From Spirochaetia bacterium (GTDB taxonomy: Bacteria; Spirochaetota; Spirochaetia; CADAEX01), in contig CAXXHA010000036.1 in the NCBI GenBank assembly GCA_963662265.2, positions 32,001 to 96,000 on the forward strand: DNA of 64,000 nucleotides, written 5' to 3'. The position numbers and the translations under genes are program-made. Of this stretch, positions 1 to 64,000 are shown in pieces. The notes beneath the pieces were generated by a model, which saw only the letters and a list, made by a program, of their open reading frames with translations, searched no databases and was not told where the DNA came from. The number at the start of each line of letters is the position of its first letter. Within the stretch, counting starts at the first letter, position 1.

Positions 1-2
1 GG

Positions 3-3000
3 CAATGGGTAAAAGCAGGATTTTCCGGAAATGCTGCAGATGAAGTACCTGATTATGAGAACAGATCAATACAGGAAAAATGGTTATCAGTATTTGAATT
101 AAAAGATATTTATGCGGGGGAAAGCAGTGGTAATAAACCTGTTATATTCAGGGTGTTTATCCTGGTAACACTGTTTCTTCTGGCAATATTCCTGTTCCAG
201 GGATTTCTTAAAAAGAAAAGCAGCGAAAGTGTTAAATTCGATATAAGGCGGATGAGAATTACTACTCTTGTGATACTGGCTTTCTGTATGACATGTATTC
301 TTACAATAACAATATATTCAGTCAGAAATATCAGAAATAATGCTGTAGAAAAAGTGCATGATAATCTTGATGTTGTTCTGTCTACTGTAACTGAAGTTCT
401 TACAAGCTGGATTGACAAAAATCTTACCCAGGTCCGGATGGAAACCCAGAAAGAAGATTTTGTCTCTCGTGTAAGTAATATAACTGCTGTCCCGTCTGAC
501 AGGGAAACATTACTGAAAAGTGAAGAACTCAGGAATTTCCGGGATTATTTTTCACGGGAAAATCCGTATTCCTTTTCCGAAGGTTTTTTTATAATATCGG
601 ATGACGGGATTAATATTGCGTCACACGATGATGAAAGCATAGGCAGGGCCAATTTTGTATTTAAAAACCGTCCTGAACTTCTGGAACTCGCATTTCTCGG
701 AAAAAGCATGTTTATTCCCCCTGTTCTCAGAGAAGCAGATGGCTGGTCTCCCGGTTCATGCAGTCAATCCTGCCTGTTCTATGCTGTTCCTGTTTTAAAT
801 TCGGAAAACAATGTTATTGCTGTAATGATACAAAGAGAAGATCCTGAAAAGGATTTCGGAAGATTCTGCAGGATGGGAAGAATTGGAGAAAGCGGTGAAA
901 CCTATGCATTTGACAGAAATGGTTTTATGCTTACAAACAGCCGTTTTGATGATCAGCTTCTTTCAATAGGTTTGCTGAAAGAGGGATCAGTCAGCGCTCT
1001 GAATATACAGCTCAGGGATCCTGGTGTTAATCTGCTTGAGGGGGAAAACAGCCCTTTAAACAGAGATGATCAGCCGTTTACCTTAATGTTCAGACATGCT
1101 TCAAGCAGCGAATTCGGTTATAACATCGAGGGGTACCGCGATTACCGGGGAGTTGATGTTTTCGGTGCCTGGCGATGGTTTGATGAATATAATTTCGGTA
1201 TTGCATCGGAAATAGATATTACAGATGCTTTGAGTTCCTATTCCACGATACAGACTGCAATTTATATTATCATTGCAATAGCCTTTTTCCTTGCTTCGGG
1301 AACAACACTTTTCAGTATTCATACAGGCGAAAGGGCGAATAAGTCGCTCTCAGAGGCAAATGAAAATCTTGAAAAGAGAGTTGCTATGCGGACTGCAGAA
1401 CTTTCAGAAGCAAGAAACAAGACAGAGGCAATTCTTGAGGCTTCAACAAACGGAATAATCACTATTGACGAAAAAGGGATTATTGAAACTTTCAATCCGG
1501 CAGCAGAACATATTTTCGGCTACAGTAAAGATGAAGTTATAGGGCAGAATGTGAAAATCCTGATGCCTTTGGAGTATTCCGAAAAACATGACGGGTATCT
1601 CGGTAATTATATTGATACAGGAATAAAGATGGCTATAGGGCGAAGGTTTGAAAAAGAGGGACTGCGGAAATCCGGACAGCTGATACCTCTTGAAATAGGC
1701 ATTAATGAAGTACATCTTAAAGACAGGCGTCTTTTTACTGCAATTATGAATGATATTTCCGAGAGGAAAGCTTCTGAAGAAGCTCTTATAACGGCTAAAA
1801 GAAACAATGAATTTGCAGCAGAGACAGCAGGTCTTGCCTACTGGGAACAGGATTTAACAGAAAAAACATTTACTGTTAATGACAGTTTTTTCAAGCTTGC
1901 TGATACAAGTTATGTTAGGGAAGGCTGTTATGTTTATCCTGTCAATGAATTCCTTGACCAGTTTGTATATCATGGAGACCTTGACAAGGTTGTTGAAAAA
2001 TTTTTAGAAGCTGAAAAAACAACATCAGACATTGCAGATCAGTTTGAATACCGGCTGGTCCTCCGGAGCGGAGGATTCAGGTACGGGTATATGAAATATT
2101 TTGTGATTCATGACAGCCATGGAAATGCTGTTAAAATTACAGGAATACATCTTGATATTACAGAAAGAAAAAAAATAGAAATGGAGCTTGCAGAGGCAAA
2201 AGAAGCAGCTGAAGCAGCGGCAAAGATAAAGTCTGATTTTCTCGCAAATATGAGCCATGAAATAAGGACTCCTATGAATGCTATCATCGGGCTGTCCCAT
2301 CTTATAAGCAAAACAAGGCTTACGAAAAAGCAGGAAGATTATATCCATAAAATATTCGGCTCTGCCCACAATCTGCTTGGCATTATAAATGATATTCTGG
2401 ATTTTTCAAAAATAGAAGCTGGAAAGCTTGCTATGGAATCAGTTGATTTTGATCTTAATGAAGTTTTTGATAATCTTGGCAACATGATAGCGGGAAAGGC
2501 ATATGATAAGAAACTGGAGCTTGTATTTCATGTAAATACAGATGTTCCTGTGAAACTTGTCGGTGATCCTCTCCGCCTGGGGCAGGTGCTGCTGAACCTT
2601 GCAAATAATGCTGTCAAATTCACCGAAGCAGGTGAAATTGCTGTATCTGCTGAACTTGTGAATCTTGAAAACAATGAAGCTGAAATAAAATTCATAGTCC
2701 GTGATACAGGGATCGGACTCACAGAAGATCAGATGAACACCCTTTTTCAGGCTTTTTCCCAGGCAGATACTTCAACAACCAGAAAATACGGAGGGACCGG
2801 ACTGGGGCTTTCGATCAGTAAGAAGCTTTCTGAAATGATGGGCGGCCGTATCTGGGTTGAGAGTATATTCGGCGAAGGTTCAACATTTTATTTTACCGGA
2901 AAATATAAAGTCAGGCATGTTGAAACACATAAGATTTTTCCGGCAGGACTCCGCGGTCTTGATGTTCTGATTGCTGATGATAATTCCACCAGCCAGAAAG

Positions 3001-4409
3001 TTCTACTTGAATATTTGAAGGATTTTGAATTGAATCCTGTTGCGGTGGATAATGGCACAGAAGCTGTTCAGATAATCAGGAAGAGACTGGAAGATGGAGT
3101 TAAGGGGTTTGATCTTGTGCTTCTGGATTTCAGCATGCCTGGTCTTAATGGATTTCAGACAGCTGAAAAAATAAATGAAATACTGGGTAAGAATGAAAGG
3201 CCGAGATATATACTTGTAACAGGATTTGGCCGTGATGAAGTTATCAATGGTATTGAAAGATACGGGTTTGAAGGATTCCTTCTGAAACCGGTCAATCAGT
3301 CGCTCCTGTTCAATACAATTATGCAGGCTTTCGGCCGTGAAAGAAAAGATACAGGAAAAACAATAACAGAAAAATTTCCGAACGGCTTTGACAGCATCAG
3401 GGGCGCTGAAATACTTCTTGTAGAGGATAATGAAATCAATCAGCAGGTAGCAAGGGAGGTGCTTGAAAGGGAAGGTTTCTCTGTTGATGTTGCTGATAAT
3501 GGGGAGATTTCTCTTGAGATGCTGTCTGAAAAAAAATATGACCTGGTATTGATGGATCTGCAGATGCCTGTAATGGGGGGAGTCGAGGCAACAGGAGAGA
3601 TCAGGAAGAATGATGAATTTAAAGAACTCCCTGTTATTGCAATGACTGCAGATGCAATGTCAGGGGTCAGGGAAATGGTCCTTGAAAAAGGGATGAATGA
3701 CTATATTACAAAACCTATTGAGCCGTATTTTCTATGGAAAACAATGGTTAAATGGATTGTGCCGGGAGAAGGGAAATTTTCTGATATCAACAGAATGGAG
3801 AGACCTTCTGAGGAAGCAGGGGAAATTCCTGAAATTGATGGGCTTGATATCAATTCCGGATTAAACCGGATGTCCGGTAATTTCGAGCTTTATAAAAATC
3901 TTCTGATAAAGTTTTTCAGGGAATATACAGATTTAAGCATGATAATTTCTGAAGATGCGGAAAACGGCCGAACAGATGATGCTGTAAGGACTGCCCATTC
4001 TGTTAAGGGGGTGTCTGGTAATCTTGGCGCGACAAAGATCCAGGTTAAAATGGCTGATATCGAGAACAAGCTTAAAAACAGTAAAGATTACAGAGACGAT
4101 CTTTCTGAGGCTGAATCAATGATTCGTAATCTCGCTGAAAAGGCTGAAAAAGCAGGGCTTCTTGAAAACCAGGAGGAGCCTTCAGATAAAAGTATGGAGA
4201 TTTCCAGGGAAGAGCTTACTGCCAGGCTGACAATAGCTGTCGACTCTCTTTCAAGGAGAAAGCCCAGGACTGCTATTACTGTGCTTGAAGAGCTGGGAAA
4301 GTGTGATTTTGACAAAGAAACCGGGGAAAAACTATCTGAAGCAAGGACTCTTCTTGCAAGATACAGGATGAAAGAGGCTTCAGAGCTGCTCAGGGGTATA
4401 ATAGGCTAG
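3..4409 (+). CDS. Hybrid sensor histidine kinase/response regulator (periplasmic Cache-like, PAS x2, HisKA, HATPase, REC x2, Hpt); 5'-truncated by the window edge
   Basis: H-box FLANMSHEIRTPMNAI, G-box YGGTGLGLSI, two REC domains (LLDFSMP, LMDLQMP), Hpt AHSVKGVSGNLG. The frame is open from position 3 (QWVKAGF...SIQEKWL), so the true start lies left of the window. Confidence 0.93.
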   Translation, partial: QWVKAGFSGNAADEVPDYENRSIQEKWLSVFELKDIYAGESSGNKPVIFRVFILVTLFLLAIFLFQGFLKKKSSESVKFDIRRMRITTLVILAFCMTCILTITIYSVRNIRNNAVEKVHDNLDVVLSTVTEVLTSWIDKNLTQVRMETQKEDFVSRVSNITAVPSDRETLLKSEELRNFRDYFSRENPYSFSEGFFIISDDGINIASHDDESIGRANFVFKNRPELLELAFLGKSMFIPPVLREADGWSPGSCSQSCLFYAVPVLNSENNVIAVMIQREDPEKDFGRFCRMGRIGESGETYAFDRNGFMLTNSRFDDQLLSIGLLKEGSVSALNIQLRDPGVNLLEGENSPLNRDDQPFTLMFRHASSSEFGYNIEGYRDYRGVDVFGAWRWFDEYNFGIASEIDITDALSSYSTIQTAIYIIIAIAFFLASGTTLFSIHTGERANKSLSEANENLEKRVAMRTAELSEARNKTEAILEASTNGIITIDEKGIIETFNPAAEHIFGYSKDEVIGQNVKILMPLEYSEKHDGYLGNYIDTGIKMAIGRRFEKEGLRKSGQLIPLEIGINEVHLKDRRLFTAIMNDISERKASEEALITAKRNNEFAAETAGLAYWEQDLTEKTFTVNDSFFKLADTSYVREGCYVYPVNEFLDQFVYHGDLDKVVEKFLEAEKTTSDIADQFEYRLVLRSGGFRYGYMKYFVIHDSHGNAVKITGIHLDITERKKIEMELAEAKEAAEAAAKIKSDFLANMSHEIRTPMNAIIGLSHLISKTRLTKKQEDYIHKIFGSAHNLLGIINDILDFSKIEAGKLAMESVDFDLNEVFDNLGNMIAGKAYDKKLELVFHVNTDVPVKLVGDPLRLGQVLLNLANNAVKFTEAGEIAVSAELVNLENNEAEIKFIVRDTGIGLTEDQMNTLFQAFSQADTSTTRKYGGTGLGLSISKKLSEMMGGRIWVESIFGEGSTFYFTGKYKVRHVETHKIFPAGLRGLDVLIADDNSTSQKVLLEYLKDFELNPVAVDNGTEAVQIIRKRLEDGVKGFDLVLLDFSMPGLNGFQTAEKINEILGKNERPRYILVTGFGRDEVINGIERYGFEGFLLKPVNQSLLFNTIMQAFGRERKDTGKTITEKFPNGFDSIRGAEILLVEDNEINQQVAREVLEREGFSVDVADNGEISLEMLSEKKYDLVLMDLQMPVMGGVEATGEIRKNDEFKELPVIAMTADAMSGVREMVLEKGMNDYITKPIEPYFLWKTMVKWIVPGEGKFSDINRMERPSEEAGEIPEIDGLDINSGLNRMSGNFELYKNLLIKFFREYTDLSMIISEDAENGRTDDAVRTAHSVKGVSGNLGATKIQVKMADIENKLKNSKDYRDDLSEAESMIRNLAEKAEKAGLLENQEEPSDKSMEISREELTARLTIAVDSLSRRKPRTAITVLEELGKCDFDKETGEKLSEARTLLARYRMKEASELLRGIIG

Positions 4410-4470
4410 AGAAACTGGTATTAAAATACAATAAAAATCGGGGAAGCAGTTGATCCAGAAAGGATGAATT

Positions 4471-4821
4471 ATGATTTTAATAGTAGATGATACACCTTCT
4501 AATATTGATATTGTCATGGAAATAATAGGTGAAATTGATGATGTTGCTGTTGCTCTTGACGGAGAAGAAGCACTAGAAATTATCAAAGAGGATATTCCCG
4601 ATATTGTTCTTCTTGATATTGTAATGCCTGGAATAGATGGTTTTGAAGTATGCAGAAGAATTAAGGGAAATCCTGATACGGAAAAAATAGCTGTAATATT
4701 TCTTTCGGGAGATGGGGCTGAAGAGGAGAAGTCAAAAGCCGGAGAAATTGGAGCCTCCGGTTTTCTTGAAAAGCCGATTGATCCTGAAAAACTGCTTGCA
4801 GCAGTAAAAGCTTTTATATGA
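4471..4821 (+). CDS. Single-domain response regulator (CheY-like receiver)
   Basis: ILIVDD, LLDIVMP, FLEKP motifs; AGGA RBS upstream. Confidence 0.9.
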   Translation: MILIVDDTPSNIDIVMEIIGEIDDVAVALDGEEALEIIKEDIPDIVLLDIVMPGIDGFEVCRRIKGNPDTEKIAVIFLSGDGAEEEKSKAGEIGASGFLEKPIDPEKLLAAVKAFI

Positions 4822-4896
4822 AAAGAATATTGAGAAGAGATGCCTGATATGTTTTCCAGCTGAGAGTGGAATTCATATATAATTACCATATCATTC

Positions 4897-4925
4897 TTGA
4901 CTTCTGAAAATCATAATCCTATCCT
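4897..4925 (+). promoter_or_regulatory. Putative sigma70 promoter for the PhnD-like/GGDEF-EAL operon
   Basis: TTGACT-N17-TATCCT, 38 nt upstream of the ATG at 4964. Confidence 0.45.
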
Positions 4926-4963
4926 TAAATTTAACTGTAAAATAATTAAAAAAGGGTTGTTGA

Positions 4964-5923
4964 ATGCCGGTTCTGTTTAAATCTAAATACTGCATTATTT
5001 GTCTTCTAGTAATTCTCACCTGTACTGTGCTGCTTTCAGGATGTTTTTCAGAATCCGGAAAAAAAGAAGCGGAAAAAGATGCCGGGTTAAACAGCCCGGT
5101 TTATTCTGATTCCGTAAGCGGCAAAAAACTTGTGATAGGTGATGTTTCAGATGAGCCTACTAAAAAAATAAGAAGGTATCAGCCTTTTGCTGAATATATT
5201 GTTTCAGAAGACAGAATTCCCGGATACGGCATCGGAGAAGTATATGTAACAGATTCACTGGAAAAAATGACAGAGGAATTTGAAAAAGGCAATGTCCACA
5301 TAATTATTGAGGGAGCTTACAATGCCCTGAAAATAGCTGATAAGGCAGGGGCCTGCCGGATACTTCTGAACAACAAGGAGGGGCTGATATTTTTCAAAAG
5401 TTATTTTATAGCACTCAAAGATTCTCCCTGCAGCAGCCTTGAAGATCTGGGCGGTAAAACACTGGCTCTTGAAGATACCGAGTCCACATCAGGTTATTTC
5501 CTGCCGATTCTTGAACTTCAGAAAAACAATTTCAATGTTTCCGGTTTGAACGGAAATAATGAATATCTCAAGACAGTACTATCAGGCGAGGATGAAATAA
5601 TTATTCAGGATCTTTTTGACATGAGGGCGGATGCCGGGGTGTATTCTGAATATGATTTCGAAGAACTTAATAAAAATGTCAGGGAAAAGCTTAAAGTCAT
5701 ACATGTTACAGAAGCGCTTCCGCGGAGTCTTCTTATTCTTTCCCCTGCATTGAGTAAATCCGACTGTGAAAGGATTTCTGATACCTTACTTGAGTTGAGT
5801 AATTCTGAACAGGGAAAATCCATGCTTGAACATATCAACTCTGATGGTTTTTATTCTGTCAGGGATTTCAGCATTGCGGAAAATAATCTTGATTTATTAA
5901 TGGAAAAAGCCGGTGAAATATGA
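4964..5923 (+). CDS. PhnD/Phosphonate-bd-like substrate-binding lipoprotein (no cognate ABC genes)
   Basis: Lipobox LLSGC; motif LEDLGGKTLALEDTESTSGYFLP typical of the PhnD/PtxB fold. Confidence 0.8.
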   Translation: MPVLFKSKYCIICLLVILTCTVLLSGCFSESGKKEAEKDAGLNSPVYSDSVSGKKLVIGDVSDEPTKKIRRYQPFAEYIVSEDRIPGYGIGEVYVTDSLEKMTEEFEKGNVHIIIEGAYNALKIADKAGACRILLNNKEGLIFFKSYFIALKDSPCSSLEDLGGKTLALEDTESTSGYFLPILELQKNNFNVSGLNGNNEYLKTVLSGEDEIIIQDLFDMRADAGVYSEYDFEELNKNVREKLKVIHVTEALPRSLLILSPALSKSDCERISDTLLELSNSEQGKSMLEHINSDGFYSVRDFSIAENNLDLLMEKAGEI

Positions 5924-8348
5924 ATTAAGAAAATGGATAAGCAATAAATACAACTCATTCCAGTACAGGGTACTGATGATCTTTTTTTCTGTACTGATGC
6001 CTGTCATGATGGTGATATTTATAATTACTGCCGCAAACGAGGTGAGTTTTTACAACAATTATATCAATGAGACAGGGCATTTTTTTGCAGATGTAATAGA
6101 AAACAGTATCAGCGACAGCCTCTATTTCAAGGAATATTTCAGGATAGGGGATATTTTTGACAAAACAGTTATGAATTCGGACTACACATCCTGCAGAATT
6201 TACGACAGAAGAGGTATTCTTATTGCCAACAGCAATAATGATATTTCTGAATTTAATTTTGCTCCGGAACAGGAAGGGCTTGATGTTTTAAACAGTTCTG
6301 AAAATTATGTAACGGAAAATTCTGACAATTATATATTCTCAAGGAAAGTTGTTCTCGGAAACCAGGTCCTGGGGGCGATTGTTATTGATTTTTCCCGGAA
6401 GCATATAAACAGCGGAATCAGAAAGATTCTGTCAGTACTTTTAATTGCAGATATTATTATTTTTATTGCAGGGACTCTTCTGTTTTCCAGGTTTGCAAAA
6501 AGCATAAGCAGACCTATCATGAAGCTTTCAGAAGCTGTCCGGTCCTATAGAAACAGGAATTTTGATCTTGAGTTTGAATATAACGGAATCAGCGAGATTG
6601 GCGATTTTTCCAGAGCTCTCAGGGATATGGCGGCTGAACTGAAAGGGAATTTCATCGAACTTAAAAAAAGCGATGAGAGGTTTAATCTTGCTGTCTCAGG
6701 TGCAAATACCGGTATATGGGATTACCAGCCGGAAACAGGGCAGCTTTATATGTCTCCCAGGATGAAGGAAATATTTTTTATTTCCCCGGATACAGAACTT
6801 GAGTCTATAGATGAATGGTTTGAAAGAATTATAGAATTTGACAGGGATAAAATTAAAAAAGCCTTTAATGATTACATCTCAGGGGAAACTGATGAATTTA
6901 AAACTGATTACAGGATAAAGGATCTAGACGGGGGATTTAAATGGGTTTCAACTACAGGGAAAGGTCTGTTTGATGATAAAAATGTATGCACAAGGATTGC
7001 AGGATCCCTTACAGATATAAGCAGCCAGAAAGAATCGGAAGAGGAACTTATAAAGGCTGCCCTTTACGATCCCCTCACCAAACTTCCCAACAGGGCACTC
7101 CTTCTGGAGCGGCTTAAAAATGCTGTTGATATTAATAAAAGAAACCATGACTGGCATTTTGCCCTCCTCTATCTTGATTATGACGGTTTTAAAGGGGTAA
7201 ACGATACATACGGGCATGTGGTAGGGGATCTTCTTCTTAAATCAATAGCGGAAAGACTTCTTGACTGTGTGCGGGACCAGGATCTTGTCTGCAGGATAGG
7301 GGGGGATGAATTTGTTATTCTCCTTGAAGACTGCGACTGCTGGAAGGATGTTGTTGAACGTGTTCAGCATGTATCGGAGAGTGAATTTGTAGTAAACAAT
7401 TATTCAATATTTCTGTCTGCAAGCATCGGGGTTGCTTCCGATGATGTTGATTTTCTGACAATAGAGGATCTTGTTCAATACAGCGATGTTGCAATGTACA
7501 AGGCGAAAAAAGAGAAGAAAGGTTCATATACAGTATACAGGAAAGACATGCATCTTCAGATCCGCAACAAGTGGCAGCTGGAATATGAACTGCATAAGGC
7601 TCCGGGAAATAATGAACTTTACCTTGTCTATCAGCCGATTGTTGAAATGTATGACAGGAGAATAGGGGAGTGTGAATCTCTGCTCCGCTGGAACCATTCT
7701 TCAAAGGGATTTGTATCTCCTTCCGATTTTCTTCCTCTTGCCGAAGATTCAGGTTTTATAACTTCAATAACAGACTGGGTACTTGATGAGCTTACAAATA
7801 TGCTGAGTAAGGCTGAATATTTTGATACCGGAATAAGGTTTGCCGTCAATATCTCTTCAAAGGATTTTATTGAAAATCCTGATATTTACAGCCGGCTGGA
7901 AAGATTTATAAAGCATTTCCCCTCTCTTTCGAAGCGGCTTGATATTGAGGTTACAGAAACTTCACTCATGAGTAATTTTGAAAAATGCAAGAGACAGCTT
8001 CACGGGATACGGGAGCTGGGTATCAGGGTAAAGCTTGATGATTTCGGGACAGGTTTTTCTTCAATGAGCTATCTTCATAATTTCCCCCTGGACAGCATAA
8101 AAATCGACAGATCGTTTATCATGACTCTTCCTGAAGATAAGGATAACCTGAGTATTCTCCGCCACCTGATAAACCTGTCGCATGATCTCGGGTATAATGT
8201 AATTGCGGAAGGTGTTGAAACTGATGATCAGCACGAAATACTTAAAGATCTCGGATGTGATAAGGGGCAGGGATTTTTATATTCACGGCCTGTTAATTTT
8301 TCAAGGTTTAGGCAGCTCCTGTCAGGAGTGAACCAGAAAGCAATCTGA
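5913..8348 (+). CDS. Membrane sensor HAMP-PAS-GGDEF-EAL (diguanylate cyclase/phosphodiesterase)
   Basis: Two TM helices, HAMP, PAS, DPLTKLPNR, RIGGDEF, ESLLRW, DDFGTGFSS, AEGVET. Confidence 0.92.
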   Translation: MKYELRKWISNKYNSFQYRVLMIFFSVLMPVMMVIFIITAANEVSFYNNYINETGHFFADVIENSISDSLYFKEYFRIGDIFDKTVMNSDYTSCRIYDRRGILIANSNNDISEFNFAPEQEGLDVLNSSENYVTENSDNYIFSRKVVLGNQVLGAIVIDFSRKHINSGIRKILSVLLIADIIIFIAGTLLFSRFAKSISRPIMKLSEAVRSYRNRNFDLEFEYNGISEIGDFSRALRDMAAELKGNFIELKKSDERFNLAVSGANTGIWDYQPETGQLYMSPRMKEIFFISPDTELESIDEWFERIIEFDRDKIKKAFNDYISGETDEFKTDYRIKDLDGGFKWVSTTGKGLFDDKNVCTRIAGSLTDISSQKESEEELIKAALYDPLTKLPNRALLLERLKNAVDINKRNHDWHFALLYLDYDGFKGVNDTYGHVVGDLLLKSIAERLLDCVRDQDLVCRIGGDEFVILLEDCDCWKDVVERVQHVSESEFVVNNYSIFLSASIGVASDDVDFLTIEDLVQYSDVAMYKAKKEKKGSYTVYRKDMHLQIRNKWQLEYELHKAPGNNELYLVYQPIVEMYDRRIGECESLLRWNHSSKGFVSPSDFLPLAEDSGFITSITDWVLDELTNMLSKAEYFDTGIRFAVNISSKDFIENPDIYSRLERFIKHFPSLSKRLDIEVTETSLMSNFEKCKRQLHGIRELGIRVKLDDFGTGFSSMSYLHNFPLDSIKIDRSFIMTLPEDKDNLSILRHLINLSHDLGYNVIAEGVETDDQHEILKDLGCDKGQGFLYSRPVNFSRFRQLLSGVNQKAI

Positions 8349-8501
8349 AAACATGTTGTACACGGGACACTGGTAATACTTTAATCTCTTGTAAGCGGCA
8401 ATACTTTCAAATCACAGATGAAAAAACTCTGCCTGTATCTGTGTGAAAATAATACTGGCCAAAAGTAGATTCCGGAAAACTGCCTGAAAACAATTAACTG
8501 A

Positions 8502-8530
8502 TTGCGTTTTTATTCTCCCCCCTATATTAT
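8502..8530 (+). promoter_or_regulatory. Putative sigma70 promoter (leaderless arrangement) for the MFS gene
   Basis: TTGCGT-N17-TATTAT ends 7 nt before ATG 8538; no Shine-Dalgarno present. Confidence 0.5.
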
Positions 8531-8537
8531 TCAAACT

Positions 8538-9890
8538 ATGAAAAAACTACCGGTATATATTCAGATCCTCTACGGTGTAGGGGTAAGCTATGCAATATTT
8601 GATCAGATATTTGCCCAGTGGGTACTTACTTATTATCTTCCGCCTGAGAATTTCAGCTTTAAGCCTTTTCTTTCTCCCGGCTTCATTGCGCTTGCCCTTG
8701 TGATATCCCGGTTTGTAGATATGGTTGCAGATCCTCTTGTGGGATTCTGGTCAGACAGGGTGAATACAAGATGGGGACGGAGGATTCCTTTTGTTTTCCT
8801 GGGTACTGTGCCTCTTGCCCTGTCCACAATAGCGTTTTTTTATCCTGTAAAAGGGGGCGGTTTCGAGACTTTTGCCAATCTCTCGATAGTGGGAAGCCTT
8901 TTCTTCATCTTTTATACAATTGTAGGCGCTCCCTACAATGCTCTTATCCCCGAGCTTTCAAAGACTTCAGACGACAGGCTTAACCTGTCGACCTGGCAGG
9001 CAGTTTTCCGCCTTGTCTATACAGCTGTTGCAATGATACTTCCGGGAATAATGATTTCACTCCTTGGCGGCGGTGATGATGAGAAGGGCCTCCGTCTAAT
9101 GGTTATATTCCTTTCTGCGTTTGCAGTGATAGGTCTTTTCATAACCTCTTTTACAATAAACGAGAGAAAGTATTCAGGCGGAAAAATATCTGATGCGGAT
9201 TTCAGGAGTTCCATCAGGCTTGTTTTTCATGACAGGGCATTCCTTTATTATCTCGGGGGACTTCTTTTCTTCTTTGTTGGATTCAATATTATGAGAGGTT
9301 CAATCAACTACTATGTGACAGATGTGATGAAGATGGGGAGTTCAGGTATTACAACAGCATCTGCCCTCCTTTTCGGAGTATCTGCCCTCTTTTTCTATCC
9401 TGTCAACAGGCTGTCAAGAATAGCCGGCTATAGAAAACTGATGCTTGCATCCCTCTTTCTCCTGGTTCTTTTTTCAATCATGCTCTACCAGACCGGTAAA
9501 ATTTTCCCCACTTCATTCGGGTTTATTGTTTTCGCGCTTTTCGGCATTCCGGTTGCCGGAGCTGCCTTTATTTTCCCCCCCGCAATGCTTAGCGAGATAA
9601 GCAGCCGTGTTTCAGATAAGAGCGGGGAGCAGATTGAGGGGATCTTTTTCGGAATACAGGGATTTTTCCTCAAGATGGCTTTTCTTATTTCAATAGCAAT
9701 TCTGCCCATAATACTGGTTTCAGGAAACGGGACCTCTTTTACAGATATGCTTACCTCTGTGCCTGAAAAGCCTGAACTTGAAGGAATATACAGAACAACT
9801 GTTTATTCTGTGCTGTTTTTTTCATTATCGTTTATATTTTATTATATATACCCTGAACGTGTTTCCCCGGATAAGATTGAACAGGAATAG
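8538..9890 (+). CDS. MFS transporter, glycoside-pentoside-hexuronide (MelB/MFS_2) family
   Basis: DPLVGFWSDRVNTRWGRRIPF and APYNALIPEL motifs, about 12 TM; start revised to ATG 8538. Confidence 0.88.
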   Translation: MKKLPVYIQILYGVGVSYAIFDQIFAQWVLTYYLPPENFSFKPFLSPGFIALALVISRFVDMVADPLVGFWSDRVNTRWGRRIPFVFLGTVPLALSTIAFFYPVKGGGFETFANLSIVGSLFFIFYTIVGAPYNALIPELSKTSDDRLNLSTWQAVFRLVYTAVAMILPGIMISLLGGGDDEKGLRLMVIFLSAFAVIGLFITSFTINERKYSGGKISDADFRSSIRLVFHDRAFLYYLGGLLFFFVGFNIMRGSINYYVTDVMKMGSSGITTASALLFGVSALFFYPVNRLSRIAGYRKLMLASLFLLVLFSIMLYQTGKIFPTSFGFIVFALFGIPVAGAAFIFPPAMLSEISSRVSDKSGEQIEGIFFGIQGFFLKMAFLISIAILPIILVSGNGTSFTDMLTSVPEKPELEGIYRTTVYSVLFFSLSFIFYYIYPERVSPDKIEQE

Positions 9891-10068
9891 GCTCCTGTGA
9901 GATAATAACCTGCTGTATTATGAAAACAGTTTTTATATAGCCCTTTCGGTGACAGGCGTCTTGCGGGGCGGCATCTGATTTACATGTTCCTGCCTGGTGG
10001 GAAAAAAAGCAAAAGCGGGTTTTAGTGATGCCTGTAGACAATTACTGACAGAGAATGGAGAAGTAGAA

Positions 10069-10626
10069 ATGGAAAATAAAGAAAAAAGCAGTCTCAATAA
10101 CCAGGCTGCATTATATACGCTTGAAGGGAAATATCAGAAAGCATCTGATATATTTGAATCAATACTTTCAACAGATCCTGATGATACAGCAGTACTCTTT
10201 AATTATGGTTTTAATTTTCTTCAGTGGGAAAAAGGGAAAAAAGCTGTTGAAGTCTTTGAAAAAATAATTATTCTGGCAGAGAAAGCGTTTGAAAACAATC
10301 ACATGACTAATCTTCATGCTTCTGTGGTTGAGGACTGCGGGACAGCATGCTATGATGCAGGTCTTTATAAAGAGGCAGAAAAATATTTCATGATTGCAGA
10401 AGCAGCTGATCCTGAAAACAGCATACTGATGAATCACATGGGTGTGCTTTTTTTTGTAACAGAACGGATCGGGGAAGCTGAAAAATATTTTGAAAAAGCT
10501 GTGAAATATGATGATGAGAATATAGATGCCTGGTTTAACCTTGCAGATACTTACGAGGTACTTGGAAAAGCAGAGGATAGCGAAGAAGCCAGGAAAAAGT
10601 TTCTTGAGCTTGAAAACAGGGACTAG
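10069..10626 (+). CDS. Tetratricopeptide repeat protein
   Basis: Repeated A..YF.KA...D/DAWFNLA helix pairs; GGAG RBS precedes ATG 10069. Confidence 0.8.
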   Translation: MENKEKSSLNNQAALYTLEGKYQKASDIFESILSTDPDDTAVLFNYGFNFLQWEKGKKAVEVFEKIIILAEKAFENNHMTNLHASVVEDCGTACYDAGLYKEAEKYFMIAEAADPENSILMNHMGVLFFVTERIGEAEKYFEKAVKYDDENIDAWFNLADTYEVLGKAEDSEEARKKFLELENRD

Positions 10627-10659
10627 AAAGTCCCTGCCGGATACTGTTGTCTGTAATTG

Positions 10660-11778
10660 TTATCCAGTAATTAATACTATTGATTTTTCCGTCACAGGGT
10701 CAAAAAAACTGCTTTTATTCATATCCGGAATAAAAAAGATTGTTTCCCCGACTGAAACATTTATATCAGAAGGGATCCTTGCTATGAATTTGTGATCTCC
10801 CCCCTCCAGATACAGGTGAGTCTCATCTCCGAGGGGTTCTATAACATCCACTTCTGCTTTGATAAAACATTCTCCCTTTTCCGGATTTCTTTTCAGCATG
10901 TTTTCAGGCCTTATTCCGAAGCAGACATTTTTCCTGTTCACTGATTCAAGGTATTTTTTTACATGGTCAGGAATTGTGATAAACACATTTTCATCCTCAA
11001 GTACAGTATTGTTTCCTGAAGCATTTAACTCCATGTCCAGAAAATTCATCGGCGGCGACCCTATGAAACCTGCAACAAATTTGTTGACAGGATTATTATA
11101 AAGTTCCAGGGGCCCCCCTATCTGCTGAATTATTCCATCCCTCATGACAACAATCCTGTCTGCCATCGTCATTGCCTCAATCTGGTCATGTGTTACATAG
11201 ATCATTGTTGCACCGAGCTGGTTGTGAAGCCGGGATAGTTCTGTTCTCATCTGAACCCTGAGTTTCGCATCAAGGTTTGAAAGCGGTTCATCAAACAGGA
11301 ATACTTTCGGTTTTCTGACAATTGCCCTGCCTACTGCAACTCTCTGTCTCTGCCCCCCCGAAAGCTCTTTCGGTTTCCTTTTTAGATAGTCCTCTATTCC
11401 CAGTATTACGGCAGCCTCCCTGACTCTTTTCTCTATTTCATCCTTGCTGAATTTTCTCATTTTCAGTCCGAATGCCATGTTGTCATAAACAGACATGTGG
11501 GGATAAAGTGCGTAATTCTGAAATACCATTGCAATATCCCTGTCCTTGGGCGGGATATCGTTTACAATTTTTCCGTCAATAAGAAGCTCTCCCCCTGTTA
11601 TTTCCTCAAGCCCCGCTACCATCCTTAGTGTTGTTGTTTTTCCGCAGCCTGAAGGACCAACAAGGACCACAAATTCCCTGTCTTTTATTTCAACATCTGC
11701 ACTGTCTACTGCTTTTGTCTCTCCTGAATATATTTTGGAAACTTTTCTTAGCTCTACATTTGCCATATTCTTCTCCAA
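10660..11778 (-). CDS. ugpC: Sugar/glycerol-3-phosphate ABC transporter ATP-binding protein (UgpC/MalK family)
   Basis: GPSGCGKTT, LSGGQRQRVA, DEPLSNLDAKLR, TOBE-like C-terminus. Confidence 0.9.
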   Translation of the reverse strand: MEKNMANVELRKVSKIYSGETKAVDSADVEIKDREFVVLVGPSGCGKTTTLRMVAGLEEITGGELLIDGKIVNDIPPKDRDIAMVFQNYALYPHMSVYDNMAFGLKMRKFSKDEIEKRVREAAVILGIEDYLKRKPKELSGGQRQRVAVGRAIVRKPKVFLFDEPLSNLDAKLRVQMRTELSRLHNQLGATMIYVTHDQIEAMTMADRIVVMRDGIIQQIGGPLELYNNPVNKFVAGFIGSPPMNFLDMELNASGNNTVLEDENVFITIPDHVKKYLESVNRKNVCFGIRPENMLKRNPEKGECFIKAEVDVIEPLGDETHLYLEGGDHKFIARIPSDINVSVGETIFFIPDMNKSSFFDPVTEKSIVLITG

Positions 11779-12627
11779 TTATTTATTACTGCTGAGGGCA
11801 AGCCCTTTTATGAGTGAACTCTGAAAAAGTATCAGAACTATCAGAGGCGGTATCATTGCAAGAACTGTTCCCGCCATAACAATATTCCAGTTGACTGCAG
11901 CATCTGTATCAACCAGCGATTTAAGACCTATCTGTATTACCCTGATTCTGTCGGCATTTGCCACTATCAGCGGCCAGAGGTACTGGTTCCATATGAATAT
12001 GAATTCAATGAGGAACAGGGCCGAAATATTTGTCTTTGAAAGTGGGATTACAACATGCCACAGGAACTTCAGGGGGGAAGCCCCGTCAACCTTTGCCGCA
12101 TCTACGAAAGACCCCGGAACAGTCATGTAAAGCTGCCTGAAAAGAAGTGTCCCTGTTGCACTCGCAAAAAACGGGATAGTGAGGGCCCAGTATGTGTTTA
12201 CCCAGTGCATTGAGCTCATAAGCTGGTATGTCGGCACAATCCTGACAGGGAGGGGCAGCATCTGTGTTATAAGAATAACAATGAAGAAAAATCCTTTCCC
12301 CTTGAAATCGTAAAATACAAATGAAAAAGCCGCGAAAATACTCAGGATTATTTTTCCGAATGCAACAGCCAGGGACATGAAAAGCGAATTCATAAGCAGT
12401 CTTCCCAGATTCGCTGATGTCCATGCTTCATGGTAATTTGCCAGAGTCCCTTTTCCGGGCAGCAGACGGGGGGGAAATTTAAAGTATTCACCCGAAGTCT
12501 GTGTACTCACAATAATCGCATAAAGCATTGGAAAAAGAACAATAACAAGCACTGATATCATTATTGTGTGGCTGATTATACGGTCAATTTTCTTGTAAGT
12601 CAGTTTTTTTGATATTTTCATGATCAT
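11779..12627 (-). CDS. ugpE: Carbohydrate ABC permease (UgpE-like)
   Basis: EAA loop DAAKVDGA, WNQYLWPL, ASATGTLLFRQ. Confidence 0.8.
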   Translation of the reverse strand: MIMKISKKLTYKKIDRIISHTIMISVLVIVLFPMLYAIIVSTQTSGEYFKFPPRLLPGKGTLANYHEAWTSANLGRLLMNSLFMSLAVAFGKIILSIFAAFSFVFYDFKGKGFFFIVILITQMLPLPVRIVPTYQLMSSMHWVNTYWALTIPFFASATGTLLFRQLYMTVPGSFVDAAKVDGASPLKFLWHVVIPLSKTNISALFLIEFIFIWNQYLWPLIVANADRIRVIQIGLKSLVDTDAAVNWNIVMAGTVLAMIPPLIVLILFQSSLIKGLALSSNK

Positions 12628-13508
12628 GCTCCGTAAAAGACAGATTTCTGGGTAATTCTGAACTGAATAGTCATGATAATTGAAACAAAGAGGAGCAGTA
12701 TTATTGACTGGGCAGAAGCTCCCCCTGTATCCATCGCTATAAAACCGTCTCTGTAGAGCTTGTATACAAGCAGGTCTGTTGCCCGTCCCGGTCCCCCTTC
12801 TGTAATTACATGAAGAAGTCCGAACTGCTGGAAAAAGGCGTAGAGCGTATTCATTATGAAAAGGAAGAATACTGTGGGAGATATGACAGGGAACATTACT
12901 TTCCAGAAGACCTGTCCCTTTCTTGCCCCGTCAATAATTGCGGCCTCGATTATTTCATTCGGAACGCTCTGCAGGCCGGCAAGTATGAAGATAATGTTGT
13001 ATCCAAGCATTTTCCATATAGCAGCTACAATGATGAAGATCATTGCATGAATGCCGTTTGAGATATATTCGAAATGTACTCCGAAAAAATTCAGTATATT
13101 TGTTGCAATCCCTATGGTTGGATTGAACATGAGTGCCCATATCATACCTGTTATGGCAGGAGAAAGCGCATAGGGCCATATAAGGAAAATCCTGTAAATA
13201 TTGAATCCCGGGTACCTCCTGTTGGCAACTCTTGCTATATAGATGCTTATCAGCAGTCCCAGGAAGACCACAAAAACTGCAAAAACAAGGCTCAGGACAA
13301 GCGAGTTCAGGTAGTCAGGATTTTTAAGCAGTCTTGTGAAATTTGTTAATCCGACAAATATTTTTCTTGTACCTGTCATGTTTACCCTGTAGAAACTGTA
13401 GTAGAGACTCTGGATACTCGGGTATATGAAAAATATAGTGATTATTATGATGCTTGGGGACAGAAGAACATAGGGAAGCCATTTCTGTGATTTTAATTTT
13501 ACCTGCAT
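12624..13508 (-). CDS. ugpA: Carbohydrate ABC permease (UgpA-like)
   Basis: WPYALSPA, WKMLGYN, EAAIIDGA; start revised to ATG 13508 (GGAG RBS). Confidence 0.8.
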   Translation of the reverse strand: MQVKLKSQKWLPYVLLSPSIIIITIFFIYPSIQSLYYSFYRVNMTGTRKIFVGLTNFTRLLKNPDYLNSLVLSLVFAVFVVFLGLLISIYIARVANRRYPGFNIYRIFLIWPYALSPAITGMIWALMFNPTIGIATNILNFFGVHFEYISNGIHAMIFIIVAAIWKMLGYNIIFILAGLQSVPNEIIEAAIIDGARKGQVFWKVMFPVISPTVFFLFIMNTLYAFFQQFGLLHVITEGGPGRATDLLVYKLYRDGFIAMDTGGASAQSIILLLFVSIIMTIQFRITQKSVFYGA

Positions 13509-13529
13509 TGAATACTCCGCGGAAAACAT

Positions 13530-13554
13530 GCCTCCCCTGAAATGCAGGGGAGGC
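13530..13554 (-). other. GC-rich intercistronic hairpin after the binding-protein gene (likely mRNA stabiliser/attenuator)
   Basis: GCCTCCCCTG-AAATG-CAGGGGAGGC, perfect 10-bp stem, no U-tract. Confidence 0.55.
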
Positions 13555-13575
13555 CGGATAAAATGATTAAAATTA

Positions 13576-14925
13576 CTATTCCACTGTCATCAGATAATCT
13601 GAAAGAACCTGGTCGCAGTCTTCCTTTGCTTTATCAAGGACCTGCTGCGGATCTTTCATATTTACCACAACATCTTCTATCGCAACTCCGACAATATCCC
13701 TGATCTGAACAAAGTTGCCGAGAAGAACTCCTGTAGCTGCATGGCCTGTATCTCCCGACATAATCTGGTCGAACGCTGTTGCGAAGCGGGGATCTTTTTC
13801 AAACCATCCCTCATTCTTGAGACTTGAATATGCCTTCTTGTTGACCGGGAAATACCCTGTCTGTTTGTGCCACATCACAGCGTTATCAACTTTAAACAGG
13901 TATTTGAGAAATTCCCATGCAGCAACGTTTACTTCATCGCTGTGTCCTGACATCAGCCAGATACTGGCTCCCCCTATTACGCTGTTTCCTTTCTTTCCGT
14001 AATCAGGGATCCTGGGCAGGTATGCTGTTCCAAGGTTGAAATCAGCCTTTTTTATGATACCTGCAAGGCTGGATGTTGACTGGACCAGCATAGCGAATTC
14101 CCCTGCAAGAAAAGGATCGTTAGCCTTGTATGTTCTTCCTCCGTAGACAAGCACTCCGTCTTTTGCCCATTTCTGCCATTCTGAAAGAACTCTTACCCCG
14201 AATTCCTTGTTGATATATACTTCATCGGCTCTGCCGTCACGGCCGTTTTTGTTGTTTGCATAATATTCATTGTGATATGCATGCATCTGTTCAAATATCC
14301 AGGCAGGCCAGCCGAAGGATATTCCCCCTTTTGCGAGTCCCATATCGACAATTTTCTTGCCATACTCATAAATTTCATCGAATGTGGCAGGCGGTTTATC
14401 GGGATCCAGTCCTGCCTTTTCAAAAAGGTCCTTGTTATAGTAGATCATTGCAGTTGATGAATTGAACGGCATACTGTACATCTCGCCGTCATAGCTGTAG
14501 TATTTCATTATAGGTTCAACAACCTCGTTAAAATCCACTTCTCCCCTGTTCAGGTTTTTTATAGGGATTATTGCACCGGAATCCTTCATTGTCTGGGTGC
14601 CTACTTCATAACTCTGCAGGAGCACAGGGGGATTCCCCGCTTTGACAGCTGCAAGCCCTTTTGTCACAGTCTCGCCGTAACTTCCTGTGTAAAGCGCTTC
14701 AACCGTCATTCCCGGATGAGATTTGTTGAATCCTTCAACAAGGGCATCAACAACCTTTGCCCTGCTTCCTGACATCGCATGCCAGAACGTCACAGTACCG
14801 GCTCCTTTTGTTCCGTCCGGAATTTCATAATCCATTGGTGAAGCTGATTTTTCTTTTTTCCCACCTGCAAATGTGAGCGGCATAATCATGAGGCATAACA
14901 GAATTGCAGCAACTGTTTTTTTCAT
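13576..14925 (-). CDS. ugpB: ABC extracellular solute-binding protein (UgpB-like)
   Basis: Signal peptide, FWHAMSG, QSYEVGT, SMPFNSST, GGASIW, WHKQTGYFP. Confidence 0.8.
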   Translation of the reverse strand: MKKTVAAILLCLMIMPLTFAGGKKEKSASPMDYEIPDGTKGAGTVTFWHAMSGSRAKVVDALVEGFNKSHPGMTVEALYTGSYGETVTKGLAAVKAGNPPVLLQSYEVGTQTMKDSGAIIPIKNLNRGEVDFNEVVEPIMKYYSYDGEMYSMPFNSSTAMIYYNKDLFEKAGLDPDKPPATFDEIYEYGKKIVDMGLAKGGISFGWPAWIFEQMHAYHNEYYANNKNGRDGRADEVYINKEFGVRVLSEWQKWAKDGVLVYGGRTYKANDPFLAGEFAMLVQSTSSLAGIIKKADFNLGTAYLPRIPDYGKKGNSVIGGASIWLMSGHSDEVNVAAWEFLKYLFKVDNAVMWHKQTGYFPVNKKAYSSLKNEGWFEKDPRFATAFDQIMSGDTGHAATGVLLGNFVQIRDIVGVAIEDVVVNMKDPQQVLDKAKEDCDQVLSDYLMTVE

Positions 14926-15212
14926 TTTTTACCTCCAAAAATTTAAAGCATGCACTGCATGCTGATTTCAGAATTGATGATAAAAAACGGATAATCAGTA
15001 ATGCTGATGATTAATGTAAAATGATTATTCTTTTTTTAAACATATGTTTTTTATAAAACAAATTTATGTCACTTTTTAAAAGTCTAAACCTCAGGTTTTG
15101 AATTGTCAAATGATTGTTCGGGAAAGTTGGAGTTATACGTCAATAAATGTTGAGTTATGCACCGACTTGACAGTCATATGCCTTTATTGGAAACCTGAAA
15201 TAAATACTGAGT

Positions 15213-16076
15213 TTAATTGTCTTTATCCAGTTTATAGCCGGTTTCAGCTATTTTTTTGAGCCAGTCATAATCTGATTTTTGCACTTCGGTGAAAGGATCT
15301 AGGTCTGCCTGATGAAGAGCGTTTCTCCCTTCTCTTGTACTCTCAAGGCTCAGGAGGAAATTTTTTGTTTTTTCTATAAGCTCCTCTCCAATTTCAGTGT
15401 TTACAACAAAAGGTCCCAGTGGAAAGGTGGGGCTTTTATAAATTATCCTGAATTTTTCCTTGATTTGCTTATCCTGTTCATTGAATATAAATGAAGCCAC
15501 AACACCGCTGTCAATTGTTTTATTGAGAATTGAAAAGAGGATTGAATCCTGTTTCTGTATTATCAGTGCTTTTCTGAAATACTCTTCCGGTTTTATCCCC
15601 AGTTGATAAAGCTGATGCATGGGGACGAGAAATGCGCTTGTTGAATAGGGATCTCCGAATGCAAAGGATTTAGCTTTCAGGTCCGCAATTGAATTTATAT
15701 TGCTTTCGTTCCTTACAATAAAAAGACTTCTGTAGTTTTTATTGTTTTGCTTTACCCTTGCCGCAATTGGTATCAGGTTCTGTTTTTCCATGATGTTGAT
15801 ATAGGAGTATGCATTTATTATTCCCATATCTATTTTGTTGCTCATGTATTTTTTCTGCATTTCCTCATAGGTGTTTGAAAGTACAAAAATTATTTTCCTG
15901 TCAAGCTCTTCAGAAAGGAGATGGATTAACGGTGCATATTTCTTGAAAATTACGGCGGAACTTTCTCCGTAGGCATGGCCGAATTTGATGACTTTTTTGT
16001 TCTCTTCTGCAGACATTGAAAATGGGTAGAGTATAATTATTATAACCAGCAGTATTTTTCTCATAGAAAAACTCAT
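15213..16076 (-). CDS. PhnD-like periplasmic binding protein, tandem paralog A
   Basis: Signal peptide; YRSLFIVR, ADLKAKSFAFGDPYSTS, FPLGPFVV. Confidence 0.8.
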   Translation of the reverse strand: MSFSMRKILLVIIIILYPFSMSAEENKKVIKFGHAYGESSAVIFKKYAPLIHLLSEELDRKIIFVLSNTYEEMQKKYMSNKIDMGIINAYSYINIMEKQNLIPIAARVKQNNKNYRSLFIVRNESNINSIADLKAKSFAFGDPYSTSAFLVPMHQLYQLGIKPEEYFRKALIIQKQDSILFSILNKTIDSGVVASFIFNEQDKQIKEKFRIIYKSPTFPLGPFVVNTEIGEELIEKTKNFLLSLESTREGRNALHQADLDPFTEVQKSDYDWLKKIAETGYKLDKDN

Positions 16077-16190
16077 TTGTTTGATTATAAATTAAAATTA
16101 AGTATTATTATAGCGATTTTAATGTCCATAACTCGGATATTTTGGAAAACAGCTTCTTATGGCAGATTATGGAAGAAGCTGCTATAGCGG

Positions 16191-17093
16191 CTAATCTTCA
16201 GGCTTCAGATTATCTGTATCTTTGAATTCTTCTGTATCTATTGTATATCCGGCTTCAACAATTTCCTTGAGCCAGTTATAGTCTGATTTCTGTACTTCCT
16301 CAAACGGGTCGAGGCCTGCTTTTGAAAGGGCATTTCTTCCTTCTTCCGTGTTTTCCAGGCTTAACAGGAATTCTTTTGTCTTTTCTATATTTGTTTTACC
16401 TATTCTTGTGTTTACAACAAAAGGACCTAATGGGTACTGGCGTGTTTTATGAATGATTCTGAAGTTTTTCTTGAGATCTTCTCTCTGTTCATTGAAGATA
16501 AAAGATGCGACAGCACCGCCGTCAATTGTTTTATTCAGTATTGAGTATATTATTGAATCCTGTTTAGGGATTATCACTGTTTTTCTGAAAAAATCCTGTG
16601 GCACTATGTTGAGTTTATCAAGCTGATACATTGGTACAAGAAATGAGCTTGTTGAATAGGGATCGCCGAATGCAAAAGACCGGTTTTTAAGGTCCCCGAT
16701 ATTCATGATATTGCTGTCTTTCCTGACAATAAAGTAAGTTCTGTAATTTTTGCTGTTTTCCTTGACTCTTGCTGCAATCGGCAACAGGTCGGGGGAATCC
16801 ATGAGGCTTATGAATGGATAGGCATTAAGTATTCCCATCTCAATCTCGTTGCTTAGAAAACCGGTAAGCATCTCTTTATATGTTTTTTTGGGTACAAACA
16901 GGACTTTTTTTCCAAGTTTCTCAGATAATAAATTTAAAAGTGATGAATATTTATTGAATATGACTGCTGAATTTTCACCTGACGGGTATCCGAATTTAAT
17001 TATATATAACTGCTCATCGGAAAACGCTGTAACTCCTGAGAAAAAAAATATACCCAGAATGACTAAAATAGTCCTGTAAAATGAATAAAACAT
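16191..17093 (-). CDS. PhnD-like periplasmic binding protein, tandem paralog B
   Basis: Collinear with paralog A (MGILNAY, FAFGDPYSTS, KQDSI, LNKTID, PLGPFVVNT, VQKSDY.WLK). Confidence 0.8.
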   Translation of the reverse strand: MFYSFYRTILVILGIFFFSGVTAFSDEQLYIIKFGYPSGENSAVIFNKYSSLLNLLSEKLGKKVLFVPKKTYKEMLTGFLSNEIEMGILNAYPFISLMDSPDLLPIAARVKENSKNYRTYFIVRKDSNIMNIGDLKNRSFAFGDPYSTSSFLVPMYQLDKLNIVPQDFFRKTVIIPKQDSIIYSILNKTIDGGAVASFIFNEQREDLKKNFRIIHKTRQYPLGPFVVNTRIGKTNIEKTKEFLLSLENTEEGRNALSKAGLDPFEEVQKSDYNWLKEIVEAGYTIDTEEFKDTDNLKPED

Positions 17094-17181
17094 TGAATAA
17101 ATTATAGAATAAAACTAAGTTTTGTAACAGGGGATTGTATCCTGCGTGGTATTATTTCCTTTGTATATACTGGAGAAAAAA

Positions 17182-18588
17182 ATGAAAATAACTACAAAGT
17201 TTATCTTTTCAACAGTTTTGATCGTATTTATTACTGGAGCCATACTTGTCGGGTTTTCTGTTAATACACAGAAAAGGCTTATTGAAGAGCAGATAATAAA
17301 AAAGGGCTCTGTCCTTGCCGAAGTCCTCTCTGTTTCCCTGATGATACCTATGCTGAATTTTGATTATTCATCTGTAAAACTCTTTTTTGATACACTTTCC
17401 AGGGATACAGATGTTATTGAAGGGGAACTTCTGGATAACAATAATATAGTAAAAATGCACACAGATATTGATCGTCTCGGGGAATCACATATCTATAAAA
17501 TAAATTTCGAGGATATGGGTGACACAATTGTACACAGGAATGATCCGGGAGATAACGGCAGCAGGCTGATAAGTTATGATTTTTTCAGTTCTGTACGGGT
17601 GGAAGATGAGCAGATAGGTGTATTTCATATCACCCTTACAAATGAAACATATCTCCAGGTGATAAGGATTGCATGGATAAAAATGATGCTTCTGGGACTT
17701 TTTGTAATAGTTATCGGTATTGCAGGCGCTTTTCTTCTCGGTGTGCAGATTTCCCGCCCTATCAAGGAACTTGTAAAGGGGGCAGAGTCTGTTTCCGGCG
17801 GAAATTTTAACTGGGATGTTAATATAAGGTCCCGGGATGAGATAGGGATACTTTCAACTGCATTCAAAAACATGACAGAAAGGCTGGATATAAATATCAA
17901 GTCGAGAATTAACAGCGAGAAAATGGCTGTTATTGGCCAGCTGTCATCTGTTCTTGCCCATGAAATAAAAAACCCGCTTGAACCGATTAAGGGCTCAGCA
18001 GAACTTCTTAAAATTTATTATCCCGAAGAGGAGCAGATTCTGAAATTCGCAGGCATAATACAGGAAGAGGTTCTGAGACTTATCTCTTTTATAGATAATT
18101 TTCTTGATTTTGCGAGGCCGAGAGATCCTGAGTTCAAGGAGGTTAATCTTAATACGCTTATCAACAAGACTTTTCTGCTTCTTGAAAAGCTTGTTCATGA
18201 CAACAAGATAGATGTTGAATTCAGCCTGGAAGGGGAACTTCCTCCTGTAAGAGGAGATGCTTCCATGCTGAAACAGGTTGTACTCAATGTTGTGCTTAAT
18301 GCAATTCAGGCAGTAAAGAAAAACCATGGATATATAAAAGTTGTCACCAGCCATAACGGTTCAATGGCAGAGCTTAAGATAACAGATCATGGAACAGGTA
18401 TAGAAAAAGAGGTGCTTGACAGTATTTTTGACCCTTTCTATACGACAAAAGCGGAAGGTTCCGGGACAGGGCTTACTACAAGTCTGAGGATTATTGAGCA
18501 GCATGGCGGAGAAATAATCATAGAAAGTGAACCCGGAATGATGACAATGGTACAGATATTGCTACCGTTGATTGTAGCGAGGAAATGA
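17182..18588 (+). CDS. Membrane sensor histidine kinase (NtrB/AtoS-like, HAMP)
   Basis: LAHEIKNPL, NAIQA, FDPFYTTK, GTGLTTS; start ATG 17182 with GGAG RBS. Confidence 0.9.
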   Translation: MKITTKFIFSTVLIVFITGAILVGFSVNTQKRLIEEQIIKKGSVLAEVLSVSLMIPMLNFDYSSVKLFFDTLSRDTDVIEGELLDNNNIVKMHTDIDRLGESHIYKINFEDMGDTIVHRNDPGDNGSRLISYDFFSSVRVEDEQIGVFHITLTNETYLQVIRIAWIKMMLLGLFVIVIGIAGAFLLGVQISRPIKELVKGAESVSGGNFNWDVNIRSRDEIGILSTAFKNMTERLDINIKSRINSEKMAVIGQLSSVLAHEIKNPLEPIKGSAELLKIYYPEEEQILKFAGIIQEEVLRLISFIDNFLDFARPRDPEFKEVNLNTLINKTFLLLEKLVHDNKIDVEFSLEGELPPVRGDASMLKQVVLNVVLNAIQAVKKNHGYIKVVTSHNGSMAELKITDHGTGIEKEVLDSIFDPFYTTKAEGSGTGLTTSLRIIEQHGGEIIIESEPGMMTMVQILLPLIVARK

Positions 18589-18595
18589 GGCAGCG

Positions 18596-19957
18596 ATGAA
18601 TGAACATATATTAGTGGTTGATGATAAGGTAAATATCAGAATGGTTCTTAAGGGGATTCTGGAAAACAGCGGCTATAGTGTGACTGAGGCGGAAAACGGA
18701 AAATCAGCTTTATCTTCCATAGAAAAATCTGTTCCTGATCTTGTCCTGACTGATCTTAAAATGGATGAAATGAATGGTATTGAACTTACAAAAAAAATCA
18801 AGGAAAAATATTTAAATCTTCCTGTAATAATAATGACAGCTTATGGATCAATAACAAGCGCAGTCGATGCAATAAAATCGGGTGGATATGATTATATAAC
18901 GAAACCTATTGATTATGATCTTCTGAAAATCAAGATAAAAAGAGCCTGTGAGGAACGAGCCATAAAGAGAGAGAACAGGGATCTCAGGGAAAAACTCAAC
19001 AGGGGATGGAGCCTGGACAGGATTATCGGAAAGTCACCTGTCATGCAGAAGATGTTCTCTCTGATTAAAACAGTTGCGCCTGTTGATTCAAGTGTTCTGA
19101 TAGAGGGGGAATCAGGCACAGGAAAGGAACTTGTTGCAAGAGGCATCTATATCAACAGCAGGAGAAAGGAGGGGCCCTTTGTTGTTGTCGACTGCTCCTC
19201 TCTTCCAGCAGGTCTTCTTGAAAGTGAACTGTTCGGTTATGAAAAAGGGGCGTTTACAGGTGCTGCAGCCAGAAAAAAAGGGCGAATTGAACTTGCAAAT
19301 AAGGGAACTCTCTTTCTTGATGAGATAGGGGAGATGAGTCTTGAGCTCCAGTCAAAACTTCTCAGGGTTCTCCAGGAGAAGCAGATTCAGAGAATAGGAG
19401 GGCTTGAAACAATTGATGTGGATTTCCGGCTCATTGCAGCAACAAACAGGACTCTCTCCGATGAGGTTGAAAAGCGAAATTTCCGTTCAGACCTTTATTA
19501 CAGGCTCAATATTATCAATATTGATGTCCCCCCCCTCCGCAGCAGGACAGAAGATATTCCACTCCTTGCGGCAAATTTTATAAAGAGAATTTCAGAGAAA
19601 AACAGCCTCCCTGAAAAAACAATATCTCCTTCTCTCATGGAAAAAATGCTTTTATACAGGTGGCCCGGCAATGTAAGGGAGCTTGAAAACTGTATTGAAC
19701 GGCTCATGGTAATCAGCCAGGGAGATACTCTTGATGAGTATTTCTTTAATACAGAGACAGAAGACAGTTCAGAGGATGAAATCAAGAGCAGTGTAGACAA
19801 TGTTGCAGATAGTTATGATCTCTTTGAAATTGAAAAAAAGGTACTGCTGGAAGCTCTTGAAAAAGCACAGTGGAACAAGTCAAAGGCTGCCCGGATGCTT
19901 AATATAGACAGAAAAGCCCTCTACAACAGGATAAAAAAATACGGGATTGGGGAATAA
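18596..19957 (+). CDS. Sigma54-dependent response regulator (NtrC/AtoC family)
   Basis: REC domain, GESGTGKE, ESELFG..KGAFTGA, WPGNVREL, Fis-type HTH. Confidence 0.95.
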   Translation: MNEHILVVDDKVNIRMVLKGILENSGYSVTEAENGKSALSSIEKSVPDLVLTDLKMDEMNGIELTKKIKEKYLNLPVIIMTAYGSITSAVDAIKSGGYDYITKPIDYDLLKIKIKRACEERAIKRENRDLREKLNRGWSLDRIIGKSPVMQKMFSLIKTVAPVDSSVLIEGESGTGKELVARGIYINSRRKEGPFVVVDCSSLPAGLLESELFGYEKGAFTGAAARKKGRIELANKGTLFLDEIGEMSLELQSKLLRVLQEKQIQRIGGLETIDVDFRLIAATNRTLSDEVEKRNFRSDLYYRLNIINIDVPPLRSRTEDIPLLAANFIKRISEKNSLPEKTISPSLMEKMLLYRWPGNVRELENCIERLMVISQGDTLDEYFFNTETEDSSEDEIKSSVDNVADSYDLFEIEKKVLLEALEKAQWNKSKAARMLNIDRKALYNRIKKYGIGE

Positions 19958-20064
19958 CCTGTTGTACCCTGAGAAGTTATAATTTTCTGAAACCTGTATA
20001 TTTTCCGGGATTCTGCAGAATTCAATGCTTTCTGATTTAATTTTTTAACAGTCTTAACAATATA

Positions 20065-20116
20065 AAACTGTGCCGATTGGCACAGTTTGTTCTTTTACGG
20101 TGTGTAAAACAGCACA
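20065..20116 (+). promoter_or_regulatory. Tandem upstream activator sequences for the sigma54 promoter
   Basis: Perfect palindrome AAACTGTGCC-GATT-GGCACAGTTT (TGT-N10-ACA, 20065-20088) and a second TGT-N10-ACA at 20101-20116. Confidence 0.65.
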
Positions 20117-20292
20117 TGTGTTCCGCCGGGAATACATATGTTTCTGAAAAAATACAGCATTTCTTCAAGTTTTCAGATATTTTTTTAATAATTCTCTGCT
20201 CAAGGTATTTCTGTTTTCATTTTTGTGATTTTCCGGTCCGGTTTTCTGCTGAATTTCGTAATTTTTATAAATATTTATAATTCATAATAAGC

Positions 20293-20308
20293 TGGCATCT
20301 TTTTTGCA
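20293..20308 (+). promoter_or_regulatory. Sigma54 (-24/-12) promoter of tctCBA
   Basis: TGGCATCTTTTTTGCA: GG-N10-GC consensus, 43 nt before the tctC ATG, next to an NtrC-family gene. Confidence 0.85.
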
Positions 20309-20351
20309 TTAGGTAGGTGAAACATAATTATCATGAAAAAGGAGATTTTCA

Positions 20352-21305
20352 ATGAAAAAGAGTCTTTTACTGCTCATTCTTGCAGCAGCAATGATTTTAC
20401 CTGCATTTGCTTCAGGTGACAAGGAATCATATCCTTCTGACACAATTAATATTGTTGTTCCTTCAAAAGCAGGTGGATCAACAGACGGCTGTGCAAGACA
20501 GTTTGCTCAGACTGCAAAAAAATACTGGAAAGATGCAAACTTTGTTGTTGTAAACAAAGGTGGATCAGGCGGACTTAAAGGTTTTGATGAAATTGCAAGA
20601 GCAAAAGCAGACGGCTATACACTTGGTATGGTTTTCACACCTCAGCTTGTTGCTCATGTAGTATCAGGAAGATCACATTATACACTCGACAGTTTTCATA
20701 TCATAAGCAATGTTGTAGAAGATCCGGGTATTGTTGTTGTTCCTGCTGCAAGCGATATCAAGTCACTTGATGACCTCAAGGCTGCTGCTAAAGCAGAAAA
20801 ATTAGTTGCTACAGTAAATGGTATAGGAAGTGATGACTATATTGCTGCAAAAAATTTTGAAAAAATTGCAGGTGTTGAATTCAACCTCATGCCTACAAAA
20901 GGTTCAACAGAACAGAAAACAGCTGTTCTCGGCGGACATGTAGATGTTGCTTTCATGAACCTTTCCCAGATGCTTTCAAACCACAGGGAAGGTAAGGCAA
21001 GAATTATTGCTATTGCAACTAAAAAGAGATCTGATTTTGAAAACACTATCCCAACAGCTAAAGAGCAGGGATATGAGCTTTACATGACAGCTACAAGAGG
21101 TTTTGTTATCCAGGCAGATACAGCTCCTGAAATCCAGAAAGCTCTTGATGGACTTCTGTCAGATGTTCTTTCAGATCCTGAATTCAAGTCAGCAATGGAA
21201 AAACAGCTTATTGCACTTGCTCCAATGGACAGCAAGGAATACACAGAATACTTAACAAACCTCCAGGCTCAGACACAGGAAGTATATAACGCTAACCCCT
21301 GGTAA
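20352..21305 (+). CDS. tctC: Tripartite tricarboxylate transporter substrate-binding protein
   Basis: YPSDTINIVVPSKAGGSTD, ADGYTLG, LGGHVDVA; strong RBS AGGAG. Confidence 0.9.
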   Translation: MKKSLLLLILAAAMILPAFASGDKESYPSDTINIVVPSKAGGSTDGCARQFAQTAKKYWKDANFVVVNKGGSGGLKGFDEIARAKADGYTLGMVFTPQLVAHVVSGRSHYTLDSFHIISNVVEDPGIVVVPAASDIKSLDDLKAAAKAEKLVATVNGIGSDDYIAAKNFEKIAGVEFNLMPTKGSTEQKTAVLGGHVDVAFMNLSQMLSNHREGKARIIAIATKKRSDFENTIPTAKEQGYELYMTATRGFVIQADTAPEIQKALDGLLSDVLSDPEFKSAMEKQLIALAPMDSKEYTEYLTNLQAQTQEVYNANPW

Positions 21306-21321
21306 GGAATTAGGAAGAATA

Positions 21322-21768
21322 ATGACAAAAAAAATATTTGATTACGTAATACTTGTTTTTTGTGTTGTTCTTGCAGTACTGCTTCACCGCAGTACTGCAT
21401 CCTATCCTGAAATTTGTCAGAACAGCACAGCTTCATATGTACGGTTTTTGGCCCTGTGCCTAGCAATCCTGTCAATAGTACAGGTTGGTATTAATTACAA
21501 GAAGAACGATAATGGCTCTGTTGAAATATATAAGGATAAAAGAAAGTTTCTTACACTTCTTATCCTTCTTGTTATCTATGCACTCTTAATATCATATTTC
21601 GGCTTCATGCTTTCAACAGCGTTGTTCCTGCCGTTAACAATGGTTTTAATGGGGCATAAAAAGAAGATGACAATTATTTTATCTTCAGCCGGACTGCTTC
21701 TGTTTATTCAGTTTCTTTTTGTTTCATTACTTCAGGTCCCTCTCCCGGAAGGACTCATTTTCGGTTAG
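21322..21768 (+). CDS. tctB: Tripartite tricarboxylate transporter small subunit
   Basis: Small hydrophobic protein ending LFVSLLQVPLPEG, between tctC and tctA. Confidence 0.85.
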   Translation: MTKKIFDYVILVFCVVLAVLLHRSTASYPEICQNSTASYVRFLALCLAILSIVQVGINYKKNDNGSVEIYKDKRKFLTLLILLVIYALLISYFGFMLSTALFLPLTMVLMGHKKKMTIILSSAGLLLFIQFLFVSLLQVPLPEGLIFG

Positions 21769-21839
21769 GCATCAGTATTTGATGATGCATTTAAAAGAGA
21801 CATTGGTTGTCTCTGTAATATGAATAATAGGGTAATATA

Positions 21840-23339
21840 ATGAATATTGATCTTATAAATATACTATTTACACTGTTCAGCTTTCAAAACCTGCTGGCAG
21901 TATTTTTAGGTACCCTTTCCGGGATTGTTGTCGGAGGGATACCCGGGCTAACGGCAACTATGGCTGTAGCTCTTCTTATACCTGTAACTTTTTCTCTTCC
22001 CCCTGTTACAGGCTTGATACTCATGGGCGGGGTTTACTGTGGTGCGATGTACGGTGGTTCAATTCCTGCAATCCTCCTCTATACACCTGGAACACCGGCT
22101 GCTGCCGCAACTGCACTTGACGGATATCCCCTATCCCGCCAGGGACACGGAGGTCTTGCATTAAAGGTTTCTGTAGTTTCAAGCTTTATCGGGGGAATTT
22201 TTTCAGCAGCCCTTCTTCTTCTTGTAGCGCAGCCTCTTGCTGCTGTTTCTCTCAAGTTCGGGCCTCCTGAATATTTCCTTCTGGCAATCATGGGGCTTGC
22301 AGGGATTGTATCTCTTGCAGAAGATGATGTAATAAAAGGACTTATATCCGGTATTGTCGGCCTGATTATTGCTGTAATCGGTACTGATATTATTTCCGGT
22401 CAGCTCAGGTACACAATGGGTTTTCATGACCTCTATGAGGGTGTCTCATTCATGCCTGCTCTTATCGGTATGTTCTCAATTACACAGATGCTTGAACTTA
22501 CAGGATTCGACAAGATTGTAACTGAGAAAGTTGATCTTAAATCCATAAAAAGGGAAAAAATGCCCAAGGGAATGGGTAAATTTATCGGTGTCGGTACTGC
22601 TTCAGGTACTGTTGTAGGTATTCTTCCCGGAGAGGGAGCTACTATTGCAGCATTTGTTGCATACAACTTTGCAAAGCAGATATCAAAGGTTAAGGAAAAA
22701 TTTGGTAAAGGGAACCCTGAAGGTATTGCAGCAGCAGAATCCGGAAACAACGGATGTGTAGGGGGATCTCTTATTCCTCTCCTCACACTCGGTATTCCCG
22801 GAAACAGTGTTGCAGCTGCTCTTCTTGGAGGACTCATGATTCATGGTCTTATCCCGGGACATGAGCTTTTTACATATCATGCTGATATTACATATACTTT
22901 CATGATTTCACTTTTCCTTGCTAATATCACTTTTCTTGCAATCGGAACATATTTTGCACCTTATTTTTCAAGAATCTCGCTTACTCCAAATGCAGTTCTG
23001 ATCCCGGCAGTATGTATGTTTGCTGTTGTAGGTGCTTACTCAATGAACAATGCTGTGTTTGATATATGGCTCATGCTTATATTTGCACTTCTCGGCCTTA
23101 TACTCAATAAAACAGGGTTTTCAACAAGTGCGGTTGTTCTTGGACTCATACTCGGACCTATTGCAGAAAATGGTTTTGCACAGTCTATGACTATTTCAGG
23201 CGGTTCAGGTTTGATCTTCTTTGAAAGCACAATTGCATGGATCCTGTGGGCTCTGATTATTGCGCTTCTTGCTCCTCCTTTTGTCAATATGTATAAAAAG
23301 GCGAAACAGAAGAAAGCTGAGGCTGTTTCAGAAGCATAA
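21840..23339 (+). CDS. tctA: Tripartite tricarboxylate transporter permease
   Basis: GGIPGLTATMAVAL, TPGTPAAAATALDGYP, PLLTLGIPG. Confidence 0.93.
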   Translation: MNIDLINILFTLFSFQNLLAVFLGTLSGIVVGGIPGLTATMAVALLIPVTFSLPPVTGLILMGGVYCGAMYGGSIPAILLYTPGTPAAAATALDGYPLSRQGHGGLALKVSVVSSFIGGIFSAALLLLVAQPLAAVSLKFGPPEYFLLAIMGLAGIVSLAEDDVIKGLISGIVGLIIAVIGTDIISGQLRYTMGFHDLYEGVSFMPALIGMFSITQMLELTGFDKIVTEKVDLKSIKREKMPKGMGKFIGVGTASGTVVGILPGEGATIAAFVAYNFAKQISKVKEKFGKGNPEGIAAAESGNNGCVGGSLIPLLTLGIPGNSVAAALLGGLMIHGLIPGHELFTYHADITYTFMISLFLANITFLAIGTYFAPYFSRISLTPNAVLIPAVCMFAVVGAYSMNNAVFDIWLMLIFALLGLILNKTGFSTSAVVLGLILGPIAENGFAQSMTISGGSGLIFFESTIAWILWALIIALLAPPFVNMYKKAKQKKAEAVSEA

Positions 23340-23375
23340 AATATAATTCCTCTTAAGGATTTTCATAATTTCCCC

Positions 23376-23413
23376 GGGGTATCTGTTTTTCCGGCAGATA
23401 CCCCCTTTTTTTT
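23376..23413 (+). terminator. Rho-independent terminator of tctCBA
   Basis: GGGGTATCTG...CAGATACCCC stem followed by a T-run. Confidence 0.85.
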
Positions 23414-23702
23414 ATCCTGTCTTTTTAATCGAGCTATTCAATAAAACCATTGGCTGTTTGAGTCCTTTTTTCTGTTTGTTCCCGGTATTCAGTACATAAA
23501 ACAAGTCGCGTAAGAATTCTGAAGTTGATATTACTCTGTTTTTATGCAGGTTAAGAAGGAATACCTGTGATATGGGAAATAGAGGTAGAATAAAGGAAGA
23601 ATGTCCGGAATATGGGGAATGGGGGTAGAATAAGCGAAAAACAGTTTTAAAGAAGGGGTTAGGAGTAAAATAAAAGAAATATGAGAAAAAGGAAGTGGTT
23701 TG

Positions 23703-23731
23703 TTGCAGTTTGTTGCGATTTGATGTAGTAT
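23703..23731 (+). promoter_or_regulatory. Putative sigma70 promoter (leaderless arrangement) for the HTH-EIIA gene
   Basis: TTGCAG-N17-TAGTAT ends 6 nt before ATG 23738; no SD. Confidence 0.5.
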
Positions 23732-23737
23732 GACTGC

Positions 23738-24385
23738 ATGGAAAAGATAATGACGTTGGAAGAAGTGGCTGAGTTCCTCAGGGTATCTGAGAGGACTGTT
23801 GCAGAATGGGCCGGTAAGGGGGAACTTCCCGGCGGAAAAATCGGTACAACCTGGAGATTCAGGTCGTCTGATATAGAAGACTGGCTTAACAACAAGCTTT
23901 CACCCAGGATTAAGAAAGACAGCAATAGTTATGATTCTCTTAAACCTCTGATCACATCATCAAGGATTGCTGTTCTTGATGATGAGTATAAGTCTGATGT
24001 GCTTAACAGGATGATTGACCTTCTTGTCGATGTGCCTGGCGTGAACAGCAGGTCGGAAATTGCAAATGCAATATTTGCGCGTGAAGAGATCATGAGTACC
24101 GGAATCGGTCTGTCTATTGCTATTCCCCACTGCAGGCTCAACAATGTAAGGGATATAACAGTGGCTGTAGGTATAACACGGAAGCCTGTTTATGATTATG
24201 AATCAATGGATGATAAACCAGTGAAAATTGTTGTGATGATTCTTGCAGGACGGAACCTCCATACAGAATATATCAAAGTCCTTTCACTTGTTTCATCCTT
24301 TCTGAAAAAAGAAGGTATAAGGGACCGTCTTCTTGAAGCTGAAACAAAAGAGGATGTTCTTTCTGTTTTTATGGGAGGTGAGTAA
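23738..24385 (+). CDS. Excisionase-like HTH fused to a PTS EIIA (Fru/Ntr-type) domain
   Basis: MTLEEVAEFLRVSERTV...KIGTTWRF; RE...STGIG.SIAIPH with the phosphorylatable His. Confidence 0.88.
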   Translation: MEKIMTLEEVAEFLRVSERTVAEWAGKGELPGGKIGTTWRFRSSDIEDWLNNKLSPRIKKDSNSYDSLKPLITSSRIAVLDDEYKSDVLNRMIDLLVDVPGVNSRSEIANAIFAREEIMSTGIGLSIAIPHCRLNNVRDITVAVGITRKPVYDYESMDDKPVKIVVMILAGRNLHTEYIKVLSLVSSFLKKEGIRDRLLEAETKEDVLSVFMGGE

Positions 24386-24386
24386 T

Positions 24387-26048
24387 ATGCTTGAGCTTGA
24401 AACAGGTCTGCTGTTCCTGTTCGGTCTTGCAATTTTCGGCGGTATTTTAAGCGCACTGCTTTTTAAAAAGATTAAAATACCCCAGGTGCTGGGATATATT
24501 GCAATGGGCATTGTCATAGGGAAGAGCGGGTTCCGCCTTATTTCGCAGGTCCATATAGACCATCTTGTTACTTTTAATTATTTTGCTCTAGGCATTATCG
24601 GATTTCTGGTAGGAGCTGAAATAAAATTCGATGATATGAAAAAATACGGAAAGCAGTTTTCTCTTATCCTGCTGGGAGAAGGGGTGATTGCTTTCATACT
24701 GGTCGGGGGACTTGTAACTCTCTGCCTGTGGAAGGTGACCGGGAATATTCCGGTGTCTCTTGCAGGGGGACTTGTTTTCGGTGCAATAGCATCCGCGACT
24801 GATCCTGCAGCAACAATAAATGTTCTATGGGAATACCGTACTGCAGGAATACTTACCACAACAGTTATTGCAATTGTAGCGCTTGATGATGCGCTTGCAA
24901 TGTTTCTATACGGACTGGGAACAAGTGTATCAAGCCTGCTGACAGGTGAAGGTGCTTCTGTTGTCAGGGAACTGGGTTCTGTTTTTCTTGAACTGCTTTA
25001 CTCGGCAGGGACAGGTATTGTAACAGGTCTTCTCCTTGGATGGACAATAAGAAAGGTAAGAAACAGGGATACACTGTTTGTGCTCAGTTTCGGACTTCTT
25101 CTGATATGTATAGGCCTCAGTGTTCTCATGGAATTTGATATTATTCTTGCAGCGATGTTTGCCGGAGTTACATTTGTCAACCTTGTTCCAGCGAGAAGCA
25201 GGGATATTGTTGATAATATCAAAGGGATATCAACCCCTATTTATATACTGTTCTTTGTTCTTGTTGGTGCCAGGATTAATTTTGCATCCATGCCTTCATG
25301 GCTCTGGCTGATCATAGCTGTTTATGTTGTTTTCAGAAGTGCCGGCAAGTATCTCGGGGCAATGTCAGGAGCCTTGATATCAAAGGCGGAACCTGTTGTT
25401 GTAAAGAATATAGGAATGACGCTTTTTTCTCAGGGGGGAGTCGCAATAGGTCTTTCCATAATGGCAGGAAACCATCTTGACGGGATTGCTGTTGCAGACA
25501 GTCTTTCACTCGGAGATGTTATTGTTTCCGGTGTGACAACAACAACTTTTATTGTACAGCTTATCGGTCCTTTCATGGTTAAAATTGCTGCCAGAAGAGC
25601 AGGTGAAGCAGGCAGGAATGTTACGCTTGAGGATGTAATTGCCTCCTGGAAAACAGAGGACTGTATTGAAGAGAATTCAATTTCTGTAAATGTGAATGAC
25701 ACAATAAGGGATATTATTGATCTGTTTTCCGAATCTGATGTTTCTTTCGTATCAGTCACAGACAGCAATAAGCAGTTCAAGGGTATTATTACATTCAAAG
25801 CTCTTAAATCAGTGCTTTTTGATTCATCAACATGGGACTGGCTTGTTGCAGAGGATTTTCTCAGGAAGGTGAAGAATTATGCTGTTCATAATTCTTCTCT
25901 TGCAGATTCTGTTGATCTGATGAATCATCTTCATCTTGATCAGCTGCCTGTTCTTTCCGGCTATGACTCTTCAACATGGCTGGGTGTAATAGACAGGAAA
26001 AAGATAACAAGAGCAGCCAGAAAAAGCATCATGTCAACTGCTGCATAA
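24387..26048 (+). CDS. Cation:proton antiporter with C-terminal CBS pair
   Basis: SATDPAAT, ALDDA, FFVLVGA, QGGVAIGL motifs plus CBS-like tail; GGAGG RBS before ATG 24387. Confidence 0.85.
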   Translation: MLELETGLLFLFGLAIFGGILSALLFKKIKIPQVLGYIAMGIVIGKSGFRLISQVHIDHLVTFNYFALGIIGFLVGAEIKFDDMKKYGKQFSLILLGEGVIAFILVGGLVTLCLWKVTGNIPVSLAGGLVFGAIASATDPAATINVLWEYRTAGILTTTVIAIVALDDALAMFLYGLGTSVSSLLTGEGASVVRELGSVFLELLYSAGTGIVTGLLLGWTIRKVRNRDTLFVLSFGLLLICIGLSVLMEFDIILAAMFAGVTFVNLVPARSRDIVDNIKGISTPIYILFFVLVGARINFASMPSWLWLIIAVYVVFRSAGKYLGAMSGALISKAEPVVVKNIGMTLFSQGGVAIGLSIMAGNHLDGIAVADSLSLGDVIVSGVTTTTFIVQLIGPFMVKIAARRAGEAGRNVTLEDVIASWKTEDCIEENSISVNVNDTIRDIIDLFSESDVSFVSVTDSNKQFKGIITFKALKSVLFDSSTWDWLVAEDFLRKVKNYAVHNSSLADSVDLMNHLHLDQLPVLSGYDSSTWLGVIDRKKITRAARKSIMSTAA

Positions 26049-26320
26049 AGCTGTTGCCCGGTAATAAATCACCGGTTTTACTGTAGAATTATTATCAGCC
26101 GGAGTATTATTTTCAGTTTCAGTCTGAAGATGATTTGCTCCGGTTTTTTTTGTCTCCTGCAGATATAATTTAAAAAAAATAATCAATCTGTACAAATAAC
26201 AGTTTCGAACAGACAAATTCATATTTTTTTATGCATTTCATCAGTTCATAGTCATATAATTTAGAATGTATACATCTTCTGCTTGATTAAAGTCTCCGGA
26301 CGAAAAACAGAGGAAGAACT

Positions 26321-28129
26321 ATGTCTGATAAAAGATTGATCAGGAATATATTTAAACCTGAAAAAAACAAGCTCTGGCATGTAATTATTATCCCGTCCCT
26401 CGTTATAATCATATCTCTTGCAGCATTCATGTATATAGAGGCTGAATATTTCAGCCGAAAACTCAATTCCGATACAATAGCAAAACTTCAGGATAACAGC
26501 TGTAATCAGATTGAAAATATTATAGAAAATTATCTCAATGCATCATCTGAAACAATCATTCTAAATGCAAAACTCTTTGAAAGGGGACTTATTCTCCCTG
26601 ATGATGCCAGGAGAACTGCCCTGTTTTTCCTTGACGAGGTTGTAAATAACCGTTTTGTGGATAATGTGTACTTTGCAAATGAGGAGGGGGGGGGAATCTC
26701 TTCCGGCATCACAGAAGGGGAGAAAAGAATATCCTATACAGAAAATATGAAGAGATCGCCGTTTCTGGTAAACAGGGTTAATAATGACAACAAACTTGAA
26801 TATCTTGAAACTGTCTATGATTTTAATCCTGAAGCAAAATCCTGGTATAGGGGGGCAGATACTCCCGGGGAAGTATTCTGGACAGATATATATTCCGGAG
26901 TACAGGATCCTGTTCTCTGTATAAGTAATTCTGTCGGTGTATTTGACAGCAGCGGGAAAAGGACCGGGGTATTCGGATGCGATGTTCTTCTTGATAAGAT
27001 GTCATCCTGCTTAAGAAAGATCAGGATAAGCAGCAGTTCCAGAATTTACCTTTTTGAAACAGACGGCAGTTTAATTGCCGACACTGGACTCGAAAGCCTG
27101 TTTATTGAAAAAAACGGGACTCTGAACAGGTTGAACGCATCTGACAGTGCAAATTCTGTTTTAAGCAGTCTTTTTTCCAGCCTTGCAGTAAGCCCTGATT
27201 TTATCAGGAAAAAGACTGCAGTTTCTTCAGGCAATAAAAAATATTATGCAGATATTAATGCGTATAAAGTATCTGATAAGGTGTCATGGATATATGCTGT
27301 TGTAATTCCTGAAGATGATTTTCTTGCCGGCTATTATATACTGATAAGAAGGGTTAAAAGAATTGTCTCTGTTATGGTTTTTATAACAGCAGTTACATAT
27401 GTACTGATATCTCTCTGGATTCTTACTCCGGTAAAGCAGCTGCTTCTTGAAATACATGTTATGGCAAGAGGTAAATGGGGAAGTATAACTGAAACAGGAA
27501 GGAAAGATATATTTGGTGATCTTATACACTCATTCAACAGCATGTCAGGAGCGCTGAGCAGCCTTTTCTCCGATCTTGAGAAAAAAAATGAAGAACTCAA
27601 CCTTACACTTGAAGAGTGTGTCAGGGCTCGCTCTGAACAGCCATGCCTGCCGGGTAATACTGATGAACTTACAGGTCTCTGCAGCCGCAGTTATCTTACC
27701 GATACCCTTGAAAAGGAATATTCTGTTTTCAACCGGTATGGAATCAAGCTTTCAGTTGTTCTGTTTGATCTCGATAATTTCACTGAAATAAATAATACAG
27801 ACGGGCATCCTGCCGGAGATGATGTTCTCAGGAAAACAGCTGAACTCATGAAAAAAAACTGCAGGGATACAGATACTGTCGGGCGGTATGAGGGGGGAGG
27901 ATTTTTCCTGATAATGCCGCAGACCGGTATTCGGAATGCACTTGTTGCGGCTGAAAGATACAGATCAGCTGTTTCAGGGACAGTTTTCGGCAGCAGGGAA
28001 ATCAGGGTTACAATCAGCGGAGGCGCAGCTGAACTTGAAAAAGGGGAATCTCCTGATCAGCTTGTATCAAGGGCGGAAAGCCTGTTGCTCAGGGCAAAGG
28101 AAAACGGCAGGAACAGGATTGAATCCTGA
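26321..28129 (+). CDS. Membrane Cache-HAMP protein with degenerate GGDEF domain
   Basis: dCache motifs (SWYR, WTDIY, GVFGCDV); GGDEF fold with active site reading EGGGF and intact RDTD I-site. Confidence 0.85.
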   Translation: MSDKRLIRNIFKPEKNKLWHVIIIPSLVIIISLAAFMYIEAEYFSRKLNSDTIAKLQDNSCNQIENIIENYLNASSETIILNAKLFERGLILPDDARRTALFFLDEVVNNRFVDNVYFANEEGGGISSGITEGEKRISYTENMKRSPFLVNRVNNDNKLEYLETVYDFNPEAKSWYRGADTPGEVFWTDIYSGVQDPVLCISNSVGVFDSSGKRTGVFGCDVLLDKMSSCLRKIRISSSSRIYLFETDGSLIADTGLESLFIEKNGTLNRLNASDSANSVLSSLFSSLAVSPDFIRKKTAVSSGNKKYYADINAYKVSDKVSWIYAVVIPEDDFLAGYYILIRRVKRIVSVMVFITAVTYVLISLWILTPVKQLLLEIHVMARGKWGSITETGRKDIFGDLIHSFNSMSGALSSLFSDLEKKNEELNLTLEECVRARSEQPCLPGNTDELTGLCSRSYLTDTLEKEYSVFNRYGIKLSVVLFDLDNFTEINNTDGHPAGDDVLRKTAELMKKNCRDTDTVGRYEGGGFFLIMPQTGIRNALVAAERYRSAVSGTVFGSREIRVTISGGAAELEKGESPDQLVSRAESLLLRAKENGRNRIES

Positions 28130-28469
28130 ATAACCATTTTGTTACTGTTGTTTACAGGCTGAAATCCGGATTTGCATGATAAGGGAATCTTTAAAAACTA
28201 TGTTTTTAATTTTGCATCATTTTATTCTGATTCAGAATATAGCCTCTTGTGTGACAATAATTTGCTGTATACAGAAAACATAGTTTTTTTCTTATAGATT
28301 CCTCTCTTCGGGGACAGTTTTCTTGTAGGCAACCATCTAAAAAAATCAGATATGTATAATTGTTTTATTACTCAATCCCTGGTTTGTTCCGGGTGCTGGA
28401 TTTTAAAATGATTTTCAAAATCCGTATTATCGCATTATAATTAATTAAATTATTCAGCAGGAGGATAAA

Positions 28470-28961
28470 ATGCCTGACAGGGAATCTATTTTTATCTGTA
28501 CAGTTAAAAATCAGCCGGGTGTCATGGAAAAGGTTACAGATGTATTCGGGGAACTGGAAATAAATATAAAATCAGTCTGTGCAGCTCCTATTCATCAGAT
28601 GGGGAAATCAAGCATAGTTATTGTTGCTGAAAAAAGCACAGTTCAGCCTGCCGCAATTGAGGAAATACTCCGGAGTAAAATGGATTATATAATTGTCAAG
28701 GATGCGGAGCGGGGAGATATTTACGAGAGGGAACTTGCTCTTATCTGTGTAAAATGTGAGATAGGACATACTGCCCATATTATGCAGACTGCTGAAATGT
28801 TTGATGCTGATGTACTTGGAATCGGACGGGAAAGCATAACTTTTGAAAAAACCGGCTCCCCCGAAAAAGTTGATGCATTTATCAAGGCTCTTGAGGATTA
28901 CGGAATAATAAGACTTACAAGATCAGGCCGTGCAGTGATGGAAAAAGAGGAGGTGAGCTGA
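28470..28961 (+). CDS. Acetolactate synthase small-subunit-like ACT protein (orphan, diverged)
   Basis: VKNQPGV...NIKS, ERELAL, TG...KVDAFI..L..YGI....RSG match IlvH/IlvN; no ilvB nearby. Confidence 0.8.
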   Translation: MPDRESIFICTVKNQPGVMEKVTDVFGELEINIKSVCAAPIHQMGKSSIVIVAEKSTVQPAAIEEILRSKMDYIIVKDAERGDIYERELALICVKCEIGHTAHIMQTAEMFDADVLGIGRESITFEKTGSPEKVDAFIKALEDYGIIRLTRSGRAVMEKEEVS

Positions 28962-28963
28962 AA

Positions 28964-29881
28964 GTGGTCAGATCGCTTGACGAAATAATATCTCTCGCCA
29001 GGAAAATCAAACCGAAAAAAAGGCTGTTTGTTGCTGCTGCAGATGAACATGCCGCAATAGAATCATGTTCTCTCGCATACCGTGAAGGGCTTGCTGAAAT
29101 AACACTTGTAGGTGATAAATCAAATATTGAGAAAATTGCAAAAAAAGACAGTATTGATCTCAGGGGGCTTGAAATACTGGATGTTCAGGATGAAAAAGAT
29201 GCTCTTGTAAGCTGTATGGAAAATTACAGGGACGGAAAAGCAGATATTATCATGAAGGGAAAGATAAGCACCGGGAAATTGATGCAGACAGCCCTTAAAA
29301 GGGAATACGGCCTGAGGACAAACCGTATACTGAGCCATATCGCGGTGTTTGAACACGAGGGAAGACTTGTGATCCTGTCTGACGGAGGGATGAATATTTC
29401 TCCGGATATAGGGAGAAAGGCCGGTATTATTGATAACAGCGTACAGGTGGCCCATGCTCTGGGAATAGAAAATCCAAAAGTTGCAATTCTTGCAGCAGTT
29501 GAGAAAATACAGCTTAAAGCAATGCCTGTTACAAGGGATGCTGTAATCTTAAGCATGATGAATAAACGGGGAGAGATAAAAGACTGCGTAGTGGAAGGTC
29601 CCCTGTCACTGGATCTGGCTTTAAGCCGCCATTCGGCAGAAACAAAAGGGGTTAAGGGGCAAGTTTCTGGAAATGCAGACATAATTATTGCTCCGGATAT
29701 TTCCTGCGGCAATATGATTTATAAGTCAATTACTACTATACGGAAATCGCCGCTGGCAGGACTTGTTACGGGAAGCAGGACCCCCATGATAATTGTGAGC
29801 AGGGCGGATGAGACAAAAACCAAGCTTTACTCTGTAGGTACAGGAATTTATTTTGCACATAAATTTACTGAAGATGAATAG
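28964..29881 (+). CDS. ptb: Phosphate butyryl/branched-chain acyltransferase
   Basis: IMKGKISTG, LSHIAVF, SDGGMNISP, VEGPLSLDLA, GNMIYK, VSRAD. Confidence 0.88.
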   Translation: MVRSLDEIISLARKIKPKKRLFVAAADEHAAIESCSLAYREGLAEITLVGDKSNIEKIAKKDSIDLRGLEILDVQDEKDALVSCMENYRDGKADIIMKGKISTGKLMQTALKREYGLRTNRILSHIAVFEHEGRLVILSDGGMNISPDIGRKAGIIDNSVQVAHALGIENPKVAILAAVEKIQLKAMPVTRDAVILSMMNKRGEIKDCVVEGPLSLDLALSRHSAETKGVKGQVSGNADIIIAPDISCGNMIYKSITTIRKSPLAGLVTGSRTPMIIVSRADETKTKLYSVGTGIYFAHKFTEDE

Positions 29882-29893
29882 TTGGAGATGCAA

Positions 29894-30964
29894 ATGAATA
29901 AAAAGCCTTTGATTCTTGTAATAAATCCCGGTTCCACTTCTACCAAGCTTGCGCTGTTTGATGGTGAGGATACAAGAAAAGAAATAAATATAAAACACAG
30001 CCATGAAGAGGTTGACCGGAGTAAATCTGTAAACAGCCAGATAGAAATGAGGACTTCTGCAGTTGAAGAATTTCTTGCAGATTCCGGCATTGATTTAAAC
30101 AGCCTTGACTGCATCATGGCCAGGGGAGGGCTTCTTAAGCCTCTCGAGGGGGGTGTTTACAGGATAGACAGGAATATGTGTGATGATCTGTTTTCCGGAA
30201 ATTACGGGGAGCATGCATCAAATCTTGCCGGCCTTATTGCCTCGAGACTTTCTGACAAGTCAGGAGTTAAAGCCTTTATTGCCGATCCTGTTGTTGTTGA
30301 CGAGCTTAACCCGCTTGCCAGGTATTCAGGTCACCCTGAAATAAAAAGGAGAACAGTGTTTCACGCTCTAAATCAGAAGGCTGTTGCAGATCTTCTCGAG
30401 AAAGAGACAGGTCTTAAGAAAGAGGAGAGTGTTTTTATAATTGCCCACATGGGCGGTGGGATCAGCATTGGAATTCATGAAAACGGAAGAGTTACTGATG
30501 TAAACAATGCTATTGATGGAGAAGGTCCTTTTACACCTGAAAGGACAGGAGAGCTGCCTGTTCTTTCTGCTGTAAAGTATTTCATGGACAGGAATATGAA
30601 TTATTCAGAAATTAAAAATTTTATCGCAAGGTCGGGAGGACTTCTTGCATACCTGGGAACTACAGATTTTTCTGAAATTGCTGAAAGGGCAAAGACTGAT
30701 CCGGACTGGCATGAGGTAATTGAAGCTCTCGGCTATCAGATTTCAAAGACTATCGCTTCCCTTTCTGCAGTTACACATGGAAGGGTAGATGCAATTGCGC
30801 TTACAGGCGGGCTCTCCTATTCAAAAACACTGACGGGGATAATAAAGAAAAGAGTTTCGTTTCTTGCCCCTGTTTATCTCTATCCTGAAAGCGAAGAGAT
30901 GAAAGCTCTTGCAATGAATGGTATTTCTGTTTTAAATGGAGAACGGGAGATAAAGAAATATTAG
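29894..30964 (+). CDS. buk: Butyrate (branched-chain carboxylate) kinase
   Basis: INPGSTSTKLA, RGGLLKP, HASNLAG, DPVVVDE, FHALNQKA, HMGGGISIG, GEGPFTPER. Confidence 0.93.
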   Translation: MNKKPLILVINPGSTSTKLALFDGEDTRKEINIKHSHEEVDRSKSVNSQIEMRTSAVEEFLADSGIDLNSLDCIMARGGLLKPLEGGVYRIDRNMCDDLFSGNYGEHASNLAGLIASRLSDKSGVKAFIADPVVVDELNPLARYSGHPEIKRRTVFHALNQKAVADLLEKETGLKKEESVFIIAHMGGGISIGIHENGRVTDVNNAIDGEGPFTPERTGELPVLSAVKYFMDRNMNYSEIKNFIARSGGLLAYLGTTDFSEIAERAKTDPDWHEVIEALGYQISKTIASLSAVTHGRVDAIALTGGLSYSKTLTGIIKKRVSFLAPVYLYPESEEMKALAMNGISVLNGEREIKKY

Positions 30965-31774
30965 ATGATTTTTATTTATGCAGCTCTGCTTTTTCTGATT
31001 TCATTTGTAATCGGTATTGTAGCGGTAATAGGGGGAATAGGGGGCGGCTCTATCTTTGTTCCTGTAATTTCCGCTTTTTTCCCTTTCAGTTTTGATTTTG
31101 TCAGGGGGGCTGGCCTTTTTGTTGCTCTCGGGAGTTCTCTTTCAGCCGGACCCAGGCTTATTGAATCGGGGTATGCCAGGCTTAGACTTGCTCTCCCGTT
31201 TGCACTTTCAGGCGCAGTTTTCTCAATCCTGGGAGCAAGGGCAGGCCTGCTTCTTGATGATGTAACAGTTAGTTTTATTCTGGGCATACTCATGATATTT
31301 GTATCGTTTTTCATGCTCTTCAAAAAAGGGGGCAGAAAAGAGGGTGATCCTTCAGGCGATGATTTTTCCTTTAAAGATCTTTTCTCGTCCGGTAGGAGAG
31401 TCAGGACAATAAGTGCTTTTATAAGTTTTTCATTTATAGGATTTATTGCAGGGATGTTCGGTCTTGGAGCAGGTTGGGCAGGTGTGCCTGTTCTCAATCT
31501 TCTTGTCGGAGCCCCCTTGAGAATTGCTGCAGGGACAAGCAATATAATTATTTCTGTAAATGTTTCATCTGCAATCTGGGTCTATCTGAAAAACAATGCA
31601 GTATTTCCTCTTATAGCAATTCCCTCTTTTCTGGGAATGTTTATCGGATCACGAATAGGTGCATCGCTTCTCGGGAAAGTAAAGCCCGGGTTTATCCGGA
31701 TCGCAGTTATTCTTTTCCTCCTGTTTTCAGGGGGGCGGCTTGCATATACCAATGCCTGTCTGTTATTCTTTTAA
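30965..31774 (+). CDS. TSUP (TauE/SafE) family permease
   Basis: GIGGGSIFVP and GMFGLGAGW..VP internal repeat, highly hydrophobic. Confidence 0.85.
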   Translation: MIFIYAALLFLISFVIGIVAVIGGIGGGSIFVPVISAFFPFSFDFVRGAGLFVALGSSLSAGPRLIESGYARLRLALPFALSGAVFSILGARAGLLLDDVTVSFILGILMIFVSFFMLFKKGGRKEGDPSGDDFSFKDLFSSGRRVRTISAFISFSFIGFIAGMFGLGAGWAGVPVLNLLVGAPLRIAAGTSNIIISVNVSSAIWVYLKNNAVFPLIAIPSFLGMFIGSRIGASLLGKVKPGFIRIAVILFLLFSGGRLAYTNACLLFF

Positions 31775-31788
31775 AAAAGAGGGTTGTT

Positions 31789-32136
31789 TTGTCTGACAGA
31801 AATATTGAAAGAAAATATCCCAGGTTTTTTTCTACTGTCGTAAGGGTGCTTCTCATACTGATGGTTGTCTCATTTATATTCAATGCGGCAGAATTTGCCC
31901 TGGACAGGAACAAGGCATCAGCAGCTTCCGCTGCAGCATTCACAGGCGGCAGTATTCCTGATTCATTAACAGGTACAGTTTTAATGGCTGCTGTCAGGCT
32001 GCTTTCCGGATCGCTGATTATTACATTTACATATCTCTCATCCCTTTTTTTCAGGGAAAAGGAATATGTCTATTCAGCTGTTACAGCTGCCCTTGTAATA
32101 ATTATTTCAATTTCAGCAGTTTCATCTTTCTTCTAA
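31789..32136 (+). CDS. Small membrane protein (DUF1634-like TSUP partner)
   Basis: TTG start after GAGGG RBS; three hydrophobic segments, FFREKEYVYSAVT motif; directly after the TSUP gene. Confidence 0.55.
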   Translation: MSDRNIERKYPRFFSTVVRVLLILMVVSFIFNAAEFALDRNKASAASAAAFTGGSIPDSLTGTVLMAAVRLLSGSLIITFTYLSSLFFREKEYVYSAVTAALVIIISISAVSSFF

Positions 32137-32155
32137 AATCTTCAAGGAGAATTTT

Positions 32156-33004
32156 TTGGATTATCTTATATCAGTATCCCATTCAGATTTTCACAGATTC
32201 AGGAACAATATGGACAGGATCATCGAGATCTGTACAGTATCGGGCTTTCCCGGTATTGAGGGGCATCACAGCCTTTTTGAGGGACTTGATAATTCAGAAC
32301 TTGAAGAGGCAGGGGAAGACTTGAGAGACGGCAATGTCAGAATTCCCACTTTTCATCTTCCCGGTTCATTAACTGATAAACTAAACCTTGTGAGCCCTGA
32401 CATTGATAATGGAGAGACTGCGGTGAAAATCTATGAAGAGTGGATTGAAAAAGCTGCTCTTATAGGATTTAAAAAAGCTGTAATACACGGAACCACACAG
32501 TTTGAAAATACAAGGCAGACAGAATTCGGCATCCTGTTTGACCGGTTTTCATCAAGGTTTGAAAAAATTCTTGAAGCAGCACAGAAACATGGTGTTGTAA
32601 TTGCTCTCGAAAACCAGAACCCTTCAGTGGATGGAAGGTTCAGTTCAAGGGCTGAACATCTTCATGCTGTGCTGAAAAGGTTTGAATCAGAATTCTTCGG
32701 TTTCTGTTTTGATTTCGGCCATGCTTATATAGCTTATTCCAATAATTTATCAGAGCTCTACGATGTCATGCAGGGGCATATCGAAGCTGTTCATGTTCAC
32801 GGCAACTACGGGAAGGATGATATTCATCTTCCGCCGGGATACGGAAATGCAGACTGGGACATTGTAAAAACATATCTGAAAAAAATAAATATACCCTTTG
32901 TCGATATAGAATCATCGCCTCATCCTTCTCTTGAAAATTTTTTCCCTTCTGACTGGAAAAAACTCTATACAGAAGTCTGTGAGCTGTTCGGACATGGTAT
33001 CTGA
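32156..33004 (+). CDS. Sugar phosphate isomerase/epimerase (xylose-isomerase-like TIM barrel)
   Basis: ALEN, CFDFGHA, HVHGN.GKDDIHLPPG.G metal-binding motifs. Confidence 0.8.
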   Translation: MDYLISVSHSDFHRFRNNMDRIIEICTVSGFPGIEGHHSLFEGLDNSELEEAGEDLRDGNVRIPTFHLPGSLTDKLNLVSPDIDNGETAVKIYEEWIEKAALIGFKKAVIHGTTQFENTRQTEFGILFDRFSSRFEKILEAAQKHGVVIALENQNPSVDGRFSSRAEHLHAVLKRFESEFFGFCFDFGHAYIAYSNNLSELYDVMQGHIEAVHVHGNYGKDDIHLPPGYGNADWDIVKTYLKKINIPFVDIESSPHPSLENFFPSDWKKLYTEVCELFGHGI

Positions 33005-33119
33005 TAATAATATTTCAGCCTGATAATCTTCAGAAAATCATCACATATTTTTTTAATTACTATAAAAAAAAATAATATAATCATGCTATAATCTAACATT
33101 AAATTTACAGGAATTTGGG

Positions 33120-36100
33120 ATGAAGAAAGTTATCAGCTATTTTGCGGAAAGGCACCTTCTTGCAAACTTTATCATAGCGGGAGTCATAATCGGGGCTGTT
33201 TTTTCCTGGCAGATGATCGGCAAGGAAGATATGCCTGATGTGACTTTTGATTTCATGAGAATAACTACAAGTTATAAAAATGCGACACCTGAAGATGTTG
33301 ATTTTTTCATAACTTCGGAAATAGAAGACTCCCTGAAGGGACTCAGCGGAATAAAAAAAATTACAAGCACATCATCAGGATCAAGAAGTTCCATTTCAGT
33401 TGAGCTTGAAGATGATAAGGAAGAAAGAGCTTCTGTCATATCAAATATTCAGACAGCTGTTCTTTCAGTAGATCTCCCCGGAGATGCCGGGACCCCCTCT
33501 TTCCGCCAGTTCAAGACATCTGAAAGAGCTATTATTGATATCGCGATTGTAAAAAAAGATACTGAATTCCTTGGAAAGAGGGACAGGGAAGAGCTTCAGG
33601 ACTTTGCAGTTTCTCTTCAGTCAAGGCTTGAAACACTTCCGACCATAAGGGAAGTTACGATTTCCGGAGAACTGGACAGAGAGATCCTGATTCAGCCTGA
33701 TCCTGTTCAGATGAGTTTTTATGATATTTCTGTCAATGAAATAATTGATGCTCTTGAATCAGGAAATGTTCGTACCCCGCTTGGAGTGCTTGATAACGGG
33801 GAAGAGATTAAAGTATCAATGATTTCAGAACTTGATTCAATTGATAAAATCAGGAACCTGATTGTCAGGGGTACTTTTGAGGGCACTGTTGTCCGCCTGG
33901 GGCAGATTGCATCTGTAAATGAGGATTTCACGGAAAATACATCTATCGTGAAATTCAACGGGAGGGAAGGTGTCAGGCTCAATGTTGTAAAAAAAGCAGA
34001 CAGCAGTATACTTGATTCCAATCTTGAGGTTGTCAATGAAGTTGAAAAAATCAGCTCTTCGATGTCGGAATCTGATATTGAACTGATTCTGATGGATGAT
34101 GAATCAGAATCAGTAAGGGAAAGGCTTTCTCTTGTCTCAATTAACGGACTTATAGGATTTATTCTGATCCTGCTGACATTGTTTATCTTTCTCAGCTTTT
34201 CAAGCGGTATCTGGGTTGCTGCAGGAATTCCTTTCAGTTTCAGCTTTACTCTGCTGTTCCTCTATCTTGCCGGCTACACTATAAACAACATGACACTGGC
34301 TGCAATTATTATTGTCATGGGGATGATTGTTGATGATGCCATAGTTGTCGCGGAAAATGTCACAAGGCAGATAAGTTCAGGAATTCCGAGAAAAAAGGCA
34401 GTTATTGAAGGGACTGATTATGTTGTGAAGCCTATAATTGCCAGTATCGTGACTACCTGTGTCGCTTTTCTTCCCCTTTATTTCTTTTCAGGCCATTTCG
34501 GTAAATTTGTTTTCTTTATTCCGCTGGTTATCATACTGATGCTGGGGGGAAGTCTTTTTGAGGCGCTTTTTATCCTGCCGTCTCATCTTTCTGTGAAATT
34601 CCCGTGGGAAAGGGAGGGAAAAAAAAGAAGGAAACACTGGTTTGAATATGTTGAAAAACTGTACGGAATATTTCTGGAGCATATTCTAAAGATGAGGTTC
34701 CTTGTTTACATATTTTTCATACTCCTGATTGCCGGCTCTTTTTATATTGCAAAAGAAAAAATGAAATTTGTCATGTTCCCGCGGGAAGAAGCAACCTCTG
34801 TTAGGGTAGATGCATATGCCCCTGACGGAACAGACAGGTATGAAACAGCAGCAATGGCTGCAGATGTCGAGAATATTTTTATCCCTTATCTGGGTAACGA
34901 GGTTAAATCATTCAGGACAAATATAGCACGAAGTAGGAGGGGCGGGGCTGTTGAAGATAACAGGTTTACCATGCGTATTGAGATAGTAAATGCGGATAAA
35001 AGGGAAAAATCGCTTAAACAGCTTACTTCCGAATGGAACAGGGAAATAAAGAAGCTCAAAGGGTTTAAAGAGGTCAAAATACTCAGAAGCAGGTTCGGCC
35101 AGTCAAGCGGAAGTGCTGTAGAGATAAAAGTGCAGGACAATAACGCCGGGGTCAGAAACGGTGCTGCCGAGCTTGTAAAAGAGAGACTCTCTGCTTTTGA
35201 AAGCATATCAGAGGCGGAAGTTGAAAAGCCCAAGATGAATTCCGAATACCATGTTGAAATTGATTCCGGAGCGCTTAATAAGCTTTCTGTTTCTGAATCA
35301 TCTGTTGTGACTGTTCTGAAAACAGCTCTCAACGGGATAAATGTTTTTGATATAAGCAGGGACGGAACTGATATTGAGGTCAATGTTATTCTTCCCGGAA
35401 TAAATACAGACAGTATTGAAAAAATCATGTCGCTTACAGTGAACAACAGAAACGGCTACTCTGTCCCTCTGTACAGCCTTATCAGCTACAGTGAAGTGAG
35501 AATGGCAGATTCTGTAAACCGTGAAGACTTTGTCAGAACTGTCAGGGTTTACGGGGATCTCAAAGAGGGTAGTTCTGTTACTCCGCTTCAGATAGCAGGG
35601 ATCCTGGAATCAGGAGTGTTTAATGAGGTCCAGGCAGAATACCCGACAGCATCTCTCAGTTTTGCCGGTGAGATTGAAGATTCACGGGAATCTGGCAATG
35701 AAATAATCTATTCTGTTACTGCTGTAATAATACTGATATATATCATACTGGCGCTTCTCTTCAATTCACTCTACAAACCTTTCATGATACTCCTTGCAGT
35801 TCCTTTCGGAGTTGCAGGGGTAATTTATGCGCTCTATTTTCACGAAATTACGCTTTACGGATTTTTCTCTGCAATCGGGGTTATAGGTCTTTCAGGTGTA
35901 GTTATAAATGATGCAATTGTCCTGATTGTGAAACTTGAAAGGGAATTGGACGGAAAAAAAGATATTACTGTCAAAGATATTGCAGATATAGCAAGGACAA
36001 GACTTAGGGCTGTTTTCCTGACTACAATCACAACAGTTGCAGGTCTTCTTCCCACTGCATACGGAGTTGCAGGGTATGACTCAATGCTTTCAGATATGAT

Positions 36101-36332
36101 GCTTGTGATGGCCTGGGGACTTATTTTCGGAACACTTATAACTCTTGTTCTTATTCCAATGCTGTATCTTTCGATTGTAAGAATCCAGGGAAGGTATGCA
36201 GGTATTATAAATCCCGGCTCTTATCAAAACAATTCCGGGGAAAAACAAGACGGCTTTTCCGGTGATATTCCGGGACATGCATTATCTGCGGAAATCAGCT
36301 GCCCAAATACTGAAAACGGAGAGCGACTATGA
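33120..36332 (+). CDS. RND efflux transporter permease (AcrB/AcrD/AcrF family)
   Basis: GMIVDDAIVVAEN, GVVINDAIV, RLRAVFLTT.TTV.GLLP; 1070 aa. Confidence 0.92.
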   Translation: MKKVISYFAERHLLANFIIAGVIIGAVFSWQMIGKEDMPDVTFDFMRITTSYKNATPEDVDFFITSEIEDSLKGLSGIKKITSTSSGSRSSISVELEDDKEERASVISNIQTAVLSVDLPGDAGTPSFRQFKTSERAIIDIAIVKKDTEFLGKRDREELQDFAVSLQSRLETLPTIREVTISGELDREILIQPDPVQMSFYDISVNEIIDALESGNVRTPLGVLDNGEEIKVSMISELDSIDKIRNLIVRGTFEGTVVRLGQIASVNEDFTENTSIVKFNGREGVRLNVVKKADSSILDSNLEVVNEVEKISSSMSESDIELILMDDESESVRERLSLVSINGLIGFILILLTLFIFLSFSSGIWVAAGIPFSFSFTLLFLYLAGYTINNMTLAAIIIVMGMIVDDAIVVAENVTRQISSGIPRKKAVIEGTDYVVKPIIASIVTTCVAFLPLYFFSGHFGKFVFFIPLVIILMLGGSLFEALFILPSHLSVKFPWEREGKKRRKHWFEYVEKLYGIFLEHILKMRFLVYIFFILLIAGSFYIAKEKMKFVMFPREEATSVRVDAYAPDGTDRYETAAMAADVENIFIPYLGNEVKSFRTNIARSRRGGAVEDNRFTMRIEIVNADKREKSLKQLTSEWNREIKKLKGFKEVKILRSRFGQSSGSAVEIKVQDNNAGVRNGAAELVKERLSAFESISEAEVEKPKMNSEYHVEIDSGALNKLSVSESSVVTVLKTALNGINVFDISRDGTDIEVNVILPGINTDSIEKIMSLTVNNRNGYSVPLYSLISYSEVRMADSVNREDFVRTVRVYGDLKEGSSVTPLQIAGILESGVFNEVQAEYPTASLSFAGEIEDSRESGNEIIYSVTAVIILIYIILALLFNSLYKPFMILLAVPFGVAGVIYALYFHEITLYGFFSAIGVIGLSGVVINDAIVLIVKLERELDGKKDITVKDIADIARTRLRAVFLTTITTVAGLLPTAYGVAGYDSMLSDMMLVMAWGLIFGTLITLVLIPMLYLSIVRIQGRYAGIINPGSYQNNSGEKQDGFSGDIPGHALSAEISCPNTENGERL

Positions 36333-37756
36333 AACATCACTGCAGACTTGCACTGCTTTTTCTGATTTTTATCTTTACTTCCTGGTATGCTGCCTCAGAA
36401 TCAGGACCTGAAAATATTAAAGAGAATAAACAGCTTTCGCTGGATGATTTCATTAAACTCAGCTGTGAATCAAATCCAGAATTCAGGAAAATCATTATAG
36501 ACCGTCTCTATCTTGAATACAGTGATGATCTCAACCTCGATATGGGAGAACTTATTGCAGGATTTGAAACCGGGTATCTTTATTCACTTGATACAGACAA
36601 AGACGGATTTACCGGGGGTGTCACAGTAAGCAGGCTTTTTGCAGAAACAGCCACTGAAGTCTCATCAGAATATAATACAGCTCCGGTAAATGCGGAAAGG
36701 AGTTCCTCCCTTAATTTTAAAATATCCCAGGAAATTGCGGAAAACAGCTTCGGCAGAAAGTGGCGGCTTGAAAAAGAATCCAATGATTTTAAAAAGGAAC
36801 TGATACTCTATAAAACTGCGGAAGCTTATGAGGATTATTTTTATTACCTGGTCACTCTTTACTATAACTGGATTAGTTCCTGGCGAGAACTTGAATCTGC
36901 GGAAAAATCATACAGGGAAAGTCAGAAACTGTTTGATAATATTGTTTTGAGATTGAAAAGCAGAATAGCCGATCAGGAAGATGTCAACCGTTCAGAGCTC
37001 CAGCTTCTGTCAAAAATGGAAGATGTTTCTACTGCTGAAAACAAGTATGAAAAAAACACTATAACTGTGTATGATGCGGCAGGAATTTCTGCCGGTTCCG
37101 GCTTTATCCCTTCTGCAGGGGATGCGGGATTTGATTATTCAGGTGAAGAAATATTTAAAAACAGCAGCATGAAAAAGGGTAGCAGAACATACAGAATCCT
37201 TGATATTTCCGAGAAAATAGGTATTAAAAATGTGGAAATCGGGAAGAACAGTCTTCTTCCCGGGATATCAATGTTTACCTCTTTTTCCCTTTCCGGTGCA
37301 GAGTACAGTTTCTCCGGCGACAGGGAAAGAGTATTGAGTCTCGGGCTGGAACTTAAAGATATCGGGAAGGACAGGAAGGAGAAAGCAGAACTCGAAACAG
37401 CAGGAATTGATCTTGAAAAGATAAGACTTGAAAACAGGATAACCAGGAAAGACCTTGATATTAAACTCCTTGCCTATTCAAAGGATATTGAGAACAGGAT
37501 CCGGCTTGCGGAAATTTATGAGAAGAAAAAGGTTCTTGCGGAAAAAATACTCGAGCAGGAGAGAAAACTCTACAGCATAGGCAAGACAGATCTCAGCAGC
37601 CTTATAGATGCCATAAATACACTCGACCAGAACAGGAAGAAAAAGCTTGATTATGAATCTGAACTGAATATTCTAATCGCAGGATGGCTGAATCTCACAG
37701 ATTCCCTTGTAAGTGAAAAAGAAGCAGGAAGTTCCGGTTTCAGATCAGCTTTTTAA
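36329..37756 (+). CDS. TolC-family outer membrane efflux protein
   Basis: Signal peptide, LSLDDFI...SNP, two helical repeats; ATGA overlap with the RND gene. Confidence 0.8.
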   Translation: MKHHCRLALLFLIFIFTSWYAASESGPENIKENKQLSLDDFIKLSCESNPEFRKIIIDRLYLEYSDDLNLDMGELIAGFETGYLYSLDTDKDGFTGGVTVSRLFAETATEVSSEYNTAPVNAERSSSLNFKISQEIAENSFGRKWRLEKESNDFKKELILYKTAEAYEDYFYYLVTLYYNWISSWRELESAEKSYRESQKLFDNIVLRLKSRIADQEDVNRSELQLLSKMEDVSTAENKYEKNTITVYDAAGISAGSGFIPSAGDAGFDYSGEEIFKNSSMKKGSRTYRILDISEKIGIKNVEIGKNSLLPGISMFTSFSLSGAEYSFSGDRERVLSLGLELKDIGKDRKEKAELETAGIDLEKIRLENRITRKDLDIKLLAYSKDIENRIRLAEIYEKKKVLAEKILEQERKLYSIGKTDLSSLIDAINTLDQNRKKKLDYESELNILIAGWLNLTDSLVSEKEAGSSGFRSAF

Positions 37757-38007
37757 AACACCAAATTAAATATAGCTTGTAAATCCCCTTTCATTAGAAT
37801 ATTTAAATAATATTCTCAACCCGGATTATATAGTTTTTCAGTGCGGAATTCGTTTGTTTTTTCCTATTCAAAGGATTAAAATTTGAAGAGTGAGGGACCT
37901 GCCCCTTATCGGGAAACAGGAAAGCCTGTTTTCATTGCTTTTCTATTTTGCTTCATGGGACAGATACCTGTATTCTTACTTTTCATTTTTGCATACAGGA
38001 AGGAATC

Positions 38008-38784
38008 ATGAAATACTGCACCATTACAGATACAGGAAAAATCCGAAAGAACAATGAAGATTATATAGCGGTTTTTGACAATTACAGCAGCTATGGAATT
38101 GAATCAATTAATACTGAAGAACATGGGAAGCTTTTTGTGCTGTGTGACGGCATGGGAGGTGTTCCGGGCGGTGAAGTTGCCAGTAAAATGGCATGTGAAA
38201 TGCTGATGAAGGAATATTATACAACTGACCGATCTGATTATGAAAACTGTGAAGATACCGGGTATCTGCTTTCCCTGATGATAAAGGATATCAGCCGGAG
38301 GATAATGATACACGGGCTCAACAATACCAGGTATTACGGAATGGGAACAACACTTGTGTCTCTGCTTGTCAAGGATGAAGAGTCCTATATCAACTCTGTA
38401 GGAGACAGCAGGCTCTATTGTTTCAGGGACAATGACCTCAGGCAGATTACTGAAGACCAGTCTCTGGTCTGGACTCTTTATAAAAAGGGTATATTAACAA
38501 AGGATGAACTCCGCCTTCATCCGGAAAACAACATACTTACCTATGCTGTGGGTTCAGAAGTCTACCTTACTGCAGATAATGTTAACCGGTACTGCTGCCC
38601 CCATAAGAAGGGGGATCTTTTTCTGATATGCAGTGACGGACTTACAGATATGGTATCTGAAATGGATATACAGGCTATTCTTGAAGCTGATGATGAAATA
38701 GAAAAAGCTGCAGACAGGCTTCTTGAAACAGCTCTTCTGGAAGGGGGGAAAGACAATATAAGCATGGTGCTTGTCAGGATTTGA
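38008..38784 (+). CDS. PP2C-family Ser/Thr phosphatase (Stp1/PrpC-like)
   Basis: TDTGKIRKNNED, CDGMGG, GMGTT, VGDSR, CSDGL, GGKDNIS; ATG 38008. Confidence 0.92.
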   Translation: MKYCTITDTGKIRKNNEDYIAVFDNYSSYGIESINTEEHGKLFVLCDGMGGVPGGEVASKMACEMLMKEYYTTDRSDYENCEDTGYLLSLMIKDISRRIMIHGLNNTRYYGMGTTLVSLLVKDEESYINSVGDSRLYCFRDNDLRQITEDQSLVWTLYKKGILTKDELRLHPENNILTYAVGSEVYLTADNVNRYCCPHKKGDLFLICSDGLTDMVSEMDIQAILEADDEIEKAADRLLETALLEGGKDNISMVLVRI

Positions 38785-38837
38785 TTGACAGGGCTGCAGT
38801 TTTCCGCATAACAGACTCATTCCGGCTGGAATTCAAT

Positions 38838-39326
38838 TCAGTACTGTGTAAGCTCCCCCTCTATTGAAAGACCCGGAAAGCCAAGCTGTCTCAGCGCTTC
38901 GTATGCTGCAATTGCGGCTGAGTTTGAAAGGTTCAGAGATCTTGATTCCTGTTTCATCGGAATTCGTATGCATCTTTCGTAATTATCATGAAGCAGTTTT
39001 TCCGGCAGCCCTTTTGTCTCCTTTCCGAAAAAAAGATATGAATTTTCTGTGTACTTAGCTTCTGTATATTTTTTTCTCCCTTTTGTTGTCACGAAAAAAC
39101 AGTCTTCAGGTTTCCTTTTCTTCATAAAGTCATCCAGGTTTTCATATATTGTAACACTAACCTGGTTCCAGTAATCAAGACCGGCCCTTTTCAGATACCT
39201 GTCATCAACTGAAAAACCAAGCGGTTTGATTAGATGAAGATTTATCCCTGTTGCAGCGCATGTTCTTGCTATATTTCCTGTATTCTGCGGTATTTCAGGT
39301 TCTACAAGCACTATATTTAATCCCAT
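38838..39326 (-). CDS. trmL: tRNA (cytidine/uridine-34-2'-O)-methyltransferase
   Basis: PEIPQNTGNIARTC, RAGLDYW, FGKETKGLP, RSLNLSN. Confidence 0.95.
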   Translation of the reverse strand: MGLNIVLVEPEIPQNTGNIARTCAATGINLHLIKPLGFSVDDRYLKRAGLDYWNQVSVTIYENLDDFMKKRKPEDCFFVTTKGRKKYTEAKYTENSYLFFGKETKGLPEKLLHDNYERCIRIPMKQESRSLNLSNSAAIAAYEALRQLGFPGLSIEGELTQY

Positions 39327-39380
39327 TGAATCCTCCGTCCGAAATTATAGATATATTAACATGGAGTATAAAGAGTACAT

Positions 39381-39647
39381 TTGAATTTAAAGAAAAAAAA
39401 AGCCTGGTACATATATATTATTGAGTGTGCAGACGGAACATATTATACTGGAATAACTACAGATACAGAAAGACGGATTGCTGAACACAATACATCAGGT
39501 ATTAAAGGTGCCAGATATACACGTGCAAGAAGACCTGTAAAACTTGTTTACTCCGAAAGAGTATCAGGCAGGTCGGAAGCTCTTAAACGGGAGAGCCGGA
39601 TTAAAAAAATGAGCAGAGCTGTAAAGGAAAAGCTTGTTTCCCGCTGA
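39381..39647 (+). CDS. GIY-YIG nuclease family protein (UPF0213)
   Basis: YIYIIECADGTYYTGIT...GARYTRARRPV...ALKRE..IK. Confidence 0.9.
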   Translation: MNLKKKKAWYIYIIECADGTYYTGITTDTERRIAEHNTSGIKGARYTRARRPVKLVYSERVSGRSEALKRESRIKKMSRAVKEKLVSR

Positions 39648-40738
39648 TGTGTTTACCGGAGGATTTTTTGGATACAATAAATTACAGTACTATTACACAA
39701 TGCGATTCTGAAGAACTTGTAAAACTTTCATTTTTTAATAATATTGGTAAGAGTATAGCATCTTCAAGAAGCCTTAAGAAAACTATTGAAAAGGTTATGG
39801 ATCATATAGGCGAGATATTTGCTCCCTATAACTGGTCACTTCTGCTTCGGAATCACACAACCGGAGACCTTACTTTCTATTCCGTGACAGGGGAAGCAAC
39901 AGAATCCCTTACAGGGAAAATTGTTAAAAAGGGAAAGGGTATTGTCGGATGGATAGCTGAAAACGGCAAATCCCTGATTATTGAAGATGTCAGTAAAGAT
40001 AAAAGATTTGACGGATCGTTTGATGAGATGAGCGGGTTTACGACAGAATCAATTATCGGTGTTCCTCTGAAAAGCAACGGAAAAGTATTCGGTGTTATAG
40101 AACTGGTCAATAAGCTTGATCTCACAGCTTTTACAGCATTTGACCTCAAGCTTCTCACAACAATTGCTGATTTTGCGGCAATCGCAATAGAAAAAGTTTA
40201 TTATCTTGCAAGGCTCAAAAAAATGGTCAATATTGATCCCCTTACAGGAGTCTATAACAGACGGTTTCTTCAGTTTTATCTTCAGAAGGAGCTTATGAGA
40301 AACAAAAGGGATAATACAGTTCTTTCTCTGCTCTTTATTGATATAGATGATTTCAAGATGCTTAACGATTCAAACGGGCATATTGCGGGAGATGAAATCT
40401 TAAAGGATGTTACTTCTGCTGTTTCCGATTCCATCAGGTCCTCAGATTCCCTTTTCCGTTTCGGGGGAGATGAATTTGTTGTGCTTCTTCCCAAAACAGA
40501 GAAAAAATCTGCAGAGAAAATTAGGGAACGTATAAACAGGACAATTAAAAAGCGTAAATTCCGGATCAGGTATTCTGTTACTACAGGATGTTTTCAGGCC
40601 GGATGTGAATCAGCGGAAGAGGTACTTTCCCTGGTTGATAAAGACATGTACCGCAATAAAAAAATGGGTAAAAACAGCAACGGCATTGATCTGTCTCTTC
40701 ACATAGAGGAGGAGATTGAATCTGAAGAAAACAGCTAA
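39647..40738 (+). CDS. GAF-GGDEF diguanylate cyclase
   Basis: GAF (GIVGWIA, GVIELVNK), DPLTGVYNRR, RSSD I-site, RFGGDEF. Confidence 0.92.
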   Translation: MCLPEDFLDTINYSTITQCDSEELVKLSFFNNIGKSIASSRSLKKTIEKVMDHIGEIFAPYNWSLLLRNHTTGDLTFYSVTGEATESLTGKIVKKGKGIVGWIAENGKSLIIEDVSKDKRFDGSFDEMSGFTTESIIGVPLKSNGKVFGVIELVNKLDLTAFTAFDLKLLTTIADFAAIAIEKVYYLARLKKMVNIDPLTGVYNRRFLQFYLQKELMRNKRDNTVLSLLFIDIDDFKMLNDSNGHIAGDEILKDVTSAVSDSIRSSDSLFRFGGDEFVVLLPKTEKKSAEKIRERINRTIKKRKFRIRYSVTTGCFQAGCESAEEVLSLVDKDMYRNKKMGKNSNGIDLSLHIEEEIESEENS

Positions 40739-40778
40739 TAATTACATAAAGATTTTTAAAAATAAAGAATGATATAAA

Positions 40779-43700
40779 ATGAAAAACAGAAATTTAAACC
40801 TGGGTATTGATGTCGGGTCTACAACAGTCAAGGCTGCAGTCATGGATCCGGTTAATTATTCTCTTCTCTATTCCGAGTACAGGCGGCATAATGCTGATCA
40901 GTCCGGAACTGTCAGGGATATACTTAAAAATATTACCGAAAAATTCCCCGATACTGTTTTTTCCGCAGCAGTCTGCGGAAGCGGCGGGCAGACTATAGCG
41001 AACAGGCTGGGTATAAAATTCATTCAGGAAGTTGTCGCAAATTCCCTGATGATAAGGAAATTTCATCATGACGTGAGGGTTGCAATCGAGCTTGGCGGTC
41101 AGGATGCAAAGGTTGTTTTCTTCCGGTATGATGAAGGCTCGGGGCAGCTTGTTCCCTCTGATATGCGTATGAACGGCAGCTGTGCAGGGGGGACCGGGGC
41201 ATTTATCGATCAGATTGCAGAGCTTTTAAGTGTAAGGACAGAAGAGATAGGAGCCCTGGCTGCTGAAGGGACTACTGTCTATGATATTTCAGGCCGGTGC
41301 GGTGTATTTGCAAAGACAGATATACAGCCCCTCCTTAACCAGGGTGTTTCCAAAAGCGATATAGCTCTTTCCTCTTTTCATGCAATTGCAAAACAGACTA
41401 TCGGAGGTCTTGCACAGGGGATGGATATCAGGCCTAAAGTCATTTTCGAGGGGGGCCCTCTGACTTTCAATCCCCGGCTTATCAAGGTTTTTCAGCAGCG
41501 GCTTTCACTATCCGATGATGAAATAATTATACCTGAAAACCCCGAGCTGATTGTGGCAAAAGGGGCAGCTCTCTCTGTCGATACAATGTTTGCTGATGCA
41601 GATACTGAATTCTCCCCTTCCGAAGGAATCGGGATAATTGATAAATGGATCTCGGGAATATCGGGATCTGTTTCAGAAGCAGCAAAGCCTTTTTTCACAG
41701 ATGAAAGCAGTTATGCAGATTTTCTTGCAAGGCATTCTGATAAAAGCTCATCATACATCTATGTTCCAGAAAAAGATGTTAAGAGTCTCGATGTATATCT
41801 TGGTATTGATGCCGGATCAACAACATCCAAATTTGTTCTCATAGACAGGGAAAACAGGATTGTCGATACATTTTATTCAGGAAACAGGGGAGAACCGCTC
41901 AAGGTTGTACAGTATGCTCTTCTCAGGATGAGAGACCGCTATGAAGCGCATGGGATAAAACTTAATATCCTGGGTGCAGGCGCAACCGGTTACGGCGAGC
42001 TCCTTTTTTCAAAAGCATTCAGAAGCGATTACCATACAGTAGAGACAGTTGCCCATGCAGAGGCTGCCCGGTATTTTGTCCCCGATGTAAGCTTCATACT
42101 CGATATCGGCGGACAGGATATGAAGGCTATCAACCTGAACAAGGGTGTAGTTACAGGTATTGTCCTTAACGAGGCATGTTCTGCCGGCTGCGGTTCTTTT
42201 GTAGAGACATATGCACGCTCATTGAATGTTTCTGTGGAAAAAATTGCAGAGTATGCTTTCAGATCAACATCCCCATCCCGCCTGGGGTCCCGATGCACTG
42301 TTTTCATGAACAGTTCAATAATTACGGAACAGAAAAACGGCAAGACAACAGAAGATATACTTGCAGGCATCAGCCGCTCAATAATTGAAAATGTTTTCAC
42401 AAAGGTTGTCAGAATTTCCAACTTCAATGATCTGGGAAATAAAATCGTGGTACAGGGGGGGACTTTCAAGAATGATGCAGTCCTCCGTGCTTTCGAGCAG
42501 TATACAGGTCGTGAAGTTGTAAGAGCACCGTTCCCCGGAGAAATGGGTGCTTTCGGTATTGCTCTGCTGACTAAAAAAAGCATTGAAGAAAGGAAAAAGG
42601 AAAATCCGGGTTTTATATCATCATTTACCGGTCTTGAAGATCTTGAAAATTTTTCCTATACAAAGTCTCCCGGAATAATCTGCCCCTTCTGTTCAAACAA
42701 CTGCAGCAGGACAGTAATAACATTCAGCCATGGAGATTCCTATATTACCGGGAATAGGTGCGAAAAAGGGCAGATACTTGGGGAAATAAAGAATCCTGAA
42801 ATCAGGGAAAAGCTTAAAAAAACCCATAAAAAACAGGAATCAGTCCCTGATATGTTCAGGCTTCATAATGAGCTTTTGTATTCAAATAATGATACACAGC
42901 TGCTCACGGAAAAGAGGGGAATAAAAATTGGGATTCCTGTTACTCTCGAGTTCTGGCACAGTCTCCCGTTCTGGAAAGCAGTTTTCACCTCGCTTGGATT
43001 TGATGTGGTTCTTTCCCCGAAATCAAGTTATGACATGTTTGAAAAAGGGCTCAAGTATGTGCCTTCAGATACAGTCTGTTTTCCAGCAAAGCTTCTTCAC
43101 GGTCATGTTGAGGAGCTTGCCGCAATGGGGGTGGACAGGATATTCAGTCCCATGATGGTAAGAATACCCAGGGAAAACAGAACTGCATTCGGGAACCATA
43201 CCTGTGTAATGCTTCAGGGATACCCGATGATTGTTGAAAAGAGCAATGAGATATTCGAACGTTTCGGCATAAATTTCGATCATCCGATTTTTCACTGGCA
43301 CAATGAAAAACTGAAATCAAAGCAGGCTGTTGACTGGCTTAATGAAACTTTCGGAATTGACAGGAAAACAGCTTTAAAAGCGGTGGAAGCCGGAAACAGG
43401 GCATCCGGGGAATTCAGAAACAGGATGACATATGAAGGGGAGAAGGTACTGAAATCTCTTGAAGGAACCAGGAAATTTGCAGTTGTTCTTGCGGGCCGTC
43501 CGTATCATTCCGATATGCTGATAAACCACAATCTTTCCAATTATTTCACCTCACAGGGTATTCCTGTTCTTTCCCTTGATTCGCTGTCTGCTGTAAATTC
43601 GGAAGATGTCGAAAAAATCAGGATGGAAACAACAATAACCTTCCATACCAGAATGATTTCCGCCGCAATTGCGGCTGCTTCCCACCCGAACCTTGAGATT

Positions 43701-45170
43701 GTACAGATTGTCAGTTTCGGCTGCGGCCATGATGCTGTTATTTCCGATGAAATGGTGAGGGAGCTTAAAAACCGGTCTGACAAGGAACTACTTATACTCA
43801 AGCTTGATGAAGGGGAATCTTCAGGCCCGCTTAACATAAGGATAAAATCATTCATAGAAACAGTATCAGCTCGGCGTAAGAACAGATCCCGCTCCATTGC
43901 TGACAAAATAAAGGAGAGGAGAATCCTCTATACAAAAAAGCACAGGAAGGAAAAAGTTATACTGGCGCCGAACCTGTCCCCCGCATTTACAGCACTGCTT
44001 TCTTCGATTATAAGCAGGAGCGGAATAAGAATGGAGCCTCTTCCCCTTGCCGGTGAACGGGCGATAGAGCTGGGGAAGAAATTTGTTCATAATGATATAT
44101 GCTATCCTGCCCAGGTCAATATCGGCGAGATGCTCGCAATTCTCGAAAAAGGGGAATATGATCCCTCTTCTGTCGCTCTCGGGCTTGCAAAAAACTGTGA
44201 GGCCTGCCGTGCCGGGCAGTATGCGGTTCTGGCCCGCAAGGCGCTTGATGAGGCAGGGTATCCTGAAGTCCCTGTTGTGACAACCGGTATAGATACAAAA
44301 AAAATGCATCCTGGGTTCAGGTTGTCGCTGCATCATCAGCTGCAGTCGCTGTGGGGGCTAACAATAATTGACGCGTATGAAATGATGCTGAGGCGTATCC
44401 GTCCCTATGAGAAATTCCCCGGAAGTACAGAGCGGATATTTGATCTTCATCTTAAAAGACTCTGCGACAATATCTCTCTCAATACAGGAAAACTGCTACG
44501 GATGCTTAAGGATGCTGTTGATGATTTCAACAGGGTTGAAAGCTATGAGACTGACAGAAAACCCCGTGTAGGCATTGTCGGTGAAATCCTGATGAATTAT
44601 CATCCTTCTGCAAACTGTTATATTGAAAAATATCTTGAAGAAAACGGGCTTGAAGTTGTGCAGCCTTCAATGCATGATTTTTTCCGAAAAACAGCTGTAA
44701 TAGAAAAGGAGATTGGAAAGAGAAGAATGGTTCCCCACCCGTTTCTTCATTATCTTCTCCATTCAGCAACAGATATTGCATATGAATATGTTCACAGGAA
44801 AGTATGGAACCTTGTCTGTTCAAATTTCCGGTTTAAAACTGAACATGATAATATTTACAGAATAGTCGAAAATATTGAACCTTTCATAGACAGGACCTAT
44901 ATCGGAGCCGAAGGGTGGAAACTTCCCGGTGAAATAATGTCCATGATCCAGGAAGGGGTGAACTCTTTTGTAATTCTGCAGCCTTTCGGCTGCCTCCCCA
45001 ACCATATCACAGGGCGGGGGATGATCAAGACAATCAAGAAAATCTATCCTAATGTACAGATTATCGCAATTGATTATGATCCTGATACAAGCCTGGGGAA
45101 TGTGGAAAACAGGCTCCAGATGCTTATTCTCAATGCAAAGGAAATTGAGGCAGCCTCGGTAACTGTATAA
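40779..45170 (+). CDS. 2-hydroxyacyl-CoA dehydratase activase-related fusion protein (two ASKHA ATPase domains, DUF2229, dehydratase-like C-terminus)
   Basis: GIDVGSTT/GIDAGSTT, CAGGTG/CSAGCG, RCGVF/RCTVF, SFGCGHD, QPFGCLPNH. Confidence 0.88.
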   Translation: MKNRNLNLGIDVGSTTVKAAVMDPVNYSLLYSEYRRHNADQSGTVRDILKNITEKFPDTVFSAAVCGSGGQTIANRLGIKFIQEVVANSLMIRKFHHDVRVAIELGGQDAKVVFFRYDEGSGQLVPSDMRMNGSCAGGTGAFIDQIAELLSVRTEEIGALAAEGTTVYDISGRCGVFAKTDIQPLLNQGVSKSDIALSSFHAIAKQTIGGLAQGMDIRPKVIFEGGPLTFNPRLIKVFQQRLSLSDDEIIIPENPELIVAKGAALSVDTMFADADTEFSPSEGIGIIDKWISGISGSVSEAAKPFFTDESSYADFLARHSDKSSSYIYVPEKDVKSLDVYLGIDAGSTTSKFVLIDRENRIVDTFYSGNRGEPLKVVQYALLRMRDRYEAHGIKLNILGAGATGYGELLFSKAFRSDYHTVETVAHAEAARYFVPDVSFILDIGGQDMKAINLNKGVVTGIVLNEACSAGCGSFVETYARSLNVSVEKIAEYAFRSTSPSRLGSRCTVFMNSSIITEQKNGKTTEDILAGISRSIIENVFTKVVRISNFNDLGNKIVVQGGTFKNDAVLRAFEQYTGREVVRAPFPGEMGAFGIALLTKKSIEERKKENPGFISSFTGLEDLENFSYTKSPGIICPFCSNNCSRTVITFSHGDSYITGNRCEKGQILGEIKNPEIREKLKKTHKKQESVPDMFRLHNELLYSNNDTQLLTEKRGIKIGIPVTLEFWHSLPFWKAVFTSLGFDVVLSPKSSYDMFEKGLKYVPSDTVCFPAKLLHGHVEELAAMGVDRIFSPMMVRIPRENRTAFGNHTCVMLQGYPMIVEKSNEIFERFGINFDHPIFHWHNEKLKSKQAVDWLNETFGIDRKTALKAVEAGNRASGEFRNRMTYEGEKVLKSLEGTRKFAVVLAGRPYHSDMLINHNLSNYFTSQGIPVLSLDSLSAVNSEDVEKIRMETTITFHTRMISAAIAAASHPNLEIVQIVSFGCGHDAVISDEMVRELKNRSDKELLILKLDEGESSGPLNIRIKSFIETVSARRKNRSRSIADKIKERRILYTKKHRKEKVILAPNLSPAFTALLSSIISRSGIRMEPLPLAGERAIELGKKFVHNDICYPAQVNIGEMLAILEKGEYDPSSVALGLAKNCEACRAGQYAVLARKALDEAGYPEVPVVTTGIDTKKMHPGFRLSLHHQLQSLWGLTIIDAYEMMLRRIRPYEKFPGSTERIFDLHLKRLCDNISLNTGKLLRMLKDAVDDFNRVESYETDRKPRVGIVGEILMNYHPSANCYIEKYLEENGLEVVQPSMHDFFRKTAVIEKEIGKRRMVPHPFLHYLLHSATDIAYEYVHRKVWNLVCSNFRFKTEHDNIYRIVENIEPFIDRTYIGAEGWKLPGEIMSMIQEGVNSFVILQPFGCLPNHITGRGMIKTIKKIYPNVQIIAIDYDPDTSLGNVENRLQMLILNAKEIEAASVTV

Positions 45171-45481
45171 TTTTATTACAGCTTCCGATTTAATTTATTC
45201 TGCAGCTGTTTCTCTGTATTGCCCTGAAATCAGTATGCCGGAAAGCTTTTTTGTTTTCAGGGCAGGGAATTAACCATAAAATAGCATTCAATCCTGAAAT
45301 TCTGCTAAATTTTATATGATACAGGTGGCGATAAATAAAAGGGGAACTGTTTTTTTCCGGTTTTATTTATCTCATTCAGTCGTATGTGATATTGGAAAAA
45401 AGCAGTTGTCTGATGTTTGATATTGGATAATAAAGAGACTCCTCAGTCTCCGGAAAAGTTTAAAAAAGGTGAAGACCCGTT

Positions 45482-46792
45482 GTGAATGTACTAAGACAGG
45501 AAAGCAGATTCAGGATTTTTTGGGAAATATTTATTCTCGCAGTAACAATAGCAGTATTTATTGAAATACCTGTTTCAGTAGTGTTCAGCAGTACTCCTGT
45601 AAGCAGGATACTGTTACTGGAATTTTTAATTTCCTTTATATTTATTCTGGATATAGTAATCAAGCTGAATACAGCTCTTGTAATAAAAATGGATGTAATA
45701 ACTGACCGGCATGTGATTGCATCGGTATACATGAAAAAATGGTTCTGGATAGACCTTGCTGCAGCATTTCCGTTCTGGATCTTGCTCCATATATTTTCTA
45801 TTCCGGTTTCAGCCGGGATTCTCGCGGCTTTCCGGCTTGTCAGGGTATTCAAGATATTCAGGCTTATCCAGACACTCAGCAAGCTTAAGAGGCTGAGCTA
45901 TGTCAATCCTAACATAATGCGGATGATTCTCCTTATTTTCTGGATTATTATTATTGCCCATTTTGTTGCATGCGGCTGGATAATCCTGGAAGGTGTATCA
46001 GATGAGCAGGAACACTCCATGCAGTATCTGCATGCTTTCTACTGGACAATAACAACCCTGACAACAATAGGTTACGGTGATATCACCCCATCCGGGAAGT
46101 TCCAGATAATCTATACAATATTTGTTGAAATCATCGGCGCCGGTTTATACGGTTTTATAATCGGTAATATTGCAAACCTTATTGCAAACATTGATATTGC
46201 ACGCGCACAGCACAGGAACAAGCTTGAAAAAATCAATACTTTCATGCAGTACCGCAATATTCCCCATTCCCTGCAGAAGAGGGTTGATGATTATTATAAT
46301 TACCTGTGGGAGAGCAGGAGAGGTTATGATGAATCATCAGTTCTTAAGGATCTTCCCGGTTCTCTGAAGACTTCTGTCTCCATATTCCTGAACAAGGATA
46401 TGATTGAAAAGGTTCCCCTTTTCAAGGGTGCAGATGACGCCCTGATCAGGGAGATAATTCTCCAGCTTGAACCGGTAGTCTATACTCCGGATGATTATAT
46501 TGTCTATGAAGGTGATATCGGGTATGACATGTTTTTCATAAGCAAGGGATCTGTGGATGTCATGTCGGGCGACGAATCAATAGTATATGCAACACTCTCT
46601 GCAGGGCAGTTCTTTGGTGAGATTGCACTCCTCTTGAGTGTTCCCCGTACAGCAACAATCAAGGCAAAGGAATACTGTGATGTTTACAGGCTTGAAAAGG
46701 AAATATTTGACAGGGTTATTGAAAGATATCCCGATTTTGCGGAAACAATAAGAAAGCTTGCCGAAAAAAGACGGGAAGAGCTTGGAAAATAA
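45482..46792 (+). CDS. Cyclic nucleotide-gated K+ channel (SthK-like)
   Basis: S1-S4 (WIDL, RLVRVFKIFR), selectivity filter TTIGYGD, C-linker, CNBD FFGEIALL..PRTAT. Confidence 0.93.
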   Translation: MNVLRQESRFRIFWEIFILAVTIAVFIEIPVSVVFSSTPVSRILLLEFLISFIFILDIVIKLNTALVIKMDVITDRHVIASVYMKKWFWIDLAAAFPFWILLHIFSIPVSAGILAAFRLVRVFKIFRLIQTLSKLKRLSYVNPNIMRMILLIFWIIIIAHFVACGWIILEGVSDEQEHSMQYLHAFYWTITTLTTIGYGDITPSGKFQIIYTIFVEIIGAGLYGFIIGNIANLIANIDIARAQHRNKLEKINTFMQYRNIPHSLQKRVDDYYNYLWESRRGYDESSVLKDLPGSLKTSVSIFLNKDMIEKVPLFKGADDALIREIILQLEPVVYTPDDYIVYEGDIGYDMFFISKGSVDVMSGDESIVYATLSAGQFFGEIALLLSVPRTATIKAKEYCDVYRLEKEIFDRVIERYPDFAETIRKLAEKRREELGK

Positions 46793-46891
46793 GGGAGCTG
46801 CTGATATTTTCTCCAGCTTTCCATCCGGGGCGCTACCCTTTCAGGGGATATTATTCAATGTTCAGAGATATTGAGATTATAGAGTTGCCCT

Positions 46892-46920
46892 TTTACCCCG
46901 GAATATATCCGGGGTATAAT
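46892..46920 (+). promoter_or_regulatory. Putative sigma70 promoter overlapped by a palindromic operator
   Basis: TTTACC-N17-TATAAT with TACCCCGGA-ATATA-TCCGGGGTA (46894-46916). Confidence 0.55.
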
Positions 46921-46945
46921 TATAGTTCAGGAATGGTGTTTGTTT

Positions 46946-48178
46946 ATGGATAATGATAAGAAAAATCAGATAGCTGCCTATCTTTTTAAGGTGTTTAACT
47001 CGGAAAACATAATTCCATCAGAAGTTGTTGCATCGCTTTTCAAGATGATGCCCTCTTTTGATCCTGCTTTTTCAACCGGAGTTCTCCAGGAATGGAAGAA
47101 AATAACTGAAACATATAAACAGGGGGGGAAGAATCCCCGGGAAATCAATTCTCCCCTTATAATTACAAGGGGACTCATGGAGGGAACTCCCGATACTAAT
47201 CTGAAGATGTACCTGCCTGAGGAAAAAATACTTATAAACAGGCAGCTTTTCAGAAACAAGCTGTCGAGTGTGAATTTCGGCAGTCTTACAGCTGATATTG
47301 AAAGAAGCCTTCTTGATGAACTTAAAAATGAATCAATAGCGCTTTCCGATCAGGAAGTCCTGATCTATTACAACCTTCTCAAGATAAATATGATGGCAAG
47401 ACTCTATGCATCAAGCCAGGGTAGAGCCACTCCCGGCAAGGACCCTGCTGTAAGCGGGGACAGCCGCAATTTCAAAACTGTGGGAGAAGGCGCAGGGAAT
47501 TTTCCAGACAAGATAATATCCCTTCTGTTTGAGAACTTTGCAGATCTTAACAAGCTTTCCTCTGTCAATGAAAAGAGAAATATTGACAGTAATCTCCTTA
47601 ACGCGGCAGTAAAGAGCAAGATATCAAAGAGTGTGCATAATCCGAGAATTTATCTTCTGATGTTCGGGTACGGCACAGATAAATACATGCTGTTTGTAAA
47701 GGAATATATAAAAATGGTTGTTTCCCGGTGGGGAGGCAACGAGGATGAGATTTTTGCCTCTTTTGCAGCGTACCAGCTTCTGAATTCAGCTTCAGAGGAT
47801 ATTATCGGCGAGATGGATCTTGCTGTGAGCCTCAGGAATTTCATATCAGACCGGCTCGGAAGAATACATCCTGTTTATTACTGTGCTATTCTTTTTGTCA
47901 CTGTTTTTACCTACATTCTTGTGATGCAGGTTGTTGAGATTGCGGGAAAATATGTATCTTCCCCTGAGCCCCAGAAATCAAAACTGCTTAAACTGTATAA
48001 TTCCGAGGAAAGAATCAACATGATGATTTCCAATGCTTTCAATATTGCGGCAGGCAAAATAGCGTCCTACAAGTCTGAATCAAGGGAAATAGTGCCAAAT
48101 ATGAAAAAATTTATTTCTAAATACAGCAACCTTGTAAAACCTGAAGATATGTTCAGAACAATCTATAAATTCCAGTAG
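46946..48178 (+). CDS. Hypothetical protein (about 410 aa, one hydrophobic segment)
   Basis: Long ORF with codon usage like its neighbours, ending 12 nt before the next gene; no motif recognised. Confidence 0.75.
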   Translation: MDNDKKNQIAAYLFKVFNSENIIPSEVVASLFKMMPSFDPAFSTGVLQEWKKITETYKQGGKNPREINSPLIITRGLMEGTPDTNLKMYLPEEKILINRQLFRNKLSSVNFGSLTADIERSLLDELKNESIALSDQEVLIYYNLLKINMMARLYASSQGRATPGKDPAVSGDSRNFKTVGEGAGNFPDKIISLLFENFADLNKLSSVNEKRNIDSNLLNAAVKSKISKSVHNPRIYLLMFGYGTDKYMLFVKEYIKMVVSRWGGNEDEIFASFAAYQLLNSASEDIIGEMDLAVSLRNFISDRLGRIHPVYYCAILFVTVFTYILVMQVVEIAGKYVSSPEPQKSKLLKLYNSEERINMMISNAFNIAAGKIASYKSESREIVPNMKKFISKYSNLVKPEDMFRTIYKFQ

Positions 48179-48190
48179 CAAGGACAGAGT

Positions 48191-49771
48191 ATGATATTAA
48201 AACCGAGAAAAGGATTTTCATTTATAGTAAAATTTATTGATTTTTTTAATCCTGTTATTGTTCTTCTTTCCATTGCAGGATTGATTCTGGAATATACCCA
48301 ATACAAGGAATATGTTCTGTATCCGAACAGAATAATTGATATGGTTTTTGTTGTTGATTTTCTTCTCAGGCTGATTTCATTCCCGTCAGGAAGATATTTC
48401 TTCAAATCCTACGGATGGGTTGATTTCCTCGCATCTATTCCTGGTTTTACTGCATTCATGCAGTTCGGGCAGTATTTCGGATTATTCAAGGTGATGAGAA
48501 TAGGAAGGTTTTTCAAGATAATCAGGGTATTGAGATTCCTCCGTATTTTCAGCTTCCTTAAAAAGATGAAAGGGGATTCCGCTTTCATACAGGAAAGAAT
48601 AATGAAAATCGGTGTTACAATTGTTATTATCTTTGTAACAGGCCTCGGTTTTACAGATTATTTCATAACACAGACTCTTTCCTCCCTTAAGGGGGAAAAT
48701 ATCAGGACTGTCATGGAGCTTTCCCGCAACAAGGTGGATAAGCTTGCAGAACGTGTTGAAAATGTTGCCTATTATTCAGACAGGGGTATTCTTTATGACA
48801 GCGAAGGGAAAACAGCTGATACTTACAGTGATTACGCTGAAAAACTAAACAGTCTTAACATCTGGTACACTGAAGTCAGGTTTTCCGACAGCTCGGCAGA
48901 TCATGACGGTTACCTGATACCTGTTGAAGGTATACTTGTTACTTCTGAAGATATAATGGTAAAGCATGACAATATCATGCTTATACTGATTGCCTCCCTT
49001 ATTATGATACTTGTCATACTAATATTCTATATCGGGTATATTTTTGCCAAGGACATGAAAATAGTCCAGCTGATAAATGATTCGGTTGATGCCGGAGATT
49101 ACTGGCTTCTGAAAGAGGAGGCAAGGAAATACTCATCGACAGGAGAACTGGCTGTTGAAGAGGGTGAGGATGAAATAGTCAGCCTGATTAAAATGGCTGC
49201 AGTACTGGCTGAAAGAGCTGAAGTATCTGCAGGGGGTATGGCAGGAATGGACAGCATATTTTCAGATACCGGTTTTTCCGGTGATTTCCCGCAGCTTGAC
49301 ACCTCATTCCAGAGTATGCCTCCCGATAATGAACATGATATGCCTGCGATTGATTCAGGAACAGGTGAAGTCGAAGTGGAGATGCCGGTTATTTCTGATG
49401 TTGATGAAGATGAGGAAATAAATGAACTTGCAGAAGTTCTTTCAGATTTCGGCGGATTCACTGATGAATTCGGAAAAGCTTCAATATCTGAAAACAGTAC
49501 TGAAACTTATGCCGAATCTGAAAACAGTTTAATGTCTTCAGGTTCAGAAACTATGCCTTATTCAGCCGATACATCTGATTCTGAAACAGTGACGGAAAAA
49601 CTTATGACAATTGAAAAAACTGTCAGGGAAATAAACAGTAAATTATCGTCACTTGAAAATGTCCGGGAAAGCACTCTTGAGTCAGTTGCAAGAGATGCTG
49701 CTTCCCGTGCTGTTAAAATAACGTCAAAATCCATTGGTGAATATATACATAAAAAACTGTCCGGTAAGTGA
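48191..49771 (+). CDS. Voltage-sensor-domain protein without pore (S1-S4, TM, periplasmic region, TM, HAMP-like, acidic tail)
   Basis: S2 FVVDFLLR, S3 WVDFLASIP, S4 K..R..R..K..R..R..R; no pore/filter motif; DEIVSL HAMP-like motif. Confidence 0.8.
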   Translation: MILKPRKGFSFIVKFIDFFNPVIVLLSIAGLILEYTQYKEYVLYPNRIIDMVFVVDFLLRLISFPSGRYFFKSYGWVDFLASIPGFTAFMQFGQYFGLFKVMRIGRFFKIIRVLRFLRIFSFLKKMKGDSAFIQERIMKIGVTIVIIFVTGLGFTDYFITQTLSSLKGENIRTVMELSRNKVDKLAERVENVAYYSDRGILYDSEGKTADTYSDYAEKLNSLNIWYTEVRFSDSSADHDGYLIPVEGILVTSEDIMVKHDNIMLILIASLIMILVILIFYIGYIFAKDMKIVQLINDSVDAGDYWLLKEEARKYSSTGELAVEEGEDEIVSLIKMAAVLAERAEVSAGGMAGMDSIFSDTGFSGDFPQLDTSFQSMPPDNEHDMPAIDSGTGEVEVEMPVISDVDEDEEINELAEVLSDFGGFTDEFGKASISENSTETYAESENSLMSSGSETMPYSADTSDSETVTEKLMTIEKTVREINSKLSSLENVRESTLESVARDAASRAVKITSKSIGEYIHKKLSGK

Positions 49772-49887
49772 CAGAAGTGCTTTTATTCGCTGTTTTAATA
49801 TAATTATTTGTTATATTACAATTACATTACAATCAGAAAATGCAATGATGATTGACGACAGTTATTATCTCTGGTATTTTTATTTTT

Positions 49888-50994
49888 ATGAAGATAGCGC
49901 ATATACACAGCGGCGTAAGGGGAATAGCTTCTTATGCTCTTAACTTATATAATTATTTCGAATCGGCAGGCGACAGGACTCTTATTGTCAGTGAAGCAAA
50001 ATGGACAAAAAAGAGAATACCTGTTTATGAACCAAAATCCTATCTTATCGGCGGAGTAATGCCATGGGCCAGGAATGTAGGAGAGGTGGGGGAACAACTT
50101 ACAGAGTTTCAGCCTGATATTCTTCACCATCATCACCCATCAGGCAGGCTTGATTTTCATATCTCCAAGTTTCAGAAATCACTCGAATGTCCGCTGGTCT
50201 GTACATTCCATATGTCAGTCGGGTCCAGAAAATATATGGTTGATAAATGGATGAATGCCTTTTTTCTTGCGACAAGGCGAAATTTCCGGAACGCGGACTG
50301 TTATGTTGCAATCAGCAAATTTGTTAAAAAGCAGCTTGAAGAGATCGGAGGAGTTCCTAAAGAGAAAATTGTTCTCCTGTATGCCGGTGTTGATCCTGAA
50401 GTATTCAAACCTGTTCAGTATGAAAACCATGATACACTTAATATAACATTTGTCGGACAGATTACCCCGGAAAAGGGGATTGACCAGCTGATTGATGTTG
50501 TTACACGGCTGAGTGAATACAGAAAAGTCAAACTTAACATTGTAGGCAACGGGACATTGAAACCTCTTCTCATGAAGAAGACACAGAATAACCGTGCAAT
50601 CAACTGGGTCGGATTTCTCAACAGTCCGGAAAAAGTCGGTGAGTTTTATGCAAAGTCAGATGTCACTGTTCTCCCGACAAGATGGGATGAGGCTTTTTCA
50701 TATATCCCTCTTGAATCTCTTTCAAGCGGAACTGCGGTTATAGCCTCCCGGTGCGGCGGGAATATGGAAGCTATACAGGAAAATGAAACAGGTATTCTGT
50801 TTACTCCCGGAAAAGGGGATGAACTCTTTGATATTCTCAGAAAAGTTGAAATCCCCGAGTTATGGGATATGGGCGCCAGAGGAAGAGAGTATATTCTGAA
50901 TAAACATACACTTCAGACATTCGGAGATAAATACAAGATGCTGTATCAGGACCTGTTAAGCAGACCTTTTTTCCCACGGCAGATTGATTCCTGA
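49888..50994 (+). CDS. Glycosyltransferase family 4
   Basis: FVGQITPEKG, EAFSYIPLESLSSG (EX7E); start revised to ATG 49888. Confidence 0.88.
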   Translation: MKIAHIHSGVRGIASYALNLYNYFESAGDRTLIVSEAKWTKKRIPVYEPKSYLIGGVMPWARNVGEVGEQLTEFQPDILHHHHPSGRLDFHISKFQKSLECPLVCTFHMSVGSRKYMVDKWMNAFFLATRRNFRNADCYVAISKFVKKQLEEIGGVPKEKIVLLYAGVDPEVFKPVQYENHDTLNITFVGQITPEKGIDQLIDVVTRLSEYRKVKLNIVGNGTLKPLLMKKTQNNRAINWVGFLNSPEKVGEFYAKSDVTVLPTRWDEAFSYIPLESLSSGTAVIASRCGGNMEAIQENETGILFTPGKGDELFDILRKVEIPELWDMGARGREYILNKHTLQTFGDKYKMLYQDLLSRPFFPRQIDS

Positions 50995-51111
50995 TCCAGA
51001 TTGCTGAATCGTTTAAAAAGCATCATATGCTGATTTTTCCGGTTTTTTAAATGACAAAAAAATTGACTGCGTGATAACATATCAGTTTAAATAGAAATTA
51101 TAGACACTCAT

Positions 51112-51135
51112 AAAAACCCGCTTTTGCGGGTTTTT
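51112..51135. terminator. Bidirectional intrinsic terminator
   Basis: AAAAACCCGC-TTTT-GCGGGTTTTT between convergent genes. Confidence 0.85.
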
Positions 51136-51269
51136 CTTTGAAGATCCACCCGCCCGGCACCTTTACCCGAAGGGGGGGGAGAAAGTATAAAGGAACTATT
51201 TTTTATTATTCAGGAAATTATTATCATATAAGAATCTCTTGTCTGAATACAGAATAAAATGAGACAAAA

Positions 51270-51319
51270 TAAAAAACCCCGTCTATTGGATTTTTGTCCA
51301 ACAAAAGGGGTTCATATCA
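51270..51319 (-). mobile_element. Remnant left end of an IS3-family (IS150/IS861-like) element, no transposase
   Basis: Minus strand TGATATGAACCCCTTTTGTTGGACAAAAATCCAATAGACGGGGTTTTTTATT follows the TG..CCCC....GTT.GACA IRL plus inverted-copy pattern. Confidence 0.5.
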
Positions 51320-51341
51320 CAGTCCGGTTCGGGCTTTTTTA

Positions 51342-53051
51342 TCAGAACCTGAGCTTTCCGGAAAGGGCAAGTTCGATGTCGTTCAATGTCCTTCCGCTGT
51401 CATGTTTGTAGTTTGAAATATTTATCCAGTAGAAATCAGCACCCCACGATAATCTGCGCTCCGGGAAAAGAATTCCGTGAAGACCTGTTATAAGTTCCTT
51501 TTCAGGTGTTCCTGTAAGTGTAGTCCTGCTGTTTGCGTCAGACCCCTTGTCATAAGAGAGCGGATCATCCAGCGAATCATTAAGCTCTCCTGTCAGTTTA
51601 TATCTTGCATCCAGTGACACTGAATAAATATCCTTGTGGTCATATTCTATTTTTGAATAAATTACAATTGCATCAGGACCATGCTCATATCCTATCGGCT
51701 TGTTTACATACTCATATCTGTCAGGTTCAATATTGGACCACATCCTTCTCCTGTTTGTGAATCTTGTGAGGGGGTGCCACCTGTTATAGAAATAGGGGTC
51801 AGTAAACGCAAATTCACTGTTGAATGTCAGATATCCGGTTTCTACCGGTTTGATATATCTTAATCCTGTCAGAAACCCGTAGGCCCCCGGGCGTGTATCT
51901 TCCCCCTCATATCCCGGAACCTGAAACTCATCTACAGCAGCCTGTGCATAGATATTTAAGCCTCTTGAAACTGTGTAGTCTGCTTCGAAGGAAATCATTG
52001 CGTTTGAGTATTCAGGGGCAAAAAGGTTGTGGAAGACAAATGCCGGGTTCAGTTCTGTGATATTCAAATATTTGTTTCCGAAGACTATTGCTTCATTGAT
52101 GTTGATATTCAGTTTTTCAGAAGCCCTGAATTCTGTCCTGTGAGCGAGGAAAGCTTTGAACTGCTCCTGGTAGTTGTCATAACCCCCTGCCAGCCCGTTT
52201 TCATATGTGCCTGTATCAGCATCAATATCCTCTTCCTCAGAAGTCAGCCATGCATCCATGCCTATATAAATAAAAGACATCTTGAAGTCTTCCCAGTAGG
52301 TGGTGAAGCGTATCAGGTTGTAGAAATCCGAGTAATCGGAGAGCAGCAGGTTACCTGTTTCTCCCATTCCCCAGTCAGCCTTATCCCTTCCGAACTGCAG
52401 GTTCCAGTGTTCTCCCCCGAAAGAAAGGAATGCCCTGAAAGGGAAGTACCAGTCAAATTCCCTTGGATTTGCCGGAATGCTTGTATAGTTGTTGTCAATA
52501 TCTGTTACTGCCCTGTATTCCTCTTTAAGCGTCAGGTCCAGTGTCGCGTAAAACCCGCTGCCGAACCATCCCTCAAAAGGTACTGAAAGGAGGGGATTTC
52601 TTTCTTCAAACCCATGCTCCCATTCCTTTCTGTTTTCATTTCCCTTAACATAGCCATCAATATTGATTTCTCCTGAAATCCTGTAGCAGAAATCCCCTTT
52701 TTTCCCGCCGTCAATATCTTCTGACAGTTCCGAGTTTATTATCTTGTATGAGTATTCTTCGGCAGGCGAAAGCAGCTTTACAGGAAGCCGGTCAAGAATC
52801 ATGATTGCCTCATCGACTGACCAGGGCCTTGCCGTTGACGGAAGTGCCATGCTGTTTATCATGTAGAGCCTGTCAATTTCCCTGTACAGGGGGGAGAAAA
52901 CCGGTATGATTCTCTGGTAATTTTTCTTATCGGAATTGTTTTTCTCTGCAGATGCCGGAATCAATACAGCAGTCATGAAAATGACTGCATATGCAAGGAG
53001 GATAATTTTTTTTATTTTTTTAAAATCAGCTGATGTTTTTTTTTCTCTCAT
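51342..53051 (-). CDS. Capsule assembly Wzi-like outer-membrane beta-barrel (paralog 2)
   Basis: Signal peptide, RPWS N-terminal motif, FGRD...WG....GNLLLSD, AHR.E, C-terminal aromatic (KLRF). Confidence 0.7.
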   Translation of the reverse strand: MREKKTSADFKKIKKIILLAYAVIFMTAVLIPASAEKNNSDKKNYQRIIPVFSPLYREIDRLYMINSMALPSTARPWSVDEAIMILDRLPVKLLSPAEEYSYKIINSELSEDIDGGKKGDFCYRISGEINIDGYVKGNENRKEWEHGFEERNPLLSVPFEGWFGSGFYATLDLTLKEEYRAVTDIDNNYTSIPANPREFDWYFPFRAFLSFGGEHWNLQFGRDKADWGMGETGNLLLSDYSDFYNLIRFTTYWEDFKMSFIYIGMDAWLTSEEEDIDADTGTYENGLAGGYDNYQEQFKAFLAHRTEFRASEKLNININEAIVFGNKYLNITELNPAFVFHNLFAPEYSNAMISFEADYTVSRGLNIYAQAAVDEFQVPGYEGEDTRPGAYGFLTGLRYIKPVETGYLTFNSEFAFTDPYFYNRWHPLTRFTNRRRMWSNIEPDRYEYVNKPIGYEHGPDAIVIYSKIEYDHKDIYSVSLDARYKLTGELNDSLDDPLSYDKGSDANSRTTLTGTPEKELITGLHGILFPERRLSWGADFYWINISNYKHDSGRTLNDIELALSGKLRF

Positions 53052-53083
53052 TCATTAACTCCTGACACTGTTTATCTGCAATA

Positions 53084-53110
53084 TATTTTCCCTGAAAAAC
53101 AGGGAAAATA
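53084..53110. other. Intergenic hairpin between the wzi-like paralogs
   Basis: TATTTTCCCTG-AAAAA-CAGGGAAAATA, 11-bp stem. Confidence 0.5.
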
Positions 53111-53150
53111 ATTTTGTATGTTTTAAATATTCTATGTAATAAAAGTAATG

Positions 53151-54854
53151 TTAATATGCCTGCCATTTACCCGAAAGCGTCAGTATGCTGTTCCATTCAT
53201 GATCACCTTTATTCTTGTTTTTGTTATGCACGTATTCAACAGTAAGGGCAGCTGACAGTTTGACACCGTAAAAAGGTATTCTGTACTCTGTGTAAAGTGT
53301 CGAATCAAGAGTTGTTTCCCTGACAGCCCCGTCAATCCCGTAGTCCAGGAAGTTGTAGTTTTCAACATCCTCATCATAAAGACCGCCCATTCCCCATGTG
53401 ATACCGTCATCATGGGCATGGGTATTTACATCTCCGAATGCGTCCTGAATAAATCTGAAAGTAATACCGTGTGTTCTTCTTATATCTGCATCGTAACGGA
53501 AATCAAATGACAGCATATGCGCGTTGGGGGGCAGTGTATGACCGATACTGACTCCGTCATGTGTGTAGTTGTTTCTATGTCCGTTCACCTCTTTGTGTGT
53601 ATATACCCACTGGTTAAGGTATGTGTATTCTGTTGTGAAAGTCAGGCCGTCTGCAAAGCTGTAGTTCCTGTATCCCAGCGTTATACCCATTTCATTATGG
53701 TAGTAGGCCGGGTTGAAAAGCTGTCCGAAGTCCCAGTCATCGACAAATAGGGAAAGATAGAGGTTTGACTGTTTAAATCTGAAAAGGAAATCAAATCCTC
53801 CCATCTTGTTATCCAGGTCTCCCTGGTTAACCTCGCTTATGTAGTAGAGTGAAAACGGGTTTGCATAGGCAAGTTCAAATCTTTCTGAATACATGACAGT
53901 TTCGAAGAAAGAGAACTGAAACCAGTCACTGAGCTGGTATTCGATTCTGTGCCCTGTTATCAGTTTTCCTTTATCTTCATCTGCCTCATCATCTGTCTGT
54001 GTTAAAAATCCTGTAATCCATGAAAAGTATATTTTTTCACCGACTGGTATGTCGAATGTCAGGTATTCATATGGAACTGATGTTGCTGAGAGCGCAAGGT
54101 TTGCATACTGGCTGGGCCCCCATGATATTGAATCCCTTCCGAAAGTTATCATTGCAATGTCAGCATCAATTGTTGTCTGGTTTAGCTGGTTCATCCGTAT
54201 CGAAAGTTCTGGATCTCCGACTGCCCGGTTAGCATCAAGGTTGAAACTTGTACCGCCGTTTGCAAGATTTACTGTGTACATATTGAAATCCGGTTTTGCC
54301 GGAGTTTCGAATTTCCTGTAGGGAGCTTCTTCCCATGTTTCAAAGGCAAGGTATGAATCTGTTGAAAGACCCAGGTAGAGCCTGTTCCCGACCTGAACAT
54401 CAATTTTTAGTTCTGCTCCCGGTTCAATCACTGTGTCTTTAACAGAATCGGGAGATGTATTTACATTAAAGCGGGGAGCTATGTTCAGTCCTGTTGTAAA
54501 TTTCTCTGTCTCGTTTCTGAGGAGAGAAAAATGTTCCCCTTCAATACGTTTTTTATGGGACTGGAGTTCTTCTATATCTTTTTCTGTGAATTCTTCAGGA
54601 TCTGTTTTCCAGCTGTTTTCCATTTTTTTAAGATATTCAATCACCCTTTTTTCTGTATATGGCCTGACAGAAGGGAGGTATTCTATCCATCCCTTTGCAT
54701 ATCCCTTGTCAAGGAAAAGATATACCGGATCTTCTAGAGTAATATTTTTCAGGCTTTCCGCGCCTGCCGGAAATGCCGCTGCTGTAAGTATGAATGCTGC
54801 AATCAGCAGCCTGAAAACAGCTTTAGAAGTTTTTTTGCAATATGCTGGTCTCAT
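53151..54854 (-). CDS. Capsule assembly Wzi-like outer-membrane beta-barrel (paralog 1)
   Basis: Signal peptide, RPYT, FGRDSISWGP..ANLALS, GHRIE, DNKMGG, C-terminal WQAY. Confidence 0.72.
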   Translation of the reverse strand: MRPAYCKKTSKAVFRLLIAAFILTAAAFPAGAESLKNITLEDPVYLFLDKGYAKGWIEYLPSVRPYTEKRVIEYLKKMENSWKTDPEEFTEKDIEELQSHKKRIEGEHFSLLRNETEKFTTGLNIAPRFNVNTSPDSVKDTVIEPGAELKIDVQVGNRLYLGLSTDSYLAFETWEEAPYRKFETPAKPDFNMYTVNLANGGTSFNLDANRAVGDPELSIRMNQLNQTTIDADIAMITFGRDSISWGPSQYANLALSATSVPYEYLTFDIPVGEKIYFSWITGFLTQTDDEADEDKGKLITGHRIEYQLSDWFQFSFFETVMYSERFELAYANPFSLYYISEVNQGDLDNKMGGFDFLFRFKQSNLYLSLFVDDWDFGQLFNPAYYHNEMGITLGYRNYSFADGLTFTTEYTYLNQWVYTHKEVNGHRNNYTHDGVSIGHTLPPNAHMLSFDFRYDADIRRTHGITFRFIQDAFGDVNTHAHDDGITWGMGGLYDEDVENYNFLDYGIDGAVRETTLDSTLYTEYRIPFYGVKLSAALTVEYVHNKNKNKGDHEWNSILTLSGKWQAY

Positions 54855-55974
54855 TTTATGTGTTCCCTTATTTTCTGTATTGCAGCATAAACTGCCTGAT
54901 CCATGTTGTAGTATTTGTATTCGGCAAGCCGTCCTGTAAAGATGAAGTTGCCTGATTTTTCCAGTCTGTCTATTTCTTTAACATATTTTTTCCGTTTGTC
55001 CATATTATCTTCAGTCATGACAACATAGTAGGGTTCTCCCGACTGTTTGGGATATTCATAGCAGATAACTGTTTTTGAAGACTGCTCTCCTGTCATGTGC
55101 TTGAATTCCGTTATACGGTAAAATCATAATCGTTGGGATAATTTACAACAGCAGCATTCTGATACCATTCAGTATCAAGAGTCCTGAATTCAATATCCAG
55201 TGACCTGTATTCAAGTTCCCCGTATCTGTAATCAAAAAAACGGTCAAGTTCCCCTGTATATACAGTAAGACCTTTCTCCTCGTCAAAAATAGAGGAGATG
55301 TTTTTTCTTATCTCGAAATAATCAACATTGCTCATCACAGAAATGTTTTCATGATCAAGCATATTTTTTACCATCTCTGTATATCCGCCGACAGGGATCC
55401 CCTGATACTGGTCAGCGAAATACCTGTTGTCACGGTTTGATCTTACAGGTATCCTGTTTGCCACATCGGCAGAAAGCTCTTCCGGATCTCTTTCCCACTG
55501 TTTTATTGTGTAGTTTTTGAAAAACAGGTTATAGAGCCGCTCCCCCACCTGGGAGACAACAGCATCCCTGAAATTTCTCGGAGGATGGTTGTAGGTTGAG
55601 CATGATACCTCTCTGTCGAGGAATTTCCGTACCTCGCCTGTTGTAATATTCTCTCCGAATACCTGGTTGATTGTATCCCTGTTTATCGGGAACGGGACTT
55701 CCATCCCCTCTGCATAGCCGAGGACTCTGTGCTGGAAAAATCTGAATTCTGTATATTGTTTCAGAAAATCCCAGACTTCCTTTATATTTGTATGGAAAAT
55801 GTGCGGACCATATGTGTGTACTGTTATTCCTGCAGATGACAGAAAGTCGTGACAGTGACCTGCAAGATGTTTATGTTTCTCAAGGACAAGAACTTTTTTT
55901 CCTGATTCTGCAAGCAATCTTGCAGCTGTACTGCCTGACAGACCTGCTCCGGCAACAAGGCAATCGAATTCCAT
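54851..55974 (-). pseudogene. glf: UDP-galactopyranose mutase, split by a 1-bp frameshift near 55117
   Basis: GAGLSG, HTYGPHIFHT, YQGIP, LEYRSL, VVNYP in ORF 55111-55974; RITEFKH...YYNMDQ continues in the shifted frame. One extra base restores FTRITEFKH. Could be an assembly error. Confidence 0.8.
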
Positions 55975-56107
55975 TTATAACTCCTGTAAAATCAGGATTA
56001 TTTCAAGCCTGATGATTAATCCTGTTTATATAGCAGGTTATGTTAACATAATTACTTTTTTTTTTACAGATTAATTATATTGAATGTTATTTCGCATTAT
56101 TTATATG

Positions 56108-58147
56108 TTATACAGAATTGATTGTGAGAATGGATGGGATTGTACGTATGCTTTTTGCAACTTTTTTAAAGTCATCCTTGTTCTCTATTTCCAATGTGAA
56201 GTACCCGCTGAGCTTGTTGTTTTCTATTTCTATCAGTTTCCCTTCAATGAGATGTCCCCGGTATTTTCTGACAGCTCCCTCTATTTCCGCAAAGAGGTCA
56301 TGGGTCCGTTTTGCAGTTACCTTGAACCGTCTTGTCGCTTTCGGGGAAAGAGCTTCCCATTCCACATCAATGGATCTCTCTGTGAAATTTTTTATATGTT
56401 TCAGATTGGGACAGCTTTTCCTGTGTACAATAATTCCCCTGCCCACAGATATGTAGCCGATAATTGAATCTCCTGGTTTCGGAGAACAGCATTTACCGAA
56501 ACTTATCATCAGGTTTTTTTCACCGTTGACCTTGAAACCGATTTTTTTTGTATCAATAATTTCTGTAATTACTTTATCGTCATGATCAAGTGAAGCTGCC
56601 GCAGCCTCGGCTTCGGCCTGTTTCTGTTCAGCAAGCTGTTGCTGCTGCTGTTGAACAAGCTTGTTTTTGGCGACAATGTTTTTGCTTATAATCACTGAAT
56701 CATCATGTTTGTTAAGCCACTGTCTTATCTTTGATTTTGCCCGTGTTGTCTTTGCCATCCTCAGCCAGTTTAGGTGCGGATGTGCGGAATTATTTGTGAT
56801 AATTTCGACAACCTGTGTGTTCTGGAGTTCCTTGCCCAGCGGTATTATATACCCGTCAGCTTTTGCACTTACACAGTGGTTTCCCACTTCAGAGTGGATA
56901 TGATAGGCAAAATCAATTGCAGTGGATCCTGCAGGCATTTCAAATACATCTCCTGCCGGGGTGAAAACATAAATTGTATCTTTGAGTATTTCCTTTTTAA
57001 GATCACTCAGAAAATTCGCATTGCTGTTTGAAAGGGTATTCCATTTCTTGAGTTTGTTTACAAGTGCAATATCCTTTGGATTTAATGAATCCGGTGTTTG
57101 CCCTTTCTTGTACAGCCAGTGTGCTGCAATTCCGTATTCAGCTGTTTTATGCATGTTATGGGTTCTTATCTGGACTTCCAGTATTTTCCCGTTGTCTGTC
57201 ATTACAGTTGTGTGAAGGCTCTGGTATTTGTTTGATTTCGGTACTGCTATATAGTCTTTGAATCTTCTTTCTATCGGTATCCATACATTATGGACAATGC
57301 CGAGCATTGCATAGCATTCGTTTACAGTTCTGCAGAAAATTCTTATACCTAGGAGGTCATATATTTCGTTAAGATCCTTACCGCTCTTTGTCATTTTCTT
57401 GTAGATCGAGTAAAAATGCTTGGCCCTTGTTGTCACTTTTATATCTATGCTTTCCTTATTCGCGGCTGCTGTAATTTTCTCCTCAATAAATTTAAGGTAT
57501 TCAGCTCTTTTTTTCTTTTTAAGGGCAAGAAACTGTTTAATCTGTGTATGAACATCAGGGTTCAGGTATTTCAGTGAAAGGTCTTCGAGCTCGGCTTTAA
57601 TGCTTGACATACCGAGCTGACCTGCCAGCGGGGCATATATTTCAAGGCATTCTGCAGCTATTGCCTTCTGTCTTTCCGGTTTAAGGTATGAAAGTGTTCT
57701 CATGTTGTGAAGTTTGTCGGCAAGTTTAATAAGTATGACCCTGATATCCTTGACCATGGCGATAAGCATCTTTCTTATAGTTTCTATTTCCTGAACTGAT
57801 TTATTTTTCGCCTTTAAAATGCTTATTTTTGTTACACCATCGACAAGCTGTGCAACTTCTGAGCCGAATTTCTTCTCAAGTTCATCTCTTGATATGCCTG
57901 TGTCTTCTATTGTGTCATGGAGCAGGGCTGCAACAATTGTAGGGGGGTCGAGGTTTATTTCAATAAGAACAGATGCAACTTGAATCGGGTGAATATAATA
58001 TGGTTCGCCGCTGGCCCGTTTCTGCTCGCCATGGAGTTCAGCGCCCCATGTTGCAGCCTCCATAATCCATTCAATATCATTATGAATGTAGTTGTTTTCA
58101 GCGAGGAGTTTCTGAAGCTGTTCAAGTTCTGTTTGTATTCTGTTCAT
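56108..58147 (-). CDS. rel: Bifunctional (p)ppGpp synthetase/hydrolase
   Basis: SGEPYYIHP, LLHDTIED, RFKDY, YQSLHT, EVQIRT, TGS domain, CC...C motif, ACT-like end. Confidence 0.95.
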   Translation of the reverse strand: MNRIQTELEQLQKLLAENNYIHNDIEWIMEAATWGAELHGEQKRASGEPYYIHPIQVASVLIEINLDPPTIVAALLHDTIEDTGISRDELEKKFGSEVAQLVDGVTKISILKAKNKSVQEIETIRKMLIAMVKDIRVILIKLADKLHNMRTLSYLKPERQKAIAAECLEIYAPLAGQLGMSSIKAELEDLSLKYLNPDVHTQIKQFLALKKKKRAEYLKFIEEKITAAANKESIDIKVTTRAKHFYSIYKKMTKSGKDLNEIYDLLGIRIFCRTVNECYAMLGIVHNVWIPIERRFKDYIAVPKSNKYQSLHTTVMTDNGKILEVQIRTHNMHKTAEYGIAAHWLYKKGQTPDSLNPKDIALVNKLKKWNTLSNSNANFLSDLKKEILKDTIYVFTPAGDVFEMPAGSTAIDFAYHIHSEVGNHCVSAKADGYIIPLGKELQNTQVVEIITNNSAHPHLNWLRMAKTTRAKSKIRQWLNKHDDSVIISKNIVAKNKLVQQQQQQLAEQKQAEAEAAAASLDHDDKVITEIIDTKKIGFKVNGEKNLMISFGKCCSPKPGDSIIGYISVGRGIIVHRKSCPNLKHIKNFTERSIDVEWEALSPKATRRFKVTAKRTHDLFAEIEGAVRKYRGHLIEGKLIEIENNKLSGYFTLEIENKDDFKKVAKSIRTIPSILTINSV

Positions 58148-58150
58148 TTC

Positions 58151-58990
58151 CTATAAACGGGCAGTTATAACCCTTTCCCTTCCTGCAAGGTCCCTGATAA
58201 TAGAGATATCTGAAAACCTGTTATTCCCAAATATATCTGCAATAGCTTTCATCTGTGAAGGGTCTGCCTCATATGCAAGCAGTCCCCCCTTTTCCAGATG
58301 CAGAACAGCCTGTTCTGTAATCTTTCTTATAAAATCAAGTCCGTCATCTCCTCCGCTAAGCGCAGTTACCGGTTCAGGCCAGTTTCCTGATATCATTTCC
58401 CCGACATGACTGTCTGTCAGGTATGGAGGATTCGATACAATAATATCGTACTTTTCATTTATTTTCTCAAATAAATTACTTCTTATAAATTTAATTTTTT
58501 TTTCATTTAATGAAAAGCAGTTTTTGCGGAATATTTTTTCTGAAATTTCTGAAATATCAGAGGCATCAATTACCGCATCAGGAATATTTTTCTGAAGTGT
58601 TATAGCAATACAACCTGAACCTGTGCACAGATCAAGTATCCTCAGGTTTTTCCTGCCGGAACTTTCCACAGATTTTATGACAGTCTCAACAAGAATTTCT
58701 GTGTCTGAACGGGGAATCAGAATACCTTCTGAAACATGGAAATCAAGGCCGTAAAATTCTTTTTTACCTGTTATATAGGCGACAGGGTATCCGGAAGCTC
58801 TTTTTTCAACAGCCTCAAAAAATTCCTTTTCAGCTTTTTTATCGATCTCCATATCATAGGAAGCAAGCAGTTTTTCCCTGCGGATATCCAGAATGCTGCA
58901 GAGAATTACAGATGCATCGAGAATAGGTGTATCCGGCCATCTGGGAGATATTTTTTCAGATCCAAGTTTTATAAGGTTTCTGACATTCAT
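58151..58990 (-). CDS. prmC: Release factor glutamine methyltransferase
   Basis: LIPR.DTE, LDLCTGSGCIA, SNPPY; follows prfA. Confidence 0.95.
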   Translation of the reverse strand: MNVRNLIKLGSEKISPRWPDTPILDASVILCSILDIRREKLLASYDMEIDKKAEKEFFEAVEKRASGYPVAYITGKKEFYGLDFHVSEGILIPRSDTEILVETVIKSVESSGRKNLRILDLCTGSGCIAITLQKNIPDAVIDASDISEISEKIFRKNCFSLNEKKIKFIRSNLFEKINEKYDIIVSNPPYLTDSHVGEMISGNWPEPVTALSGGDDGLDFIRKITEQAVLHLEKGGLLAYEADPSQMKAIADIFGNNRFSDISIIRDLAGRERVITARL

Positions 58991-59062
58991 TGAAAAATCC
59001 TTATCAGTATTTTAATTCGGATAGATGTTTGTTTTCTGTTATTTAAATGAAAAGAGTCTATT

Positions 59063-59095
59063 AAAAAAGCAGCAGAATATTGTAAATCCTGCTGC
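59063..59095 (-). terminator. Terminator-like hairpin between prfA and prmC
   Basis: Minus strand GCAGCAG-loop-CTGCTGC-TTTTTT. Confidence 0.55.
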
Positions 59096-59105
59096 CTGAT
59101 ATCTG

Positions 59106-60167
59106 CTATTCCTTCAGCATCTGTTCTTTTGCGTTGAGTTTCAGAGAATCAAGTACTTCATCCAGTACACCATCCATTACATATTCAAGTTTATAAAGTG
59201 TAAGGTTGATCCTGTGATCAGTGAGCCTGTTCTGAGGAAAGTTGTAGGTCCTGATTCTTTCAGACCTGTCACCTGAGCCGATCTGGTTTTTCCTGTTTTC
59301 AGACCTTTCTTTCTGCCTCTTTGCCTCTTCTATTTCATAGAGTCTTGATCTCAGGACCCTGAATGCTTTTGCCTTGTTTTTAATCTGTGATTTTTCATCC
59401 TGGCAGGTTACAACAAGACCTGTAGGAATGTGTGTGAGTCTTACAGCCGAGTCTGTTGTATTTACACTCTGTCCCCCCGGTCCTGATGAACGGTATACAT
59501 CGACTTTTACTTCATCGGGATTAAGCTGGATATCTGTTTCTTCAGCTTCGGGAAGTACAGCTACTGTAACTGCTGATGTGTGAACTCTTCCCCCTGATTC
59601 CGTTTCCGGAACTCTCTGAACCCTATGAACACCGCTTTCATACCTGAGGTTTTCATAAACATTGCTGCCTGAAATGGAAAAAACAACCTCTTTGAAGCCT
59701 CCGATTCCGATTTCATTTGAAGACATGATTTCTATTTTCCATTTTCTTGTTTCGGCATATTTTGAATACATTCTGAAAAGATCAGCAGCGAAAAGAGCAG
59801 CTTCATCGCCCCCGGTTCCGGCCCTTATTTCCATGATAATATTTTTTCTGTCAAGCGGGTCTTTGGGAATGAGAAGATGCTTGAGATCTGTGTTCAGTTT
59901 TTCAACAGTTTCTTCAAGCTCTTTAAGCTCCTCTTTTGCCATCTCCTTCATTTCAGGATCTGTTTCTTCCGCAATTAAAAGCTTTGCATCCTCAATCTGG
60001 GTTTCTGCTTCCCTGTATTTTTCATAGCATTCTACGAGTTCCCTGAGATGGGAATGCTCCTGCATTATTTCTTTGTATTTATTTACATCTTTAACAATAT
60101 CCGGATCTGAAAGCTTCTGTTCATATTCCCTGTATTTTTCAATCATCCTATTAATTTTATCAAGCAT
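59106..60167 (-). CDS. prfA: Peptide chain release factor 1
   Basis: [20 protein letters not shown] (PxT), [17 protein letters not shown]. Confidence 0.97.
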
Positions 60168-60451
60168 CTGTTACTCCTCCGGAACTGTTCGTTATATTTT
60201 ATTTAATGTGTACTGCTGCAGATTCTATCCAGTTTTATTATTGAATAAGTTGAATGCGGTATTATACAGAATTCTTATGATCTCTGAAGCTGCTGCTTGT
60301 TATTTCTTGAAAAATACAGCATCCAATCCGGTTTTAAAATTTCAGCTATTTGCAGATGTATAAATATATAACAATAATCAGGTTTATATCAATCATTTTA
60401 CAGGGCCCTGCTGATATCTTGAAATTAAAAAAGTATATACATCAGAAATTT

Positions 60452-60489
60452 AAAAAGGGATTTCTGAACCAATGTCATGAAATCCCTTT
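60452..60489 (-). terminator. Intrinsic terminator after the DEAD-box helicase gene
   Basis: AAAGGGATTTC...GAAATCCCTTT stem with a T-run on the minus strand. Confidence 0.7.
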
Positions 60490-60546
60490 ATACAGTTAAT
60501 ATAATGAAAACACTTTTTCCTGATAAATTATTCAGAAATCAGCTGT

Positions 60547-62271
60547 TTATCTTCTTTTTCTCTTTTTCTCTGTCTTTGCCATTTCAATCATCGGCTTTTT
60601 GCCTCTTTTCATGGATTTGAAAGCCCTGATAATTCTTTCTGCATCGTTGTATGAAGTTGTGACAAAGGAAAATGCATCATATACCTGTATATCTCTGAGG
60701 AATCGGTCCCGTACTCCTGACTTCTTCTCAATCATTTCAGCGAGTTTCCTCTTTGTGAGATTGTTGTCTTTTCTTCCCATCTGGATAAAAAGTCTTGCCT
60801 TTCCCTGTCTGTCTACAGATACATTCCTGATTTCCCTGTAGCTGTTCCTGTCAAGCTCATCCTTATAGGCAGCCTGAAGTACAGCAGCGAGTATGCTCTC
60901 ATGACTGCTTTTTATCATGAGTTCTTCTGCCATTTTTTTGAAATCCGGGCTGATTTCTTCAGAATCAATGTTTTCTATATCAGAAAATATTCTTTCTTTT
61001 TTTGCCTGGATAACATCATCTACTCCGGGGATCTGCATTTTTACTATTTCAGTCTTTGCAACTCTTTTAATGAAAGTCAGTTTCCTGTACTCATCAGGTG
61101 TGACAAATGTAATTGCAACTCCCTCATTTCCTGCCCTGCCTGTTCTTCCTATTCTGTGGACATAGGACTCAGGATCCTGGGGAAGAGAATAATTGATAAC
61201 ATGGGTCAGGTTGTTAATATCAATACCCCTGGCTGCTACATCTGTTGCGACCAGTATTGTTATATTTTTCTTTCTGAATTTCTTGAGTATTATTTCTCTC
61301 TGTGACTGTGTAATATCTCCGTGAAGAGCCGCAGAGTCATATCCTCTTCCTGAAAGGCGGGATGCTACATCATCAACTCCCACTTTTGTTCTGCAGAATA
61401 TCAGTCCGTAAAAATCCTCTTCAATATCGATGATTCTGCAGAGTGCCTCAAATTTATCCCTTTCATTTACTTCGAAATAGATCTGCTCGGTCAGGCCTGT
61501 AACAAGCTGTTCCTTTTCCGAGATTATATGCTCATATTCATCCATGTATTTTTCGCCGATCTTCTTTATTCTGTCCGGCATTGTTGCGGAAAACAGGAGC
61601 ATTTTCCTGTCTTTACCTACAGAATCCAGGATTTCCTCGACTTCATCGATAAATCCCATATTAAGCATTTCATCTGCTTCGTCAAGAACAACATAGGAAA
61701 TGCTGTCAAGCTTCATTGTTTTCCGGTTTATGTGATCTATAACTCTTCCGGGTGTACCTACTACTATGTCTACGCCGCCCCTCAGTTTACTTATCTGCTG
61801 GCTTATTGCCTGCCCTCCGTAAACCGGGATAATTCGTATTCCTCTGTCCCCTTTCAGAGAGTTGAGTTCTTCAGATACCTGAATTGCAAGTTCCCTGGTT
61901 GGTGTGAGAATAAGGGCTTTTATGTTTTTTCCGCCTGATTTTATCTTTTCCAGTATAGGCAGTCCGAATGCTGCTGTTTTTCCTGTTCCTGTCTGTGCCT
62001 GGCCGATTATGTCCCTGTCTCCTTCGAGAAGCAGGGGAATGATTTTCTGCTGAATTCCTGTCGGTTCTTCGAATCCTTTTTCTTTAAGCGCCTTGAGTGT
62101 TTTTTCCGACAGCCCTAGTTTTTCAAATGAGTCTGTTTCTTTGATAATTTTTTTACCATCCTGTATTTTTTGTAAGCCCTGTATCTGCAGAGCCGCCCTT
62201 TTTTGGGCTTGTTGAATCTCATACCGTGAGATTTTCCAACCGGGTGAAGAATCATTTGTTTTTTCGGGCAT
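60547..62271 (-). CDS. DEAD-box RNA helicase (DeaD/CshA-like, DbpA-type RNA-binding C-terminus); start uncertain, possibly near 62148
   Basis: AQTGTGKT, PTRELA, TPGR, DEAD, SAT, ARGID, HRIGRTGRAG. Confidence 0.93.
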   Translation of the reverse strand: MPEKTNDSSPGWKISRYEIQQAQKRAALQIQGLQKIQDGKKIIKETDSFEKLGLSEKTLKALKEKGFEEPTGIQQKIIPLLLEGDRDIIGQAQTGTGKTAAFGLPILEKIKSGGKNIKALILTPTRELAIQVSEELNSLKGDRGIRIIPVYGGQAISQQISKLRGGVDIVVGTPGRVIDHINRKTMKLDSISYVVLDEADEMLNMGFIDEVEEILDSVGKDRKMLLFSATMPDRIKKIGEKYMDEYEHIISEKEQLVTGLTEQIYFEVNERDKFEALCRIIDIEEDFYGLIFCRTKVGVDDVASRLSGRGYDSAALHGDITQSQREIILKKFRKKNITILVATDVAARGIDINNLTHVINYSLPQDPESYVHRIGRTGRAGNEGVAITFVTPDEYRKLTFIKRVAKTEIVKMQIPGVDDVIQAKKERIFSDIENIDSEEISPDFKKMAEELMIKSSHESILAAVLQAAYKDELDRNSYREIRNVSVDRQGKARLFIQMGRKDNNLTKRKLAEMIEKKSGVRDRFLRDIQVYDAFSFVTTSYNDAERIIRAFKSMKRGKKPMIEMAKTEKKRKRR

Positions 62272-62706
62272 CTCAAGAGTCTGATTTACTGTACAACTTA
62301 AAGACTAAGCCGGAAATCGGCCTGTACAAAAGCAGCGGCAATTTAAAATACTTTGAATATATCCGGAAAGAATCACCTTTATTGATTTCAATGGTTTTTC
62401 AGTATCAATATTATCTCAGTGAAATGTTAAAACCTTTTCCGGTTCAATTGAACTGCCCGGGCAGGAGCTGTTGACCAGTCCTTACGACATATAATGTTAA
62501 TTATTATCTCCGCCAGGTTCCGTATTTTATAACATAATACAGTTAGTTAGGATAGAGCTGACCTGTTAAAATAACAGCTATTATTGACTGTTTTTTTCAA
62601 TATACACTATAATGGCATTATAAAAATTGAATGTGCAGTTACGGAATAATTCATAATAAAATAATATTTCATATTAACTGTAAATTCAGTTGAAAACTCA
62701 TATATC

Positions 62707-62812
62707 GGCAATGATAAAAACGCGTACCGGTAGGTAGCCCGGTAGGGGAAGCAGCTTTCAATATAGATTGCTTCCCATGTATCCATTCTTTTCTGAATGT
62801 CCGTTCATAGCC
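62707..62812 (+). ncRNA. yjdF (azaaromatic) riboswitch-like leader
   Basis: P1 GGCaATGA/TCATaGCC, AAAAACGC, stem-loop TACCGG-TAGGTAGC-CCGGTA, 3' GAATGTCC; lies directly upstream of a YjdF-family gene. Confidence 0.75.
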
Positions 62813-62837
62813 TTCTTAAGAAATTTAAGGGGGAATT

Positions 62838-63248
62838 ATGGACAGGATGGAATTCCTGATTTTTTTTAAAAAACCTTTCTGGACTGGTCTGTGTACAAGA
62901 TATACAGATGACGGAATATTTTCCGCAATTCATGTATTTGGCTCCGAACCGACAAACGGGGAAATTACCGACTTTTATCTGAATCATTTTGACAGGCTTG
63001 AATTTGTCAGATGCGACACAGATGCTGAGTATTCAGGAATAAAAAAGGTATCATTCAAAAAATCGCTTCATAAGGGAAAGACAGAGCAGAAAAAAGGGAC
63101 AGGCAGATCGCTTGAACTTAATAAAGCTGCCATGTCAAAGCACCTTGAAGAGAAGAAAATGCTGAAAAAACAGGATAAAAGAGAACAGTTCCGTGAAAAA
63201 TATCTTCAGAAAGCGAGAAAGAGAAAAGATAAAAAGAGGGGGCATTGA
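62838..63248 (+). CDS. yjdF: YjdF family (DUF2992) protein
   Basis: FF..PFW.G, FGSEP, basic C-terminus ending KKRGH. Confidence 0.82.
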   Translation: MDRMEFLIFFKKPFWTGLCTRYTDDGIFSAIHVFGSEPTNGEITDFYLNHFDRLEFVRCDTDAEYSGIKKVSFKKSLHKGKTEQKKGTGRSLELNKAAMSKHLEEKKMLKKQDKREQFREKYLQKARKRKDKKRGH

Positions 63249-64000
63249 TTAAATTACCAGCGAGGCTGCTCCGAGTATTGCCGCATCCTGTTCAGGCAGG
63301 GACGAAGTTGTGATTTCCACTTTATGTGTCTTGTATGTTTCAAGAACTTCTCTTTCGAAATATTTTTTTACAGGATCAAGAAGAATGTTTCCGCTTTTAA
63401 TCAGCCCTCCCGCAACAATAATTGCTTCAGGCGAGAATATATGTACAAGGTCTGCGAAAAATGATGCCAGTAGTTTTCCTGTGTAGTTGAAAATATCAAG
63501 AGCTGTTTCATCTTCCAGAAGAGCCGCATCATAAATCTCTTTAGCAGTAAGGTTGTCCTTTCCAATCCTATTCAGAATGGACAGTTTCTGGCTGTCTCTG
63601 TCCATTATTTCCTTTGCTGTCTCTACAAATCCTGTCGCAGAAGCATACCTCTCTATGCAGCCTTTTCTTCCGCAGTTGCATTTCCGTCCGTCCGGAACAG
63701 CTTTTATATGGCCGATTTCTCCCGCAAATCCGTACTTCCCGTAAAGTAGCTTTGAATCTGTGAAAATTCCACCGCCTATGCCTGTACCCAGTGTCACTAC
63801 AATGAAATCAGTGTAATTCTTTGCCTTTCCGAAATTCTTTTCTCCAAGAGCAGCTGCATTTGCATCATTTGTTATCAGTGAATTAATGCCCGGAAGAATT
63901 CCCGATGTCATGTCTACCAGCCCTCTCCATGGAAGATTTGGAGCATATTCAATTTTCCCTGTATAGAAATTACCGTTCGGAGCGCCGATTCCTATGCCTG
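63249..64000 (-). CDS. ROK family sugar kinase (glucokinase); 5'-truncated by the window edge
   Basis: GIGIGAPNG, NDANAAALGE, TLGTGIGGG, GEIGH, CNCGRKGCIE; frame open to the window end. Confidence 0.9.
   Translation of the reverse strand, partial: GIGIGAPNGNFYTGKIEYAPNLPWRGLVDMTSGILPGINSLITNDANAAALGEKNFGKAKNYTDFIVVTLGTGIGGGIFTDSKLLYGKYGFAGEIGHIKAVPDGRKCNCGRKGCIERYASATGFVETAKEIMDRDSQKLSILNRIGKDNLTAKEIYDAALLEDETALDIFNYTGKLLASFFADLVHIFSPEAIIVAGGLIKSGNILLDPVKKYFEREVLETYKTHKVEITTSSLPEQDAAILGAASLVI

What the first reader, a model, noticed from the sequence alone, without database searches (positions are those of the whole stretch)
45482..49771. Candidate bacterial electrical-signalling module: CNG K+ channel, unknown protein and pore-less voltage sensor
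Seen: three co-oriented genes, two of which carry S1-S4 voltage-sensor domains. One is a complete cNMP-gated K+ channel and the other lacks a pore. Inference: the channel changes membrane potential in response to cAMP/cGMP, and the pore-less sensor reads the potential and passes it to a partner, possibly the 410-aa protein. Caveat: a hairpin and a separate putative promoter at about 46790-46920 suggest the channel is transcribed separately, so the adjacency could be chance.
Basis: inference. Interest (0 to 1): 0.7.

Follow-up and report, generated by a model that had tools for sequence, protein, structure and literature searches.

The report
Pore-less voltage sensor with obligate partner
Spirochaete bacteria carry a conserved gene pair, a membrane voltage sensor of the nerve-channel type that has no ion pore plus an unknown partner protein, which here happens to sit behind an ordinary cyclic-nucleotide-gated potassium channel gene.

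Summary
All three genes are real. Gene 1 (45482-46792) is a full-length orthologue of SthK, the Spirochaeta thermophila cyclic-nucleotide-gated K+ channel. Gene 3 (48191-49771) has a canonical S1-S4 voltage sensor: seven S4 charges and a conserved charge-transfer centre. It is followed by two more helices with no P-loop or selectivity filter. Gene 2 (46946-48178) belongs to an orphan family with no Pfam match or convincing fold match.

The conserved unit is the pair gene 2 + gene 3, not the trio.
- Gene 3 follows gene 2 within -4 to 30 bp in 19 of 21 assessable gene-2 loci.
- In a 401-genome sample of the phylum, the sensor family occurs in 9 genomes and the partner family in the same 9 plus one fragment.
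- A complex prediction gave weak support only (0.35, best control 0.00).

The channel is adjacent only in the window's own family (4 of 19 pair loci). It is common in the phylum (91 of 401) but was not found in 4 of the 9 pair-bearing genomes.

Most likely the pair forms a membrane complex that turns membrane potential into a non-conductive signal. This is inferred, not shown. A 2023 review states that all known prokaryotic voltage sensors come with a pore domain, and I found no description of this family.

The parts
45482..46792 (+). SthK-type cyclic-nucleotide-gated K+ channel, 436 aa: S1-S6, TIGYGD filter (residues 195-200, 46064-46081), C-linker and CNBD (residues 332-416, 46475-46729)
   Evidence: Pfam Ion_trans, Ion_trans_2 and cNMP_binding. 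Full-length match to SthK chains, 7rsh_A E 2.8e-119, and to LliK-type 5v4s E 6.3e-99.
46793..46945 (+). 153-bp spacer between channel and gene 2, holding a promoter-like site (46892-46920) and a 9-bp-stem hairpin (46893-46916) between its hexamers
   Evidence: The spacer is not conserved: G001 has a spacer of about 150 bp with different sequence, G002 has 23 bp and G009 has 20 bp.
46946..48178 (+). Partner protein, 410 aa, orphan all-alpha family. Invariant LPEEKILIN motif (residues 90-98, 47213-47239). One hydrophobic helix (residues 309-336, 47870-47953). The C-terminal half (about residue 170 to the end) is the conserved core.
   Evidence: No Pfam, NCBIfam or PADLOC match. 21 relatives by word search. 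58 by exhaustive profile search of 1.84 billion representatives, all of them family members. AF2 model pLDDT 77.1. Hydropathy.
48179..48190 (+). 12-bp junction between gene 2 and gene 3, with AAGGA ahead of the ATG
   Evidence: The same tight junction, -4 to 30 bp, is seen in 19 of 19 pair loci.
48191..49771 (+). Pore-less 6-TM voltage-sensor protein, 526 aa
48209..48565 (+). S1-S4 voltage-sensor domain (residues 7-125). S4 has K100, R103, R106, K109, R112, R115 and R118. Charge-transfer centre: F53, D56 and D78, plus R60.
   Evidence: Structural match to the sensors of NaVEh, Cav1.1, Ci-VSP, CatSper and Kv at Z 10-11, rmsd about 3 A over about 115 residues. Profile match to Kv2.1 S2-S4 at E 1.9e-5. 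Column counts in 67 sequences.
48581..49093 (+). TM5 (residues 131-177), variable periplasmic alpha/beta insert (178-252) and TM6 (253-301). No P-loop or filter motif.
   Evidence: AF2 secondary structure. The TM5-TM6 loop is 13, 15 or 56 residues in 3 of 67 members and 85-112 in the other 64. No G[YF]G motif occurs in the loop.
49052..49123 (+). Invariant acidic juxtamembrane helix after TM6: D288, L294, D297, S298 and A301 in 67 of 67; D303 in 65 of 67
49226..49759 (+). Disordered acidic linker (residues 346-465: 30 D+E, 1 K+R) and conserved C-terminal helices (465-523)

Best explanation
The functional unit is a two-gene operon restricted to Spirochaetota: gene 2 (partner) followed by gene 3 (pore-less voltage-sensor protein). 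SHOWN: gene 3 has a complete, conserved voltage sensor, then two further helices without a P-loop. The two genes are almost always translationally coupled neighbours, and they co-occur genome by genome. INFERRED: the two proteins form one membrane complex. S4 moves with membrane potential, and the S4-TM5 linker, the TM5/TM6 hairpin and the invariant acidic helix after TM6 pass that movement to the partner. The partner's helical domains are the output, a protein-protein or other non-conductive signal. This works like voltage-sensing phosphatases or the voltage-sensor-bearing exchanger SLC9C1, except that the effector is a separate polypeptide of unknown activity. In the window's family the pair was placed directly behind an SthK-type channel, which could set the potential it reads. 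That link is lineage-specific and not part of the conserved design.
For: Sensor: Ion_trans 40.5 bits against a cut-off of 25, covering model positions 3-143 of 241 only. Structural matches to solved voltage sensors at Z 10-11, rmsd about 3 A, about 115 residues. In 67 family members, each of the seven S4 positions is K/R in 65-67 of 67; F53, R60 and D78 are 67 of 67; D56 is 64 of 67. Pairing: a sensor gene lies directly downstream of gene 2 in 12 of 12 related loci that have downstream DNA, and in the window itself. A partner gene lies directly upstream in 6 of 9 loci found with the sensor. Gaps are -4 to 30 bp. None of the 19 pair loci is a near-duplicate of another. Phyletic pattern in one 401-genome sample: sensor in 9, partner in the same 9 plus G144, where the match sits at a contig end in an 80%-complete assembly. 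In G301 and G282 the two genes are unlinked but both present. Other neighbours are heterogeneous, so only the pair is kept. Complex prediction: weak support, score 0.35 (runs 0.39, 0.35, 0.33), best of 3 controls 0.00. The runs agree in at least 66% of contacts, and the partner pLDDT is at least 69. The pass mark was reached by 58 of 80 solved complexes and 2 of 110 mismatched pairs. A pass at 0.60 or under was reached by only 7 of those 80, and by both mismatches that passed.
Against: No experiment or expression data exist; no RNA run holds the locus. The complex score falls in the range the tool calls more often wrong than right unless the pairing was likely beforehand. The partner has no recognisable enzymatic or signalling domain, so the output is unknown. 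The partner's hydrophobic helix falls below the usual transmembrane threshold in 8 of 35 members, and its topology is unresolved. Two genomes keep the genes apart. A conducting pathway formed by TM5/TM6 or by the sensor itself is not excluded. Related genomes are not independent samples.
Confidence: 0.5

Rival explanations
1. Unconventional voltage-gated channel or transporter. TM5 and TM6 of several sensor subunits, perhaps with the partner's hydrophobic helix, line a conduction path that lacks a P-loop. On this reading the pair is a new kind of voltage-gated pore, not a signal transducer.
For: The protein keeps the S1-S6 helix count, an S4-S5-like linker and conserved residues in TM5 and TM6: S130, Q134, R136, G141, D156, F279, Y280 and G282. 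Foldseek's weak best matches are whole Kv and KCNQ subunits (E 3.6e-3). The partner contributes one conserved hydrophobic helix with Q328 and E331.
Against: Ion_trans similarity stops at model position 143 of 241. The TM5-TM6 loop is only 13-15 residues in two members and is a variable alpha/beta insert in most, with no filter motif. In the model TM5/TM6 matches only generic helical hairpins. Oligomeric state was not tested.
Confidence: 0.22
2. First reader's three-gene module. The cNMP-gated channel, the partner and the sensor are one electrical-signalling unit: cNMP opens the channel, the potential changes, the sensor reads it and tells the partner.
For: The order channel, gene 2, gene 3 is kept in 4 of 4 genomes of the window's family that have the pair, across two genera at 47-63% protein identity. 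The channel-to-gene-2 gap is 23 and 20 bp in G002 and G009, which looks operonic. In this genome these are the only two proteins with a voltage sensor. 5 of 9 pair-bearing genomes have an SthK-type channel, against 86 of the other 392.
Against: The flanking BcrAD-type and GT4 genes are syntenic too, so the conservation may be plain synteny. None of the 15 pair loci outside this family has the channel next to it. L023, L028 and L029 have under 0.9 kb of upstream DNA and cannot be judged. In G096, G117, G282 and G301 the channel is on another contig, and in G387, G405, G045 and G098 it was not found at E 1e-40. The window itself has a 153-bp spacer with a promoter-like site.
Confidence: 0.15
3. 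Decayed channel remnant or passive scaffold. Gene 3 is a former 6-TM channel that lost its pore and no longer senses voltage. Its linkage with gene 2 reflects some structural membrane role.
For: The family is small and patchy, 9 of 401 genomes. No output domain is recognisable.
Against: Gating charges and the charge-transfer centre are kept in 64-67 of 67 members down to about 20-35% identity. That is hard to explain without selection on voltage sensing. All reading frames are intact.
Confidence: 0.08
4. Hv1-like conduction. The sensor domain itself conducts protons or ions, and the partner modulates it.
For: Pore-less sensor proteins can conduct through the sensor, as Hv1 does and as omega currents show (reviews seen as listings).
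Against: S4 has seven basic residues and no tryptophan. The review PMC10377628 (passages read) calls that tryptophan totally conserved in Hv1. S1 has no mid-membrane Asp; D17 and E34 lie at the helix ends.
Confidence: 0.05

Closest known systems
Voltage-sensing phosphatases (Ci-VSP, TPTE)
   Same: An S1-S4 sensor without a pore domain controls a non-channel effector. The Ci-VSP sensor (4g7v) matches the model at Z 11.0, rmsd 3.1 A over 118 residues.
   Different: Those are eukaryotic, with the effector (a PTEN-like phosphatase) fused in the same chain. Here there is no phosphatase domain, there are two extra TM helices, and the presumed effector is a separate orphan protein.
SLC9C1 (sperm Na+/H+ exchanger with voltage sensor and CNBD)
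   Same: A voltage sensor regulates a non-channel membrane protein, and cyclic-nucleotide sensing belongs to the same system. The SpSLC9C1 sensor matches at Z 9.0.
   Different: There the transporter, sensor and CNBD are one polypeptide. Here no transporter domain is found, and the CNBD belongs to a separate neighbouring channel that is linked only in one family.
Hv1 and TMEM266 (HVRP1)
   Same: Pore-less sensor proteins with cytoplasmic helical tails.
   Different: Those have four TM helices only, three S4 arginines and an S4 tryptophan, and are eukaryotic. The review PMC10377628 states that Hv channels have not been found in prokaryotes. Here there are six TM helices, seven S4 charges and an obligate partner gene.
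SthK (Spirochaeta thermophila CNG K+ channel), for gene 1
   Same: Full-length alignment over residues 10-432 at E 2.8e-119. Same TIGYGD filter, C-linker and CNBD.
   Different: None of note; gene 1 is an ordinary orthologue. 91 of 401 sampled Spirochaetota genomes have one.
Kv channels with single-pass auxiliary subunits (KCNQ1-KCNE, Kv4-DPP6)
   Same: A sensor-bearing subunit pairs with a partner that offers one hydrophobic helix. These complexes are among Foldseek's weak top hits.
   Different: Those partners tune a real K+ pore. Here there is no pore, and the partner is a 400-aa helical protein that co-occurs with the sensor in every sensor-bearing genome sampled.

Membership tests
[quoted passage not shown] | Four-helix S1-S4 fold | tested here: met
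   The AF2 model, residues 4-123, aligns to solved sensors (NaVEh, Cav1.1, Ci-VSP, CatSper, Kv4.2) at Z 10.7-11.1, rmsd 2.9-3.9 A over 114-120 residues. Pfam Ion_trans scores 40.5 bits, cut-off 25.
[quoted passage not shown] | S4 with basic residues at every third position | tested here: met
   K100, R103, R106, K109, R112, R115 and R118. Each position is K/R in 65-67 of 67 members.
[quoted passage not shown] | Charge-transfer centre: aromatic plus acidic residue in S2, acidic residue in S3 | tested here: met
   F53 is 67 of 67, D56 is 64 of 67 (plus 1 E) and D78 is 67 of 67. These align with the F-x-x-E of S2 and the D of S3 in Kv2.1.
Voltage-gated cation channel, 6-TM with P-loop (gene 3) | Re-entrant pore helix and selectivity filter between S5 and S6 | tested here: not met
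   The Ion_trans match ends at model position 143 of 241. The loop is 13-15 residues in two members and a variable alpha/beta insert in most. No G[YF]G occurs in the loop of any of 67 members. Ion_trans_2 does not match.
Voltage-gated cation channel, 6-TM with P-loop (gene 3) | Tetrameric assembly around a central pore | not tested
Voltage-sensing phosphatase (gene 3) | PTEN-like phosphatase and C2 domain fused after S4 | tested here: not met
   No phosphatase family in 67 members. Only Ion_trans recurs, in 57 of 67.
Hv1 proton channel (gene 3) | S4 motif with conserved tryptophan and three arginines; four TM helices only | tested here: not met
   S4 has no W and seven basic residues, and there are six TM helices. 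The criterion is taken from PMC10377628.
SthK/CNG-HCN type cyclic-nucleotide-gated K+ channel (gene 1) | 6-TM core with K+ filter, C-linker and CNBD in one chain | tested here: met
   Ion_trans 13-237, Ion_trans_2 150-234 and cNMP_binding 332-416. SthK alignment over 10-432 at E 2.8e-119, with TIGYGD and the FGE...PRTAT cassette aligned.
HD-domain / class I phosphodiesterase fold (gene 2, residues 179-404) | Fold similarity to PDE or HD catalytic domains | tested here: inconclusive
   About 15 of the 50 rows listed are PDE or HD-type domains, at Z 4.7-6.0 and rmsd 4.6-6.4 A over 135-190 residues. This is inside the range the tool calls common for helical proteins. Foldseek found nothing (best E 0.69).
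HD-domain / class I phosphodiesterase fold (gene 2, residues 179-404) | Conserved His and Asp metal ligands (H...HD...D) | tested here: not met
   There is no invariant or nearly invariant His, and no invariant Asp, in the 35-member alignment. No HD or PDEase Pfam hit appears in any of the 35 members, even at E 1.

The most novel reading that the evidence does not exclude
The pair is a spirochaete-specific voltage receptor that feeds membrane-potential changes into motility control. This would be the long-sought fast, CheY-independent signal that coordinates the flagellar motors at the two ends of a long cell, and the molecular basis of the voltage-dependent chemotaxis reported for Spirochaeta aurantia in the 1980s. 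In this family an SthK-type channel may act as the transmitter. Three things hint at this. The pair is confined to Spirochaetota. In two loci it closes an operon of a CheY-like receiver, CheX and an Hpt-containing kinase, with a 3-bp gap. A review states that CheY-P diffusion is too slow for motors more than 10 um apart (PMC7225975, passages read).
Probability: 0.1. Interest if true: 0.9.

Novelty: new variant of a known kind. Interest (0 to 1): 0.62.

Why it matters
Voltage sensors that act on something other than a pore are known only from a few eukaryotic proteins (VSP, Hv1, TMEM266, SLC9C1). A 2023 review states that, as far as database searches show, every prokaryotic voltage sensor is accompanied by a selective pore domain (PMC10377628). 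This family is a clean counter-example with a defined genetic partner. That makes it a compact bacterial system for asking how S4 movement is passed to a non-channel effector, and what bacteria use membrane potential for as a signal. Being confined to spirochaetes, it also gives a concrete candidate for old observations of voltage-dependent behaviour in these long cells. The neighbouring SthK-type channel is itself ordinary.

Tried and rejected
- Expression: no RNA holder is listed for window 45200-49900, so co-transcription could not be examined and read laying was not run.
- Fold of gene 2: Foldseek against the PDB found nothing (best E 0.69). VIA-align gave a best Z of 6.3, with recurrent PDE/HD rows in the noise range. 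The ESM Atlas gave no usable hit. A PDB sequence profile gave only E 0.035 and 0.17.
- Remote relatives of gene 2: an exhaustive profile search found 58 proteins, all of them family members or fragments.
- Defence-system reading: PADLOC found nothing for genes 2 and 3. Gene 1 matches only through its CNBD, shared with Pycsar effectors.
- Recent duplication of the channel's sensor: rejected. Genes 1 and 3 share only 25% identity over 71 residues (E 6e-4).
- Conserved third partner: 71 neighbours from 14 pair loci share no recurrent family. The commonest was Response_reg, in 5 of 71. The window's own neighbours were scanned separately. L020, L021, L030 and L041 were left out as close kin of included loci.
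- Terminator after the channel gene: none in the scan on the + strand in 46793-46945.
- Old primary papers on S. aurantia (PMC221714, PMC216282) are not held. I saw them only as reference-list entries in PMC4841586.
- Literature searches for a described bacterial pore-less sensor found none. These cover only the held open-access library, and no supplements were consulted.


Full report
THE OBSERVATION

Three co-oriented ORFs occupy the stated interval:
- Gene 1, 45482-46792, 436 aa.
- Gene 2, 46946-48178, 410 aa from the ATG (412 aa from an upstream TTG).
- Gene 3, 48191-49771, 526 aa.

Gene 1 matches Pfam Ion_trans over residues 13-237, Ion_trans_2, and cNMP_binding over 332-416. It aligns over residues 10-432 with SthK, the solved cyclic-nucleotide-gated K+ channel of Spirochaeta thermophila (E 2.8e-119). 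The alignment includes the TIGYGD filter and the FGE...PRTAT phosphate-binding cassette. Gene 1 is an ordinary orthologue: 91 of 401 sampled Spirochaetota genomes have a match at E <= 1e-40.

Gene 2 has no Pfam, NCBIfam or PADLOC match.

Gene 3 matches Ion_trans only at residues 15-154, which is model positions 3-143 of 241 (40.5 bits, cut-off 25). That is the sensor half without the pore half.

GENE 3 IS A GENUINE VOLTAGE SENSOR WITHOUT A CANONICAL PORE

The AF2 model (mean pLDDT 66.9; about 80 in S1-S3, and 86-89 over the outer half of TM5, the periplasmic insert and TM6) shows these elements:
- Helices S1-S4 (residues 7-125).
- A long TM5 (131-177).
- An alpha/beta insert (178-252).
- A long TM6 (253-301).
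- A disordered acidic stretch (346-465: 30 D+E, 1 K+R).
- C-terminal helices.

Residues 4-123 superpose on solved sensors of NaVEh, Cav1.1, Ci-VSP, CatSper and Kv4.2 at Z 10.7-11.1 and rmsd 2.9-3.9 A over 114-120 residues.

S4 carries K100, R103, R106, K109, R112, R115 and R118. In a 67-member alignment each of these positions is K/R in 65-67 of 67. F53, R60 and D78 are invariant, and D56 is kept in 64 of 67. These residues align with the charge-transfer centre of Kv2.1.

Nothing between TM5 and TM6 resembles a P-loop:
- The loop is 13, 15 and 56 residues in three members and 85-112 in the other 64.
- It is poorly conserved.
- No G[YF]G motif lies in it in any member.

The stretch straight after TM6 is invariant and acidic. 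D288, L294, D297, S298 and A301 are kept in 67 of 67.

THE CONSERVED UNIT IS GENE 2 PLUS GENE 3

Starting from gene 2. The word-based search found only 21 relatives among 5.8 billion proteins. An exhaustive HMMER profile search of 1.84 billion cluster representatives found 58, all of them family members or fragments. They come in a long form (about 400 aa) and a short form (about 220-250 aa) that equals the C-terminal half.

Loci fetched with a gene-2 profile (13 from reference genomes and 1 from metagenomes) all carry Spirochaete labels where a label is given. In 12 of the 12 with DNA downstream, the next gene is a gene-3 homologue; L031 and L032 end inside gene 2.

Starting from gene 3. A profile search of 401 genomes spread over the phylum found the family in 9 genomes, at 9 loci outside the window. 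6 of those 9 loci have a gene-2 homologue directly upstream.

The three exceptions lie in one family (G301, G282):
- Two loci have the sensor gene overlapping an HflX-like GTPase gene by 4 bp.
- The third locus is a second, divergent paralogue in G282.
- Both genomes still carry a strong gene-2 homologue elsewhere (E 4.5e-143 and 7.2e-140).

Overall, 19 of 21 assessable gene-2 loci and 19 of 22 sensor loci show the pair, with junctions of -4 to 30 bp. No two pair loci are near-duplicates.

In the same 401-genome sample the partner occurs in 10 genomes. These are the 9 sensor genomes plus G144, where the match sits at the end of a contig in an 80%-complete assembly. Related genomes are not independent, so I give counts and no statistics.

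Other neighbours differ from locus to locus, including MaoC dehydratases, a DM13 protein, a tRNA synthetase and solute-binding proteins.

A complex prediction with both alignments gave weak support:
- Score 0.35 (runs 0.39, 0.35 and 0.33), best of three controls 0.00.
- At least 66% of contacts shared between runs; partner pLDDT at least 69.
- The pass mark was reached by 58 of 80 solved complexes and 2 of 110 mismatched pairs.
- A pass at 0.60 or under was reached by only 7 of those 80, and by both mismatches that passed.
- The genomic evidence made the pairing likely beforehand, so I count this as modest corroboration.

THE CHANNEL IS A LOCAL NEIGHBOUR

The order BcrAD-type activase, channel, gene 2, gene 3 is kept in the four genomes of the window's family that have the pair. 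These span two genera, with 47-63% protein identity for the most distant. The flanking genes are syntenic too.

The channel-to-gene-2 gap is 153 bp in the window and about 150 bp in G001, where the sequence is not conserved. It is only 23 bp in G002 and 20 bp in G009. The window's promoter-like site and hairpin are therefore not a conserved feature, and in two relatives the three genes look co-transcribed.

Outside this family none of the 15 pair loci has the channel beside it. L023, L028 and L029 have too little upstream DNA to judge.

Of the 9 pair-bearing genomes in the sample:
- 5 have an SthK-type channel. In G096, G117, G282 and G301 it is on another contig.
- In the other 4 (G387, G405, G045, G098) it was not found.

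The only cNMP-related gene near another pair locus is a BrkB-CNBD fusion. It lies 4.5 kb away on the other strand in L031.

The channel's sensor and gene 3 are only distantly related (25% over 71 residues). In this genome they are the only two sensor-bearing proteins. A functional link inside this family is possible, but it is not part of the conserved design.

WHAT GENE 2 IS

The model (pLDDT 77.1) is all-alpha. It has one strongly hydrophobic helix at residues 309-336 (Kyte-Doolittle 19-residue peak 2.21).

In 8 of 35 family members that helix falls below 1.6. Flanking charges favour an N-terminus-inside topology only weakly. A single membrane span is therefore likely here, but not certain for the family.

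Fold searches gave no convincing match. Residues 179-404 repeatedly align with phosphodiesterase and HD-type catalytic domains, but at Z 4.7-6.0 and rmsd about 5-6 A. That is within the noise range for helical proteins. The family also has no conserved His or Asp ligands. I therefore do not call it an enzyme.

MECHANISM

Shown: a complete, selected voltage sensor; no canonical pore; an obligate genetic partner.

Inferred: the two proteins form a membrane complex. S4 movement is relayed through the S4-TM5 linker, the TM5/TM6 hairpin and the invariant acidic helix to the partner, and the output is non-conductive. This parallels voltage-sensing phosphatases and SLC9C1, with the effector encoded separately.

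The main rival is an unconventional P-loop-less pore formed by TM5/TM6, with or without the partner helix. I could not test oligomers.

A hint towards motility signalling comes from two related loci, L027 and L030. There the pair ends an operon made of a CheY-like receiver, CheX and a MASE6-Hpt-HATPase kinase, with a 3-bp gap. Other loci lack this context.

COMPARISON WITH WHAT IS KNOWN

[quoted passage not shown] Two broad reviews of voltage sensors (PMC13661669 and PMC13095418, passages read) mention bacteria only for channels.

My four searches of the held library found no description of a bacterial pore-less sensor or of this family. They cover open-access papers and preprints only.

Earlier notes of this scan (unchecked by me) report other pore-less bacterial sensors in Planctomycetota and Patescibacteria. 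The theme is therefore wider than this family, which tempers the claim of uniqueness.

The spirochaete motility review (PMC7225975, passages read) states that CheY-P diffusion cannot explain rapid coordination of motors more than 10 um apart. The 1981 and 1983 papers on voltage and chemotaxis in S. aurantia I saw only as reference entries.

VERDICT

The finding worth keeping is a Spirochaetota-restricted two-gene module: a pore-less voltage-sensor protein and an orphan partner. It is undescribed in the literature I could search, and it can be tested directly.

The neighbouring channel is an ordinary SthK orthologue, and its adjacency is lineage-specific.

Noticed in passing
L027:5162-10396 and L030:5139-10339: In two related Spirochaete MAG loci the pair is the end of a co-oriented cluster: a 125-aa CheY-like receiver, CheX, and a 653-aa MASE6-Hpt-HATPase_c kinase whose stop lies 3 bp before the partner gene. 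This is the only signalling context seen next to the pair.
   Followed up: partly
L034:5508-8201 and L035:6229-8609: In two genera of another Spirochaetota family the sensor gene has no adjacent partner. Instead it overlaps an HflX-like GTPase gene by 4 bp. The partner gene sits alone elsewhere, next to an M16 peptidase gene (L045, L046).
   Followed up: partly
L040:6213-8617 and L041:5393-7734: One genus has a short partner of 239 aa, equal to the C-terminal half of gene 2. It is paired with a divergent sensor protein of 537-558 aa; Pfam Ion_trans did not detect the L040 copy, the only one of the two scanned alone. Short forms of 220-250 aa also appear among the 58 profile hits.
   Followed up: partly
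window 46946-48178, residues 179-404 of gene 2: The predicted C-terminal half repeatedly aligns with cyclic-nucleotide phosphodiesterase and HD-domain catalytic folds (Z 4.7-6.0), but without conserved metal ligands. This is suggestive beside a cNMP-gated channel, yet within the noise range.
   Followed up: partly
window 40779-45170: A 1463-aa fusion of two BcrAD/BadFG ATPase domains with a DUF2229 CoA-enzyme-activase domain lies directly upstream. It is syntenic in all four related genomes.
   Followed up: no
window 49852-54854: A GT4 glycosyltransferase is followed on the opposite strand by two tandem Wzi-like capsule-assembly genes (569 and 567 aa).
   Followed up: no
window 153-8348 and 39647-40738: The window is rich in signalling genes. 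They include a 1418-aa hybrid kinase (PAS, HisKA, HATPase, two receivers, Hpt), a single-domain receiver, a PAS-GGDEF-EAL protein and a GAF-GGDEF protein.
   Followed up: no
L031:2023-3339 (- strand): A 439-aa fusion of a BrkB-type membrane domain with a cyclic-nucleotide-binding domain lies 4.5 kb upstream of a partner gene.
   Followed up: no
G000:C13:99439-99705: The genome's only other Ion_trans match covers just the pore half (model positions 130-240) in a 396-aa frame. The two sensor-bearing proteins of this genome are therefore the neighbours studied here.
   Followed up: no
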